DNA of 54,369 bases from a virus (Duplodnaviria > Caudoviricetes). Under the pieces are notes generated by a model. It saw only the letters and a program-made list of their open reading frames with translations, made no database searches and was not told the origin of the DNA. Numbering within the stretch: position 1 is the first letter of the stretch; each line of letters opens with the position of its first letter. The DNA is taken from positions 1 to 54,369 of IMG/VR virus record IMGVR_UViG_3300036820_000024. One strand, 5' to 3'. Positions 1-54,369 of this stretch are shown one piece after another. Position numbers and translations under genes: made by a program.

Positions 1-145
1 TAAAGATCGGCGAACGCTTGGAGCGCCGTTGGTTTTATAAACCCGTTTGGGGTTGTCACAAGTGCATAGCGGGGCAATTAACTGCCTGGTTGTACCTTGC
101 GCGGCTCATACGGTCGAATTTTAAACTTTTGATATACTTGCCCGG
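1..145. repeat. Terminal direct repeat, left copy (circular assembly overlap)
   Basis: Identical to 54225-54369 except position 19 (T vs G). Confidence 0.97.
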
Positions 146-245
146 TTTGGGGCATTACTCGATTATAGGGCATATTTTCGCTATTTGTGCCGCTATATAT
201 ATCTCGGAAATTTTTGCATATTACTATAACAACAAACTATCTTAA
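1..245 (+). CDS. 3' part of the junction-spanning CxxC membrane protein
   Basis: WGCHKCIAG followed by hydrophobic helices; the ORF-track TTG start at 18 results from the repeat mismatch. Confidence 0.75.
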   Translation, partial: KIGERLERRWFYKPVWGCHKCIAGQLTAWLYLARLIRSNFKLLIYLPGLGHYSIIGHIFAICAAIYISEIFAYYYNNKLS

Positions 246-248
246 TTT

Positions 249-761
249 ATGGAACTAAAAAAAATCAACTTCGACGACCCGCAATTTATTGCGAACGGTA
301 CACACTACCAGGTGCAAGGCTTTTTAAGTATTGAGCGGTATTGTGAGTTTCAAATTTTGGAGAAAGAGTTAGGTTACGGCTTAACCTTTAACGAAATGTA
401 CAAGCATTTGGATACCGCCGAAAAGCTATTAAACAAAACAAATTTTGTCGGTGCCGCCGTTCATATCAATAACATTAAACAGGGTATTTTAAAAGTCCAG
501 GAACGCGAACCCGTTATATTAAAAATTTGTGCCCTGTTTATTAATGCGGACGACGAGGATATCAAGACGATCAACGGGGATATGGTGGATAAAAAAATTA
601 AGGATTGGAAAACGGAGGGCATGGATATGAATAGTTTTTTTCTTGTGGCAGTCAATTCGGTAAATGGCTTTTTAGGCGCTTATCAGAACATTACCCGGAG
701 CATTACCGGGATATTGGAGGGGTCGTCAAAAGTACCAAAGGACGAAAAACCGGCGAATTGA
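249..761 (+). CDS. Tail assembly chaperone (gpG-like)
   Basis: Position before the tape measure; T TTT TTT slippery heptamer at 635-641. Confidence 0.7.
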   Translation: MELKKINFDDPQFIANGTHYQVQGFLSIERYCEFQILEKELGYGLTFNEMYKHLDTAEKLLNKTNFVGAAVHINNIKQGILKVQEREPVILKICALFINADDEDIKTINGDMVDKKIKDWKTEGMDMNSFFLVAVNSVNGFLGAYQNITRSITGILEGSSKVPKDEKPAN

Positions 762-952
762 CTGCCAAAAAAACGATATATCAAACCTGCCAGGACACAC
801 GTAACACCTGGCGGGAAATTTGGTTTAATATGGCCGACGGTAAGCAAAGCGAGTACGACCGTATTAAGGCCCTGGACGTCCTGGAGTTTTGGGGGGTTTT
901 CAACCTTTGGCGCGAGAAAGTAAAAAGAGACACTAAACAATATAAAAAATAA
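635..952 (+). CDS. -1 frameshift extension of the tail chaperone (gpT-like)
   Basis: The -1 frame opens right after TAG 632-634, at the T7 run, and stays open to 952. Confidence 0.7.
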   Translation, partial: FFSCGSQFGKWLFRRLSEHYPEHYRDIGGVVKSTKGRKTGELTAKKTIYQTCQDTRNTWREIWFNMADGKQSEYDRIKALDVLEFWGVFNLWREKVKRDTKQYKK

Positions 953-956
953 AGCT

Positions 957-3900
957 ATGCCCGATAACTATACCGTCCCGTTTGGGATTGACAGCAGCAA
1001 GTTTTTTAACGACATTAACCAAATGGACGCGGGCCTCGACAAGTTATCAGCCGGGGCCGCTGATGCCGCAAGCAATATGCAAAAAGCATTTAACGCGACG
1101 GCGCAATCTTCCGACAAGCTGGGGGCGTCCCTGGATGCCAACACCTCGGCGGTGCAAATCTTACGCGACCAGGCAGCAAAGGCGGGTGCTGATATTGCCA
1201 ACTCATTATCCGGAAAAGGTATTGATACGGCATTTAGTACCCGCGTTGCTGCGATTAAAAAGCAATTGCAAACCCTGGCAACAACTACAATCGATCTAAA
1301 CGTCGATTTTCCCGACGCCAAAATACAAGTATTGGAGGAACAAATTAAAGCCGCTACCAGCGCGACCGAGCAATTTAATACCGTTATCCAGTTTGCAAAA
1401 GATCAATTAGCTACAATGACGCCCGGCGGTCAATCATTCATTACGTTATCGACCCAAATACAGACAGCCGAGGAATTTTTACAAAGCCTTAACACCGCGA
1501 TTGCTCAAACGGTGCCAACCGCCGCCGAGTTATCCGAACAATTTAACCGCATATTTGGCGACCCTGGGCAATTCTTAAGCCAAAAAGAATTATTAGCCCT
1601 GGACGAAGCGTTAAGCACTACCAACAGCGACGCCGAGGCCCTCACGGCACAAGTAACGGCCCTATCTAATAAGCTGGCAACGCTCAAACCTGACAATGCC
1701 CAATTTGAGCAATTTACAACCGCCGTCCAGGCTGGCAATGAGGCACTCCAGGCAATGGGCGCAAGCGTCGTGCAAACCGCCGGGGCCGAGGATAACGCAA
1801 CCGCCTCGACCGTTAGTTATCGTACCCAACTAAGAAACATACGTGAGGAATTGGCAAACCTATACGCCGCTGGCTTGCAAAATTCGCAAGAATTTCAGGA
1901 CCTAACCGCAAAGGCGGCACAAGTCGGCAACGCGTTTGCAAATGCCAGCACGGCAATAAAAAACTTAAGCGCTAACGACGTTTATCTACGTGCCGGAACC
2001 GAGGCAATGACGGGTTTAGTGGGAGCCTTTACAGCAGCCCAGGGCGCGGCTGCATTATTTGGGGGTGAAAACAAAAAAACCCAGGAAACAATCGCCAAAG
2101 TAACCGGCGCGCTGGCAGTATTGCAAGGCGTCCAGGCAATCGCTAACGCCCTGCAAAAAGATAGCGCGTTAACCATTTTGTTAACCAAGAGTGCAAGGCA
2201 AGCCGATACCGTCGCCGCCGTTGAGGAAACGGTAGCGGTTGAGGGTGAAGCCGAGGCAACGGTTGCCGCAACCGCCGCAACCGAAGGGTTTACGCTGGCA
2301 TTGCTGGCAAACCCTTTGACGTTGATCGTTGCCGCGATAGCGTTAGCAATTGCCGGTTTGGTGGAATATATCAGCAAAACGGACGACGCAACCGACGCGA
2401 TCAATAAGGAAAACATTGCCCTTAAAGTCCAAAAAGAGAGTTACGACGATCAATTAAACGCCATTCAAAAGTCAACCGATTTGCAAGTCGCCCAGGCTCA
2501 ACAAGCTGGCGCCAAACAAAGCGAAATACAGGCCCGTACGATTTTCGGTTTACAGCAAGAATTAAAAGCCAGGCAGGATAATGTAAAACAGGTCGGGGCG
2601 CAATTGGACGAAATCCAAAAACTTGCGGACGCTTCCCCGGATAATAAGGATTTAGGTAAACAGTTAATCGACGTCGGCGAACAATATAAAAAGGCACTCG
2701 ACGACGTGTTTAACGCTACTCACGATCTCGAGGTTAAAGGCATTGAGCAACATACCGAAATTACAAAAGAGCACGAAGAGGTCGACGCGGCATTTTTGGC
2801 CGAGATGCAAAGCAATTACGCCGCCCGAAAGGCTATAATTTCAGCAACCCAGGGCTTCATAAAGGATGCCCATAAAGAGGAACAAGACGAGTTAACACAA
2901 AACAACGATAAGCAGTTGTTAAAGATAAAACAGGATGCCCAGGACAGGATAGACGTTGTAAACTCGTCTATCCAGGATATGAAGCAAAAGGTTAAGGAAA
3001 ACAACGCGCAAATTAGCCTTATAGGTGAGCAAGTGGGTACGGGCAATATTGACCCAGCCGTCGGCGCTAAACAGATAGCGGATTTACGGGCGCAAAATAA
3101 TTTAATCGCGACCGAGGAAAAGCGGGCCGGTGATGACATTGTGGCAATTAAAAATAATACTGGCTTGCAAATTTTCCAGGCTCAAAAAGAATTTGCACAA
3201 AAGCAGTTAGACCTTCAGTTATCGGCAAACCTGTTATTTGCCCAAAATACCGAAGCCGGTTTTCAGCACGACCAGGATGTTTTAAAAGCCCAATTTGAGC
3301 AACGAAACCAAACGATTATACAGCAGTTTGCAAACCGGAAGGATTTGATCGGGCATTTACTTGCGTCCAATACCGCCGCGTATGCTGATGCCCTGTTAAA
3401 GTTAATAGAGGCTAACCGTGAAAAGGTTTTAGACCAACAAAGCCAGTTAGACCAGTTGCAATTACAAAACTCGGGACAATTCGCGTTAGATAGCACAAAA
3501 CAGCAGGAACAATTACAGGTACAATTATTAGAAATTCAAATTAAGTACGCAAAACTTAAGCTGGACGGCATGGTGGACGACGGCACCAAAGAGAGCGAGG
3601 TAGCCATTGCCCAGCAGAAACTATTAATTGCAAATCTGCAAAACGGACTTAAACAAGCGACCGTAAAGGCGGGCACCGTTGATATTTTCGACGTCCTGGG
3701 GTTGGGGTCACTTTCGGACGATAGCAAAAAGGCACTTTCTGATGCATTGAGCGCCGTTACAAAGGGCCTCGGTCAAATACTGACAGCCGTAACGGACGGG
3801 TATAAGGCCCAAATACAGGCAAAGCAAACGTTAATCGACGCCGATACCGCCGCGCTTAATACCCTGACTAATCAGTTACAAACCGAGCAGGACCTACGGG

Positions 3901-4676
3901 CTAAGGGTTTAGCTAATAACGTCGCCGGTATCCAGGCACAAATAAACGCTAAAAACCAACAGATTGCGACCGAGAAAGCCCAGCAGACTAAATTAATAAA
4001 GCAAAACCAGGACGCCCAGCGCGCCCAGGCTGAAATTAACGCCGCCATTGAGGCCGGTAATTTAATCGTTGCCGCCTCAAATATTTTTAAATCACTTTCG
4101 GCAATTCCTTACGTCGGAGTTGCCCTGGCTATTGCCAGCGTCGCCGCAATGACAGCCGGTTATATTGCCGCCCAGGTAGGTATCTTTAAAGCCATTAACG
4201 CGCAAAACAGCGGAAGCCAGTTTGAGGGGGGCGGTTGGATTGAGGGGCAACCGCATAGCCGGGGCGGTCAAAAATACCGCTCGGTTGACGGGGGGGGCGG
4301 TTTACTCGAGTTAGAGGGGAGCGAGTTTGTTGTGAGAAAATCGGTTGCCGCAAAAAATGCTAACTTTTTAGAAGCCCTTAACGATGGGCAATTAACGGAG
4401 GACGATCTGCGGGAATTTTTACACGGTTCCGGTGTGTCGTTGAGCGTTGACGCCCCGTTAAAGGCTATCGGGGACGTTAAAGTACTGGACGCCGCTAAGG
4501 TTGGTTATTTTCACACGATGCAAAATAACAACTTCAGCGCCGACGACATAAGCGCGTTACGCGAGGGCGTCGAGTACATGGTTAACCTTAAGAAAACCGA
4601 ACCTAAACGCTGGGAGGATGCCAATTATTATTATTCCCAATTGGGTAACACTATTTCAAAAACCGCCAAAAAATGA
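957..4676 (+). CDS. Tail tape measure protein
   Basis: 1239 aa, Ala/Gln-rich helical sequence, hydrophobic LLANPLTLIVAAI segment, C-terminal FEGGG..G..HSRGG...LEGSEFVV motif. Confidence 0.9.
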   Translation: MPDNYTVPFGIDSSKFFNDINQMDAGLDKLSAGAADAASNMQKAFNATAQSSDKLGASLDANTSAVQILRDQAAKAGADIANSLSGKGIDTAFSTRVAAIKKQLQTLATTTIDLNVDFPDAKIQVLEEQIKAATSATEQFNTVIQFAKDQLATMTPGGQSFITLSTQIQTAEEFLQSLNTAIAQTVPTAAELSEQFNRIFGDPGQFLSQKELLALDEALSTTNSDAEALTAQVTALSNKLATLKPDNAQFEQFTTAVQAGNEALQAMGASVVQTAGAEDNATASTVSYRTQLRNIREELANLYAAGLQNSQEFQDLTAKAAQVGNAFANASTAIKNLSANDVYLRAGTEAMTGLVGAFTAAQGAAALFGGENKKTQETIAKVTGALAVLQGVQAIANALQKDSALTILLTKSARQADTVAAVEETVAVEGEAEATVAATAATEGFTLALLANPLTLIVAAIALAIAGLVEYISKTDDATDAINKENIALKVQKESYDDQLNAIQKSTDLQVAQAQQAGAKQSEIQARTIFGLQQELKARQDNVKQVGAQLDEIQKLADASPDNKDLGKQLIDVGEQYKKALDDVFNATHDLEVKGIEQHTEITKEHEEVDAAFLAEMQSNYAARKAIISATQGFIKDAHKEEQDELTQNNDKQLLKIKQDAQDRIDVVNSSIQDMKQKVKENNAQISLIGEQVGTGNIDPAVGAKQIADLRAQNNLIATEEKRAGDDIVAIKNNTGLQIFQAQKEFAQKQLDLQLSANLLFAQNTEAGFQHDQDVLKAQFEQRNQTIIQQFANRKDLIGHLLASNTAAYADALLKLIEANREKVLDQQSQLDQLQLQNSGQFALDSTKQQEQLQVQLLEIQIKYAKLKLDGMVDDGTKESEVAIAQQKLLIANLQNGLKQATVKAGTVDIFDVLGLGSLSDDSKKALSDALSAVTKGLGQILTAVTDGYKAQIQAKQTLIDADTAALNTLTNQLQTEQDLRAKGLANNVAGIQAQINAKNQQIATEKAQQTKLIKQNQDAQRAQAEINAAIEAGNLIVAASNIFKSLSAIPYVGVALAIASVAAMTAGYIAAQVGIFKAINAQNSGSQFEGGGWIEGQPHSRGGQKYRSVDGGGGLLELEGSEFVVRKSVAAKNANFLEALNDGQLTEDDLREFLHGSGVSLSVDAPLKAIGDVKVLDAAKVGYFHTMQNNNFSADDISALREGVEYMVNLKKTEPKRWEDANYYYSQLGNTISKTAKK

Positions 4677-6871
4677 GCAATATAAATAATTACCGCTATA
4701 CCCTTACGACCCGTCGCGGGGTTAAAACTGTTTATCCCCTCGGCGAAGGGGATTTTACTATTTCCTGGGCAAACCAAACCAGCGGCAAGCGATATTATAA
4801 AACCGATTTGCCAAATAACGTAATATTTTTTAAAGATGCTTACGACACTCTTTATAAACTCGAGACCTCGGTATACCGCTGCGAGTATATAAAAATTTTG
4901 GTTGAGCGACGTTGTACCCTGGGCGGCTTGGAAAATTGGGCTCCGTGGTTTACGGGGCGTTTTTTGTTAAATAGCGGCTCGTTTGATCTCGACCGGGAGC
5001 AAGTGGTTATAAAGGTCGATGATTTACAGGATTACAGTTGTTTTGACGACAACAATACCCTCCAGCTTAATTTATTTGACTTTGTGACGAACCGTTACCA
5101 GGTTAACACATACCCGCCCAATACCTCGGTTGAAAAAATCGACAAAACCAGCGTTTATTTAAGTAGTGAGCATGGGCGTTGCGTCGGTTATGCCTGGGAT
5201 GAACTTTATACAGCCGAAAGCGTCGGTTTTACCCCGTACTATAACGAAATTCGTACCGATTGGGTACCCGACCCTGACAATCCTATGGGGCCGGGGAGTC
5301 CCGTTCCTTACACTTGTACCATACACACGTCATACGCTCGGCAAAAAATGGTAGTTGCTTGCGGCGACCCGTCGCCCGGGTCTGACTGGATTTTATTAAC
5401 CGACACTTGCCCAGGCGGGGAGAAAACGTATGTACGGGGCGTCGGTACCTATGGTTGCACCCTTACGGACGAAACCCCCGATTTAGGCGGTTATCTTAAT
5501 CAGATTTGGAATTGCTTAATAGTTGGCGACTCCGACACGATCACGACAATAGATAATGGCATGTTATTGAGCGATTGTTTACAGTTGTTTTTAAATCAAT
5601 ATTGCGGCTCGATTTTGATAAAATCTAACTTTTTGCAGATCAACCCGGACGTCGTTAGCCCAAATAATTACGTAACGGGCGAACTATCCAAAACCGCCAA
5701 CGTGTTAGTTTTTCAGAAATCGGACGTTAAGCGCCCCAACGTTTCGGGTAACGCTACCATTGCACAAATCGACTGGACGGACCTGTTAACGTACGTCGTT
5801 ACCCTTTATAATTTGGCCTGGAGGTTTGAGTACGACGAGACCGGCGCGGTAACTGTTTTTCGTCTCGAGCACGTGAGTTATTACGACCCTGGAGTAGGCC
5901 TTGACCTCACGCAACCGAAATACGCCAAATACATGAATAATTTACGGCGTTACAGCTATAACAACCCCTCGATACCAGCCCAGGAAACGTTTAGTTTCAT
6001 GGAGGCCGTCGGGGCTGATTTTGTGGGGTTGCCAATCGTTTACGACGCCGGTTGTGTCACGGCTGAAAGCAGCCAAAATAATATTAACTATGCGTTGAGC
6101 AACTTAACGACTGAAGTGGCATTGTGTTTGAGTAACCCACCGTCGGACAGCTCTATCGTGTCGGACGATGGGTTTGTTTTTATCGCGTGTCAAAAGGACG
6201 GCGACGGTAATTTTTTTATTGTTTCGGAAAGCGGCATATTTAGCGGGAGCGCCTTAAATAATTCGTTAGCCTGGGCGCAATTACACCGGGATTATTGGAA
6301 ATATGAGCGCCCCGTTAAAGTCGGAAATATGAACGGGGCCGAGACTACGTTTATATCCATTATCCCAACAAAAAAAGGCGACGTTTTAACAATTCCTTTG
6401 TGCTGCGGGGATACTTTCGACCCGTCGTTAAAGGTATTAACACCCCTGGGTATCGGGAAAGTAGACAGCGCCGTTTATTCGTTCAAATCAAATACTTTGC
6501 AGCTTAGTTTATTGTATGACGCCAACCTGGATTTAACAACCAATACGCCGCCGGTAGCTGGCAACCTTACCGAAAGCGTTTACCAGCCCGAAAGTATCGA
6601 CATTGACGTCCTGGCCGTATGCTCGGACGTTGACCCCGATAGTTATTTTACGGCGGTTAATATCATTTACCCGCCTTTGCACGGGCACATTGACGTATTG
6701 GATAACATGCACGTACGCTATACCCCGGACGTTGGTTATATCGGTACTGATAGTTTCGTTTACGAAGTTTTGGACGACTGGAGCGAACCATCAAACCCGG
6801 CACTTGTCGCAATAAATGTTTATGGTGAATATGAGGCATTCACTTATACTTTTTCTTTAACTTTAGCATAA
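4673..6871 (+). CDS. Cys-rich tail tip/structural protein with C-terminal Ig-like (Big_9/cadherin-like) domain
   Basis: Follows the tape measure; NTPPVA...DVL..DVD..P.HG..YTPD.GY.GTDSFVY motif. Confidence 0.75.
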   Translation: MSNINNYRYTLTTRRGVKTVYPLGEGDFTISWANQTSGKRYYKTDLPNNVIFFKDAYDTLYKLETSVYRCEYIKILVERRCTLGGLENWAPWFTGRFLLNSGSFDLDREQVVIKVDDLQDYSCFDDNNTLQLNLFDFVTNRYQVNTYPPNTSVEKIDKTSVYLSSEHGRCVGYAWDELYTAESVGFTPYYNEIRTDWVPDPDNPMGPGSPVPYTCTIHTSYARQKMVVACGDPSPGSDWILLTDTCPGGEKTYVRGVGTYGCTLTDETPDLGGYLNQIWNCLIVGDSDTITTIDNGMLLSDCLQLFLNQYCGSILIKSNFLQINPDVVSPNNYVTGELSKTANVLVFQKSDVKRPNVSGNATIAQIDWTDLLTYVVTLYNLAWRFEYDETGAVTVFRLEHVSYYDPGVGLDLTQPKYAKYMNNLRRYSYNNPSIPAQETFSFMEAVGADFVGLPIVYDAGCVTAESSQNNINYALSNLTTEVALCLSNPPSDSSIVSDDGFVFIACQKDGDGNFFIVSESGIFSGSALNNSLAWAQLHRDYWKYERPVKVGNMNGAETTFISIIPTKKGDVLTIPLCCGDTFDPSLKVLTPLGIGKVDSAVYSFKSNTLQLSLLYDANLDLTTNTPPVAGNLTESVYQPESIDIDVLAVCSDVDPDSYFTAVNIIYPPLHGHIDVLDNMHVRYTPDVGYIGTDSFVYEVLDDWSEPSNPALVAINVYGEYEAFTYTFSLTLA

Positions 6872-6881
6872 TTTTTAACAC

Positions 6882-7217
6882 ATGGCAAACACAACGGTAG
6901 AAACTAAAATCACAGGTGATACATTTAGCGCTGATGAATGTAATAACATGGTTTCGGCAATTAATAGCAAGCAGGACGATTTAACAATCATCACTAAAAA
7001 TGAAAGCGATTTGATAGAAACATTTACAGGAAGCGGAGTATGGTATTTACCGTTTTTGGATAGTTTGGGAGATTCTCTTCCGGCCGACACTATCCCGCTA
7101 TTCATTCGCTACAATGGCACCCAATTTTTAGGCAATTATGATGAAACCACAACCCCTCCACGAATTTATAACTTTCCAAATAATTCCTCCGCAACTATCA
7201 AAATAACAACTAATTAA
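6882..7217 (+). CDS. Small tail-associated protein
   Basis: Tail module; N-terminal K.TGD.FSA.E.N...AIN resembles fibre-attachment segments. Confidence 0.55.
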   Translation: MANTTVETKITGDTFSADECNNMVSAINSKQDDLTIITKNESDLIETFTGSGVWYLPFLDSLGDSLPADTIPLFIRYNGTQFLGNYDETTTPPRIYNFPNNSSATIKITTN

Positions 7218-7228
7218 TATTTTATAAC

Positions 7229-10210
7229 ATGAAAAAAATAAACATTTTATTAACCTTAGTGGCGCTATCGTTAGCGCTAAAAGCACAAACATATACTCCA
7301 GCCGGCACAGTTGTGCAAAGGGCGCCAACGTCTAAAGGATATATATACCGCATTCCGCTGGGGATATATGGATATTTGAATATAAGGAGTAATGCTCAAA
7401 CTGATAGTTTAATATCATTGGCAGCGGTTAATGCTAATCAAGGCCTGACGCTTTCAGGCGACACTGTGGAGTTTGGAGGGACGATGTATAAAGACGCTGT
7501 GGTAACGGTTGGCGGACATTTGCTGAACTTTATCGTAAGCAATTCAACAAGCCCAGGCGTTAACGTTTCCAGTTTGGGAGGCAATAACTATGTTCAGATA
7601 GTGCCCCCTGACGGCCTTTTCGACCAGCCAGCGGGTATCACAATGGTAGATAGCTTAGGCAATCAAAGTAATTTAACAAGTCAAATATTTCAGGTATTTA
7701 ATCAGGCATATCCTACCGATCCGGCATTAAATGGATATGCCGGGGGTACAACGATTGGAGGTGCTTTTATGAGTATGTCAGGGGGGCAGGGAAATGGCGA
7801 TATGGTATTAGATACCGCGCAATTAGTAATTTCATATCAAAAATCAGGTACTAATAGTGCAGTGGAAATTCAACCAAATGCCGGGGAATTTATATTTTAT
7901 TACGATCAAGGGAGTACCAATCCTTCTGGTTTTTCATTAGACACTTTAACAGACTATCTACAAGATTATAATAATGTCCATTACGCTAAAGCGGGTTCAG
8001 ACGCTTCACACGTAATATTAGGGGATGGTACTTATGGCGCCTATAGCGGCGGCGGTTCCGGCACCATGACTTCCATAACCCCCGGCGTAGGCTTCTTATC
8101 TCACACCCCGATAACAACCTCCGGAACAATGGACGTTGACACGGCGACAACGGTGGCGAGTAAAACGTTCGCAGGTAGATACATTACGGCGGCAAGTACG
8201 AATACGTTAAGCAATAAAAACCTAACAGGGGCCGGAAATTCATTTCCAACCTTCAACCAGGCTACAACAAGCACGGCCGCAAATTTATCAGGCACCCCGG
8301 CATTACCGAACGGGACTACAGCGACAACGCAAACAACTGGCGATAATACCAGTAAGTTAGCTACGGACGCGTTTGTTAACTCTTCGGTGACGGCTGATAG
8401 TACATCATTATCGGCAAACTACCAAACGAGGCCGATCGGGCTTATCTATAAAACAGCGCCGACAACACTAACCGATTTTACCTATTCAGGCTTTACCCCA
8501 ACGGCGTCAAATGCCGGCATAACATTTACGGGCGGAAGCAACACGTTTACCCAAACGATGATTATTAACGGCATCACAAACAACGACCCGAACCAGGATA
8601 TCGTTGTCGGTTATAAGATCGGAGCTACCGGGCATGGATTGGGTATCGGCCGAAAATCAATCGATATACAGGCATCGCTCATTATTCAATATGATGAGAC
8701 CACGAATGCCTTAATATTTACAAGCCTTCAGGGCCCGACGACGTTGGCTACCATCCCGGCTAACTTTACTGTGTCTAATAACGATCTTTGCATTATAAGA
8801 CTTTCACAGCGAGAAAATGTAATTACCGGCACATTTACCGATGCATCGCTGACGGGAGCAACCTTTAGCTTTGCAGTGCCGCTTCAAACGGCTGGGTACA
8901 ATGTTCAAATACCAAATACCGCCGATATCTGCCTGTACAATATCGGCGGTACGCATACCGTATCAAACATTTCGGTAACGTCGAAATCATTATTTCGGCC
9001 GGATTTAATCCTGGTCGGCGACAGCAAAGTAGCGGGATTCGGGGTGTTTGGTCTCCCTTTCAGGTGGGCTAATCAATTAGGCCCATTGGGGAGCGTAGAG
9101 GTATACGCCGGCGGCGGCGACAAGGTGGCCGATATGCTGGCCGCACAGCCTTATATCCTTAAGTACGTCCAGCCGCGTAATGTTGGCATTTGTGTGCTGA
9201 GAAACAACCTTAGCGGCGGCACGTTAACATCCGGAAACAAAACCGACTACCAAACGCTGACAACGAATTACCTGGTTGGGTCTGCCGTCTATCATTTCCT
9301 GCCGATTACAGAAGAGTCAATACCCGATCAAAGCGCCATTACCACATTTATTGACGCCACTTATTCAAGCGCAAATATTATCGACCCATCTTCCGGTGTT
9401 ATAACCATCGACACCGCTACAATGCTGGCCGTGGACAAGATACATCTGAACTATTTGGGCGACCTGGCCGTTTCGACCAACATACTTCATGCCAATAAAA
9501 TTCCGCTTTCCAATCACGTTAGTCCGTTTATCCCGTCGGACCCGATAATTACTTATCCAGTCGTTTACACGTCGGGCAGGGCACTGTTTGGAAATGGCAC
9601 ATCAACCCCGGTTGTAAGCACAAACATCTTTGCAAGCGGCACATTCGTAGGGATAAACGCATCTTCACCTGGTGTGGCATTGGACGTTTCAGGAGCAAGG
9701 GTAAGGCTGTTAAGCGGTTCCGGGAGCGTAGGTTATCAAACTGGTGTGAGTGCTGTTACATACGGTAATTATGTTGCGTCATCATCGGCGCAATTCAGTA
9801 CAGATGCGGCGGTTGGCGATAATGTTCAGCAAGTGTCGAGCACATCGGAGGCAATTCTGTTTAATCTAAACGCTGGTGCCGGTGCGGCAGAGGTGGCATT
9901 AAGACATACCGGGCTTCTTACGACAGTTCCAATAAAGATAACATCGGCTACAACCTCGGTAACAGGAAGCACAAGCGGGACGGCGGTATTTAGCCAACCG
10001 GAAGCAGGCGGAACGATGAAAATTGTAATGATTCAGTTAACATCGCTAATTGGAACAGCATCATACACTTATCCTACTGCATTTGTAAACACTCCGGTAG
10101 TTTTGACAAGTTCGGGTTTATCTGGCAGTATAGCCACATCGGTGAGCACGACGGCGGTAACATGCACCGGGACGACAAGTACGGGGACTTTGATTTTAAT
10201 GGGATATTAA
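7229..10210 (+). CDS. Tail fibre/spike-like protein with SGNH/GDSL esterase domain and N-terminal signal peptide
   Basis: MKK-hydrophobic-LKA|QT leader; fibre motifs GTMTSIT...PITTSGT and LSGTPALP..TQTTGDNTSKLATDAFV; SGNH blocks VGDS, G, N and DKIH. Confidence 0.75.
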   Translation: MKKINILLTLVALSLALKAQTYTPAGTVVQRAPTSKGYIYRIPLGIYGYLNIRSNAQTDSLISLAAVNANQGLTLSGDTVEFGGTMYKDAVVTVGGHLLNFIVSNSTSPGVNVSSLGGNNYVQIVPPDGLFDQPAGITMVDSLGNQSNLTSQIFQVFNQAYPTDPALNGYAGGTTIGGAFMSMSGGQGNGDMVLDTAQLVISYQKSGTNSAVEIQPNAGEFIFYYDQGSTNPSGFSLDTLTDYLQDYNNVHYAKAGSDASHVILGDGTYGAYSGGGSGTMTSITPGVGFLSHTPITTSGTMDVDTATTVASKTFAGRYITAASTNTLSNKNLTGAGNSFPTFNQATTSTAANLSGTPALPNGTTATTQTTGDNTSKLATDAFVNSSVTADSTSLSANYQTRPIGLIYKTAPTTLTDFTYSGFTPTASNAGITFTGGSNTFTQTMIINGITNNDPNQDIVVGYKIGATGHGLGIGRKSIDIQASLIIQYDETTNALIFTSLQGPTTLATIPANFTVSNNDLCIIRLSQRENVITGTFTDASLTGATFSFAVPLQTAGYNVQIPNTADICLYNIGGTHTVSNISVTSKSLFRPDLILVGDSKVAGFGVFGLPFRWANQLGPLGSVEVYAGGGDKVADMLAAQPYILKYVQPRNVGICVLRNNLSGGTLTSGNKTDYQTLTTNYLVGSAVYHFLPITEESIPDQSAITTFIDATYSSANIIDPSSGVITIDTATMLAVDKIHLNYLGDLAVSTNILHANKIPLSNHVSPFIPSDPIITYPVVYTSGRALFGNGTSTPVVSTNIFASGTFVGINASSPGVALDVSGARVRLLSGSGSVGYQTGVSAVTYGNYVASSSAQFSTDAAVGDNVQQVSSTSEAILFNLNAGAGAAEVALRHTGLLTTVPIKITSATTSVTGSTSGTAVFSQPEAGGTMKIVMIQLTSLIGTASYTYPTAFVNTPVVLTSSGLSGSIATSVSTTAVTCTGTTSTGTLILMGY

Positions 10211-10249
10211 CTATTGACAAATAGGGAGTGGCTAAGAAAATACACCCAA

Positions 10250-10277
10250 TAAAAAGGGCATTTAAACGCCCTTTTTA
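10250..10277 (+). terminator. Intrinsic terminator
   Basis: AAAAAGGGC-loop-GCCCTTTTT. Confidence 0.7.
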
Positions 10278-10375
10278 TGTTTTAAATACCTTTAAAGTTG
10301 CCCGTTTTCTGATGCCTTAAGGACGAAAAAAGATCGTCGATTACAGGCCATTTTTAAAACAAAAAATTAATAAAC

Positions 10376-11536
10376 ATGCTAATTTTTAACACTGTGCCCG
10401 GCCCGTTTCCGGTATATGACAAGCTGCAAAAGCAAAACCGTTACCGGAAAAATTGCGCCGGGCAACAACTCGATTATAAATTAATATCCCCGAAGGACGC
10501 CCTTTTACCCTGGCAATATCGGCGCTTAACGGCGGCGTCCGAGATGACAACCTGGAAAATCGTTAAAGTCGATACCGGCGACATTTTGGACATAACGGAA
10601 AACATTGCCTTTGGGGTAATTCATACCGAGACGCTCGAGGGTTACGACTATTTTTATTACGGGGGAGACGGCTTGCAGTTTAGCGACGATACCCTCCGGC
10701 TTACTTATGGTTATTATTACTTTGGCCTGGAATTTTCCGACGGGTCGGCGGCTTATAGTGAGTTGTTTTTTATTCCTGAAGATAGTTTTTCCATTACGGA
10801 CGCCCCCGAGTACGTTAATTACATCAAATTGGAATGGTACAACCTGGGGGGCGACATAGCGCCGTTTTATTACTCGGGCCTATACGAGGACGATAGCCTG
10901 ATTTTTCGTTGCGTGTGTTACCTGGATAGTATCATTACGGAAAGCCAGCCGGTACTGACCCAAACGACCGCAAAGGACGGCGACGACCAGGACATACCAA
11001 TTTTTCAGCGGGTCGACATTCCGTACATAATTAATACGTTTGTGCCCGACTTTTTAAAGCGGGCCTTCGTGTTGATGCCATTGCACGATACGATCAATTA
11101 TACCAGCGCCGACGGCATAGACAGCGGGCAATTTGATACCGTTTCCGTGACCGTTAAGAGCGAAGCGCCGGGGTGTATGAGTAGCGTTGACCTATCGTTT
11201 AAACAAGCCCTGGCAGTCGTTAACCGGGCTTGTGCAACCAATTTAATTAAAACCCCGACCGGCACGACTTACAATTATTTCAAGGTTCAAAATACGGATA
11301 GCGAACATTACGACATTAACGACCTCGGGCAAGTTGTGGTAACGTCGTCGTTGTTGATGGGGAAAACCGGTTACGGCATATATGCCCCCCAAATACCTAA
11401 TTTTATCGACCGGTCATTGATCACGTACGACGGCACCGGCGGCTCGTTTACCATTACGGCCCCTGGCTTCGTATTGATCGACGGCGGTTATTTATATGTT
11501 TTTTACAATTTAGTTGACTTAGATTTATTCCCATGA
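10376..11536 (+). CDS. Putative tail/structural protein
   Basis: 386 aa acidic beta-rich ORF in the tail module. Confidence 0.6.
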   Translation: MLIFNTVPGPFPVYDKLQKQNRYRKNCAGQQLDYKLISPKDALLPWQYRRLTAASEMTTWKIVKVDTGDILDITENIAFGVIHTETLEGYDYFYYGGDGLQFSDDTLRLTYGYYYFGLEFSDGSAAYSELFFIPEDSFSITDAPEYVNYIKLEWYNLGGDIAPFYYSGLYEDDSLIFRCVCYLDSIITESQPVLTQTTAKDGDDQDIPIFQRVDIPYIINTFVPDFLKRAFVLMPLHDTINYTSADGIDSGQFDTVSVTVKSEAPGCMSSVDLSFKQALAVVNRACATNLIKTPTGTTYNYFKVQNTDSEHYDINDLGQVVVTSSLLMGKTGYGIYAPQIPNFIDRSLITYDGTGGSFTITAPGFVLIDGGYLYVFYNLVDLDLFP

Positions 11537-12063
11537 GCAAACCCGAATTAATCAGAAGCCCGGCGGGGCCTAATACGATTGTCGACGACAATCTGAAAGT
11601 AAACGCGTTTATTTTCCCCGTTAATGTGGACGACGAGCATTTGCCGGAACTCGAGGAAATACAAGGCCGTTGTTTCGTAAGCAGTACCGACAAACGGTTG
11701 TACATTTTGGACGACGATGGCGTTTACAACCCGGTTGCCTATTTGTCCGACACGTCGATAGCAAACGCTTTAATAAATCTTGCAAGTGGAACAAAAATTA
11801 TCGGCGATGCGGACACTAATCATACGGATGTCGGGGATGGAACGACCGTGACGTTTGATATAGGAATAGTCTTACATTCAACAAATTACATGGTAATTCT
11901 AACAATAATTTCATTGTCAGATGACCCACAAAATGATTTATTTCATAACGTCACGATTCGGGAAAAAACAACCGCGACCTTTGATGTTTATTTTAGAGAG
12001 ACGGCCGACCTTGTACAAAACATCAATGTTGACTGGCTAATTATTCCGTTGGCTGAATATTAA
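11533..12063 (+). CDS. Putative structural protein with fibre-like C-terminal beta domain
   Basis: ATGA overlap; C-terminal ...TTATFDVYF...NVDWLII pattern. Confidence 0.55.
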   Translation: MSKPELIRSPAGPNTIVDDNLKVNAFIFPVNVDDEHLPELEEIQGRCFVSSTDKRLYILDDDGVYNPVAYLSDTSIANALINLASGTKIIGDADTNHTDVGDGTTVTFDIGIVLHSTNYMVILTIISLSDDPQNDLFHNVTIREKTTATFDVYFRETADLVQNINVDWLIIPLAEY

Positions 12064-12072
12064 TGAAAATTA

Positions 12073-12080
12073 TATCTTTG
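12073..12080 (+). promoter_or_regulatory. Bacteroidota -7 promoter element
   Basis: TATCTTTG matches TAnnTTTG, 31 nt before ATG 12112. Confidence 0.6.
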
Positions 12081-12111
12081 TTTATATTATTAAACTTTAA
12101 ATATTTTCAAA

Positions 12112-12987
12112 ATGAGCAACCCAGTATGTCCCGAAAATTGCGCTTATGACTTGCCCGCCGTAAGTTATAACAATTGCGCGCCAAAAGTGCAGCAATCACA
12201 AATCAGGCGGTTATTTGTAGGCAAAGCCAACGCGGCGGCGTTCGCCGATTGGACGCAAGCCGCTGAATGGTTAACCAGGTGTAACCAAAACACCACGACG
12301 GGCGACGATTACATTCGCGTCCTGACAGTAACGGGCGAAAAGCCAGCGCCTAAAAACATTACTAAAGTAATTGACAATGGATTTTTAGCCCAAATCGGCA
12401 AAGATCACACGGTTAATTTTACAACCTACCAGGTAACCGACGACAATTATGAATTTATGCGCGGTTCCGAGTGCGGGACGTTCGTTAAACTCTTTGCTAT
12501 CGAGACAATGGGCGGGGCCTTTTTTGGCACCAACGCCGGGCAACTCGTTTCTAACGTTATGGACTCCGTGTTAACGGGGGGTGATGACGACCTGGAAAAC
12601 CTTACCGGCTCAATGACCTGGAGGAGTAAATTTAGCCTCGAGCGTATCGCATTAAGCCCGATTTTTGAGGTTGATTTTAACCTGACACCGGGCGACGGCG
12701 GCGGGGTCGTTTATGACACTATCCAGTTATTCGACACCGAGGCAAGCATCACAAGTGAGGGTATAACAACAACATTGCCAGGCACAGATCCGGACGCTAA
12801 GTTTGAGTTTAACAGGGTAATTTCAGCAGTCGGCGCGCCTCAAACCATGAACTTAAACGAGGGCGTCGATAACGTTGCAGTTGTTGACTTCCCAGCCGAT
12901 TATCTCGGGGCAACCTGGAGGTTTACGGACGACAGCGGAACCGTTTACCAGGGCGTATTTACAAACGGGGACATTATTATGTCATAA
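12112..12987 (+). CDS. Putative major tail (tube) protein
   Basis: 291 aa, own promoter and terminator, beta-rich; start region shares TTAAACTTTAA with the capsid gene; no other tube candidate. Confidence 0.5.
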   Translation: MSNPVCPENCAYDLPAVSYNNCAPKVQQSQIRRLFVGKANAAAFADWTQAAEWLTRCNQNTTTGDDYIRVLTVTGEKPAPKNITKVIDNGFLAQIGKDHTVNFTTYQVTDDNYEFMRGSECGTFVKLFAIETMGGAFFGTNAGQLVSNVMDSVLTGGDDDLENLTGSMTWRSKFSLERIALSPIFEVDFNLTPGDGGGVVYDTIQLFDTEASITSEGITTTLPGTDPDAKFEFNRVISAVGAPQTMNLNEGVDNVAVVDFPADYLGATWRFTDDSGTVYQGVFTNGDIIMS

Positions 12988-13009
12988 TTAACCAAATCAT
13001 TAACAATAC

Positions 13010-13034
13010 AGGGCGGTTTTTTAACCGCCCTTTT
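13010..13034 (+). terminator. Intrinsic terminator
   Basis: AGGGCGGTT-loop-AACCGCCCT-TTT. Confidence 0.7.
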
Positions 13035-13057
13035 ACTTAGTCAAAAATTAACCCCTT

Positions 13058-13984
13058 ATGAGTAAAACCCTTTTAATCGGGCCTAACGCCGTTACCGCTT
13101 TGGTATCCCAGGCCGCAAGCGAAATTTTCACGTCCGAAAATTGCGCGGTTGTTTTCAACGCCGACGGTACATACAGAAGTTGGCAACCCAACCGGGTAAT
13201 AAATTCCTTTACCGATCTCGAGGTCGGCGCTGGATACATTGCCATTATGAAGGATACACTCGACGTCACGGGCGTATTTTCCGAGGGTATCCCCGGCATA
13301 GCGCAAGCCGGGGTTTACAATTTAAGCCAGTACGATTTAACATTATTTGATTTGGGGTCGAGTGATACCTCAACCCTGGCAAGCGGCGATTTTTTACCGC
13401 AACCGGACGGCGACGCATACAACTTTGAGGTAAAGGCCGTAACCGCCGGTATATACGGCGTTATACACGTCCCCACAAACCCGCAAAATGTGGTTTATTG
13501 GGAGGGAGGTGGAAACTTTGCACACGTTGGGGCAACAAGCCAGTTTTTCAGCTTTAACGCCGCCTCTTTTAATCAAAAGAGCATTTATATAATTTTGGAC
13601 GTTCACGATAGCGCGTTGCCCCCAGGCGCTCCGGAAAATGAGTTTTATTTTTTCAACGGCTCGGCTGATGATTTGTCGTACAAGGAAAACGATATAGTTA
13701 TCGCGACGATTGCCGCCGGAACCGGATACAAACGGACGCTAACGCAATTAACTGGCAAAGTAAACCCGGAGGTCACGACCCCCGTTACAGCTGGCAGCTA
13801 TAAGGTTGCCAGGATTGACAATCTTAACACCGGGGAAAACAAAGCCCTTTATTTTGATGTTGCGGGCGCGCCGTCGTCAAACGTGGAAATAAATTTATCC
13901 GACATTACGGCGGGAAATCAATTCTTTTTCTTAGGCCCCGCCGGGGCATTTGGAGAGGGTACAATTATCGACATACCCGCATAA
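13058..13984 (+). CDS. Putative structural/decoration protein
   Basis: 308 aa acidic beta-rich ORF. Confidence 0.55.
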   Translation: MSKTLLIGPNAVTALVSQAASEIFTSENCAVVFNADGTYRSWQPNRVINSFTDLEVGAGYIAIMKDTLDVTGVFSEGIPGIAQAGVYNLSQYDLTLFDLGSSDTSTLASGDFLPQPDGDAYNFEVKAVTAGIYGVIHVPTNPQNVVYWEGGGNFAHVGATSQFFSFNAASFNQKSIYIILDVHDSALPPGAPENEFYFFNGSADDLSYKENDIVIATIAAGTGYKRTLTQLTGKVNPEVTTPVTAGSYKVARIDNLNTGENKALYFDVAGAPSSNVEINLSDITAGNQFFFLGPAGAFGEGTIIDIPA

Positions 13985-13989
13985 CGTTT

Positions 13990-14026
13990 AAAAAATGCCC
14001 CGATCAAACAACGGGGCATTTTTTTT
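13990..14026 (+). terminator. Intrinsic terminator
   Basis: AAAAATGCCCCG-loop-CGGGGCATTTTTTTT. Confidence 0.8.
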
Positions 14027-14060
14027 GAGCAATTTTATTACCTTTAAAGCTAAATTTATT

Positions 14061-14336
14061 ATGAATATGACAACTCAAAACATTGAGGAGTTAGGCGCTC
14101 ACATTACCAGCAAAACCGGCGCTCGTATCCTTTGGTATTTCGGTATTATGTTAATTGCTTTGCTGGGTTGCTTCTATGGCATAGAGGCCAAAATTGACAG
14201 TATGCAGGCACAAATGGAAATCAGGAAAACCCAGGCAGACGGTAAATTTGATCTCATTAACAACAATATCGAGAACGTCAAAAACGATCTTAAGGACGTA
14301 AAAGACGACGTGAAAGATTTGAAGGGCCGAAAGTAA
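14061..14336 (+). CDS. Single-TM coiled-coil lysis-module protein (holin/antiholin- or spanin-like)
   Basis: One TM (ILWYFGIMLIALLGCFYGI) followed by coiled coil; start moved to ATG 14061. Confidence 0.55.
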   Translation: MNMTTQNIEELGAHITSKTGARILWYFGIMLIALLGCFYGIEAKIDSMQAQMEIRKTQADGKFDLINNNIENVKNDLKDVKDDVKDLKGRK

Positions 14337-14430
14337 CAACCTTTTTACTATACAATATTTTAACGACTTGTCTAACAAACAGGTCGTTTGCTTTTTTATA
14401 CCTTTACATAAATTAATTAATCAAAACAAT

Positions 14431-14991
14431 ATGAGCAACTTTTTAAAAATCGTTTTTGGGGACGCGCCCCTCAACAATTTTGCCGCGTACATGGTACTGG
14501 CAATAATCGGAATTTTCATTAAATTACTTTTGCACGTTGTGCAGCGTAACCAGGCAAGCCCAAATACGCCGGTTGATTTTTCCATTTGCTTTATGCTTAA
14601 GGATAACGCCATTAGGTTAATGGCTTCGCTATCGTTAAGCCTATTTGTGGTTTTCGCTTGCATACGCTTTACGAGTGAAATTTTACACGTCCAGTTAAGC
14701 CCGTTTGTTGCCCTGGGTATAGGGCTTGCGTCCGATTACCTGGCAGAGCAGCTAAAAAATTTGGCGTCGTCCCGTACGCCTTTTACGGGCGTAGCAACGT
14801 TGTTGACGGATTTAAAACCCGATCAACCAGGCTCGGGTGATCAGCCAGCAGGTCCTGCAGCAATAGACCCCGAGAAACCAGCCATTGACCAAATACAAGT
14901 CGGGCCGATTGCCGAGGTTAAACAAATCGTACAACAAGACGAGACGCCTCCAGCTGGGGATATCAACGGAAACCAAAAACCAACCGTATAA
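14431..14991 (+). CDS. Putative holin (about 3 TM)
   Basis: Three hydrophobic helices plus a polar tail, upstream of the endolysin. Confidence 0.65.
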   Translation: MSNFLKIVFGDAPLNNFAAYMVLAIIGIFIKLLLHVVQRNQASPNTPVDFSICFMLKDNAIRLMASLSLSLFVVFACIRFTSEILHVQLSPFVALGIGLASDYLAEQLKNLASSRTPFTGVATLLTDLKPDQPGSGDQPAGPAAIDPEKPAIDQIQVGPIAEVKQIVQQDETPPAGDINGNQKPTV

Positions 14992-14992
14992 G

Positions 14993-15541
14993 ATGCGGTA
15001 TATTATCGGTACGGCCATAAAAAAACAAACCTCGGGTAAATTGGAACCCGAGGTTTTTGTGCCTATTGTTGGGTATGAGCGTGGTTATGCCATTGGCTCA
15101 CATGGTAACGTTTACAGCATATCTAAACAAATAATAATGCAACCGTTTGTCGATAAGGATGATTATTTAATCATTAAGTTATCAAAACGGGGACACAAAC
15201 GAAACTTTAAAATTTCCAGGCTCGTTGCCTTACACTTTATCTCAAACCCCGAAAACAAAGAGGAGGTTAACCACTTGAAAGGTAAGCGGGATAATTATTA
15301 TAAACATCTTGCCTGGGCGACGCCAAAAGAAAACGTTAACCACGCTTTTGAGCACGGTTTGAATAATAGTAACCATTGCCGACACCGCGTAAAAAGCACT
15401 CACGTTGCTACCGGCGAACAAAAAACATTTGATAGCTTACGCGAGGCAGAAACCATTTTAAACATAAGTCGCGGGTGTGTGTCGTCCGTATTATTGGGTA
15501 AATGCAATCAAACAAAAGGATATAAATTTGAAAAACTATGA
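14993..15541 (+). CDS. NUMOD4-HNH-NUMOD1 homing endonuclease
   Basis: PIVGYE..YAIGSHGNV; RLVALHFI.NP...EVNHLKG..DN....LAW.T..EN..HA; FDSLREA. Confidence 0.88.
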   Translation: MRYIIGTAIKKQTSGKLEPEVFVPIVGYERGYAIGSHGNVYSISKQIIMQPFVDKDDYLIIKLSKRGHKRNFKISRLVALHFISNPENKEEVNHLKGKRDNYYKHLAWATPKENVNHAFEHGLNNSNHCRHRVKSTHVATGEQKTFDSLREAETILNISRGCVSSVLLGKCNQTKGYKFEKL

Positions 15542-16254
15542 AATCAGGAATTGACCTTTTTAACGCCCTGAAGCCACATGTTGGTGAGGCGTATGTAATG
15601 GGTACTTTGGTGCCTAAAAATAATAGCGGTTGGCGGGGGCCATGGGATTGTGCCGAGTTTGCCATTTGGGGCGCTTACCAGGTTGCGGCACAATTGTACG
15701 GTTGTCTTAACGATAACGGCAACCCAGGCAGCGCCGACGCTTATACCGGGTATTTGCAGCGGGACGCCGAAACCCTGGGTATTAAGATAAGTGTTGACCA
15801 GGCAAGCCGTACCCCAGGCGCGTTTATCTTACGCCTGGCGGCAAATGGCGTTTGTGCGCATGTAGTTGTGTCCGATGGAAACGGCGGCACCGTAGAGGCT
15901 CACGGACACGCTGACGGCGTTATTTTCGGTAAGGTAGCGGGGCGTCGCTGGGATTACGGTATTTTGTTGCCGTTCCTGACTTATACCGAGAACCTGATAG
16001 GCCCGGGAACTCAACCCGTAAGCCAGCCAGCAACGCCGGTGTATTACTTGCGGCAACCTATGATGGTCGGGCCGGTCGTGCTCGAGATCGAAAATAAATT
16101 AAAGGCCCTGGGTTATTATCACGGCGCGCTCGATAGTGAGTACGGCGGGGGCCTGTTTTCTGCGGTACGATCTTACCAGGCAAAAGAGGGGTTAAACCCG
16201 GACGGCGAGGTCGGCGAAAAAACAGCCGCCGCCCTGGGTATAAGCCTCGAATAA
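15538..16254 (+). CDS. Endolysin: NlpC/P60 (CHAP-clan) peptidase plus PG_binding_1 domain
   Basis: WDCAEF, AHVVVS, VEAH; C-terminal L.ALGY...DSEYG....AVRSYQ...GL.PDGEVG.KT. Confidence 0.88.
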   Translation: MKSGIDLFNALKPHVGEAYVMGTLVPKNNSGWRGPWDCAEFAIWGAYQVAAQLYGCLNDNGNPGSADAYTGYLQRDAETLGIKISVDQASRTPGAFILRLAANGVCAHVVVSDGNGGTVEAHGHADGVIFGKVAGRRWDYGILLPFLTYTENLIGPGTQPVSQPATPVYYLRQPMMVGPVVLEIENKLKALGYYHGALDSEYGGGLFSAVRSYQAKEGLNPDGEVGEKTAAALGISLE

Positions 16255-16257
16255 TAG

Positions 16258-16265
16258 TATATTTG
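16258..16265 (+). promoter_or_regulatory. Bacteroidota -7 promoter for sRNA1
   Basis: TATATTTG. Confidence 0.65.
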
Positions 16266-16269
16266 TGCC

Positions 16270-16344
16270 GCCCTTGTAGCGAGGGGAAACGTAATGATAG
16301 TTTGTTTTTGGATGCCAGGTATTAACGTACCTGGCATTTTTTTT
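16270..16344 (+). ncRNA. Candidate antisense sRNA1 targeting early-gene start regions
   Basis: Promoter, 5' hairpin, no ORF, strong terminator; segments complementary to several start regions. Confidence 0.62.
16312..16344 (+). terminator. Intrinsic terminator
   Basis: ATGCCAGGTA-ttaacg-TACCTGGCAT followed by a T run. Confidence 0.85.
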
Positions 16345-16351
16345 GATAAAT

Positions 16352-16390
16352 GTTTAAAATAAGTTTTATATATGTTTAATAAAATTTATA
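16352..16390 (+). promoter_or_regulatory. 11-bp-phased GTTTAA-like direct repeats (operator family B)
   Basis: GTTTAAAATAA at 16352; further boxes at 16363 and 16374. Confidence 0.6.
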
Positions 16391-16415
16391 TAATTGTACT
16401 TTAAACAAAAAACGT

Positions 16416-16592
16416 ATGAAAAATTTGTTATTATTTCCTGGATGCTATAACGAGGGTTATACCGCTTGCCAGCAGTTTATGGGCGACGAAAACATGATTA
16501 CCAACCCGTATAAACCCGGCACCGGCGAAGCTAAGGCCTGGGCTAATGGTTGGGCCGAGGCCCTTTGTCGCTTACCTGTTTTTGCTTACTGA
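16416..16592 (+). CDS. Rmf/CrpP-like small protein (58 aa, missing from the ORF track)
   Basis: YNEGY.A...NPY..G.....W..GW signature. Confidence 0.65.
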   Translation: MKNLLLFPGCYNEGYTACQQFMGDENMITNPYKPGTGEAKAWANGWAEALCRLPVFAY

Positions 16593-16798
16593 TGGAAAAG
16601 ATTATTATTGATAGGTATTTGTACAGTTGCAAAAATGGTACAAGTAAAAAGCTAAGTGATCTTTTAAAAGAGGCCGAAAAATCTCCGCCCGAAAAGCACG
16701 AAAACGGCACCGCATACGACGCGTACAACGCCGAGGTTGAAGCGGTTGTGTCCGATAAAAAAGGGGTTTTTATAGATAACCTTTTTTATTCGGTTTAA
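16592..16798 (+). CDS. Hypothetical protein
   Basis: TGATG-coupled start, MEKIIID... Confidence 0.6.
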   Translation: MEKIIIDRYLYSCKNGTSKKLSDLLKEAEKSPPEKHENGTAYDAYNAEVEAVVSDKKGVFIDNLFYSV

Positions 16799-16800
16799 CC

Positions 16801-16938
16801 ATGTATTACATTTTCCTAACAACTTTAACGGAGCATAAATATAACCTCGTCTCGGCGCGTCTTATGGTAACAACCTGGGCGGGGGACGGCGTTTTTAAAT
16901 ATGCCATTTACTCACATTTATTTTTTTCAGCCAACTAA
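16801..16938 (+). CDS. Small hypothetical protein (45 aa)
   Basis: Fills the gap exactly; MYYIFLTT...FFSAN. Confidence 0.45.
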   Translation: MYYIFLTTLTEHKYNLVSARLMVTTWAGDGVFKYAIYSHLFFSAN

Positions 16939-16940
16939 AC

Positions 16941-18425
16941 ATGATCAACCGTAACCAATTCAACATTAATTTTAAAACCGAAAGTCACGACCCCGCCGAT
17001 ATCATAACGTGCGGTGAATTTTTTGCAGGGGGAGGCGGTTGGACGACCGGCATAAGTAGTTTACCGGGCATAAAAACAAAATGGATACTTAACCACGATA
17101 GCGTTGCACTAAAAACAAACGCCCTCAACCATAAGGGCGTCCGCGTGTATTGGAGCGACATTTTCACCCAGGACGAGCACGAACTCGAGCCGGTCGATTA
17201 TGTACACGCCTCGACCGAGTGCGACGAGCATAGCAACGCCAACGCTGGCAAGGGTAAGAAAACAGGCAGCTACGTAATGGGCTGGGAATTGTTTAGGTAT
17301 CTCAAATATTTAAACGCCTCGGTTATCAGTATCGAGAACGTCCCCGAGTTTAAAAAATGGGCACCATTGGATGATCACGGCAACCCCGATAAAACAAAGG
17401 TCGGCCAGGAATTTGAACGGTGGAAACGCGCAATAATGGATTTGGGTTATGAGTATAAAGAAAGCATAAGGAACGCCGCCGACGATGGGTTGCCAACCAG
17501 GCGCGTACGTTTTTTTTGTTTCTTTTACAAACCAGGTATAGAAATTACCTTCCCGCCGTTTACTCATTCTGCCAACGGCAAAGGCGGTTTACATAAACAT
17601 AAAAGTTGCCGCCCTCACATTGATACGGACGATCACGGTATTAGCATTTTCGGGCGCGAACATAACCCCGCTATACGCAAGTGCCAAAGAAAAAAACTTT
17701 GCAAAAACAGCATTACGCGTATTGTCGGCGGTATCAAAAAGCTACACCCCGAGTTTTTGCAATTCATTGCCCAATATCACGCGGGCAAAAACCCGGAGCG
17801 TTTTCAAAGTCTCGAGTTACCGATCAATACGATTGATACCAGCAACCGGCACCAATTGATCACGATTGAAAAATTACAGTTTATTGCCGATCACTGCCAT
17901 ACGGATAATTTTAATTTGCTAAACGAGCCGCTTAACCCCATATTAACCAGGCAAACAAAAACGCTCACGACGGTTGAGTTTTTTATTACCCAATATTACG
18001 GCGGTTCAATCCAGTTTAATGAGTTGGGCGACCCGATCAACACGATACCGTGCCGCGACATGCACCAATTGGTACGCCTCGAAAAATACCAGTTTATCAC
18101 AAAGTATTTTAATAATTATGGCAGTCCGGAGTTAAGTATCCAAAGCCTGGACGACCCGTTATCAACCGTGTTAACGACCAATAAACACCAACTCATTACC
18201 TTACTGGACGACTTCGACATAAAGGCCCGTTTCTTAAGGCCCGACGAGTTGGCGGCGTGTAGTACGTTCCCTGAAAATTATTTTAGTCCCCCAGGCTTAA
18301 AATTAAGCCATAAGGACGCGGTACGTTTGATCGGTAACGCGGTGCCACCAATGTGGGCGGAGCGCCTGGTAGGGCCTAACGTAAAAAGCATGAAGGACTA
18401 TAAATTAAACAGACTTTCGGCGTAA
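16941..18425 (+). CDS. DNA (cytosine-5) methyltransferase, phage type with internal repeats
   Basis: FFAGGGG, HASTEC (motif IV variant), IENVPEF, TRRVR, IGNAVPP. Confidence 0.9.
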   Translation: MINRNQFNINFKTESHDPADIITCGEFFAGGGGWTTGISSLPGIKTKWILNHDSVALKTNALNHKGVRVYWSDIFTQDEHELEPVDYVHASTECDEHSNANAGKGKKTGSYVMGWELFRYLKYLNASVISIENVPEFKKWAPLDDHGNPDKTKVGQEFERWKRAIMDLGYEYKESIRNAADDGLPTRRVRFFCFFYKPGIEITFPPFTHSANGKGGLHKHKSCRPHIDTDDHGISIFGREHNPAIRKCQRKKLCKNSITRIVGGIKKLHPEFLQFIAQYHAGKNPERFQSLELPINTIDTSNRHQLITIEKLQFIADHCHTDNFNLLNEPLNPILTRQTKTLTTVEFFITQYYGGSIQFNELGDPINTIPCRDMHQLVRLEKYQFITKYFNNYGSPELSIQSLDDPLSTVLTTNKHQLITLLDDFDIKARFLRPDELAACSTFPENYFSPPGLKLSHKDAVRLIGNAVPPMWAERLVGPNVKSMKDYKLNRLSA

Positions 18426-18434
18426 ATTTGCCGT

Positions 18435-18491
18435 ATGGGTAAAAAAGGAATGGCCTCCGGAACGGTCAAGGGCGGCACCGTAAAGTGCTAA
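18435..18491 (+). CDS. Candidate leaderless 18-aa peptide MGKKGMASGTVKGGTVKC
   Basis: TAAATTTG promoter at 18423-18430 puts the predicted transcription start at the ATG; terminator directly after. Confidence 0.45.
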   Translation: MGKKGMASGTVKGGTVKC

Positions 18492-18502
18492 CGCGCCCGG
18501 TT

Positions 18503-18531
18503 AAAGGCTTCGCGAATTGCGGAGCCTTTTT
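18503..18531 (+). terminator. Intrinsic terminator
   Basis: AAAGGCTTCGC-gaatt-GCGGAGCCTTTTT. Confidence 0.8.
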
Positions 18532-18537
18532 CATTTA

Positions 18538-18602
18538 ACAAATAAAGTTGAAAATATTTGTTAAAATGTTTTGAATTGACAAATAAAAGCGCGTATATTT
18601 GT
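18538..18602 (+). promoter_or_regulatory. Early promoter with two ACAAATA-N10-TATTTGT operators (family A)
   Basis: Palindromes at 18538-18561 and 18579-18602; TATATTTG at 18594. Confidence 0.75.
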
Positions 18603-18622
18603 CTTAACAAAAAACAAACGAA

Positions 18623-18820
18623 ATGGAAACCGTACAAATCAAAATCAAAAAATCAAAAAACGTATTTGCCTGGGGCAATCAAAACGTTGGTAAAACCGTA
18701 ACCGCTACAATCGAAAACGACCGTTACGAGGTCGATTTTTTAGCCAACCCGCAAATTGAATGTACACGCAATTGGTTGAGTGGTTTTGTAGAATTTAAAG
18801 ACGCTGACCTCGTTAAATAA
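18623..18820 (+). CDS. Hypothetical early protein
   Basis: First gene after the promoter. Confidence 0.7.
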   Translation: METVQIKIKKSKNVFAWGNQNVGKTVTATIENDRYEVDFLANPQIECTRNWLSGFVEFKDADLVK

Positions 18821-18826
18821 TTAGCT

Positions 18827-19171
18827 ATGAGAAAGCCAAAGTTTACATATAAAAAAACCCTCGAGCGGCAAGCAGCCGCCGAGGTTATAGAAAAAAAACG
18901 CCAACAAATGATCACCGAGACAATTATGGGTTACGGTCGTGAGCATTGGTTAAAAAGTGCAAAGCAGGGTTTTCCTCCCTTGCACGGGGAAAACCTGGAC
19001 GCAATGACAACCCAGGAGTTAACCGATCACATTAGTAATTACGATATTGATTTTCGCACAATGTCATCACACGGCAAGCCATTTAATAAACTAACGGGTA
19101 AGTTTGTCGAGCAACCGTTACAGACTTACGACCAGCTTTACGCCTATTGTGAGACGTTAAAAGCAAAATAA
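18827..19171 (+). CDS. Hypothetical protein
   Basis: Tightly packed ORF. Confidence 0.7.
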   Translation: MRKPKFTYKKTLERQAAAEVIEKKRQQMITETIMGYGREHWLKSAKQGFPPLHGENLDAMTTQELTDHISNYDIDFRTMSSHGKPFNKLTGKFVEQPLQTYDQLYAYCETLKAK

Positions 19172-19216
19172 AATACAGGGGCCGAAAGGCCCTTTGCCAG
19201 TAAAAAACAAATCATT

Positions 19217-19375
19217 ATGCAACTCACATTTAAACAGTATGACATAGCCAAAACCTTAAGGGCTAATTATGATTATATCGAAAAGCTGGCGGCGATCAAA
19301 TTTATAAAATCCATTTTCGGCACGACTGCCAGCCTTAAGGATATAATTATAGCTTATAATTCACTTGAATATTAA
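19217..19375 (+). CDS. Small hypothetical protein (52 aa, missing from the ORF track)
   Basis: AAACAAATCATTATG start context; MQLTFKQYDIAKTLR...; fills the gap. Confidence 0.6.
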   Translation: MQLTFKQYDIAKTLRANYDYIEKLAAIKFIKSIFGTTASLKDIIIAYNSLEY

Positions 19376-19381
19376 AAAACC

Positions 19382-20119
19382 ATGAACCCGAAAGCGCTAA
19401 AATATTTCATTGAAAACCGGGCTTTGTTCGTCATTAATCACAGCGGCGGCAAGGATAGCCAGGCAATGACGGCTTATTTACGATCAATCATACCCGCCGA
19501 GTTATTGGTGGTTATACACGCCCATTTGCCCGGCGTCGAGTGGGAGGGCGTTCGTGAGCACATACAGGACACAACCCAGGGATTGCCATATTACGAGGTA
19601 AGGGCCGTTAAAACCTTTATGGATATGGTTTTGCACAGGGGCAAATGGCCGGGTGCCGCTCAACGTCAATGCACAAGCGATTTAAAACGCGACCCAATAG
19701 ATAAGCAAATTCGGGCAATCGCAAAAGAGCGCGGTTGTAAACTAATTATTTCGTGTATGGGATTACGTGCCCAGGAAAGCACAAGCCGGGCAAAACAACC
19801 CCTGTTTAAAATGAGCAAACGCAACTCGAGGGCCGGGCGCAAATGGTATAATTTTAACCCTATTCATAGCTGGGATATAAACGACGTTTGGGCCGCGATC
19901 ACAGCAGCGGGCCAAAAAAGACATTGGGCATACGACGCCGGTATGAGCCGGTTAAGTTGCTGTTTTTGTATCCTGGCTAACAAAGCCGATTTAGCGACCG
20001 CCAAAAGATTGCGGCCCGAACTTTTCGCCAAATACGTTGCGGTTGAGAAACAAATAAATCACAGCTTTATTTCACCCCAGCGCGGGCACCCTGTTAAATT
20101 TTTGGACGAGATAATTTAA
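19382..20119 (+). CDS. PAPS reductase family (PP-loop) protein
   Basis: SGGKDS, CT..LK..P, GLRAQES..RA, PI..W...VW, RLSCCFC. Confidence 0.88.
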   Translation: MNPKALKYFIENRALFVINHSGGKDSQAMTAYLRSIIPAELLVVIHAHLPGVEWEGVREHIQDTTQGLPYYEVRAVKTFMDMVLHRGKWPGAAQRQCTSDLKRDPIDKQIRAIAKERGCKLIISCMGLRAQESTSRAKQPLFKMSKRNSRAGRKWYNFNPIHSWDINDVWAAITAAGQKRHWAYDAGMSRLSCCFCILANKADLATAKRLRPELFAKYVAVEKQINHSFISPQRGHPVKFLDEII

Positions 20120-20136
20120 TTTTCTACCTTAGCGGA

Positions 20137-20188
20137 AGTTTAATAATAGGGGCATTTTGGAGGCCTGGGCGATTGTCCAGGCTTTTTT
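20137..20188 (+). ncRNA. Candidate antisense sRNA2 targeting structural-gene start regions
   Basis: TACCTTAG promoter variant at 20125; no ORF; terminator at 20163-20188; 13-nt perfect complement to 12085-12097. Confidence 0.5.
20163..20188 (+). terminator. Intrinsic terminator
   Basis: GCCTGGGC-gatt-GTCCAGGC-TTTTTT. Confidence 0.8.
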
Positions 20189-20198
20189 ATTTCAAAAA

Positions 20199-20243
20199 GT
20201 TTCGATATAAGTTTAATATTTGTTTTATTTGTGTTTAAAATAA
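20199..20243 (+). promoter_or_regulatory. Operator family B array upstream of the HTH gene
   Basis: GTTT boxes at 20199, 20211, 20222 and 20233; GTTTAAAATAA at 20233. Confidence 0.6.
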
Positions 20244-20254
20244 ACATTTATAAA

Positions 20255-20524
20255 ATGGGTAGAAACCGAACCGCCGCGTATGAGCGGACAATATCAGCCG
20301 AATTGCTGGCCGTATGGAATAAATACCGACGCAATCACGACGGCGAAACGATTAGCCAAAAATTAGGTTACTCGAGGCCCGTAATAGACAGGGCGTTAAA
20401 CTATGGCTATGTAAAAACCCAAAACCTTACCGAGCAAATCAGCAAATTTTTTTCTGACCGCTTAACCCAGGAACGGGAAACCGCCGCCACTATGGAAAGC
20501 GAATTAAACAACAATCAATCTTAA
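20255..20524 (+). CDS. Small HTH DNA-binding protein
   Basis: GETISQKLGYSRPVIDRALN helix-turn-helix; ATG at 20255. Confidence 0.65.
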   Translation: MGRNRTAAYERTISAELLAVWNKYRRNHDGETISQKLGYSRPVIDRALNYGYVKTQNLTEQISKFFSDRLTQERETAATMESELNNNQS

Positions 20525-20529
20525 AACTT

Positions 20530-21393
20530 ATGGAGTACACACAAGACACCGAGCACACCGACGACGCTAACAACAACGTAAACGAGGCGGCGTTAAGTCG
20601 GTTTGTAAAGGCCGAGATTGATATGCAAATATCAACCGCAAAGGCTTACCCCCGTTCGATCACGAATTTTAAAAAACGTTCCCTTAGTTTGGCAACCGTA
20701 AACGAGGACGTCGCCCAAAGTTGTACATACGCGTTACCCCGAAAAGAGAAACAACCCGACGGTACGTTTAAGGTAAAAACCATTGAAGGCCCCTCCGTTC
20801 GCCTGGCTGAAATTGTCGTAAGCGCTTACGGTAATTTGCGGGCCGGTGCCCGTGTGGTGGATAACGACGGGCGTATGATCACGGCGCAAGGCGTTTGCCA
20901 CGACCTGGAAAGTAACACGGTCGTTACCTTTGAGGTTAAGCGTCGTATTACGGACAAATTCGGGAGGACCTTTAACGACGACATGCAAGTGGTTACCGGC
21001 AACGCGGCGTGTGCAATAGCTTTTCGTAATGCCGTGTTTAAAGTTATCCCTATGGCATTGATACACGACGTTTGGGACGATGTTAAACGCGTTGCCCTGG
21101 GTAATGCCGAGACGTTGGTGCGTCGCCGTGATAAAGCCGTTTTGTACTTTACAGATCAAAACATTACACCGGTGCAAATTTGCGACGTGCTCAACATTAA
21201 AGCGATTGAGGATATCGACCTGGATAAGCTGGGGGTATTGTCCGGGATGAAAGCGGCCCTAAAAAACGGGGAGGCCTTACTGGCTGATTTGTTTGCGCCA
21301 AAGTCAACCGAGGCCGATAAAAAAGAGGCTGGCAACAAAGCCGCCGCCGCTACCAAAAAAATTATAAAAAAGAAATCGGGCGCAAATGGCTGA
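20530..21393 (+). CDS. Conserved-looking phage protein, possible recombination/annealing partner
   Basis: AEIDMQISTAKAYPRS and IEGPSVRLAE motifs; upstream of the YqaJ exonuclease gene. Confidence 0.5.
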   Translation: MEYTQDTEHTDDANNNVNEAALSRFVKAEIDMQISTAKAYPRSITNFKKRSLSLATVNEDVAQSCTYALPRKEKQPDGTFKVKTIEGPSVRLAEIVVSAYGNLRAGARVVDNDGRMITAQGVCHDLESNTVVTFEVKRRITDKFGRTFNDDMQVVTGNAACAIAFRNAVFKVIPMALIHDVWDDVKRVALGNAETLVRRRDKAVLYFTDQNITPVQICDVLNIKAIEDIDLDKLGVLSGMKAALKNGEALLADLFAPKSTEADKKEAGNKAAAATKKIIKKKSGANG

Positions 21394-21607
21394 TTGTTTA
21401 ACAGTCCTTCGTGAGGTTATCGCTAACAACCCCGAGGGTATCGTCATACATTGCCCCGATATTACCGAAATCCTGGACGCGCTCAACGAGCCGCCGGGCT
21501 TTTCTTTTGTTGCTAAAAATATTCCCGACGAGTACATCAGTAAACAGGGGTATAACTGGCAACGCAAAAACAAACGAAAATACGTTATATGGAAACCAAA
21601 AAATTAA
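21386..21607 (+). CDS. Hypothetical protein
   Basis: Overlapping operon packing. Confidence 0.6.
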   Translation: MADCLTVLREVIANNPEGIVIHCPDITEILDALNEPPGFSFVAKNIPDEYISKQGYNWQRKNKRKYVIWKPKN

Positions 21608-21855
21608 GGTCGGTATTGTTCCGTGTGTGGATACCGGCACATTACCAACCCGTTGAGGGCGCTCCCGATCAACCCGAAATTATCCCAGGTACCAACGAGT
21701 GGAGCGACTTTGTAAAACCCGGCTCGTTTCATTGCTGGGGGCAATCTTATTTTTACGAACGTGATCAAATCGTGCAGCATACCGTTGCCATTATCGAGGA
21801 CAGAAACGGTTTTGTTTATGAGTTGACGAGCGATAAATTTAAGTTTGCGGTATGA
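21589..21855 (+). CDS. Hypothetical protein
   Basis: G.FH.WG...TVAIIED..G.V pattern. Confidence 0.65.
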   Translation: METKKLRSVLFRVWIPAHYQPVEGAPDQPEIIPGTNEWSDFVKPGSFHCWGQSYFYERDQIVQHTVAIIEDRNGFVYELTSDKFKFAV

Positions 21856-22124
21856 AGGGAAAACCACAAAATAAGAGTTGCCCCGTTTGTGGGCACCCGT
21901 TGGATATTGATACCTATGTGCCGGGTCAACCCGAACCGGTCGAGATCGAACCAGGAGACATTACATTTTGTTTTGAGTGTAGGACGATTTTTGTTTTTAA
22001 CCTGGCTTTAAACATAGTTTTACCCGACGAGCAAACGTTACACAAGATTGCACACGACCCCGATTTTTACCGTTTCGTCGATCAAATAGATACGGCCCGT
22101 AAGAACAAAATAAACCTTAACTAA
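21852..22124 (+). CDS. Zinc-ribbon protein
   Basis: CPVC and CFEC. Confidence 0.65.
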   Translation: MKGKPQNKSCPVCGHPLDIDTYVPGQPEPVEIEPGDITFCFECRTIFVFNLALNIVLPDEQTLHKIAHDPDFYRFVDQIDTARKNKINLN

Positions 22125-23134
22125 TGAAAAGTAATTTACAGTTTATCAGTACGCAAAACATGAATTACGACGCCTGGCTTCGGTATCGTAAATCAGGCGT
22201 CGGCGCTTCCGAGGTTGGCGCAATCCTGGGATTAAGCCCGTACTCCTCGAGTATTGAGTTATTTTATGACAAGATCGGCGAACAAATAAAATATAACCCG
22301 GAAAACATTTTTATGTTTATGGGCAAAGAGCAGGAAGCATTTATTGCCAAACTTTGGCAATATTGGGACGGTAGCGAGGAGGGAATGATGGCAAATTACC
22401 GTGCCGGCACTATCGTACGCCGCTGCCAGCGCGTAAAGGCCTATGTACGTAACCCGCGTTTTCCCTGGTTATTTGTGTCCCTGGATAGGAAAATAAATAA
22501 ATACGACGGTCGAGGGGAGGGCGCGCTCGAGATCAAAACAATAGGCGGTTACGAGGCTGATAAATGGGAGGGCGGTATCCCGCCGTCGCACGTCGTCCAG
22601 GTGCAAACACAATGCGCCGTTTTGGAGTTTATATTCGGCGAACTGGCAACCCTTAAGGACGGGCGAAGGTTTGACGTTATCCCGTTCGATGTTAATAAAG
22701 AGATCACCGAGGCAATTATAGACCAAACGGGCGACTTTTGGAAACGGGTAACCAAAGCCAGGGAATTGTTAACCGCAAAGTATCACGCGGGGACAAAGTT
22801 TAATTACCGCCTCGTTGACGAACTTACCTCCCAGCTGGCCGAACTCGAGCCGAGCGCCGACAACTCAACCGCTTACGCTGACTTCATTACATCAAAGTTT
22901 GACAGGTCGAGCGCCGGGCATAGGTCCGGAACTTTAAAAGAATTGAACGACGCAACCAGGCACAAAGAGATCGGCGGCGAAATAACAGCCCTCGAGGATA
23001 AACGCCGTTTGTTTGAAAACAAGCTGAAGCGATCAATGGGCGACGTCGAGCGGCTTACATTTGGGGACGCCGGTTTTGTTTCCTGGAAATCTGACGTTAA
23101 CGGAGCGCGTCGTTTTATTAACAAAATCAACTAA
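22124..23134 (+). CDS. YqaJ/lambda-exonuclease family protein
   Basis: WL..RK.GVGASE...ILG.SPY, SLD, LEIKT, QVQ. Confidence 0.9.
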   Translation: MKSNLQFISTQNMNYDAWLRYRKSGVGASEVGAILGLSPYSSSIELFYDKIGEQIKYNPENIFMFMGKEQEAFIAKLWQYWDGSEEGMMANYRAGTIVRRCQRVKAYVRNPRFPWLFVSLDRKINKYDGRGEGALEIKTIGGYEADKWEGGIPPSHVVQVQTQCAVLEFIFGELATLKDGRRFDVIPFDVNKEITEAIIDQTGDFWKRVTKARELLTAKYHAGTKFNYRLVDELTSQLAELEPSADNSTAYADFITSKFDRSSAGHRSGTLKELNDATRHKEIGGEITALEDKRRLFENKLKRSMGDVERLTFGDAGFVSWKSDVNGARRFINKIN

Positions 23135-23203
23135 GTTATTAGCAACTTATAACTTTTTTATAAACAGGGTTTTTAACCTCTTTTTTATTTGGACTTTTAA
23201 ATT

Positions 23204-24142
23204 ATGCTTAACGGTTACAACCTTAGTAAACAATGGTTTGATTTTGCGTTTGAGAACCCGCGCCTGGTTAAGCCAGTACACGGGATTTTGTATTTATGGT
23301 GTGTGGAAAAAAACAACCGTTTGGGCTGGGTAAAAGAGTTTCAGTTACCAACGGACGAGGGTATGCAAGCCGTCGGCGTAAAGGACAAAGAGACGTTTTT
23401 AAAAGCCTTAAAAGATTTGGCAACCTGGGGGGCGCTTAAGATATTGCAAGAAAGTAAAAATATTTATTCGGCCCGATATATCACGTTACACGATTGTTTT
23501 TTGTCGGCTGAAGGCTCGTTAACAGATGCCGTTTACCGTACGGAAAAATCGGACGGCATAACCGACGCTATATCGGACGGCTTACCCGATGCCATACAGG
23601 ACGCCATACCCACAACTATACCCCAGGGCACACCAACCAATAGTAAACGTAAAACTGTTAAACCTAAAACTAACAAACTGCAAACTACAAACACCTCCCC
23701 GCCGCTAATCGCGACGGGCGGCGAAAAGGAACTATTTACCCCGTGTAAAAATGACTTTATAAAATTTTACAAAACAAAATTTTTGACCGAATATTATTTT
23801 ACCGCAATGGATGCGGCGAAACTTAAGAGCGTGTTAAAAAAGATCGTTTATAAGATCAAAGAAAAATTTGCTGGGCAAAGGGAAAGTTTCGATTTGCCCG
23901 AGGTACAAAAAGCGTTTACCTGGTTTTATACCCAGGCACACGAACATGGGGGCACCTGGATTGTTTCAAATTACAGTCTTAAGAACCTCGACACTCAATT
24001 TAATGAACTATATACAGCAATCGTAAATGGAAAATCAAAACAACCAGCTGCCAGCGGCACAAAACAACGGGGTAACGGTCACGCCTCAAATGAAGCCATT
24101 ATCAACGCGCTACATAAACGCACTAACGGGCCGGGACAATGA
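23204..24142 (+). CDS. Replication initiator-like protein (N-terminal wHTH, repeat linker)
   Basis: ILYLWCVEKNNRLGW...F.LP; central tetrapeptide repeats; basic linker. Confidence 0.65.
   Translation: MLNGYNLSKQWFDFAFENPRLVKPVHGILYLWCVEKNNRLGWVKEFQLPTDEGMQAVGVKDKETFLKALKDLATWGALKILQESKNIYSARYITLHDCFLSAEGSLTDAVYRTEKSDGITDAISDGLPDAIQDAIPTTIPQGTPTNSKRKTVKPKTNKLQTTNTSPPLIATGGEKELFTPCKNDFIKFYKTKFLTEYYFTAMDAAKLKSVLKKIVYKIKEKFAGQRESFDLPEVQKAFTWFYTQAHEHGGTWIVSNYSLKNLDTQFNELYTAIVNGKSKQPAASGTKQRGNGHASNEAIINALHKRTNGPGQ
23549..23692 (+). repeat. 12-bp and about 7-bp tandem repeats in the initiator gene (candidate origin)
   Basis: DGIT/DAIS/DGLP/DAIQ/DAIP, then repeated AAAC units. Confidence 0.5.
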
Positions 24143-24677
24143 GCATATCCAGGATAAGAAAGTATTAACAGGGGCGCTAATTTACGGCGACAAGCCAAAT
24201 TTTCCCGCTATACTTAACAACGGTACCCAATTGTCGGTATTAAAAAATGAATTGGGTTTAGATTATAGCGCGTCTATACTGGCTTTAATGATCGGGGATT
24301 TTTGCAGCAACTTTAATACGCGTTTTCCCATGAGCGCCGAACAAATAGCCGATTTTGCAATAGAGCTGTTAACGGATTATTGGACATACCGCCTCGAGGA
24401 CTTTGTGGCGTTTTTCGCCCTGGCAAAGCGCGGCAATTTTGGCAAGGTTTACGACCGCATAGACGCCGCCGTTATTTTAACGTTCTTGGGGGAATATAAC
24501 AAACACAGGGAAAGCAATTTAATTGAAAGCCAAATGTATTTTACCCAACACGAAAAGGGTTACCGTGATCGGCCCGAGGGCGACGGCGTTACGGGACTGG
24601 CCGGTGCCTTCAGCGAGGTTAAAAAATTGGCTGGCTTTAACAAAGATCAAATTAACCGCTTAGACCCGGGAGAATGA
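24027..24677 (+). CDS. DUF6633-like replication accessory protein
   Basis: QI..FA..L...Y..Y.LED...FF..AKRG.FGK.YDRID...I...L..Y. Confidence 0.65.
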   Translation: MENQNNQLPAAQNNGVTVTPQMKPLSTRYINALTGRDNEHIQDKKVLTGALIYGDKPNFPAILNNGTQLSVLKNELGLDYSASILALMIGDFCSNFNTRFPMSAEQIADFAIELLTDYWTYRLEDFVAFFALAKRGNFGKVYDRIDAAVILTFLGEYNKHRESNLIESQMYFTQHEKGYRDRPEGDGVTGLAGAFSEVKKLAGFNKDQINRLDPGE

Positions 24678-25027
24678 AAAAAAATAACGACGACACCCCT
24701 ACAACCTTTTTAAATTGGTTTTATCAGCAACGGGAGCCACAATTCAAGATTTTGGATAACGAAACGGTTGATACCTGGGGGGATAAGATAGCCGACCAGG
24801 CACGTAAAGGCGCGGCCCTGGGTAAGGATTGCGGTAAAATGTGCAAGGATTGTGCGTTTAACAACAATCAACCGCACACAATAGATTATTTGGAAAGTGT
24901 GGACGGGGCCGTGCTGATGCTCGTAAGCGAAGGGCGGTTTAATTGCCATACCCCGGACGGCGGGGACGCTCATAAGCCTTGCGCCGGTTTTCTTTATGCC
25001 AAAGAACATTTAAACTCAATCGAATGA
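24674..25027 (+). CDS. Cys/His metal-binding hypothetical protein
   Basis: CKDCAF...FNCH...PCAG. Confidence 0.65.
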   Translation: MKKNNDDTPTTFLNWFYQQREPQFKILDNETVDTWGDKIADQARKGAALGKDCGKMCKDCAFNNNQPHTIDYLESVDGAVLMLVSEGRFNCHTPDGGDAHKPCAGFLYAKEHLNSIE

Positions 25028-25452
25028 AACCACGTACAGATCTTATGACGAGCGCCGAGTATTTGGCACACATGGCAGCAAAAGCCCTAAAGCCCAGCAA
25101 ATACGGCAACAAATGGGTTAAGGTTGACGGTCAAAATTTCCAGTCACAAGCCGAGGCCGACCGATACATGGTTTTAAACAATTGGGTACGTATGGGCATT
25201 ATATTGCCCTTTGAACGGCAAAAACTGTTTAAGCTAATTATTAACGGCACAATGATAACGACATATCGTTGTGATTTTTATTACAAGACACCCGAGGGCG
25301 GGCACGTCGTCGAGGACGTTAAAGGATTTATAACGGAGGAGTACCTGATTAAAAAAAGGTTAATGAAAGTCATTTACGGCGTTGAGATCAAAGAACCCAA
25401 TTTGGCAACGCCCGCCACAAAACGATCACGCAAAAGATATTTTAAGAAATAA
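25024..25452 (+). CDS. DUF1064 family PD-(D/E)xK nuclease (putative resolvase)
   Basis: SKYGN...VDG..F.S..EA.RY, Y.CDF.Y, VVEDVKG..T..Y.IKK.LM. Confidence 0.85.
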   Translation: MKPRTDLMTSAEYLAHMAAKALKPSKYGNKWVKVDGQNFQSQAEADRYMVLNNWVRMGIILPFERQKLFKLIINGTMITTYRCDFYYKTPEGGHVVEDVKGFITEEYLIKKRLMKVIYGVEIKEPNLATPATKRSRKRYFKK

Positions 25453-25494
25453 ATTTAATATGAGTTTAAAAAAAGTTTAAAATAAATATATTTG
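25453..25494 (+). promoter_or_regulatory. Operator family B array plus TATATTTG promoter
   Basis: Boxes at 25453, 25464 and 25475; TATATTTG at 25487. Confidence 0.6.
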
Positions 25495-25520
25495 TCACTT
25501 AATTAATCGCTACAATCATT

Positions 25521-26954
25521 ATGAACGAAAACAAACCTGGGGACACCAACGCCCCCGCTATGCCGGGCGACGACCTTACGATCACCCCGCACGTCGAACT
25601 AATTACGGTCGATCAACAAATTAAAAACGAGGTTGCAAAAATTGACGTATCAAAACAGGCGGTTGCCTCTTTTGTGCGAAAATTTGGCGCTCTTAAAATT
25701 GCGGACGTTAACGACGTCGCCGGTTATAAAGCCGTTGACGAGGCCCGAAAATTGGTTAAGAAAAAAGCTATTGCGGTCGAGGGAAAAACAAAGCAACTTA
25801 ACGAGGATTATTTAAAAATAATCAACGGAGTAAGGCTTTACGGTAAATCATTATCCGAACCGCTGCGCAAATTGGAGGACGAACTGGACGCAAAATTAAA
25901 AGTCATTGACGACGAAAAGGTCCAAATTGAAACCGAGCGCCTCGAGGCCGAGACAAAAAAAGCAAACCAGCGCGTCGAGGATTTGATCGCCGCCGGGATT
26001 GCGTTTAATGGCAGATATTACGCCATAGGCGACACAATCAGCGTCGATATTATTACCCTTAAGGCAATGACGGACGACGAGTTTACGGCGCTGCAAAATT
26101 CCGTAATCCTGGAAAAAACCCGCATTGACGACCGGGAAACCGAGCGCCTCGAGGCCGAGCGAAAGCAAAAGGAAGCCGACGAACTATTGCGACAACAAAA
26201 CGAGGACAAACAAAAGGAACTCGACGAGCAACAAAAAAAGATTGATCAACAGCTGGCAGAAATTGCCGAGTTTAAACTCCAGCAAAAAAAGATCGAAACA
26301 AACCGCCGGGCTGGCTTATTGTTGGAACTCGGTTTATTATCCCTGGCAACAACCAGCGGGGCCGTTGTGTACCGACTGGACACCAAAAGCGGGGCAGTTG
26401 AGGTATCGCTGGCAGACGTTGAGGACTTAAGCCCGGACGACTGGCAAAAGAGGCTCGAGGGCGTACAAAAATTATCCCGTGAGATCACGGCAAAAGAGTT
26501 GACCAGGATAAACGAGGAAACCGCCGCCGCCAACCAATACGACTCCCGTGTCGCCCAGCTTAAGGCGCTCGAATTGGTGCCGATGCCAGGGGCATACGGT
26601 ATTTATCACGACGTTACGGAAGCCCTGTTTAAGATCGACGAGACCGAAATAAAAACCTTTGACGCCGACCAATGGGTAGCGGCTTTAAAGCGGCTTAAAA
26701 CCTGGAAACAAAACCAGGACGCCGAAGGCATTAAGATCACAAAGCAACTCGAAACCCTGGTAGAAACCAAACGTAAAAACGGGCAATCTGATTTTACCAA
26801 CATAAGCGAGTTTAATAGTGCTATGTTGTTGAGCCTGGGCGAAGCGCCAAAACTTAAGCGGGCCGATATGCAAGCCCTTATGGACACGTTTATTAAAAAG
26901 GTAAAAGGGGCGTTATCCGATCTAACACTCGAGGCCGAAAAACTAAGTAAATAA
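25521..26954 (+). CDS. Long coiled-coil protein
   Basis: 477 aa, E/K/Q-rich helical sequence. Confidence 0.75.
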   Translation: MNENKPGDTNAPAMPGDDLTITPHVELITVDQQIKNEVAKIDVSKQAVASFVRKFGALKIADVNDVAGYKAVDEARKLVKKKAIAVEGKTKQLNEDYLKIINGVRLYGKSLSEPLRKLEDELDAKLKVIDDEKVQIETERLEAETKKANQRVEDLIAAGIAFNGRYYAIGDTISVDIITLKAMTDDEFTALQNSVILEKTRIDDRETERLEAERKQKEADELLRQQNEDKQKELDEQQKKIDQQLAEIAEFKLQQKKIETNRRAGLLLELGLLSLATTSGAVVYRLDTKSGAVEVSLADVEDLSPDDWQKRLEGVQKLSREITAKELTRINEETAAANQYDSRVAQLKALELVPMPGAYGIYHDVTEALFKIDETEIKTFDADQWVAALKRLKTWKQNQDAEGIKITKQLETLVETKRKNGQSDFTNISEFNSAMLLSLGEAPKLKRADMQALMDTFIKKVKGALSDLTLEAEKLSK

Positions 26955-27007
26955 CAAATTATCAAATCAGCCTCCGCGTAAACCACGCGGGGGCATAACC
27001 ATTTTTT

Positions 27008-27301
27008 ATGAACACCGACCAGTTAAAAAGAGGTAATGAGATTACCGAAAGTATTGCCAAATTAAAAAAACACCGCAAAGAGGTTTTAGAGATACTTTGC
27101 GGCACAAACGCTCCCGCGTACGTCTCGGAGGATAAAATAGAGGCCCGACACTTTGAAATAAAAATCAATTGTACGACGCTCGGGCCTGTTAAGCTGGCAA
27201 AAGAATGTTTTATAATTGACCCCGTGCGGGCTATGAAAATTTATTTGGAGGAAATCGACAAAGAGGTCGCCGCCAAAGAAACCGAATTTAGTAAACTTTA
27301 A
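27008..27301 (+). CDS. Hypothetical protein
   Basis: ORF ending ...LEEI.KE...KE.EF.KL. Confidence 0.7.
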   Translation: MNTDQLKRGNEITESIAKLKKHRKEVLEILCGTNAPAYVSEDKIEARHFEIKINCTTLGPVKLAKECFIIDPVRAMKIYLEEIDKEVAAKETEFSKL

Positions 27302-27312
27302 AAACCAATTTT

Positions 27313-27816
27313 ATGAACTTTAACGAGATAACCGCTCCCGAGTTGAGCGGCAAGCAAAAAGAAAACGACGACCGTTTTAACCTGGCTTATGAGGGCCTTA
27401 AGTCCTGGGAATTTACCGGAACCGCAAAGGACGACGCAATTATTTGTTTACAACTTATAACAACCCAGGACGGCCCCGAGCAAAAATATAAACTGGAGGG
27501 TATGGTTGCGGGCGACGACGAGGCAATCGGGGCGCTATTGGTACACGCCGGTTTAAAGCAATGGGTTGTCGGGGACATTATCCTGGCAGCTGCGGAATTA
27601 ATCAAAGAGCAACGCGCCCAGGGCGGGCCCCCGGTTGACGCTATCCTGGCAGCGGTAAAACGAATGTTTCCGGGCGCTGATGTTAAATTAATGAGCGTCG
27701 CCGCGTTACCGTTCGTCCCTGGGGGTTTTCCAGGATCTACACCTGGCGACGCTTGCCCTTGCCCCGTGTGTGTCGCGAGACGCGAAAGCAACAAAAAAAA
27801 CACTAACGTTAATTAA
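27313..27816 (+). CDS. Hypothetical protein with C-terminal CxCxxC
   Basis: CPCPVCVARR. Confidence 0.65.
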   Translation: MNFNEITAPELSGKQKENDDRFNLAYEGLKSWEFTGTAKDDAIICLQLITTQDGPEQKYKLEGMVAGDDEAIGALLVHAGLKQWVVGDIILAAAELIKEQRAQGGPPVDAILAAVKRMFPGADVKLMSVAALPFVPGGFPGSTPGDACPCPVCVARRESNKKNTNVN

Positions 27817-27817
27817 C

Positions 27818-28132
27818 ATGCACTATACCGAAAGTCACATACAAAAGCTAATCGGGGGCGTTTTGCCATACTTGAATAAAACCCCCACGATGCGTAAAAA
27901 GGTAACCAGGTCCGGGCACGAATTGATCGCCGCCGGTATCTATAAAACCGAAAGCGGCAAGCCGATTGCCAGGGGGCAACAATACCCGGTTTTTGAAAAC
28001 GTGCCGGTCGCCATTAACCACGAAAAACATTTACGCAAACTGATTAAAAACGCAAAAACCGAGAAAGCCATGACGGACGCCGTGGGTACTTATATGGCAA
28101 AGCACGGTTTTAAACCAACAACGCAACAATAA
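27818..28132 (+). CDS. Hypothetical protein
   Basis: ATG at 27818; ...INHEKHLRK. Confidence 0.65.
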   Translation: MHYTESHIQKLIGGVLPYLNKTPTMRKKVTRSGHELIAAGIYKTESGKPIARGQQYPVFENVPVAINHEKHLRKLIKNAKTEKAMTDAVGTYMAKHGFKPTTQQ

Positions 28133-28143
28133 ATTTAACCATA

Positions 28144-28994
28144 ATGGAAAAAGCAACAAAAATGTACGCGGATATGAGCCGCGAAGACCGCGAGAAAATG
28201 ATGGCGGCGCAATGTTACAAAGTCGTAACCCAGGACTTCAGCCGTACCCTTAGCGAGACGACCTGGACGCCGAAAAAAGCGGATACACTCAAAACGCTAT
28301 AAGTCTCGAGGGCCTTAAGGGCGAATTAAAAGAGATAACAGCCAGGTATAAGGGTCAAATTAAGGGTATCGAGACCGTGATGGTTGAGGCCTTAAAGGTT
28401 ATATCAAGCGGCAAACGCAAGGTAAACGGAAAGTTATTTTTGTTTCCCGATCACCAAAGCGGGCGAATGAGATTTTTTGACGTTTGGGGCGAACTTATCG
28501 AAACCAGGCCGTTAACCATTGACGAAAAGCAAACAAAACTTTTCCTGGGGGAGGACGGCATTAATAAACATCAAACCTCTAACGAGGAGGCGGGCGTCGT
28601 TGACGTTGAGCACGTCGAAATTAACGACGCGACCGAAACCCAGGCCCTCGAGGAAAATACCGAACAGCAACCCGTAAAGCCGCGTAAAGCCAGCCGTAAG
28701 AAAAACCAGGACAAAGCCCAGGCAGGAGAGGATATCAACGAAAAGGTTGCCGCTATGACTAAGGGCCAAAAGGGCCGAAAAGCGGCGTTTCAAACCGCCG
28801 TCGAAAAGCAAGCCGCTCCCCAGGCAGAAGGTAGTGATCACGCCGAAGGATTTACCGAGGGGCCGCAAGCTATGGAAATCCATATAGAAGAAGCCGAAAT
28901 TGAGCAAACCCAGGGACAGATCCCCCGCGAGGAAACCAAAATTGACCCGTCACAAGTGCCTCCCCTGGACGAGGGCGACGAATTGCCCGAGTAA
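28144..28994 (+). pseudogene. Frameshifted gene (single -1 break near 28255-28280)
   Basis: ORF from ATG 28144 stops at about 28300, while the -1 frame is open from about 28255 into ORF 28377..28994. Confidence 0.6.
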
Positions 28995-29461
28995 TGATTA
29001 AAGCAACGAGTAAGCCCAAAAGAGGGGCACAATTTAAAGTTAAGGCGACCGGCGCAATCGTTTGGCTCGACCGTATCCAGGAAAACGGTAACTATTTTTG
29101 TAGAACGACTCCCCCGGAACAAATCGACCCGGAATACGAGGTATTTAAACCGTCGGGCCTAACGCCTCACTTTAAAGCAAACGCCCCGATCAAATCAAAG
29201 TCCGACAAGCGCCGGGCTGACGAGCGGGTTTACTCTACGTTGCGAAAAGTGTTTTTAGAAAGTCACCCGTATTGCCAGGCCGGGCTGCAGGGTTGCCGAG
29301 GACGTAGTACCGAGGTACACCACAAGGCCGGGCGTACGGGCGACTTATATTTAAATGTTAAATTTTGGCTGGCATGTTGTCGCCATTGTCACGACTGGAT
29401 AGGCTTACACCCTACCGAGGCAATCGCAAAAGGCCTATCTATACCCAGCACGACCGTATGA
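28994..29461 (+). CDS. HNH endonuclease
   Basis: FL..HPYC....C...STEVHH..GR...L.CC..CH.WI. Confidence 0.8.
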   Translation: MIKATSKPKRGAQFKVKATGAIVWLDRIQENGNYFCRTTPPEQIDPEYEVFKPSGLTPHFKANAPIKSKSDKRRADERVYSTLRKVFLESHPYCQAGLQGCRGRSTEVHHKAGRTGDLYLNVKFWLACCRHCHDWIGLHPTEAIAKGLSIPSTTV

Positions 29462-29700
29462 TCAAAAGAACCCCCGAGGAAAAGGCCGAAAACCTTATAA
29501 ATTACTTTGCCGGTAAAACTTACCCCGGACAAATCAGGTTAAACGCTCACGCCGTCATTAATGACGCCAACCGAATGATTGCGACTAATGCGGAGCGGTT
29601 GCGGGCCAATAAATACCCGTCCGAACCCTTTAAGGCGGCATATTATAGCCTTTACGAACTTAAACAATATTTGGAAAATGAAATCAAAAACAAACTTTGA
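29458..29700 (+). CDS. Hypothetical protein (DUF6965-like)
   Basis: L..YF....P..IRLN...I.D pattern. Confidence 0.55.
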   Translation: MIKRTPEEKAENLINYFAGKTYPGQIRLNAHAVINDANRMIATNAERLRANKYPSEPFKAAYYSLYELKQYLENEIKNKL

Positions 29701-30154
29701 GTACAACTCCGTGCCGTGTTGGGACGGGGTGCCTATCGATTGCCGTGTCGTTGAGATCACGATGGCGGACGAAAAACAATTTAAATGGTATTGGGGTCGC
29801 CCGTATGTTGGACAGCAACGGCAAGCCCTGGAAATAACGACGCCTCGAGGCTCTAAATTTTACATTGATAACCAGGACGGCGGCGGTATCTTTAAGGTTA
29901 TCAACGGCGGCGGTATGCGGCTCGGACACCGGGGATTAATCCCCGAGCCTGGCACCGACATAATAGAGCTGGCCCCCGAATATGTGATTTATCCCGATTA
30001 TGATTTGAGCATTAAAATACAAGCCCAAATTGAGGAGGACGGCAATTTATTATGGGGACATTTGCCCGAGTATGCCGATATGTTAGTGCGGGCGGCGGCG
30101 TTGAGGAAGCAAATACAGGAGGGCACATTTATGAAAGGACTAAAACGAACATGA
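29678..30154 (+). CDS. Hypothetical protein
   Basis: WDG.P..CR.V...W....VG..R.ALE...FYIDN.DG.G..KV..GG. Confidence 0.65.
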   Translation: MKSKTNFEYNSVPCWDGVPIDCRVVEITMADEKQFKWYWGRPYVGQQRQALEITTPRGSKFYIDNQDGGGIFKVINGGGMRLGHRGLIPEPGTDIIELAPEYVIYPDYDLSIKIQAQIEEDGNLLWGHLPEYADMLVRAAALRKQIQEGTFMKGLKRT

Positions 30155-30600
30155 ACGCGATTGCTCAAATTACTGCCAGTACGGGCGATTGCGACGTTTT
30201 GGTAGACCAGGGAATTACCCCCAGGGCTTTTTTTTGGCACCTTAAAGAGGGGCAAATTTGGGACGTGTGGGAAATGGAGGACCCTGTTTATAAAAAAAAT
30301 CATTGCGTACCCGCCTGGACAAAAGAGGAGTTAGACGTGATGCTGGGCGGCGACGTCGGGCACCCGATCTTGCCCGAGAAAATCAATACAAAAGTTGAGA
30401 CGGTCGAAAAAAAAGTAGTTTACGCGTATGAGTATGTATTTTGGGACATTAAAAGCATGTACACGTTCAAGCCAACCAAAACGAGAATTAACCCCGGCGC
30501 TCACGCCTCGGCGACCATTTTAAAACGTGCCCTGGCTGAAGGATGGATTACCGCCGACGAGGCAAACGACCGTTATAACCAATTTTTCAAACCCTTATGA
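30151..30600 (+). CDS. Hypothetical protein
   Basis: ATGA-coupled; PAWT..EL..ML. Confidence 0.65.
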   Translation: MNAIAQITASTGDCDVLVDQGITPRAFFWHLKEGQIWDVWEMEDPVYKKNHCVPAWTKEELDVMLGGDVGHPILPEKINTKVETVEKKVVYAYEYVFWDIKSMYTFKPTKTRINPGAHASATILKRALAEGWITADEANDRYNQFFKPL

Positions 30601-30902
30601 GCACAAAGAAAAACCCGCACAAGATCGTACCATTTGTTTTAAAACGTCAATGGTTTGATATGATTGCAGCCGGTATTAAGCCCGAGGAGTACCGGGAAAT
30701 TACGCCCTATTGGGCCGTTCGTCTCGAGCCGTTGTTTACGCAACCGCCCGAGTTTTTGCGCTTTTACCTGGGTTACCAGGCAAACCGCCCAATGGTGCAA
30801 AAACAGTTTATAGGCATTGAGAAACGTACCGGCAACCCGCAATGGGGCGCGGTTCCTGATAAAATTTATTACGTCATTATTTTTAAAGATTATGGAAAAT
30901 AG
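30597..30902 (+). CDS. ASCH/PUA-like domain protein
   Basis: LK.QWFDMI..G.K.EEYRE..PYW..RL...F..GY. Confidence 0.8.
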   Translation: MSTKKNPHKIVPFVLKRQWFDMIAAGIKPEEYREITPYWAVRLEPLFTQPPEFLRFYLGYQANRPMVQKQFIGIEKRTGNPQWGAVPDKIYYVIIFKDYGK

Positions 30903-31845
30903 CAACATAGGGTGGACACATAACACCTTAAATTTTTGGATTGGCTGCGAGAAAGTTAGCCCAGGTTGTAAACATTGTTACGCCGAGGCTGACCAGGCGA
31001 CCAGGCGCGGGCGCGTCGTGTGGGGAAAACACGGGACGCGCTCGGTAACGAGTTACAGTAATTGGCGGCAATTGCTACGCTGGGATCGCGAGGCCGCGAT
31101 CACGGGTAAAAAGATTTTGGTTTTTGCGCAATCCCTTGCGGATACTTTCGAGGACTTCAGCGGGCCGGTTATCAATGCTAAAAAACAACGCCTTTATTGG
31201 CCTGACTTTGGCAGCTATGACGTTGACGGCTTCCCGGTTTTTGATAACGCCGTTACGATCAAAGAGACAGACCAACCGTTAACGCTCGAGATAATGCGGG
31301 CCGAAATGTTTAAAATTATTGATCGTACGCCAAACCTAATTTATCAGATGTTAACGAAGCGCCCGGAAAATATGCAAAAAATGGCTCCGGACAATTGGGT
31401 CGACGGCTGGCCGTCCAACGTTTGGGCCGGAACCTCAACGGAAAACCAGGAGGAATATACCAGGCGCGTAAAGCACTTGTTAAAGGTTCCGGCACATAAA
31501 CACTTCATAAGCGCCGAGCCGCTTTTATCAAACATTGAATTAGCCGATAGTTATACCAAATGGTTACCCAAAATAGAGGACGCCGACGGACATACGCCCA
31601 TTTGTATCTCGAGTTATTGGGGCGTCGGTTTAGATTGGGTTATAGTGGGCGGCGAAAGCGGAAGCAAGGGCCGCGCTATGCAAAAGGCCTGGGCTATGAA
31701 CATACAGCGGCAATGTAAAAAATACGACGTTCCGTTTTTCTTTAAACAATGGGGAGAGCACGACGAGGCCGGGGTGGCGGTCGGTAAGAAAAACAGCGGC
31801 GAACTTTTGGACGGAGTGGAAATAAAACAATTTCCTGTTTTTTGA
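30892..31845 (+). CDS. DUF5131 (phage Gp37/Gp68) radical-SAM-like protein
   Basis: S.I.WT..T.N.W.GC.KVSPGC.HCYAE; LTKRPE; SAEPLL; WVIVGGESG; FFFKQWG. Confidence 0.9.
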   Translation: MENSNIGWTHNTLNFWIGCEKVSPGCKHCYAEADQATRRGRVVWGKHGTRSVTSYSNWRQLLRWDREAAITGKKILVFAQSLADTFEDFSGPVINAKKQRLYWPDFGSYDVDGFPVFDNAVTIKETDQPLTLEIMRAEMFKIIDRTPNLIYQMLTKRPENMQKMAPDNWVDGWPSNVWAGTSTENQEEYTRRVKHLLKVPAHKHFISAEPLLSNIELADSYTKWLPKIEDADGHTPICISSYWGVGLDWVIVGGESGSKGRAMQKAWAMNIQRQCKKYDVPFFFKQWGEHDEAGVAVGKKNSGELLDGVEIKQFPVF

Positions 31846-31858
31846 TTGCATATATAAT

Positions 31859-31891
31859 TTATTTTAAACATATTTGAAACTTATATCAAAC
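31859..31891 (-). promoter_or_regulatory. Operator family B array, inverted orientation
   Basis: TTATTTTAAAC at 31859-31869 is the reverse complement of GTTTAAAATAA; further boxes 11 and 22 bp away. Confidence 0.55.
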
Positions 31892-31895
31892 GTTA

Positions 31896-32153
31896 ATGAA
31901 AAGATCAATTAATTTGCCCGAGGGCCTTTTTTTAATATTGCTCTATTTGAGGTTATCCAACCAGCAACATTATAGCTGGCTGATTGTATTTTGTCCGCTC
32001 ATTTATGACGGGTTGCTGGGGTTGACAAAGGTTGTTTTAATACAGCTGGGTAAAAGCCAAACGTTTGAGGCCTGGGCGGTTAAACTGTTCGTTAAGATTC
32101 ATTATTTCTTTGCGCTGCGTAAAATCAAAAAAGATTTTAAAGTAAAAAAATGA
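31896..32153 (+). CDS. Small membrane protein
   Basis: LFLILL.L.L.....SWLIVF.PL. Confidence 0.65.
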   Translation: MKRSINLPEGLFLILLYLRLSNQQHYSWLIVFCPLIYDGLLGLTKVVLIQLGKSQTFEAWAVKLFVKIHYFFALRKIKKDFKVKK

Positions 32154-32836
32154 GCGAGTTAACGATCAATACCATTGACCAGGCTGATTGCCTGGACGGG
32201 CTTAAGCACATAAAAACAGGGTCGGTAAAGTTAATTATTGCCGACCCCCCGTACTTCATAGGTATGACACACAACGGCAAGCGCGGGTCGTTCGTTGACC
32301 TGGCAATTTGCAAGCCGTTTTTTAGGCTATTGTTTACGGAGTTTAAACGTATCCTGGCTAAGGACGGGGAATGTTACTTTTTTTGTGATTGGCGCTCCTA
32401 TGCGTTTTATTATCCCATATTCGACGGTATCATCACGGGCGGCGCTCGTAATTTGATCGTATGGGATAAAATCAGCGGGGCCGGTAACTTTTACACCTTT
32501 AACCACGAATTAATGATTTATGGCAGCGTTCGCAATGACGTTGCCAAAAAGGGCTCCAATATTTGGCGCTCGAAATCGTTTGCCTCGGGGGCCAAAGTCA
32601 CCAACGGCCAAAAGGTACACGACACACAAAAAACCTTTGAGATAATCGAAAAGATTATAACGGATAGTAGCCAGCCGGGCGACCTCGTCGTTGACCCCTT
32701 TAGCGGCTCCGGAACGGTTTTTATTTCCTGCCAAAAGTTGGGGCGCGGTTGTATCGCGTTTGAACTGGACGAGGATAATTTTAAGGTTGGGAACGACCGC
32801 GCTAACGCGTCGGTACAATCAAAAATTATCTTATGA
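32150..32836 (+). CDS. N6-A/N4-C DNA methyltransferase (beta class)
   Basis: IADPPY, H.TQK, VDPFSGSGT. Confidence 0.9.
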   Translation: MSELTINTIDQADCLDGLKHIKTGSVKLIIADPPYFIGMTHNGKRGSFVDLAICKPFFRLLFTEFKRILAKDGECYFFCDWRSYAFYYPIFDGIITGGARNLIVWDKISGAGNFYTFNHELMIYGSVRNDVAKKGSNIWRSKSFASGAKVTNGQKVHDTQKTFEIIEKIITDSSQPGDLVVDPFSGSGTVFISCQKLGRGCIAFELDEDNFKVGNDRANASVQSKIIL

Positions 32837-33168
32837 TACCGACGCCCCAATATATCTACACCGCAAAGCAAAGCAGCGGCGGCGCTGATGCAACGCTGCC
32901 AGTAACTAAGTACGAACCCCGTAAACATTTACGTTTCGGGTTTTTTGTTGCCGGTAAGGTTTATATATGCCGCAATGAAAGCGGGCGCATATTCGCGTCC
33001 GGGTTTTTTAAGATCAAAACGACCAACCAGGTACATAACGTAACCGTTAGCCGCCTTAAAAAGTTATCAAAACAGCCCGGTTATTTCGAGTTTGAGATCA
33101 CGAAGGAACTGGCAAAAAAGTACCTGGTTTACGCTTATACGCTACAAACAAAAACAAAATCATACTAA
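32833..33168 (+). CDS. Hypothetical protein
   Basis: ATGA-coupled ORF. Confidence 0.6.
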   Translation: MIPTPQYIYTAKQSSGGADATLPVTKYEPRKHLRFGFFVAGKVYICRNESGRIFASGFFKIKTTNQVHNVTVSRLKKLSKQPGYFEFEITKELAKKYLVYAYTLQTKTKSY

Positions 33169-33169
33169 A

Positions 33170-33586
33170 ATGAAAATCGTTTACATTGCTCACCCGATTA
33201 GCGGAGACGTTAACGGAAATTTGGAAAAAATCCGTTTGATCGTTCGCGCCGTAAATTTGACGTTTCCCGACGTCGTGCCCTTTGTGCCGTATTATGCCGA
33301 TTGCCTGGCATTGGACGACGGCAATACGGACGAACGCGCCCGAGGTATCAGGAACGACCGAGAGTTTTTTTTACAGGGTATCATTAACGAGGTTTGGTTA
33401 TTTGGCCCGACCATTAGCGGCGGTATGCATGCCGAGGTCGCCCTGGCAAACTCGTTAAATACCCCGGTGTATGCCATTGCCAAAAGCATACAAAACGAGG
33501 TAAGGCAAACGGCGGTTAACGGCGTAAGTCTCCCGAGTAAATTTAATCTGCCAGCCGCTTTTTTAACCAAAATCGCAAATCTGTAA
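33170..33586 (+). CDS. DUF4406-like nucleoside 2-deoxyribosyltransferase-fold protein
   Basis: VYIAHPISG...N; EVWLFG..IS.GM.AE...A. Confidence 0.75.
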   Translation: MKIVYIAHPISGDVNGNLEKIRLIVRAVNLTFPDVVPFVPYYADCLALDDGNTDERARGIRNDREFFLQGIINEVWLFGPTISGGMHAEVALANSLNTPVYAIAKSIQNEVRQTAVNGVSLPSKFNLPAAFLTKIANL

Positions 33587-33590
33587 CAGT

Positions 33591-33884
33591 ATGGCAACCT
33601 TTACAGACCGCAAACGGATTGTTTCGGACGATGCAACCGAATTGCACAATTTTGCAAAACTCATTAAGTTGACGCCCCCGACCGGCAAATATTTAAACGG
33701 CATTTGGTACGATCTGCCAGCCAGGTTATTGCAGCCAGCCATTGATCACGGAGCCAAAATGGTAAGTGAGGCCGAGTTAAACCGAAAAATTGAGGACTTG
33801 CGCCGGTACCGCTTGCTGCATTTGCACCATACCCATATCGTACATGAACATTTTGGCCTTTATGGCTGCGAACACCCCGCATAA
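33591..33884 (+). CDS. DUF4031-like protein
   Basis: VSD...ELH.FA..I.L...YDL......AI..GA..V. Confidence 0.6.
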   Translation: MATFTDRKRIVSDDATELHNFAKLIKLTPPTGKYLNGIWYDLPARLLQPAIDHGAKMVSEAELNRKIEDLRRYRLLHLHHTHIVHEHFGLYGCEHPA

Positions 33885-34576
33885 TGAATACCTTTTTAAA
33901 CGACGACGTTAATAACCATTTGCCGAATTACCCCAATAATTATTTTGATTTTGGGGTTTTCGACGGCCCGTACGCTATTGGGGAGGACGGCACAAAGAAC
34001 GACACGCGCGGGCTTTTGGCTAAGGTTACGAACTATAAACACCGAGGTTGGGATGATCAGCCGCCGAGCCTCGAGACCTTCGCCGAAATAACGCGCGTTT
34101 GCCGTACCTGGTTGATCTTTGGCGCGAATTACTACCAACCGTTGGGCATACCGTTTAAAACGCCCAGGCGTGAGCAATTCGAGGCCTGGAGGCAAAATAA
34201 CCCTTACGGTTGGATTGCCTGGGATAAGGATAACGGCAAAACCGACTTTAACGACTTTGAGTTGGCGTTATCAAACCTAACGTTTCCAACCCAGCGCGTA
34301 AAATTCAAATGGCAGGGTATGCTCCAGGGGGACATGAAAAACAAGCAAAAACGGATACACGCGACCGAGAAACCAATACCATTATACAGCTGGATTTTTA
34401 GGAATTTCACGACCCCAGGTATGCGGGTAATTGATGGTTACCTGGGGAGCGGCGCTTCAGCCATTGCGGCACACTATGCGGGCCTCGAGTTTACGGGTAT
34501 CGAAAAACACCCAGGCATTTTTAAAGATTGCATGAAACGATACAACACGATCACAAAACAGACAAAATTATTATGA
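33884..34576 (+). CDS. N6-A/N4-C DNA methyltransferase (beta class, DGPY variant)
   Basis: FDGPY, IFGANYY, WDK.N, IH.TEKP..LY.W, DGYLGSG. Confidence 0.85.
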   Translation: MNTFLNDDVNNHLPNYPNNYFDFGVFDGPYAIGEDGTKNDTRGLLAKVTNYKHRGWDDQPPSLETFAEITRVCRTWLIFGANYYQPLGIPFKTPRREQFEAWRQNNPYGWIAWDKDNGKTDFNDFELALSNLTFPTQRVKFKWQGMLQGDMKNKQKRIHATEKPIPLYSWIFRNFTTPGMRVIDGYLGSGASAIAAHYAGLEFTGIEKHPGIFKDCMKRYNTITKQTKLL

Positions 34577-35409
34577 GTAGAAACGAGGATAAAAGCGTCG
34601 TAACGCGTCCAGTCGTGAGGTATCACGGGGGTAAATACATTTTAGCGCCCTGGATAATTTCGACCTTTCCCGAGCACAAAGGATATACCGAGGTTTTCGG
34701 CGGCGGCGGCTCGGTATTGTTGAAAAAACGCCGGTCGTACTTTGAGGTTTATAATGACCTGGACGGCGAAATAGTTAATATTTTCCGTATGGTACGCGAC
34801 CGGGGCGACGAGTTAATAGCCCTGTTAGAGCTGACGCCATTTAGCCGCGAGGAACTTAATTTATCGTATGAGCCGAGCCTCGACCCCCTGGAATGGGCGC
34901 GCCGGTCAATATTCCGGAGTATGGCTGGGTTTGGCAGCGCCGCCGCTACCGGACAAAAAACCGGCTTCCGGGCAAATTCCAACCGGTCGGGAACTACACC
35001 GGCGTTGGACTGGAGAAATTTCCCGGGCGCAATTCCTGCCATAATCGAGCGGTTGCGGGGCGTCATAATCGAAAACAAAGATTATTACGAGATACTTAAA
35101 CAGCACGACGCCCCCAAAGTTTTACATTATCTCGACCCGCCGTATATGCCGGAAACCCGCAATAAGAAATGGGCCGAAAAGTCATACCGGCACGAATTAA
35201 CCCCCGATCAACACGGGTTATTTTTGACCAGGGCGCAAAGCCTGGAGGGTTATGCCATTATTTCGGGATACGATACCGAACTATATAACGACACTCTTAA
35301 GGGTTGGCACAAGATCACGCGCGCGGCGCTGGCAGATGGTGCCCGCAAACGTACGGAGGTACTTTGGTTAAGCCCTAACACACCAATTGCAAACCAACTA
35401 TTTCAATAA
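34573..35409 (+). CDS. Dam-like (D12 class) DNA adenine methyltransferase
   Basis: RYHGGK, EVFGGGGSV, YNDLD, YLDPPY. Confidence 0.92.
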   Translation: MSRNEDKSVVTRPVVRYHGGKYILAPWIISTFPEHKGYTEVFGGGGSVLLKKRRSYFEVYNDLDGEIVNIFRMVRDRGDELIALLELTPFSREELNLSYEPSLDPLEWARRSIFRSMAGFGSAAATGQKTGFRANSNRSGTTPALDWRNFPGAIPAIIERLRGVIIENKDYYEILKQHDAPKVLHYLDPPYMPETRNKKWAEKSYRHELTPDQHGLFLTRAQSLEGYAIISGYDTELYNDTLKGWHKITRAALADGARKRTEVLWLSPNTPIANQLFQ

Positions 35410-35618
35410 TGATAAAAGGCCCCAAAAACAAGTATTTGCGCCGCGTTTGGTTCATGTACAAAAACCTGAAGTTTGATATTTTCGGGTTTACCGGTCGCGA
35501 AATAATCGCTATCCAGGAACAAATCATAAAGGACAGGGAGGCGGCAATCTGCGAGTTATCCCAGGAAAACGCCGAGTTAAGGCAACAAATTTTCGATTAC
35601 GAACATGAACAATATTAA
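35409..35618 (+). CDS. Hypothetical protein
   Basis: TAATG-coupled ORF. Confidence 0.6.
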   Translation: MIKGPKNKYLRRVWFMYKNLKFDIFGFTGREIIAIQEQIIKDREAAICELSQENAELRQQIFDYEHEQY

Positions 35619-35629
35619 ACCTTAAAACT

Positions 35630-35881
35630 ATGCCAAAAATTACCGCGCCCGATTGGGCACCCGACTCCGACAATACCAAAAAGTACAACAAGTATGCACC
35701 TTACGACGCCGCGATCGACGATAGTACCGTTATGGTTTTCGGCAAATACAAGGGGTTAAAAATGGTTGATGTACCGGCAAGTTATTTATTTTGGTATGCT
35801 GAACAATCAACCAACGTAAAAAATTACTGGCTGATGCAATACATTTTTGAAAACTTCGAAGTACTTAAAAAAGAGAAATAA
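35630..35881 (+). CDS. DUF3820-like protein
   Basis: MVFGKYKG..M.DVPASYL.W. Confidence 0.75.
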   Translation: MPKITAPDWAPDSDNTKKYNKYAPYDAAIDDSTVMVFGKYKGLKMVDVPASYLFWYAEQSTNVKNYWLMQYIFENFEVLKKEK

Positions 35882-35883
35882 CC

Positions 35884-36141
35884 ATGTATAGACACACAAA
35901 GGAAAGCATACGGCCCGAAATATTTAGCGCCGTGAGGGAGGCAATGTTCGACACCGATACCAATAGCCAGCCGATTATCCAGGAAATTGAAAACATAACA
36001 ACGAAAGTTATCGACCGGCTCGAGTGCCTGGGATTGATACCAGCGTTAAAGTTTAAAGCGGATGCGTTGCCCGAGTTAAAGGGTTCACCAAAAACCCCGC
36101 TCGAGATTGAACTCGACGCGGCCATGAAAAAAGATTTTTAA
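35884..36141 (+). CDS. Hypothetical protein
   Basis: Packed ORF. Confidence 0.6.
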   Translation: MYRHTKESIRPEIFSAVREAMFDTDTNSQPIIQEIENITTKVIDRLECLGLIPALKFKADALPELKGSPKTPLEIELDAAMKKDF

Positions 36142-36162
36142 CAAAAACAATAAATAATCATT

Positions 36163-37803
36163 ATGAAAACAAACGACACGATCAAGCTAAGGCAGCTAAT
36201 CGAACAATTAAACAGTATTAACCATTTAAAAAACCAAATTCCAGTCCAGGAATTTACAGAGCGGGCATTAATGAAATTGCACGACATAGAAAACCGGCCC
36301 GTTGATGCTTTACACGACATTGACGCCCTGGCAGCAATCGGCATACACATAAGCAATAAAGCTATTGGGCCGGTCGTGATGCCCGATTATAGCCGCAAGC
36401 TGGGGGAGGAAAGTAAAGAACTATTAGCAGCCATTGCCGGGGGTAACCTGGTTGAGATCACGGACGAAATCGCCGACGTCCTGTTTGTCCTTAGCAAAAT
36501 AGCCGGGTACTATAATCTGCCATTGTACGGGCTTTTACACGCTGCCATTAACAAGACGTTTAACCGTATGGCTAACGCTGAATTTAAGCGCCGCCCGCAA
36601 GATACAACCCAAATGACTCCAGGCGGGGATATCAATACAGCGCCCGCAAGCCGGGGAGGCGGTAAATCGTTCCACGTGGAACAATCGGACAAAAAATTAT
36701 TTACCGTAAGTGTTGGAACGCCCGAGTATGATTTATTAAAGCAATTGGAAGAAGCTGGCAACATTGGTAAAGTTGTCGAGTTGGACGAGGTTGTTAAAAC
36801 GCTCGATTGCAACCATTGTGTTTTTATAAGCGGTGTAATACGAAAAGGTGGAGACGGAAAAACACGGCGAAATGTCACAATTTCCACCGCTGGGGTTTGT
36901 GTACTGGCTGAAGCCGAGCAACGAGGCGCGGCTGCAGGAACTAAGATAAACCCCGTTTTAGACGAGGATGTGCCGGTCGGAAAATGGTTTGAAGAGCGAA
37001 CCGTCCTCCATATTGTCCAGGCCTTTTGTATGGAGAAAATGGATTGCCAAACCCCGGAAATTTTAAAGAGTAATTTATGTGCCTGGTTTTACCCCAACCG
37101 CTGGGAAAGTTTAATACACGTAAGCCATAGAGACGCATACGACGGCAAGCCGTCATTTTTGGACGATCTGACGGACGCCATTAACCGGCATAACCTGGAA
37201 AGCGGCAACGACACCCCGGACTTCATGTTGGCGCAATACCTGGCTAATTGCCTGGACAATTATACCGAGATTGTAAACAACCGCGATCAATGGGAAGCCG
37301 TCGGCGCAAAATCGGGCGAAAGCACACGGTTAAACGGGGTAACGTCCGAGCCTTTCCCGGCATGGTTCCCAACGTTGCTGGCGTTAATACTCGAGATCGA
37401 AAAGGATTATAACGACGATCACACCGAGACGCTGGGAAAGCTGGGTTATCTATACCGGCAAAACGGCGGCTTATTCGTAACGGAGCGAGGCCGCGCCGTA
37501 TTTGAGTACATAGACAGCATACGCCCAAAGAACGACGCCCAGGGCAAAGCGGCGGCGGCATTGATCGAAAAAACATATTTCGGCCCGCGATCACACCCAA
37601 AACTCGGGACTGATAACGTTTTCCACGAACCGATAGACCCGGGCGCGTTGTCATTGTTGCAAGCGCTCAACCGCGAACCGTTGGACTATACGGGCGGTAA
37701 AGCAATTGCAAATCTTTTAAGCATGGGATTTGCCGACATAAAAGAAAAAACCGCATACATTACGCATACAGGTCGAAATTTTTTGGCCGAAAACCATAAA
37801 TAG
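36163..37803 (+). CDS. Multidomain protein with a MazG-like NTP pyrophosphatase domain
   Basis: KLGEESKEL..A......I.DEIADV. Confidence 0.75.
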   Translation: MKTNDTIKLRQLIEQLNSINHLKNQIPVQEFTERALMKLHDIENRPVDALHDIDALAAIGIHISNKAIGPVVMPDYSRKLGEESKELLAAIAGGNLVEITDEIADVLFVLSKIAGYYNLPLYGLLHAAINKTFNRMANAEFKRRPQDTTQMTPGGDINTAPASRGGGKSFHVEQSDKKLFTVSVGTPEYDLLKQLEEAGNIGKVVELDEVVKTLDCNHCVFISGVIRKGGDGKTRRNVTISTAGVCVLAEAEQRGAAAGTKINPVLDEDVPVGKWFEERTVLHIVQAFCMEKMDCQTPEILKSNLCAWFYPNRWESLIHVSHRDAYDGKPSFLDDLTDAINRHNLESGNDTPDFMLAQYLANCLDNYTEIVNNRDQWEAVGAKSGESTRLNGVTSEPFPAWFPTLLALILEIEKDYNDDHTETLGKLGYLYRQNGGLFVTERGRAVFEYIDSIRPKNDAQGKAAAALIEKTYFGPRSHPKLGTDNVFHEPIDPGALSLLQALNREPLDYTGGKAIANLLSMGFADIKEKTAYITHTGRNFLAENHK

Positions 37804-37830
37804 CTGGCAAGATCATACCGCGAAGCGTGA

Positions 37831-37878
37831 CAAAAACCGCCCGAAACGTACAATTTCGCGGCGGTTTTGTTTTTTTTT
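37831..37878 (+). terminator. Hairpin/terminator before the small terminase gene
   Basis: AAAACCGCC...GGCGGTTTT followed by a T run. Confidence 0.6.
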
Positions 37879-37971
37879 ACCACTTTGCGATCTCGACGTG
37901 CTTTTTTTTATCCGGTTCAAATCCCTATTTTTATAACGTTTTTCAAACGCAAATGAAAGATAAGCAATTTT

Positions 37972-38565
37972 ATGGGACTAAAAACGGGCCTAACCGCGTC
38001 GGCACAATGGCGTTCACGCGTGAAGGAAAAATCAATACTTTATTACTTACAGGGGTCTACCATTAAACAGGCAGCGGCCCGCATATCGTTTGAGGAAGCG
38101 CGGGGCGTATCGTTTTCAGCGGTTCATAAACACATTAGGGCCGCTATTGACGAGTACGAAAAAGCCAGCCAGGATATAATAACCCAATACAAAGCGCGGG
38201 AACTTGCCAAAATCGACAACCTGGAGGCGCAAGCCTGGGCGGCGTTTCAAAGGTCCTGCCAGCCGATCAAAACCAACCAGGTTAAAAATATACCGCTCGA
38301 GACGCCAAAGGGCAAAAAGAAATCAAACCTAACGATCAAAGAGGAAACCGAAACCATACGCGAAAGCGCCGGGGATAAACGGTTTTTGGATACGGTGCAA
38401 TGGTGTATCGATAAACGCCTCGAGATTATGGCAACAATGGCAATGCCAGCCGCCGATGCCGATAAGCCGGGCGCTATCACGACAAATACAACTATTAGAC
38501 AAATCATTTTCCGAGGCCGTACGCAAATAGGCACCGCCCAGGTAACCACAATCGTAACCGAATGA
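37972..38565 (+). CDS. Putative terminase small subunit (N-terminal HTH)
   Basis: YLQG.TI.Q...VS...VH..I; ELAKID.LE..AW.A..RS; GD.RFL..V..CI.KR. Confidence 0.7.
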   Translation: MGLKTGLTASAQWRSRVKEKSILYYLQGSTIKQAAARISFEEARGVSFSAVHKHIRAAIDEYEKASQDIITQYKARELAKIDNLEAQAWAAFQRSCQPIKTNQVKNIPLETPKGKKKSNLTIKEETETIRESAGDKRFLDTVQWCIDKRLEIMATMAMPAADADKPGAITTNTTIRQIIFRGRTQIGTAQVTTIVTE

Positions 38566-38858
38566 ACGAAGAACAAATAGCACGGGCCGAATTATTGAGT
38601 ATGAGCAAAGAGCAGCTAACGCGCGTCGATCACGATGTTTTAAAATGGATTTGCCAGGGCGTTGATTGTGCCGGTTATACGAGGATAAAGGATTACGGTA
38701 TAAGTCCCTGGTATTACACGCGCTGGGGTTGGTTAAACCTCGAGCGGCATTATTTACATTGTTCCCGATGTTACCATGCTGAAAAGCGCGGAGTTGACGT
38801 CCCGCATAAAGAGACGACACCAATAGAAAACCTAATTTTTGACAAAAAACAACGCTAA
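38562..38858 (+). CDS. Zinc-finger hypothetical protein
   Basis: CQGVDC...CSRC. Confidence 0.6.
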   Translation: MNEEQIARAELLSMSKEQLTRVDHDVLKWICQGVDCAGYTRIKDYGISPWYYTRWGWLNLERHYLHCSRCYHAEKRGVDVPHKETTPIENLIFDKKQR

Positions 38859-38869
38859 TAAATGTCATT

Positions 38870-39205
38870 ATGAAACGATCAATTACCAACCAACAACAAA
38901 TTAACCGGCTTAAATTCTTAGAGGAGTTACGCTCGGGTATCCACAAAAAAGGCACGATAAGATCCGACGAGCGCGGAATGCCAGTTATTGAAACCGAGGC
39001 CGATAACGACGGGCATTGTGCATGTGCTATTTTTACGGAAATGTTTGGCGACACCGGTAACGAAAAATTAAGTATCGCGACCGCTTGCAAAGCCATAGGA
39101 ATATCAACAAAAGAGTGTGGTTATATCCAACAAAAATTAAATGATACCGGTTTGAACTTTAACCAAATTGCCGACCATATCGAAAGTGAGGTATTTAGCA
39201 AATGA
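38870..39205 (+). CDS. Hypothetical protein
   Basis: LEELRSG...G....C.C...LND.G..F.QIAD.IE. Confidence 0.7.
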   Translation: MKRSITNQQQINRLKFLEELRSGIHKKGTIRSDERGMPVIETEADNDGHCACAIFTEMFGDTGNEKLSIATACKAIGISTKECGYIQQKLNDTGLNFNQIADHIESEVFSK

Positions 39206-39537
39206 GAGCCAAACCAATAAGACGCCTATTTGAGGGCAAAGAGCAAATCATAGGATACGAAATATTTTGCCTGGGTTGTGATCACCGGCACGTGATATAT
39301 ACGTTAAAAGGATTTTACCGCGCTTACTGGACGTTTAACGGCGACGTTAATAAACCGACTTTCGGGCCGTCGCTGAAGTGTACGACTGGCAGTTTAGCCG
39401 TAAAGGGATACATTGACGACCCCGCCATACCGCCGACGTGCTGCCATAGCTTTATCCGTAACGGACAAATGCAATACCTAAAAGATTGCACACACTTTTT
39501 AAGAGGTCAAACCGTAGATTTACCCCAAATAGTATGA
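39202..39537 (+). CDS. DUF6527-like metal-binding protein
   Basis: C.GC...H...WTFNG...PTF.PSL...CHSFI..G...YL.DCTH. Confidence 0.75.
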   Translation: MRAKPIRRLFEGKEQIIGYEIFCLGCDHRHVIYTLKGFYRAYWTFNGDVNKPTFGPSLKCTTGSLAVKGYIDDPAIPPTCCHSFIRNGQMQYLKDCTHFLRGQTVDLPQIV

Positions 39538-39755
39538 AAAATATTAAAGTTTTCGAGTGTAGAAATTGCCCATTTTCAACTTTTAGTTTGGCCGGTGGAC
39601 ATTATAATTTGATTTGGACGGGTCGTAAGCGCTTGCAACATTCATGTAACTTACAAAAGTTGCCAACGCAATATAAGGCAAACAGCGAGTATGATTGTTT
39701 TAATACTTGTCCCTTAAGGGATATGTCGTTTACCGTTGAATTAGCCAAACAATAA
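39534..39755 (+). CDS. Cys-rich hypothetical protein
   Basis: C.NCPF...C...CPL. Confidence 0.6.
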   Translation: MKNIKVFECRNCPFSTFSLAGGHYNLIWTGRKRLQHSCNLQKLPTQYKANSEYDCFNTCPLRDMSFTVELAKQ

Positions 39756-39757
39756 CC

Positions 39758-41329
39758 GTGCAGGAAAACACCGAGATAATAGAGGTTGAGTTAAGCGCCC
39801 CCCAGGAGGCGTTTATGGCTTGCCGTATGGCTATTATGCTCAATATGGCGGGGCAAGGTTCCGGAAAATCCCATTTGATCGGGTTGATTACGGGTTATCT
39901 CATTAGTAATTTTCCACGCGTTCGCGGTTTTATCGGTGCAAATACTTACGACCAGTTAAGCGGTGCAACGTTGAAAAAAAGTTATGACGTTTGGCGCGAG
40001 ATATACGGTTTTACCGAGTATCATAAAGACAGCAACCCCGCCGGGTCGTTTGTGGCTGACAGAAAGCCGCCCCCGCATTTTCAGCGCTTTATAAATCTGA
40101 AATCATACAAAAACGTTATCAGCTTTTTTAACGGTTGTGTCGTTTTTGTCGGTTCCCTTGAAAATTACGAGGCACAAGACGGTAAGGAGTACGGTTGGGC
40201 CGAACTTGACGAAACTAAGGACACAAAGGAGGAAGCCGTAAAGGACGTTATACTCGGGCGTTTGCGGCAAATCGGGCTTTGGTTTGATGCCCTGGGCGAA
40301 CTATTTTATAACAGCTCTATTGCGGACGCCCAGGCCAAAGGATTAACGGCGTGGAACCCGCTACACATACACACGTCGCCCGCGTCGGGCCTCGTTACCT
40401 GGGTTAATGATTGGTTTGATCTCGAGCAATACCGCGACGACATTAAAGCCAAATGCCAGGCCCGCGAAAAAGATTTTTTCTTTTTGGAAAACCAGGTAAA
40501 ACGTACCGCCGCAATCATATACAGCGCGTACCATAACCGGCATAACCTTGCACCTGGTTACTTTGAGATACGCGAGGCTAACATGAGCGCCGAAAAGTCG
40601 TTAAAGCTAATCGACGGTTACCCCTTCAGTAAATCGGGCGGCGAATATTTCCCGGACTTTAACCAATTGGTACACGTCAAAGAAACTCCATTTTTACCAG
40701 CGTCGCCCATACATTTAACCTGGGACTTTAACGTCGTGCCGTATATGACTGCCCTATGCTTGCAAATCAAATTTGTTAAACGTTTTATAGGTCCTGGCAA
40801 CATGAAAGTTGACAGCCCGGCGATAGGCTTTAAGGGCATTGACGTTATGCAGCTGCGATTTTATAAAGAGTATTGCCTGGAAAGCCCGCGCAATACGACC
40901 GAGGCAATTTGTTTGCAGTTTGAAGCCGATCACGAATTAAACGACCTATTTTTTTACGGGGATGCCAGCGGCGCGTCCAGGATACCAGGTTTAGGCAGCG
41001 CGTCAAATTTCGGATACATTGAGGAAGCCCTGGCCGAGTTTCTAACGACCGTAAGCAACCGGGTTAAAAAACCCAATGTTGCAGTACTTAAGCGCCGCGA
41101 CTTAATGAATAACATTTTTGCCGGTCGTATCCCGGAGGTCGAGATAGTGATCGACCCGAGTTGTGAAAACCTTATAAAGGATTTTGAAAAATGCAAACTC
41201 GGCGTTGAGGGTAAAGTAAAGAGCGAAAAAAAGGACGAGGAAACCGGCGGCAAATACCAGGAATTGGGGCACACGTCCGACGCGGCGGAGTACGTCGTTT
41301 GTGTCGTCGCGGTTGATTACATGAAATAA
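39758..41329 (+). CDS. terL: Terminase large subunit
   Basis: Walker A AGQGSGKS, Walker B WAELDE, nuclease WDFN..P, YGDASG, HTSDAAEY. Confidence 0.93.
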   Translation: MQENTEIIEVELSAPQEAFMACRMAIMLNMAGQGSGKSHLIGLITGYLISNFPRVRGFIGANTYDQLSGATLKKSYDVWREIYGFTEYHKDSNPAGSFVADRKPPPHFQRFINLKSYKNVISFFNGCVVFVGSLENYEAQDGKEYGWAELDETKDTKEEAVKDVILGRLRQIGLWFDALGELFYNSSIADAQAKGLTAWNPLHIHTSPASGLVTWVNDWFDLEQYRDDIKAKCQAREKDFFFLENQVKRTAAIIYSAYHNRHNLAPGYFEIREANMSAEKSLKLIDGYPFSKSGGEYFPDFNQLVHVKETPFLPASPIHLTWDFNVVPYMTALCLQIKFVKRFIGPGNMKVDSPAIGFKGIDVMQLRFYKEYCLESPRNTTEAICLQFEADHELNDLFFYGDASGASRIPGLGSASNFGYIEEALAEFLTTVSNRVKKPNVAVLKRRDLMNNIFAGRIPEVEIVIDPSCENLIKDFEKCKLGVEGKVKSEKKDEETGGKYQELGHTSDAAEYVVCVVAVDYMK

Positions 41330-41338
41330 ATTTTAAAC

Positions 41339-41734
41339 ATGAAATATTTTTTAAAGAAAGCCCAGGACGTGGTTATCGATCACGTTAAAACGAATTACCA
41401 GCTTGCCAGCGTTAAGCCTGGCAAATGCCGTTATAACTTTTATTGTCACGCCAACGCCGTACACGACGCGTTAAAAAAAGATCAACAACGTATCGGGCTT
41501 GTTGTGTACATTGAGGGCAACGCCCCTATTGTACATTTTGTAAACGAGGCCAAAGCCGGGGAGTTTAAGGACAATACCCTGGGCTATTGGAGCGGGGGTT
41601 GTAAATACTACTTTATAAGGTGGATAAGCCGGGGCGAATATAACGACGTTTTTAAAATCCGGGATACCCTTAGTAAGCAGTTTAAAAAACTTATTCCCTG
41701 GTATATTCGATTATTTGCAAAGTTTGATTGTTGA
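41339..41734 (+). CDS. Hypothetical protein, possible transglutaminase/papain-like Cys-His-Asp triad
   Basis: CHANA...VHFVN...DNT. Confidence 0.55.
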   Translation: MKYFLKKAQDVVIDHVKTNYQLASVKPGKCRYNFYCHANAVHDALKKDQQRIGLVVYIEGNAPIVHFVNEAKAGEFKDNTLGYWSGGCKYYFIRWISRGEYNDVFKIRDTLSKQFKKLIPWYIRLFAKFDC

Positions 41735-41760
41735 GCCGATTACATAACGGTTACATAAAG

Positions 41761-41824
41761 ACAAATAATTTACACTTTTTTTGTTTTTTATTTGGATATA
41801 ACAAATAAAAGCGCGTATATTTGT
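41761..41824 (+). promoter_or_regulatory. Early promoter with two family A operators
   Basis: Palindromes at 41761-41784 and 41801-41824; 35 bp identical to 18579-18613; TATATTTG at 41816. Confidence 0.78.
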
Positions 41825-41847
41825 CTTAACAAAAACAAACAAACAAA

Positions 41848-42276
41848 ATGGTAAAAGAACTTTCAACCCCAGCACAAGCCGCCAAAGAGATAAAAGCAGC
41901 TTTAAAACTTGCCTTCCCTGGTATCGTTTTCAATGTTAAATCCGATAGTTTCGCCGGTGGAGACGCCGTAAGGATTAAATATTTTGACGGTGTAAAGCAC
42001 GACAAAGTGAGCGAAATAGTTGCACCGTATCAATATGGCAGCTTCGACGGTATGAACGACCTTTATAACTATGACAATAAAAACGCTGAATTGCCGCAAG
42101 TAAAATACGTAAACGTTAGTCGGTCAATGAGTGACGCCGTACGCGATCAACTGTTAAACAAAATCATTACCGAGTATGCCGGTTGCGAAAACTTAACTTA
42201 TGACGATTACGCCCCCGAGCACGGCGCGTATGTTAATACCCTGGTTGGACGCTTGTTTGCGGCAACCGAGTTTTAA
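41848..42276 (+). CDS. LPD29 (large polyvalent protein-associated domain 29) protein
   Basis: AK.I...LK..FPG..F.V.S..F.GG....I...DG...V......Q.G.FDGM.D.Y. Confidence 0.75.
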   Translation: MVKELSTPAQAAKEIKAALKLAFPGIVFNVKSDSFAGGDAVRIKYFDGVKHDKVSEIVAPYQYGSFDGMNDLYNYDNKNAELPQVKYVNVSRSMSDAVRDQLLNKIITEYAGCENLTYDDYAPEHGAYVNTLVGRLFAATEF

Positions 42277-42351
42277 ACCACGCCAACCCGCACAATATCG
42301 AGGCCCTTAATTGGGCCTTTTGCAGTAAAAAACAAATCAAATCGCTACAAA

Positions 42352-42915
42352 ATGAACTTAGAACTAAAAAACATTAAGTTTTTCGAGGCTGGGAGCCAGG
42401 AAACAAATTGCTTTACCGCCGACCTGTATGTGGACGGTAATAAAATCGCTTACGTCAACAATGACGGGCACGGCGGTTGCACCAATTACAGCACGTACAA
42501 AGGCGACAAACGCCCCGTATTGCTGGCAGCGGAGTTATACTGCAAAGGTTTGGCCCCGCACGTGTACGCGCCCGTTGCCGGTATGGACGACGAGTTTAGC
42601 GTACCTATGACGCTCGAGGTTATGATTGATAGCCTTTTTGAGGCGTGGTTAAAGGATTACACCGAGCGCAAGTTTTTGCAAACGATCAAACGCAAGTTTG
42701 TTACCTCGGTTGTGATCGGCAATACCAAAGAGTTTATTTACATATCCTGGAAAAACGTAACCATTGCGCAAATGCTGGCAGTACCAAACGGTCGTGCCGC
42801 TATCCTTAAGGCGCTCACGAAAGCCGTTGCCGACGGTAAGGTTAACGCAACCAACCGGGTTTTAAACGACAATATCCCCGCTGATTTGCTGGCAGAAGCC
42901 GGTGCAAATATTTAA
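42352..42915 (+). CDS. Conserved-looking early phage protein
   Basis: SQET.CF.A.LYVDG......NDGHGG. Confidence 0.75.
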   Translation: MNLELKNIKFFEAGSQETNCFTADLYVDGNKIAYVNNDGHGGCTNYSTYKGDKRPVLLAAELYCKGLAPHVYAPVAGMDDEFSVPMTLEVMIDSLFEAWLKDYTERKFLQTIKRKFVTSVVIGNTKEFIYISWKNVTIAQMLAVPNGRAAILKALTKAVADGKVNATNRVLNDNIPADLLAEAGANI

Positions 42916-42918
42916 GCC

Positions 42919-43212
42919 ATGTTAGTTTGCTCACACGCTTGCGATCAATGCCTATTTAGCAAGGAACGCATAGTAACCAAAGCCAGGGCCAAAGAGATAA
43001 TAACCGAGTGCCTCGAGACCAACCAATTTTTTGAATGCCACAAAGGCAACATAGTTTCTATGTCAATTTGTTGCAGGGGGTTTTTTGAGGCATACGGCGA
43101 CGTTGTCGAGGGCGTTAAAATGGCTAAACGGTTTAAGGGTATTATTGAGGTTGACCCCGACACCGTGATCACTAATAACCTCGACAAACTTAATCCCGAG
43201 TATTTACCATAA
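42919..43212 (+). CDS. Cys/His metal-binding protein
   Basis: CDQCLF...FECHK...CCRGF. Confidence 0.7.
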   Translation: MLVCSHACDQCLFSKERIVTKARAKEIITECLETNQFFECHKGNIVSMSICCRGFFEAYGDVVEGVKMAKRFKGIIEVDPDTVITNNLDKLNPEYLP

Positions 43213-43222
43213 TTTTACATAC

Positions 43223-43327
43223 ATGAAAACGCAACAAAGAAAGTTAAGCCCGAGTATGCAGATATATTGCGGGCTTATTATCGCAATCGTCCTTTACGTT
43301 ATTTTAACTTTAATCAAAAACGCATGA
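43223..43327 (+). CDS. 34-aa single-TM peptide (missing from the ORF track)
   Basis: MKTQQRKLSPSMQIYCGLIIAIVLYVILTLIKNA; ATGA overlap with the next gene. Confidence 0.55.
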   Translation: MKTQQRKLSPSMQIYCGLIIAIVLYVILTLIKNA

Positions 43328-43647
43328 AAAAAACAATCAGTCTATCAAAGCTACACCCCGACGCTACAATCTCGGGCGCTGTTTATCCTCACGACGTCCT
43401 CCTGGGCTTATTGGGCGAACGCCTTAAACTCGGTATCGTACATTTTTCGTACAAGCGTACCGACGGCAATAGCCGTGAGGCTTACGGGACACTCGAGCCG
43501 TCATATTTCCCGCCAAAGCCGCCGCCGGTTGAGGGTGCCGCGCCCAAAAAGGAACGGCAACCCAACCCGAACCTCGTTAGTTATTTTGACTTGGGGGTAA
43601 AAGAATGGCGGTCGTTTAAGATCGAAAATTTACAAGCCGTGTTTTAA
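43324..43647 (+). CDS. WYL_2/SH3 beta-barrel fold protein
   Basis: V.F.Y...DG..REA.GTL...YFD.....WRSFK.ENL. Confidence 0.85.
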   Translation: MKKTISLSKLHPDATISGAVYPHDVLLGLLGERLKLGIVHFSYKRTDGNSREAYGTLEPSYFPPKPPPVEGAAPKKERQPNPNLVSYFDLGVKEWRSFKIENLQAVF

Positions 43648-43674
43648 CGGTCGTGTAAATGTGATATCCCAGCC

Positions 43675-43698
43675 TGGCAGCAAATGCCGGGCTTTTTT
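43675..43698 (+). terminator. Intrinsic terminator
   Basis: GCCTGGCA-gcaaa-TGCCGGGC-TTTTTT. Confidence 0.75.
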
Positions 43699-43705
43699 AT
43701 TTATA

Positions 43706-43770
43706 ACAAATTATTACGTGTTTATTTGTCGTAACATTTGCATTTAACAAATAAAGTATTGTATTTTTGT
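43706..43770 (+). promoter_or_regulatory. Early promoter with two family A operators
   Basis: Palindromes at 43706-43729 and 43747-43770; TATTTTTG at 43762. Confidence 0.72.
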
Positions 43771-43790
43771 TTCAAACAAATTTAATCATT

Positions 43791-43916
43791 ATGGAAAAAC
43801 CAAAATTTACTATCCTGGACGCTTATTTTGAAAAGCGTTTAAGAGACAACCGGCACCTTTGTTTGGTAGCTGGCTGCATTGTGTTAATCGTTTACGCCTT
43901 AACGTTTCTTTTTTAA
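43791..43916 (+). CDS. 41-aa single-TM peptide (missing from the ORF track)
   Basis: MEKPKFTILDAYFEKRLRDNRHLCLVAGCIVLIVYALTFLF; first gene after the promoter. Confidence 0.6.
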   Translation: MEKPKFTILDAYFEKRLRDNRHLCLVAGCIVLIVYALTFLF

Positions 43917-43926
43917 TCGCTACAAA

Positions 43927-44238
43927 ATGAAAACAATTGCTATCACTATCGTAAGGACTTACGGCGAACGCCGGGAGGTACTGGAAAACGTTACCTGTTT
44001 AGGTGACGCCCTGTTATTGCTTAAGGAAAAACACGCCGACGTTAAAATAAGCGACATAACCGCCGTCGAGACCGTCGCGGACGAGTTACCGACGCCTTAT
44101 TTTACCGAAAAGGATTTTGAGCGGCATAGACGCGCTAAAACAATCGACGACTATATCGCCGATGCTGTCCGCTGTTTAGGCCTCGACCCAAACCGCCGTA
44201 TTTTCGAGCGTGACACCTATAACCCCGATCACTTATAA
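43927..44238 (+). CDS. Hypothetical protein
   Basis: AATCGCTACAAAATG start context. Confidence 0.7.
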   Translation: MKTIAITIVRTYGERREVLENVTCLGDALLLLKEKHADVKISDITAVETVADELPTPYFTEKDFERHRRAKTIDDYIADAVRCLGLDPNRRIFERDTYNPDHL

Positions 44239-44262
44239 ATTTTACTACTCTCAATAACTAAA

Positions 44263-44469
44263 ATGAAAGCCAAAAACTGTATTGTCGTTTCCTGGAAAGC
44301 GGGCGACGCCGGGCAAGCCGGAAAAACTGAAGTATTTAATAACCTCAAAGCGTTTGTTAAACATTATCCCGTTTACTCATACGACACGATTACGAATTAC
44401 TTAAGCCGGGCCGGTGTGCCGTTCATTGACGACACATTGAGCCTCGAGCGTCAAGAAATTAAAAATTGA
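44263..44469 (+). CDS. Small putative DNA-binding protein (NUMOD1-like HTH)
   Basis: VFNNLKAF......SY.TI.NYLS pattern. Confidence 0.5.
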   Translation: MKAKNCIVVSWKAGDAGQAGKTEVFNNLKAFVKHYPVYSYDTITNYLSRAGVPFIDDTLSLERQEIKN

Positions 44470-44473
44470 TCGT

Positions 44474-44815
44474 ATGGCAAGCCTTAAAGAGCATAGCCGT
44501 ACGGCATACACGGAGGACAAAATCACTCACGACGGCGTCCGGACTGGCAGTTTGCAAAGGATTGCGGACGCCGTGGAAATAATCGCAAAGGATAGGGCGC
44601 AAATAATACGCGACGTCGATTATTATAAAAGCAGAACCCAAAAACTCGAGGGCGATTTACAGCAAACCAACCGGTATTTAACCGCAAGCAAAGGAACCGG
44701 AACCAGGTACAAAAACCAGCGAGACGAGGCCCGAGCGACCGTTTTAGAGCAAGCCAAAGAGATCAACCTTTTAGCACGTGAAAACCTTGAATTAACGGAG
44801 CAACTATCACAATAA
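44474..44815 (+). CDS. Coiled-coil hypothetical protein
   Basis: GSLQRIADA.E followed by coiled coil. Confidence 0.7.
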   Translation: MASLKEHSRTAYTEDKITHDGVRTGSLQRIADAVEIIAKDRAQIIRDVDYYKSRTQKLEGDLQQTNRYLTASKGTGTRYKNQRDEARATVLEQAKEINLLARENLELTEQLSQ

Positions 44816-44887
44816 TTATGGAAAACGAACCATTCAACCCTTAAAAGGTTGCCGGGTTTTTTGTTTAATAATGTTTTATATTTGGGC

Positions 44888-45367
44888 ATGAAAAGAATTG
44901 CTTTATTTTTTTCCGCTTCAATATTGATTGTCGCGGGTTTGGCCTCCCAGGTTGGGGCACAAACGAGGGGCGCGGGTTATTTTCCCAATTCGCACGGCGT
45001 CGCGGCAAAGCCGTTTACAACGCCAAACAATGACACCATAAGCGGCTCGGCAAAGGGGCAAGTCTTAAACGCGCAAGGCTTTTACGACGACTTTGTTATC
45101 CAGGTTAATGTTGCCAGGCTAACGGGCACACCGACGACGGGATCGTCCGTTAAATTGTTCGCCGGTATCGACGGGGTTAATTTCCCCTTCCAGGTACAAA
45201 CCAAAGCGAACGACACGCTGGCAGTCGCGGGCACGGCCCCGCAACATTATGCCTGGGATATTGGGGCAAATCACTTCCCGTATTACAAAGTCATTTATAC
45301 GCCCTTTGGGACACACACGGCCCAAATCAATACACAATTTGCCTGGGCGCTATGGCTGCGACATTGA
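44888..45367 (+). CDS. Secreted protein with Sec signal peptide, probably leaderless
   Basis: MKRIALFFSASILIVAGLASQVGA|QT; TATATTTG promoter ends at 44884, just before the ATG; terminator at about 45392-45429. Confidence 0.72.
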   Translation: MKRIALFFSASILIVAGLASQVGAQTRGAGYFPNSHGVAAKPFTTPNNDTISGSAKGQVLNAQGFYDDFVIQVNVARLTGTPTTGSSVKLFAGIDGVNFPFQVQTKANDTLAVAGTAPQHYAWDIGANHFPYYKVIYTPFGTHTAQINTQFAWALWLRH

Positions 45368-45431
45368 CGGGCTTTAACCTAATCAACCGGCAAGGGCTTA
45401 ACTGTAAAATGTTAAGCCTTTGTTTTTTTAT

Positions 45432-45439
45432 TACATTTG
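45432..45439 (+). promoter_or_regulatory. -7 promoter element for the portal gene
   Basis: TACATTTG. Confidence 0.55.
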
Positions 45440-45455
45440 GTAAAACTTTTTAACG

Positions 45456-47405
45456 ATGGAACTAAACGACGCGTTGGCACTCATTACAGACCAGGTAAAA
45501 AACGGCACAAAGCACACCGATTATAAAGCGGTTACGGACCTGGCAACCAAATTGCAAATACTCATTACGGGTAATAATTCGGCTTTGTTATTGCGCCGAT
45601 ATGTTAGCCGTGAAAGTGCGGAGGAGTTTGTAACGCGCTGCGCGATCACTCGGGCAATTACTCCGGCGGTTGCTGCCAGCGTCAAAATACCATTTTATAA
45701 AGTTGCCCGTAACCAGCGGATACGCTCAAACATCGACGTAAAGGACGAGGTTAAGAATGAGCAAATAAAAAACATGGCAAAAGGTTTTTACGGCTCGTCG
45801 GGTCGAAAAACTAAGGGCCTGGACTATTGGTTAAAAACCCGGTTTATGGATTTGACATTTACGGACCCTAACGCCTGGGTGATCGTAGAGTGGGATGCCC
45901 CCCAGGACGCAACAAGCCTAATACAGGCCCGACCGTTTGAGGTATCGAGCGCCCAGGCCTGGAATTTCAATATAGTAAACGAGGAGGTTTTTTGGTTATT
46001 TACGGCTTTGCCGATCACGTACATACAGGTTAACGCCGACAAAGAGGTAAAGAAAGCGGGCCGCAAATTTACCCTTTACGACAAAGATTATACCATTACG
46101 TGGGAACAATGCGACAAGGCATATTATACCGCTAAGGCTATACCGCTCGGGTCTAATCAAACATTTGTTACCAATGGTAAGAACGACTCCGAGACCTATT
46201 TACAAACGGTCAATACCCCAAAGCTGGGCTTCGTTCCCGCCTTTCGCATAGGTTACAACCGCGACCTATCAACCAACGGTAGGACCTATGTTAACCCGTT
46301 CCACGATGGGATGTGTTATTTTGATAAATCGCTGAAAACCGTTAGCGAGTTGGATTTAACCATGACACAACACGCCTTCCCGCAAAAAGTACAATACGCC
46401 CCGGCTTGTAAAGGGGCCGGTAAGCAAAAAAAATGTATGGGCGGTTACCTGGCAGACGGTACGGTGTGCGGGGTTTGTAACGGCACCGGCTTTGCTGGGC
46501 ATAAATCCAGTATGGACGTGTTAAACTTGCCATTGCCAACGGCGGGCACCCCAAACTCCGAGGTTATCGACCTTAGCAAACTGATTGCATACATTACCCC
46601 CGACATTAAATTGTTACAGTTTTTGGACGACTATATTAGCGGGCTGGAGGTTAAAGTACATAGCGCCGTTTTTAACAGCCAGGTATTTGTCCGGAAATCG
46701 GGCGGGGGCGGCTCAACCGCTGGCAAGTCGTCCGACGGTCAAACTTTCCAAACCGCGACCGAAAACGACAACAACATGCAATCCGTGTACGATGCCCTCG
46801 AGCCGTTTACCGAAAAGTTTAGCGACGTTTGGGAGGATATTGTGACGGTTTTAACCATGTTGGCGAACGTTACCCAAATAGAGGACGCCGACATAGACCA
46901 CGTTTTCCCGGCTGACTTTAAACTAAAAACAACCGACATTTTGCTGGGCGAACTTAAGGTCGTGAGCGATAGCGGCGCGCCCTCGTTTATGAAGGATAGG
47001 ATTACGGCCGATCTTGCCGAAATCGTTTTTGCAGGGGACACGCTCGGACTGTTAAAACTTAAGACGCAACGCCGGTACTTTCCATTTAATGGCAAGGGTG
47101 CCGACGAAATCGCGTTGCTGTTAAGCAGCCCGGACGTGCCCCGACGATCAAAAATATTATATTCAAATTTTGAGTTGATATTTACCGAGATCGAGATCGA
47201 AAACCCAAACTTTTACGTAATAACCGTTATCAAAACCCAGGACGATATCGTTAACAAAAAGGTTGAGGACTATAAGGCGCAAATTGATGCCGATACCCCG
47301 GCCCTGGATATAAATAGCCTCCGTAAGCAAATGACAGCTTTACCGATAGGCGTAGACCCGGGCGATACCGGGGGGCCTGGAAATCCCAATAACTCACAGG
47401 GCTAA
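45456..47405 (+). CDS. Portal protein with a CxxCxGxG zinc-finger insertion
   Basis: 649 aa, first gene of the head module; RES.EEF..R...T; CGVCNGTG. Confidence 0.72.
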   Translation: MELNDALALITDQVKNGTKHTDYKAVTDLATKLQILITGNNSALLLRRYVSRESAEEFVTRCAITRAITPAVAASVKIPFYKVARNQRIRSNIDVKDEVKNEQIKNMAKGFYGSSGRKTKGLDYWLKTRFMDLTFTDPNAWVIVEWDAPQDATSLIQARPFEVSSAQAWNFNIVNEEVFWLFTALPITYIQVNADKEVKKAGRKFTLYDKDYTITWEQCDKAYYTAKAIPLGSNQTFVTNGKNDSETYLQTVNTPKLGFVPAFRIGYNRDLSTNGRTYVNPFHDGMCYFDKSLKTVSELDLTMTQHAFPQKVQYAPACKGAGKQKKCMGGYLADGTVCGVCNGTGFAGHKSSMDVLNLPLPTAGTPNSEVIDLSKLIAYITPDIKLLQFLDDYISGLEVKVHSAVFNSQVFVRKSGGGGSTAGKSSDGQTFQTATENDNNMQSVYDALEPFTEKFSDVWEDIVTVLTMLANVTQIEDADIDHVFPADFKLKTTDILLGELKVVSDSGAPSFMKDRITADLAEIVFAGDTLGLLKLKTQRRYFPFNGKGADEIALLLSSPDVPRRSKILYSNFELIFTEIEIENPNFYVITVIKTQDDIVNKKVEDYKAQIDADTPALDINSLRKQMTALPIGVDPGDTGGPGNPNNSQG

Positions 47406-47407
47406 CG

Positions 47408-48313
47408 ATGGACATTACACAATTTACCGGGCAGCGTACCGACCTTATAAACGCGATTTTGGATAATTTGCAAGTTAAAGTACTGGCAAACCAGCGCGTA
47501 TTATATCAACTCATTATCGACGAGTTTGTCGATAAGTTGGAAACCAAAGGCGGCATAATTCAAAACACGACACAAAACAAACGCCTTTTAGCCCTGTTTG
47601 ATGCTGTTTTTAAAAAGTACACCGACGCGACGACCCCAGCGACAATAAAAACCCTCCTGGACGGGGTACAACAAATAATCGACTTTAACGCCCAATACTT
47701 TGCGGTTTTGGCTCCAAAATCCCAGCTTATCCCGATCAAAACGGACGTACAAAAATTGATCGATAGCTGGCTGGGTATCTCGAGCGACGGAAAAACCGTA
47801 CCGAACGGTTACCTGGATACTCTCATTAACGACCCGACCGTTAAAAATCAAATCCGTAACGTGATGATTAAGGGGATTGTTAATCAGGTTGGAAATATCC
47901 AGTTAAAACAGGACCTTAAGGATTACATTACCGGCAACAACCAGGGCACCGTTGCCGCCGGTGAAACTGGCAGCGCCCCCGATACCGGCGCGTTATCAAA
48001 ATATTACCGGAACTTTGTTTATGATACATACAGCCAGTTAGACAGGGCAACCGCCAACACGTACGCCAACACGTTAGAGCTGAATTACGCAATCTATGAA
48101 GGTGGTATCATTAGGACGAGCCGCAAATTTTGCAAAGATCACAACGGCAAAGTTTACAGCCGTGCGGAGATTGCGGTATTTGACCCCCCGACCGCTCAAC
48201 CCCCAGGATACAATCCGTTTGTTGATCTCGGCGGGTATGGGTGCCGACACCATTTAAATTGGATACCCGAGATTATCGCGTTTTCTATGCGGCCCGATTT
48301 AAAACCCGCTTAA
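47408..48313 (+). CDS. Minor head protein (SPP1 gp7/Mu F-like)
   Basis: Y.GG....SR.FC....GK...GGYGCRH, directly after the portal. Confidence 0.75.
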   Translation: MDITQFTGQRTDLINAILDNLQVKVLANQRVLYQLIIDEFVDKLETKGGIIQNTTQNKRLLALFDAVFKKYTDATTPATIKTLLDGVQQIIDFNAQYFAVLAPKSQLIPIKTDVQKLIDSWLGISSDGKTVPNGYLDTLINDPTVKNQIRNVMIKGIVNQVGNIQLKQDLKDYITGNNQGTVAAGETGSAPDTGALSKYYRNFVYDTYSQLDRATANTYANTLELNYAIYEGGIIRTSRKFCKDHNGKVYSRAEIAVFDPPTAQPPGYNPFVDLGGYGCRHHLNWIPEIIAFSMRPDLKPA

Positions 48314-48362
48314 TTTGTAATTTATTTCTATCTATATTTACAACGTAAATTAAATTTCATTT

Positions 48363-49049
48363 ATGAAGCTAAGATATTTAAACAGGGTTGCCGACGCGAA
48401 TAACAGTAACGGCGGCAACCAGGCTAACGCCAACCAGGCAAAAGCAGCGCCCGCAAAAGCGGCGACCGCAAGCGACGACCTGTTAAATGCCGACAAAGCG
48501 GACGGCGCAAAAACAAACGAGCCTCCAGCCGGTACTAACAAGCTGACAGAAATTAACCCAGGCCCGGACGGACCTACGCCTGGCCCAACTTCCGGTACCG
48601 AAAACCAGGGAACGGCACAAACCGATCAGCAGCAAAAGGCAGCGGGGGGTGATCAGCCAGGCGCGGCTGCAGTCCAGGGCGAAAAAACAAACGAGGAAAG
48701 CGGCAACCAGGCTAACGCCAACCAGGCAAACCAGCCCAGCGCAAAGGACGAAAACGCCGAACAGGACGAAGTTTTAAACAAAGTCGCTGAAAAAATTGCG
48801 GGACATTTGCAAAATGCCGGTATTGGTGCCCAGGTCGCTAACGCAAACAAGCCAGCCGGGCCTCGTATCTTATCGGATGATCAAAAGCTGGCAAAATACG
48901 GGCCGGGCTATATTGACGCCAAAAACGAACGGGGGGCAACAACAACCTTCAGCGCTAAGGTATGGGCTTCCCTGGGTAAAAATAAACTCGGCTGGGTGCC
49001 GGTCGTTAAGACACCGCCCGAGGTTGACGCGTTAAACAAAACAAACTAA
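48363..49049 (+). CDS. Low-complexity head-module protein
   Basis: N/Q/A/G-rich sequence with a folded-looking C-terminus. Confidence 0.7.
   Translation: MKLRYLNRVADANNSNGGNQANANQAKAAPAKAATASDDLLNADKADGAKTNEPPAGTNKLTEINPGPDGPTPGPTSGTENQGTAQTDQQQKAAGGDQPGAAAVQGEKTNEESGNQANANQANQPSAKDENAEQDEVLNKVAEKIAGHLQNAGIGAQVANANKPAGPRILSDDQKLAKYGPGYIDAKNERGATTTFSAKVWASLGKNKLGWVPVVKTPPEVDALNKTN
48412..48730 (+). repeat. 31-bp direct repeat (48412-48442 and 48700-48730)
   Basis: GCGGCAACCAGGCTAACGCCAACCAGGCAAA twice, encoding GNQANANQA. Confidence 0.85.
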
Positions 49050-49092
49050 TCATTAAAAGCCGCCGGGGGCTTCATGCCCGGCATTTATAACA

Positions 49093-50034
49093 ATGGATTA
49101 CGAAAAGATTTTACGGGCGCTTTTGTCTAAGGCGTTTAAATTAGACCAGGGCCAAATCGACGAGTTATTAGCAAAAGAAACCGACGGAACCGACGGTAAA
49201 AAAGTTGCAGTAACAGCCGACGAGTTGGAAAACAAAATACTTACGGCGGACAAAACACGCATTGCAACCATAACCAAACCAAAGGACGGGCAAACTTTCC
49301 AGGACGGTTATAAGAAAGCAAAGGCCGAGGTTTTGACCGACTTTGAAAAAAGCGTAAGGGAAAAATACGGACTGGATACCGAGGTAACAGGTATCGAATT
49401 GATCGACGCGTTAGTTGATGAAAAGTCAAAAGGTGCCGCCAAAAAGGAAATAACAGACGACGACGTTAAAAAACACCCTGTTTACCAAAACATGGAAAAA
49501 CAGATGAAGAAAAGCGTTGCCGACACTAAAACCGAGTATGAAGGCAAGTTGACACAAAAGGACAATGAGTTTAACCGTACAAAAACCCTTAGTCAGGTGC
49601 AAAACCTTGCCTGGGAAAGTGTAGTAAAACTTAATCCCATTTTATCCAAAAACGCGGCGGTCGCCCAAACCGCTAAAAATAATTTCCTTAAGTCGCTGGA
49701 GGGATACGATTACGAAATCCAGGAAAGCGGCCCGGTAATTATGAAGGACGGCAAAGTCGTTGACGATGGGCACGGGAATAGTTTAGCGTTTAGTGATTTG
49801 GTGAAATCAACAGCACAAAATCACTTTGAATTTTCAAATAATAACGGCGGTGTAAACGGTGGAAATGACAACAACCAGCACAAAGGCGCTGATAATATCG
49901 GCGCTTACCCTGCGGGCATTAACAAGCCGGGCACAATGGCCGATTATGCGAAAATCGTAAACGACGAGACAATACCGTTAGCAGATCGGCAGACAGTTGC
50001 CAAAGTTTGGGACACGGAACATAGTAACGTTTAG
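49093..50034 (+). CDS. Capsid scaffolding protein
   Basis: Charged helical protein with a G/N-rich linker, directly before the capsid gene. Confidence 0.65.
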   Translation: MDYEKILRALLSKAFKLDQGQIDELLAKETDGTDGKKVAVTADELENKILTADKTRIATITKPKDGQTFQDGYKKAKAEVLTDFEKSVREKYGLDTEVTGIELIDALVDEKSKGAAKKEITDDDVKKHPVYQNMEKQMKKSVADTKTEYEGKLTQKDNEFNRTKTLSQVQNLAWESVVKLNPILSKNAAVAQTAKNNFLKSLEGYDYEIQESGPVIMKDGKVVDDGHGNSLAFSDLVKSTAQNHFEFSNNNGGVNGGNDNNQHKGADNIGAYPAGINKPGTMADYAKIVNDETIPLADRQTVAKVWDTEHSNV

Positions 50035-50060
50035 TCTTTAACTTTTTAAACTTTAATCAA

Positions 50061-51146
50061 ATGCCATTACCAGCAAACGGCGACGTAACCGCCTCACAAT
50101 TGTTACAGATCAAATTAAAGGCGGAGCAAATGTGGCAAGATAGCCAGCTTATGGCCGAATATATGCCCAACGCCGACGCGGCAATAGCCGTTTTGAAAAA
50201 CCAAACCGCGAGGTTTGAGGAACTGACAAACTCTAACATTGACAACAAAGTTACTGTTAACTGGATTAACCCATGTGGTATAACCGTACAGGACTGCGAG
50301 CCTCTTTGTACATTGGACGGCCAGGAATTGAGCACCGGCGGCAATGATTACGAGTTAAGCATGTGTAAACAAACGCTCGGCTTAAAGATCAACCGCGAGA
50401 AATTCCGTACTAATCTTTATGATTACGACGAGTTTGTAGCCGCTGGCATTTTACAGCACATTAAGGCGCTCGACGAGTATTGGGCACAACAAATTTTAGT
50501 TAAACTGAAGGCATTTGCCGGGGTAAACGTTGCGGTTGCAGCGGGCGGCATTGCTTCAAACGGCTTCAGTTGGGACGGTAACACAACCCAAATACCCGCC
50601 GACCAGTACAACGTGCAAATTTTGACTAAATTGTTACAGCAACAAATTATCAATAAGATGCCAGCGGGGTACATAATCGACGACGGTTGGATGTACCAAT
50701 CTATTAACAATTCGTTGATTGACCAGCAAAACCTCAACGCCCAGGGCGACGCAAAACGCGCCGCAACCTTAGCGGGCCGGGTTACGTTCGATCAATTTAA
50801 CTTCGCGTTATCGGGCGTTACCGAGGATATGTTTATCGTAAACCCTGGCGCGGTTGCGTTCAAAACCAAAACCCGCAACCCTGACGTGCCTACGTTGATC
50901 GGGGGTAACGTACAACAAACTCGTTACACCGTTCCGAGCCGTGTTTTACCAGGTGTAAAATATGACGTTTATTATACCCTTACTTGTGTCGTTAACGAGA
51001 CAACTAACAGGGGCGAAATAGTGGACGTTTGGAATTTTGAAACCCTGGGGGACATATTCCTAAACCCTAACGGGTGCCCGGTTGAAATCGGGGGTACAAC
51101 TTACACCCCAACCGGTGTATTGGGTTACGAACGGCAAGCCGCTTAA
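50061..51146 (+). CDS. Major capsid protein
   Basis: 361 aa, follows the scaffold, followed by a strong terminator. Confidence 0.72.
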   Translation: MPLPANGDVTASQLLQIKLKAEQMWQDSQLMAEYMPNADAAIAVLKNQTARFEELTNSNIDNKVTVNWINPCGITVQDCEPLCTLDGQELSTGGNDYELSMCKQTLGLKINREKFRTNLYDYDEFVAAGILQHIKALDEYWAQQILVKLKAFAGVNVAVAAGGIASNGFSWDGNTTQIPADQYNVQILTKLLQQQIINKMPAGYIIDDGWMYQSINNSLIDQQNLNAQGDAKRAATLAGRVTFDQFNFALSGVTEDMFIVNPGAVAFKTKTRNPDVPTLIGGNVQQTRYTVPSRVLPGVKYDVYYTLTCVVNETTNRGEIVDVWNFETLGDIFLNPNGCPVEIGGTTYTPTGVLGYERQAA

Positions 51147-51174
51147 GCCTCCCGGTTGCCTTATTAAACTGCGA

Positions 51175-51203
51175 AAGCCTGGAATTTATTCCGGGCTTTT
51201 TTT
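51175..51203 (+). terminator. Intrinsic terminator
   Basis: AGCCTGGAA-ttta-TTCCGGGCT-TTTTTT. Confidence 0.8.
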
Positions 51204-51235
51204 GTTTACATTTGGATAAAAAAATATTTATCGCT

Positions 51236-52447
51236 ATGGAATGTTTAAACGGTATTATAGGCATTGCGCCGGACCTTTGCGAATGTTTGCAAAACGGGGC
51301 CGAACCCGACCAAATCACACAAATAACCTCGAGCGTCTCGGGCCTTTACGTTTCCGATCTGCCCGGCGGCGTCGATATTTCAGCCCTGGCAACCGTTGAC
51401 AACTGTAAAAGTTTAGCCCAGGTTTGTATCGACGCCTTAACGTCGGCGTACAAAAATGTTAATACGGATCTCATTGTGGCTTTAAACACAAACTACCAGG
51501 GGCAAAAAACTTTTGTCGGTACACTCGGGCAAATGAGTTATACCGGCACCCTGCCAGCTGTAAAGCGTTACCAGGCCTTTGTGTTGAAAGCTAACACCGG
51601 GAGCGACGCAATCGCAAAGATCAACCGTATAGGTTTAATTGTAAACGGCTCGGAAAGCGTCAACGTTTCCGTTATCAGCGCCCCGCGTGACAGCTCTATG
51701 GGCACGGTCGTTGCGACGTACACGATTAACAGCGTTGCAAATTCTTACGCATGGTTTTCGGTGCCCTCGGGTGGTTTATCGCTGCCATTGTCAAAGAGCG
51801 GAAGCCCGATTGATTATTATTTCGTTTACGATAGCCAAACCGGAGCGGGCATTGCCCCAAAGGATAATAAAATTTGGTGTAATTGCCCGGGTCTGCAAAA
51901 AACAGTTAAAACGGTCGGTAATTATTTGGCCCCTATGGGTATGCAACTCGACGACCCCAATAACTTAAGCAGCGGGATTGTTGACAAATATACGCGGGGT
52001 ATTTTGTTAGATTGTGAGTTAAGATGTAACGCGGAGGTTTTGGTGTGCGGGAACTATGATAATACGGAGGCCGTCGCCGTCGTCCTGGCAGTTGCGGCCC
52101 AATTTAAAGCCGCCGAGTTGTTGATCGAGGGCGTAATGAAAACCCGCGAGGTTAACCGCCTGGTATTGCAAAACAAGGAGTATTTATGGGGTAAACGCAA
52201 TCATTTTGTTACCGAGTATCAAAACCGTATCCTTTACCTGGCTAAGGTTATCGACGTAACCGCCTCGAGTTGCTATATATGCCGCGACGACGATATGTAT
52301 TTTACAAAACAGCAAGTAACCGACGGCGTTTTTCAAGATCAATACGAGGCAATAAACGCGATCAACCAAAGCGGGTATTTAGGTTACAACCCGCAATTAA
52401 TAAACAACGTTATCCCCGGTGTAATTCCTATACCGGACAAATTTTAA
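51236..52447 (+). CDS. Cys-rich head-tail adaptor/structural protein
   Basis: TACATTTG promoter at 51207; start at ATG 51236 (MECLNG); position after the capsid gene. Confidence 0.6.
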   Translation: MECLNGIIGIAPDLCECLQNGAEPDQITQITSSVSGLYVSDLPGGVDISALATVDNCKSLAQVCIDALTSAYKNVNTDLIVALNTNYQGQKTFVGTLGQMSYTGTLPAVKRYQAFVLKANTGSDAIAKINRIGLIVNGSESVNVSVISAPRDSSMGTVVATYTINSVANSYAWFSVPSGGLSLPLSKSGSPIDYYFVYDSQTGAGIAPKDNKIWCNCPGLQKTVKTVGNYLAPMGMQLDDPNNLSSGIVDKYTRGILLDCELRCNAEVLVCGNYDNTEAVAVVLAVAAQFKAAELLIEGVMKTREVNRLVLQNKEYLWGKRNHFVTEYQNRILYLAKVIDVTASSCYICRDDDMYFTKQQVTDGVFQDQYEAINAINQSGYLGYNPQLINNVIPGVIPIPDKF

Positions 52448-52450
52448 AGG

Positions 52451-53053
52451 ATGCCCGATATATCAGTATTTAAGGAAAAATTAAAGTCGTTGCAGGATGC
52501 CGTCCGGGCAAAATTGCCCGACATTGCGACAACCTTAACGCTATCGGCAAAGGCAATTTCTGAACGCCGTATAAAAGATCAAGGCTTCGGCGCTGAATAT
52601 TCTAAAACCCCGATCCCAGCCTGGTTTTTTCACGACAAAGAATTAAACGCCCAGGGCACCGCATTTTTAAACGCTCACGGTGTAACGCAACCAGGCGCGC
52701 CCAAAAAGGCCAAACGGGCCAAAAAGGGCGAAGGGATACCCAAAGCCGACAGGGAGGCAACCTGGGGGGAATTTCGCGCCGCGCAAGGTCTGCAAAACGG
52801 GTTTGTTGATCTTAGTTACAGCAACAAAATGTTTGCCGCAATGATACCCCAAGAAGTCCAGGTAAACGGCGACATTTATAGCGCCCCCCTGGGTGCAAGC
52901 AATCAGCAAGCCCAAAAGGAAATGAATTATAATTTTGAGCGGTACGGGGATTTTATCGGTAAGGCACTCCAGCCCGAGGATTTTAATTTACTCGGTGACG
53001 TGGTTATTACCGAGTTTGATAAACTTATTTCAGCAGCTAATTTAATACCATGA
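52451..53053 (+). CDS. Putative neck/tail completion protein
   Basis: I..RI...G...YS...R..QG.Q...VDL.YS..M pattern. Confidence 0.6.
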   Translation: MPDISVFKEKLKSLQDAVRAKLPDIATTLTLSAKAISERRIKDQGFGAEYSKTPIPAWFFHDKELNAQGTAFLNAHGVTQPGAPKKAKRAKKGEGIPKADREATWGEFRAAQGLQNGFVDLSYSNKMFAAMIPQEVQVNGDIYSAPLGASNQQAQKEMNYNFERYGDFIGKALQPEDFNLLGDVVITEFDKLISAANLIP

Positions 53054-53463
53054 ACGAAAACTATTTCACTATCCACAAATGGCTGGGCAAGCAATACGGC
53101 CCGGCGTCAAAATGCGAAAAACCGGAATGTACCGGTAAGGCTAAACGGTTTGAATATGCTTTAAAAAAAGGTTGTGAGCATAGTAAAAATCGTGATAATT
53201 ATATTATGCTTTGCGCGTCTTGTCACCGTAAATACGATATTACCGCCGAAATGTTGGAAAACCTTAAACAACCACGAAAATCAGTACACCACGAAACGCC
53301 CGTTACGTCCGTTAACCAGTTATCAGCGGATGGCAAAATAATCAACACATACCAGTCGATAATGGACGCTCATAAAAATACTGGCATTAACCGCCGAAGT
53401 ATTTATAACGTAGTTGCCGGAACTGCCAAAACAGCGGGTGGCTATATTTTTTCACGTATTTAA
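53050..53463 (+). CDS. HNH-like/NUMOD1 homing endonuclease
   Basis: IH.W....YG....C...C; LC.SCH..YD; YQSI.DA...TGI...I...KTAGGY.F. Confidence 0.8.
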   Translation: MNENYFTIHKWLGKQYGPASKCEKPECTGKAKRFEYALKKGCEHSKNRDNYIMLCASCHRKYDITAEMLENLKQPRKSVHHETPVTSVNQLSADGKIINTYQSIMDAHKNTGINRRSIYNVVAGTAKTAGGYIFSRI

Positions 53464-53475
53464 AATCTTAAGAAG

Positions 53476-54117
53476 TTGAATAAAGAACTTGCCAGCACAC
53501 TAAGGAACAAATTAACGGCCCTCCCATTTGTTGACAAATTGGCGGCCCTTGTGCAAACGGTGGAGGACGTCCAGTTTAGCGACGACGACGCCCCAAAAAC
53601 AACCCCTTACCGGAATAAATTCCCCGTAAGCTATGACGTGATCGGTGCCGGAACCTCGGGAACCGATTACCAGGGCCGAGAAAAGGATTTAGTACCTGAC
53701 AGCTCTAAAAAATCAATCATATATTTTGAGGACTTCGGGAGTACAATTGTCGCTGTTCGTGATCTCGGGTTAACGGAATTTAACAGTAAACTAAGGTTAA
53801 TTTGTTGGCTAAACCGGCAAAGGTTCACGGGCGACGCGTATAGCGAAATATCAGCCTATTGCATTGCCGCCATATTGGGCAAGCTGGCAGCGCCCCCGCA
53901 CTTTAAGGATAACGGCATTTTTAAGCGCCTCAACGTTAAGGCGACCGCGATACCGGCGCAAAATGCTGATTTGTTTAGCCGTTATACTTATGATCAAACC
54001 GTGCGGCAATTCTTACGCCCGCCGTTTGAATTTTTTGGCATTGATCTTTCATGTAATTACCACGCTGGGATATCATGTTTTGACCCGATAAATTTTAACA
54101 TTGATAATAATTGTTAG
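53476..54117 (+). CDS. Putative tail terminator/completion protein
   Basis: TTG start; position at the end of the neck module. Confidence 0.55.
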   Translation: MNKELASTLRNKLTALPFVDKLAALVQTVEDVQFSDDDAPKTTPYRNKFPVSYDVIGAGTSGTDYQGREKDLVPDSSKKSIIYFEDFGSTIVAVRDLGLTEFNSKLRLICWLNRQRFTGDAYSEISAYCIAAILGKLAAPPHFKDNGIFKRLNVKATAIPAQNADLFSRYTYDQTVRQFLRPPFEFFGIDLSCNYHAGISCFDPINFNIDNNC

Positions 54118-54118
54118 T

Positions 54119-54369
54119 ATGCTTTTAATCGACTTTTTACAAACCCTGGCCTTTGCCGGGGTTACGGCTTTAATATCGGTCGTGTACCGTTACGTATTGC
54201 TCGAGGAGGTTTTACATTTTTGGTTAAAGATCGGCGAACGCTGGGAGCGCCGTTGGTTTTATAAACCCGTTTGGGGTTGTCACAAGTGCATAGCGGGGCA
54301 ATTAACTGCCTGGTTGTACCTTGCGCGGCTCATACGGTCGAATTTTAAACTTTTGATATACTTGCCCGG
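54119..54369 (+). CDS. 5' part of a membrane protein with a CxxC motif (DUF1360-like); continues across the junction to the stop at 245
   Basis: ATG at 54119 gives MLLIDFLQTLAFAGVTALISVVYRYVLL...WGCHKCIAGQLTAW, in frame with ORF 18..245. Confidence 0.8.
   Translation, partial: MLLIDFLQTLAFAGVTALISVVYRYVLLEEVLHFWLKIGERWERRWFYKPVWGCHKCIAGQLTAWLYLARLIRSNFKLLIYLP
54225..54369. repeat. Terminal direct repeat, right copy
   Basis: Matches 1-145; implies a circular unit of 54224 bp. Confidence 0.97.

What the first reader, a model, noticed from the sequence alone, without database searches (positions are those of the whole stretch)
16258..16344. Candidate multi-target antisense sRNA complementary to the start regions of the phage's own early genes
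Seen: a TATATTTG promoter, about 75 nt with no ORF, and a strong terminator. It carries three segments: TTGTAGCGA (16274-82, in a 5' hairpin), CGTAATGAT (16290-98) and GTTTGTTTTTG (16300-10). Their complements sit at start codons. AATCGCTACAA precedes ATGs 25521, 42352 and 43927. ATCATTATG (one G:U at the AUG) spans ATGs 19217, 25521, 36163 and 43791. (C)AAAAACAAAC precedes 41848 and 18623, and AACAAACTATC precedes 249. For 19217, 36163 and 43791, two segments pair colinearly (17-18 bp with a small bulge or loop); for 42352 all three segments contribute colinearly (the middle one only 4 bp). Six targets are in the three operator-controlled early operons. Established: P4 CI and P1 C4 RNAs give RNA-based immunity. 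Inference: this RNA silences early genes in a phage with no visible CI repressor or integrase. Caveats: the A-rich seed is low complexity, the terminator could simply end the lysis operon, and TCGCTACAA also occurs once inside a CDS (7106).
Basis: partly seen in the sequence, partly recalled or inferred. Interest (0 to 1): 0.9.

Follow-up and report, generated by a model that had tools for sequence, protein, structure and literature searches.

The report
Candidate anti-start-site small RNA in phage
A short promoter-to-terminator unit between the late and early genes of a soil phage probably makes a small RNA that can pair with the start sites of several of the phage's own genes, but no expression data exist and the idea that it gives immunity is not supported.

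Summary
The window is a whole 54-kb soil phage genome with all genes on the + strand and Bacteroidota-type signals (TAnnTTTG boxes, no Shine-Dalgarno). The element 16258-16347 has a consensus -7 box 4 nt after the endolysin stop, about 45 nt, and a 13-bp terminator.

Evidence on chance is mixed:
- Plain duplex energies are no better than shuffles.
- Segment 3 is low complexity.
- Segments 1 and 2 hit two repeated, complex start-region motifs. On a complexity-weighted score the element is the top locus of the genome, reached by 1 of 5000 dinucleotide shuffles.

The only fairly close relative fetched (G001) has the same box at the same offset and a terminator. Its inner sequence is unrelated but is again enriched for complements of its own leaders (25 of 5000 shuffles). 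More distant relatives carry orphan box-to-terminator units at the same junction.

A sister element (window 20149-20193) covaries with the start codon region of one late gene in 5 of 5 genomes.

My reading is a trans-acting anti-start-site RNA, which may also act as the 3' end of the late lysis mRNA (confidence 0.42). P4/P1-type immunity is not supported. No RNA data exist, and closer relatives could not be fetched.

The parts
16258..16265 (+). TATATTTG, a Bacteroidota-type -7 promoter box, 4 nt after the endolysin stop codon
   Evidence: The exact 8-mer occurs 5 times on the + strand, all intergenic; the other 4 lie 11-34 nt upstream of an ATG. G001 has TACTTTTG at the same offset. No TTTG at about -33 (my reading).
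16271..16285 (+). 5' hairpin CCCUUG-UAG-CGAGGG that holds segment 1
   Evidence: The 5' 45 nt fold no better than shuffles (z = -0.5).
16274..16282 (+). Segment 1, TTGTAGCGA, the only reverse complement of TCGCTACAA in the genome
16290..16298 (+). Segment 2, CGTAATGAT, which pairs with AUCAUUAUG (one G:U at the start codon)
16300..16310 (+). Segment 3, GTTTGTTTTTG, a low-complexity complement of A-rich leaders
16310..16347 (+). Intrinsic terminator: 13-bp stem, 4-nt loop, T run
16345..16388 (+). AT-rich repeat after the terminator, the probable regulatory region of the operon that starts at 16416
   Evidence: D5, I1. Copies at 20204-20247 and 25446-25489, and an inverted copy at 31851-31902.
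25505..25523 (+). Leader and start of gene 25521: AATCGCTACAATCATTATG (sites for segment 1 and segment 2)
   Evidence: Its G001 orthologue 22347 is also a top match of G001's element.
42340..42354 (+). AATCGCTACAAAATG, start region of gene 42352
   Evidence: -18.8 kcal/mol.
43915..43929 (+). AATCGCTACAAAATG, start region of gene 43927
   Evidence: -22.8 kcal/mol, the best of 77.
19202..19219 (+). AAAAAACAAATCATTATG, start region of gene 19217 (segments 2 and 3, colinear)
   Evidence: -17.6.
36142..36165 (+). Start region of gene 36163 (segments 2 and 3 with an interior loop)
   Evidence: -16.5.
43773..43793 (+). Start region of the 41-codon ORF 43791 (segments 2 and 3)
   Evidence: -17.4.
41830..41850 (+). 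CAAAAACAAAC leader of gene 41848 (segment 3 only)
18610..18625 (+). AAAAACAAAC leader of gene 18623 (segment 3 only)
231..251 (+). AACAAACTATC leader of gene 249
20149..20193 (+). Sister element B: GGGGCATTTTGGAGG followed by a terminator conserved across the clade, in the 3' UTR of gene 19382-20119
12104..12114 (+). TTTTCAAAATG, start region of late gene 12112, the covarying partner of element B

Best explanation
Region 16258-16347 is a small non-coding transcription unit at the junction between the last late (lysis) gene and the first early-type operon.

Inferred steps:
- A host-type TAnnTTTG promoter starts an RNA of about 75 nt, which ends at a strong intrinsic terminator.
- The same sequence also forms the 3' end of any late transcript that reaches this terminator.
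- The weakly structured body carries sequences antisense to start regions of the phage's own SD-less mRNAs.
- Segment 1 targets the AAUCGCUACAA family: genes 25521, 42352 and 43927.
- Segment 2 targets the AUCAUUAUG family: 19217, 25521, 36163 and 43791. The U/G-rich segment 3 extends some of these duplexes.
- Pairing across positions -20 to +3 would block translation initiation, as shown for the Bacteroides sRNA GibS.

Shown: the sequence architecture, its conservation in relatives, and the statistical excess of anti-start-region words.

Inferred: transcription, pairing in vivo, the direction of the effect (repression), and its timing.
For: 1. The promoter box.
- TATATTTG is the exact box of the phage's four other strongest promoter-like sites. 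All 5 copies on the + strand are intergenic.
- 10 of the 28 + strand TAnnTTTG sites fall in the 4645 nt of non-coding DNA (8.5% of the genome).
- 8 of those 10 lie 11-39 nt before an ATG. The two exceptions, 16258 and 18423, are each followed by a terminator.

2. Conservation in G001.
- G001 (portal 63% identical, syntenic) has TAA-TAG-TACTTTTG at the same offset after its endolysin, then 65 nt and a terminator. The sequence in between is not alignable.

3. The same junction in more distant relatives.
- G003, G004 and G007 have TAnnTTTG 1-9 nt after a stop codon, about 40 nt, and then a terminator.
- G013 has the same layout with a one-mismatch box, TATATTTA, directly after the stop.

4. Word statistics in the window.
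- TCGCTACAA occurs 4 times, 3 of them in start regions. Its reverse complement occurs once, in this element.
- The 5' 34 nt have complements of 9 bp or more (at most one G:U) in 7 of 77 start regions. Of 20000 mononucleotide shuffles, 0.045% reach that.
- On the complexity-weighted score the element is the top locus genome-wide at k=8 and the second at k=9.
- 1 of 5000 (k=8) and 3 of 5000 (k=9) dinucleotide shuffles reach the observed score.

5. Replication in G001 with different sequence.
- The reverse complements of GTCAAACAA (4 copies, 3 of them in leaders), of CAAACAAAAAG (leader of the orthologue of 25521) and of AATGAGTA (two start codons) each occur once, all inside G001's element.
- 25 of 5000 (k=8) and 52 of 5000 (k=9) shuffles reach its score.

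6. The sister element B.
- It pairs with the start codon region of the 12112 orthologue in 5 of 5 genomes, with different sequences.
- The cognate assignment is the best of 120 permutations by contiguous score and is reached by 2 of 120 by energy.

7. The mechanism is established in the presumed host phylum.
- GibS pairs across start codons, and Bacteroidetes mRNAs lack SD sequences (passages of PMC7366714).
Against: - No RNA data: no RNA run holds this DNA, so transcription is untested.
- Duplex energies against 77 start regions are no better than 1000 dinucleotide shuffles. For every summary statistic, 81-96% of shuffles do at least as well.
- Segment 3 is low complexity: 14 loci with T/G runs match 6 or more start regions at k=9.
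- 2.9% of all + strand windows reach 7 start regions when G:U pairs are allowed.
- The reverse complement of the element is only an average start-region look-alike, ranking 362 of 54347 by PWM.
- Segment 1 sits in a 6-bp stem in the predicted fold.
- There is no -33 TTTG.
- G001 has neither TCGCTACAA nor ATCATTATG, so no pair-by-pair compensatory change can be shown for this element.
- Only one orthologous gene pair (25521 / 22347) is a top match in both phages, and through different segments.
- G001's score is unremarkable in genome ranking at k=9 (about 32 loci score as high).
- In relative L268 the only exact box overlaps the B seed, so there the seed can only sit in read-through RNA.
- The repeated leaders may simply be duplicated cassettes: 19175-19216 and 42300-42351 share a hairpin plus GTAAAAAACAAATCA.
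Confidence: 0.42

Rival explanations
1. It is only the 3' untranslated end and terminator of the late lysis operon. The TATATTTG after the stop codon and the complementarity to start regions have no trans function. They would be by-products of A/T-rich leaders, duplicated leader cassettes and a U/G-rich pre-terminator tract.
For: - The terminator sits 56 nt after the endolysin stop, like other operon-end terminators.
- The energy test is negative.
- Segment 3 is low complexity.
- The PWM rank is unremarkable.
- There is no -33 element.
- The inner sequence is not conserved in G001.
Against: - The box is kept at the same offset in G001 while its surroundings diverged.
- Orphan box-to-terminator units recur at this junction in several more distant relatives whose upstream genes differ.
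- All 5 exact TATATTTG copies are intergenic.
- The weighted anti-start-region score is top of the genome.
- That score is reached by 1 of 5000 shuffles in the window and 25 of 5000 in G001.
Confidence: 0.28
2. The RNA is an immunity factor of the P4 CI / P1 c4 kind that keeps early operons silent in a carrier or lysogenic state, in place of a protein repressor.
For: - Six proposed targets lie downstream of the three promoters that carry operator-like repeats: 18594, 41816 and 43762.
- No integrase or repressor domain was found in the 48 ORFs scanned with Pfam or the 7 more scanned with PHROGs only.
- Some distant relatives are labelled proviruses.
Against: - No match to the Rfam C4 family, even at E up to 10.
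- The targets are dispersed over several operons rather than sitting in a leader downstream of the RNA gene.
- The palindromic repeats TTAACAAATA...TATTTGTTAA at the promoters imply a DNA-binding protein.
- About 22 ORFs were not scanned, so the absence of a repressor is not shown.
- Nothing indicates that this phage is temperate.
Confidence: 0.08
3. TCGCTACAA / TTGTAGCGA is a protein-binding site read on DNA in either orientation. It would lie just downstream of promoters, at 16274 and 25507, 9-12 nt after a TATATTTG box. Under this model the RNA complementarity is incidental.
For: At both 16258 and 25487 the motif lies 9-12 nt after the box. The motif is absent from G001, as expected for a phage-specific regulator site.
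Against: The copies at 42342 and 43917 have no box nearby and abut start codons. The model does not explain segment 2, or the parallel finding in G001 with unrelated words.
Confidence: 0.1
4. It is a leader or attenuator. A short ORF (ATG at 16294 in the window; an 11-codon ORF in G001 that ends in the terminator loop) is translated across the terminator. Translation would then control read-through into the operon that starts at 16416.
For: Both phages have an ATG about 15-25 nt before the terminator, in a frame that runs into it (my reading).
Against: - The peptides are not conserved, and no A-rich start context precedes them.
- G003 and G004 have no such ATG.
- The downstream operon has its own repeat-type regulatory region and, in G001, a canonical box after the terminator.
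Confidence: 0.05

Closest known systems
GibS and other trans-encoded sRNAs of Bacteroides (PMC7366714, passages read)
   Same: TAnnTTTG promoter, intrinsic terminator, AT-rich and weakly structured body, extended pairing across the start codon of SD-less mRNAs, and several targets.
   Different: GibS is chromosomal, conserved in sequence and experimentally shown. This element is phage-borne, has no sequence similarity to it, targets the phage's own genes, and has no expression or binding data.
c4 RNA of phages P1/P7 and CI RNA of P4 (review PMC12197685, passages; the P4 details are recalled)
   Same: A phage RNA of about 77 nt with more than one short antisense segment that blocks translation of phage genes.
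   Different: There is no match to the Rfam C4 model. c4 and CI are processed from the same transcript that carries their targets and act on one downstream leader in temperate phages (recalled). Here the targets are dispersed and the lifestyle is unknown.
StxS, the short PR'-tR' transcript of Stx phages (PMC7547250, abstract read)
   Same: A promoter followed almost at once by a terminator. The short RNA is proposed to act in trans, including on phage genes.
   Different: StxS is a by-product of Q antitermination upstream of late genes and binds Hfq. This unit lies after the late genes and before an early-type operon that has its own regulatory region. No antiterminator link is seen.
3'UTR-derived sRNAs that share the terminator of an upstream mRNA (for example CisR acting on CTX phage; PMC13250501, search listing only)
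   Same: The element shares its terminator with the endolysin mRNA. Sister element B in this window has no promoter box and can only be a 3' UTR.
   Different: Processing is unknown. Here an internal promoter box sits directly after the stop codon.

Membership tests
Trans-acting base-pairing sRNA (Bacteroidota type) | Own promoter of the TAnnTTTG type | tested here: met
   An exact TATATTTG is present and is kept as TACTTTTG at the same offset in G001. This is sequence evidence only, and there is no -33 TTTG.
Trans-acting base-pairing sRNA (Bacteroidota type) | Intrinsic terminator and no protein-coding potential | tested here: met
   13-bp stem plus T run. No ORF of 30 aa or more on the + strand. 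An unconserved ATG frame of about 22 codons exists (my reading).
Trans-acting base-pairing sRNA (Bacteroidota type) | A discrete transcript is detected | not testable with these tools
   No RNA run holds the stretch. The laid contigs are DNA.
Trans-acting base-pairing sRNA (Bacteroidota type) | Seed complementarity to targets beyond chance | tested here: inconclusive
   Positive by the weighted k-mer score and against composition-matched shuffles. Negative by duplex energy against shuffles.
Trans-acting base-pairing sRNA (Bacteroidota type) | Seed is single-stranded and conserved or covarying among relatives | tested here: inconclusive
   Segment 1 is in a stem and segments 2-3 are weakly paired. 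The seeds are not conserved in G001. G001's own element is enriched for its own leaders. Strict covariation is shown only for sister element B.
C4 / CI immunity antisense RNAs (Rfam C4) | Match to the family's covariance model | tested here: not met
   No family reaches its gathering score in the whole window. C4 does not appear even at E up to 10 in 16150-20300.
C4 / CI immunity antisense RNAs (Rfam C4) | Targets lie in the leader of the operon that also encodes the RNA (recalled definition) | tested here: not met
   The proposed targets lie 2.3-27.7 kb away in at least four transcription units.
C4 / CI immunity antisense RNAs (Rfam C4) | Temperate phage in which the RNA confers superinfection immunity | not testable with these tools
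   No integrase or repressor domain in the 55 ORFs scanned. About 22 ORFs were not scanned, and the host is unknown.
Terminated leader RNA of an antitermination switch (lambda 6S / StxS type) | A promoter followed at once by a terminator | tested here: met
   The box at 16258 and the stem from 16310.
Terminated leader RNA of an antitermination switch (lambda 6S / StxS type) | Lies directly upstream of the late operon and depends on a Q-type antiterminator | tested here: not met
   The unit follows the lysis gene and precedes an operon of small proteins and a methylase. That operon has its own repeat-type regulatory region. No antiterminator family appeared among the scanned ORFs.

The most novel reading that the evidence does not exclude
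This clade of Bacteroidota phages may time its gene expression partly through junction-encoded antisense RNAs that mask start codons of SD-less mRNAs.

Element B sits at the 3' end of an early-type operon, or has its own promoter in relatives. It would hold back a late structural gene (the 12112 orthologue, and also 13995).

Element A has its own promoter and also forms the 3' end of the late lysis transcript. It would shut down a set of early and middle genes through two repeated leader motifs.

Together they would form a reciprocal RNA switch between early and late programmes, with seeds and leaders co-evolving in each phage.
Probability: 0.15. Interest if true: 0.75.

Novelty: new member of a known kind. 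Interest (0 to 1): 0.5.

Why it matters
A 2025 review of phage small RNAs does not mention Bacteroidetes or Flavobacteria at all (0 occurrences of either stem in PMC12197685). My four searches listed no paper describing a small RNA encoded by a phage of this phylum. This is a library search, not proof of absence.

If the element works as proposed, it would show how phages of SD-less hosts control translation: by masking the start codon and the A-rich leader. It would also give a positional rule for finding such RNAs in metagenomic phages, namely an orphan box-to-terminator unit at the late/early junction.

The covariation found for the sister element makes the idea directly testable by comparative genomics, once the closer relatives are fetched.

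Tried and rejected
DNA searches for the region
- DNA searches of 15500-17500 in the phage collection found nothing, in either near or distant mode.
- An exact 30-nt pattern from the element found nothing in viral contigs.

Searches through neighbouring proteins
- Endolysin-based search of viral contigs gave 3 loci, none syntenic.
- Endolysin-based search of metagenome contigs gave 80 loci. I examined 76 and dropped L081, L084, L089 and L101, whose matches run into a contig end.
- 0 of the 76 have TAnnTTTG within 60 nt after the stop, and their GC is 0.41-0.70, so they are other genomic contexts.
- Methylase-based search gave 15 loci that share little beyond the methylase: blastn matched only the methylase, and tblastx found a few scattered mosaic hits.
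- Two genome-contig scans with portal queries found nothing.

Searches aimed at sister element B
- A terminator-pattern scan returned 120 loci. Only 3 belong to the clade: L156 = G004, L159 = G003 and L211 = G013.
- Scans with the 12112 and 20255 orthologue alignments gave no further genome holding both partners.
- L267 and L268 come from different contigs and resemble G003.

RNA and read data
- No RNA holder was listed.
- Read laying showed only contigs identical to the window and no variant letters.

Other analyses
- Rfam gave nothing at gathering thresholds, and only hits far below them at E up to 10.
- A PWM test of whether the element's reverse complement looks like a start region gave rank 362 of 54347, which is not exceptional.
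- The GC-skew profile is uninformative.
- A search in G001 for complements of its hairpin apex showed no relation to start regions.
- Comparing the targets of the window's element and G001's element across 31 reciprocal-best orthologue pairs gave only one shared top target.
- I rejected the idea that the box at 16258 drives the operon at 16416. The terminator is strong, and that operon has its own repeat-type regulatory region.
- Structure, complex and atlas tools were not used because the question concerns RNA.
- Supplements of papers were not opened.
Full report
**What the window is**

The window is the whole assembly, one contig of 54369 bases. Its ends repeat: 1-145 equals 54225-54369 at 99% identity (D2). 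It is therefore a complete, circularly closed or terminally redundant phage genome.

All sizeable ORFs lie on the + strand. The genes found include:
- a portal and a large terminase;
- an endolysin with a peptidoglycan-binding domain at 15538-16254;
- several DNA methylases and a RecE-like exonuclease.

The DNA comes from soil metagenomes.

Start codons are preceded by A/T-rich sequence without a Shine-Dalgarno motif. TAnnTTTG boxes are concentrated in intergenic DNA: 10 of 28 + strand sites fall in the 8.5% of the genome that is non-coding. These are the signals of Bacteroidota (passages of PMC7366714). One portal relative is labelled as a Flavisolibacter MAG.

**The observation**

- TATATTTG starts 4 nt after the endolysin stop.
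- A 13-bp terminator with a T run follows 52 nt later.

Three corrections apply:
- In the predicted fold, segment 1 is mostly in the stem of a 6-bp hairpin. The 5' 45 nt are no more structured than shuffles.
- An unconserved ATG frame of about 22 codons starts at 16294 (my reading).
- In the 25521 leader the sites for segments 1 and 2 are in the wrong order for a single colinear duplex (my reading).

The colinear duplexes claimed for 19217, 36163, 43791 and 42352 are reproduced at -16.5 to -18.8 kcal/mol. The best of all 77 start regions is 43927 at -22.8.

**Is it more than chance?**

RNAduplex energies of 16266-16311 against 77 start regions are no better than 1000 dinucleotide shuffles. For every summary statistic, 81-96% of shuffles do at least as well.

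Counting exact complementary words puts the element in the top 0.1% of + strand windows at k=9. But 14 loci with T/G runs match 6 or more start regions, so segment 3 is non-specific.

What is special is complementarity to two complex motifs that are repeated in start regions.
- TCGCTACAA occurs 4 times on the + strand, 3 of them directly before start codons. Its reverse complement occurs once, in this element.
- ATCATTATG occurs 4 times, always at a start codon. It is matched with one G:U pair.

The 5' 34 nt reach 7 start regions with 9 bp or more, against 0.045% of 20000 composition-matched shuffles.

I also used a score that weights each complementary word by how over-represented it is in start regions. 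By that score the element is the top locus of the genome at k=8, the second at k=9 and the fifth at k=10. 1 of 5000 (k=8) and 3 of 5000 (k=9) dinucleotide shuffles reach it.

A PWM of start regions does not single out the reverse complement of the element (rank 362 of 54347).

**Relatives**

No close relative exists in the phage collection or in viral contigs at the DNA level.

Through the portal I found G001, a 52423-bp contig that is syntenic over the whole genome, with 50-65% protein identity. More distant syntenic relatives are G003, G004, G005, G006, G007 and G013.

In G001 the endolysin stop is followed by the same TAA-TAG-TAnnTTTG arrangement at the same offset, then 65 nt and a terminator. 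The sequence in between cannot be aligned, and G001 lacks both window motifs.

G003, G004 and G007 have TAnnTTTG 1-9 nt after a stop codon, about 40 nt, and then a terminator, at the same late/early junction. Their upstream genes differ. G007 has three such units in tandem. G013 has the one-mismatch box TATATTTA in the same position.

In the window, 8 of the 10 intergenic boxes lie 11-39 nt before an ATG. The two exceptions are this one and 18423. Both are followed by terminators.

**Replication in G001**

G001's element is unrelated in sequence, yet it again holds the only genomic reverse complements of words typical of G001's own leaders:
- GTCAAACAA (4 copies, 3 in leaders or start regions);
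- CAAACAAAAAG (the leader of 22347, the orthologue of window gene 25521);
- AATGAGTA (two start codons).

Its weighted score is the fifth locus genome-wide at k=8, but unremarkable at k=9. 25 of 5000 (k=8) and 52 of 5000 (k=9) shuffles reach it. Among 31 reciprocal-best orthologue pairs, only 25521 / 22347 is a top match in both phages.

**A sister element with real covariation**

The unit in G003, G004, G007 and G013 ends in a conserved terminator (AGCCTGGG...CCCAGGCTTTTTTATT). The homologue of that terminator in the window is at 20160-20193, in the 3' UTR of gene 19382-20119 and without a box.

The 10-15 nt before this terminator always contain CAT. They pair with the start codon region of the orthologue of late gene 12112. 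In sequence order (element B versus start region):
- window: CATTTTGGA versus TTCAAAATG;
- G001: TCATACTG versus CAGTATGA;
- G003: TTTGGCATAA versus TTATGCCAAA;
- G004: TGGCATAGCT versus AGCTATGCCA;
- G013: TTGGCATAACT versus AGTTATGCCAA.

Within each genome the orthologue ranks 2 of 77, 5 of 76, 2 of 65 and 1 of 61 among start regions.

In a cross-genome matrix the cognate assignment is the best of 120 permutations by contiguous pairing and is reached by 2 of 120 by energy. The cognate partner is best in 4 of 5 rows and 5 of 5 columns. G003, G004 and G013 are similar to each other, so most of the signal comes from the window and G001.

This supports the view that the clade uses pre-terminator sequences to mask start codons, which raises the prior for the element under study. 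One caution: in relative L268 the only exact box overlaps the seed, so there the seed can only sit in read-through RNA.

**Context**

Terminator A (16310-16347), terminator B (20160-20193) and the end of gene 25024-25452 are each followed by a copy of the same AT-rich repeat (16345-16388, 20204-20247, 25446-25489). An inverted copy lies at 31851-31902.

The operon that starts at 16416 therefore has its own regulatory region, and the box at 16258 is not needed for it.

Element A and element B occupy equivalent places. The relatives that lack the genes between them (16416-20119) have a single unit. One reading, which is inference, is that a gene cassette was inserted into an ancestral unit. That would have left the promoter side with A and the old seed and terminator with B.

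**Mechanism and rivals**

My best reading is a small RNA that masks start regions of a subset of phage genes. It may be made from its own promoter, as the 3' end of late transcripts, or both. Confidence is 0.42.

The main rival is a plain 3' UTR and terminator with incidental complementarity (0.28). Three less likely rivals are:
- a DNA site for a protein (0.10);
- a short-ORF attenuator (0.05).

The immunity idea fails the tests that could be run:
- there is no Rfam C4 match;
- the targets are dispersed;
- palindromic operator-like repeats lie at the three promoters concerned (D1/D4).

**Comparison with what is known**

It works like GibS of Bacteroides. Its architecture resembles short terminated phage transcripts such as StxS and 3'UTR-derived sRNAs. 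It is not a member of any Rfam family.

The 2025 review of phage sRNAs does not mention Bacteroidetes or Flavobacteria at all. Four library searches listed no paper describing a small RNA encoded by a phage of this phylum.

**Limits**

- No RNA data exist.
- The read laying showed no variants.
- Gene starts come from a crude ATG-first caller. A few start regions in the test sets are therefore wrong, for example 39815 and 53963.

Noticed in passing
window 20149-20193 with 12104-12114 and 13992-14001: Element B is GGGGCATTTTGGAGG plus a terminator conserved across the clade, in the 3' UTR of gene 19382-20119. It pairs with the start region of late gene 12112. Its best match in the window is the start of gene 13995 (AAAATGCCCC, 10 bp). 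The pairing with the 12112 orthologue covaries in 5 of 5 genomes.
   Followed up: yes
window 18423-18536: A third orphan unit. TAAATTTG begins with the TAA stop codon of the C5 methylase gene. An 11-bp terminator follows 81 nt later at 18504-18528. Its U tract, UUUUUCAUUU, is complementary to AAAUGAAAAA-type starts.
   Followed up: partly
window 16345-16388, 20204-20247, 25446-25489; inverted copy at 31851-31902: A family of AT-rich repeats with AAGTTT / GTTTAAAATAA words, placed directly upstream of three operons and once inverted. Similar AAAAGTTTC repeats stand before the 20255 orthologue in relatives. They may be regulator binding sites or an origin.
   Followed up: partly
window 18535-18613, 41791-41835, 43696-43781: Operator-like repeats that include the palindrome TTAACAAATA...TATTTGTTAA around three TAnnTTTG promoters. 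They suggest a dimeric DNA-binding regulator (D1, D3, D4).
   Followed up: no
window 1-145 and 54225-54369: A 145-nt direct repeat at the two ends (99% identical). The genome is closed, or terminally redundant, at about 54224 bp (D2).
   Followed up: no
window 16416-16592: The first gene after the element encodes a 58-aa protein with a sub-threshold match to ribosome modulation factor (Pfam RMF, E = 2.3e-5, 24.8 bits against a cut-off of 27.9).
   Followed up: no
window 18613-19191: Contigs of the probable source run contain a form that skips 577 nt between two A-rich leaders. A loose end at 18548 continues into the sequence of the 43757 promoter region. This points to recombination between the repeated leader and operator cassettes.
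   Followed up: no
window 19175-19216 and 42300-42351: Two intergenic regions share a GC hairpin followed by GTAAAAAACAAATCA. Leaders appear to have spread as cassettes.
   Followed up: no
window 12112, 27313, 50061 start regions: TAAACTTTAA recurs 10-20 nt before three start codons, including that of the probable major capsid gene at 50061. It resembles the T7 gene 10 epsilon translational enhancer (recalled, not tested).
   Followed up: no
window 16941-18425, 32150-32836, 33884-34576, 34573-35409, 19382-20119, 14885-15541: Four DNA methyltransferase genes (one C5, two N6/N4, one D12 class), a PAPS-reductase-like gene, and a NUMOD/HmuI-like homing endonuclease gene just before the endolysin.
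   Followed up: no
G007 (L133, reverse strand), rc coordinates 3325-3620: Three box-to-terminator units in tandem before the 20255 orthologue. This may be an array of small RNA genes.
   Followed up: partly
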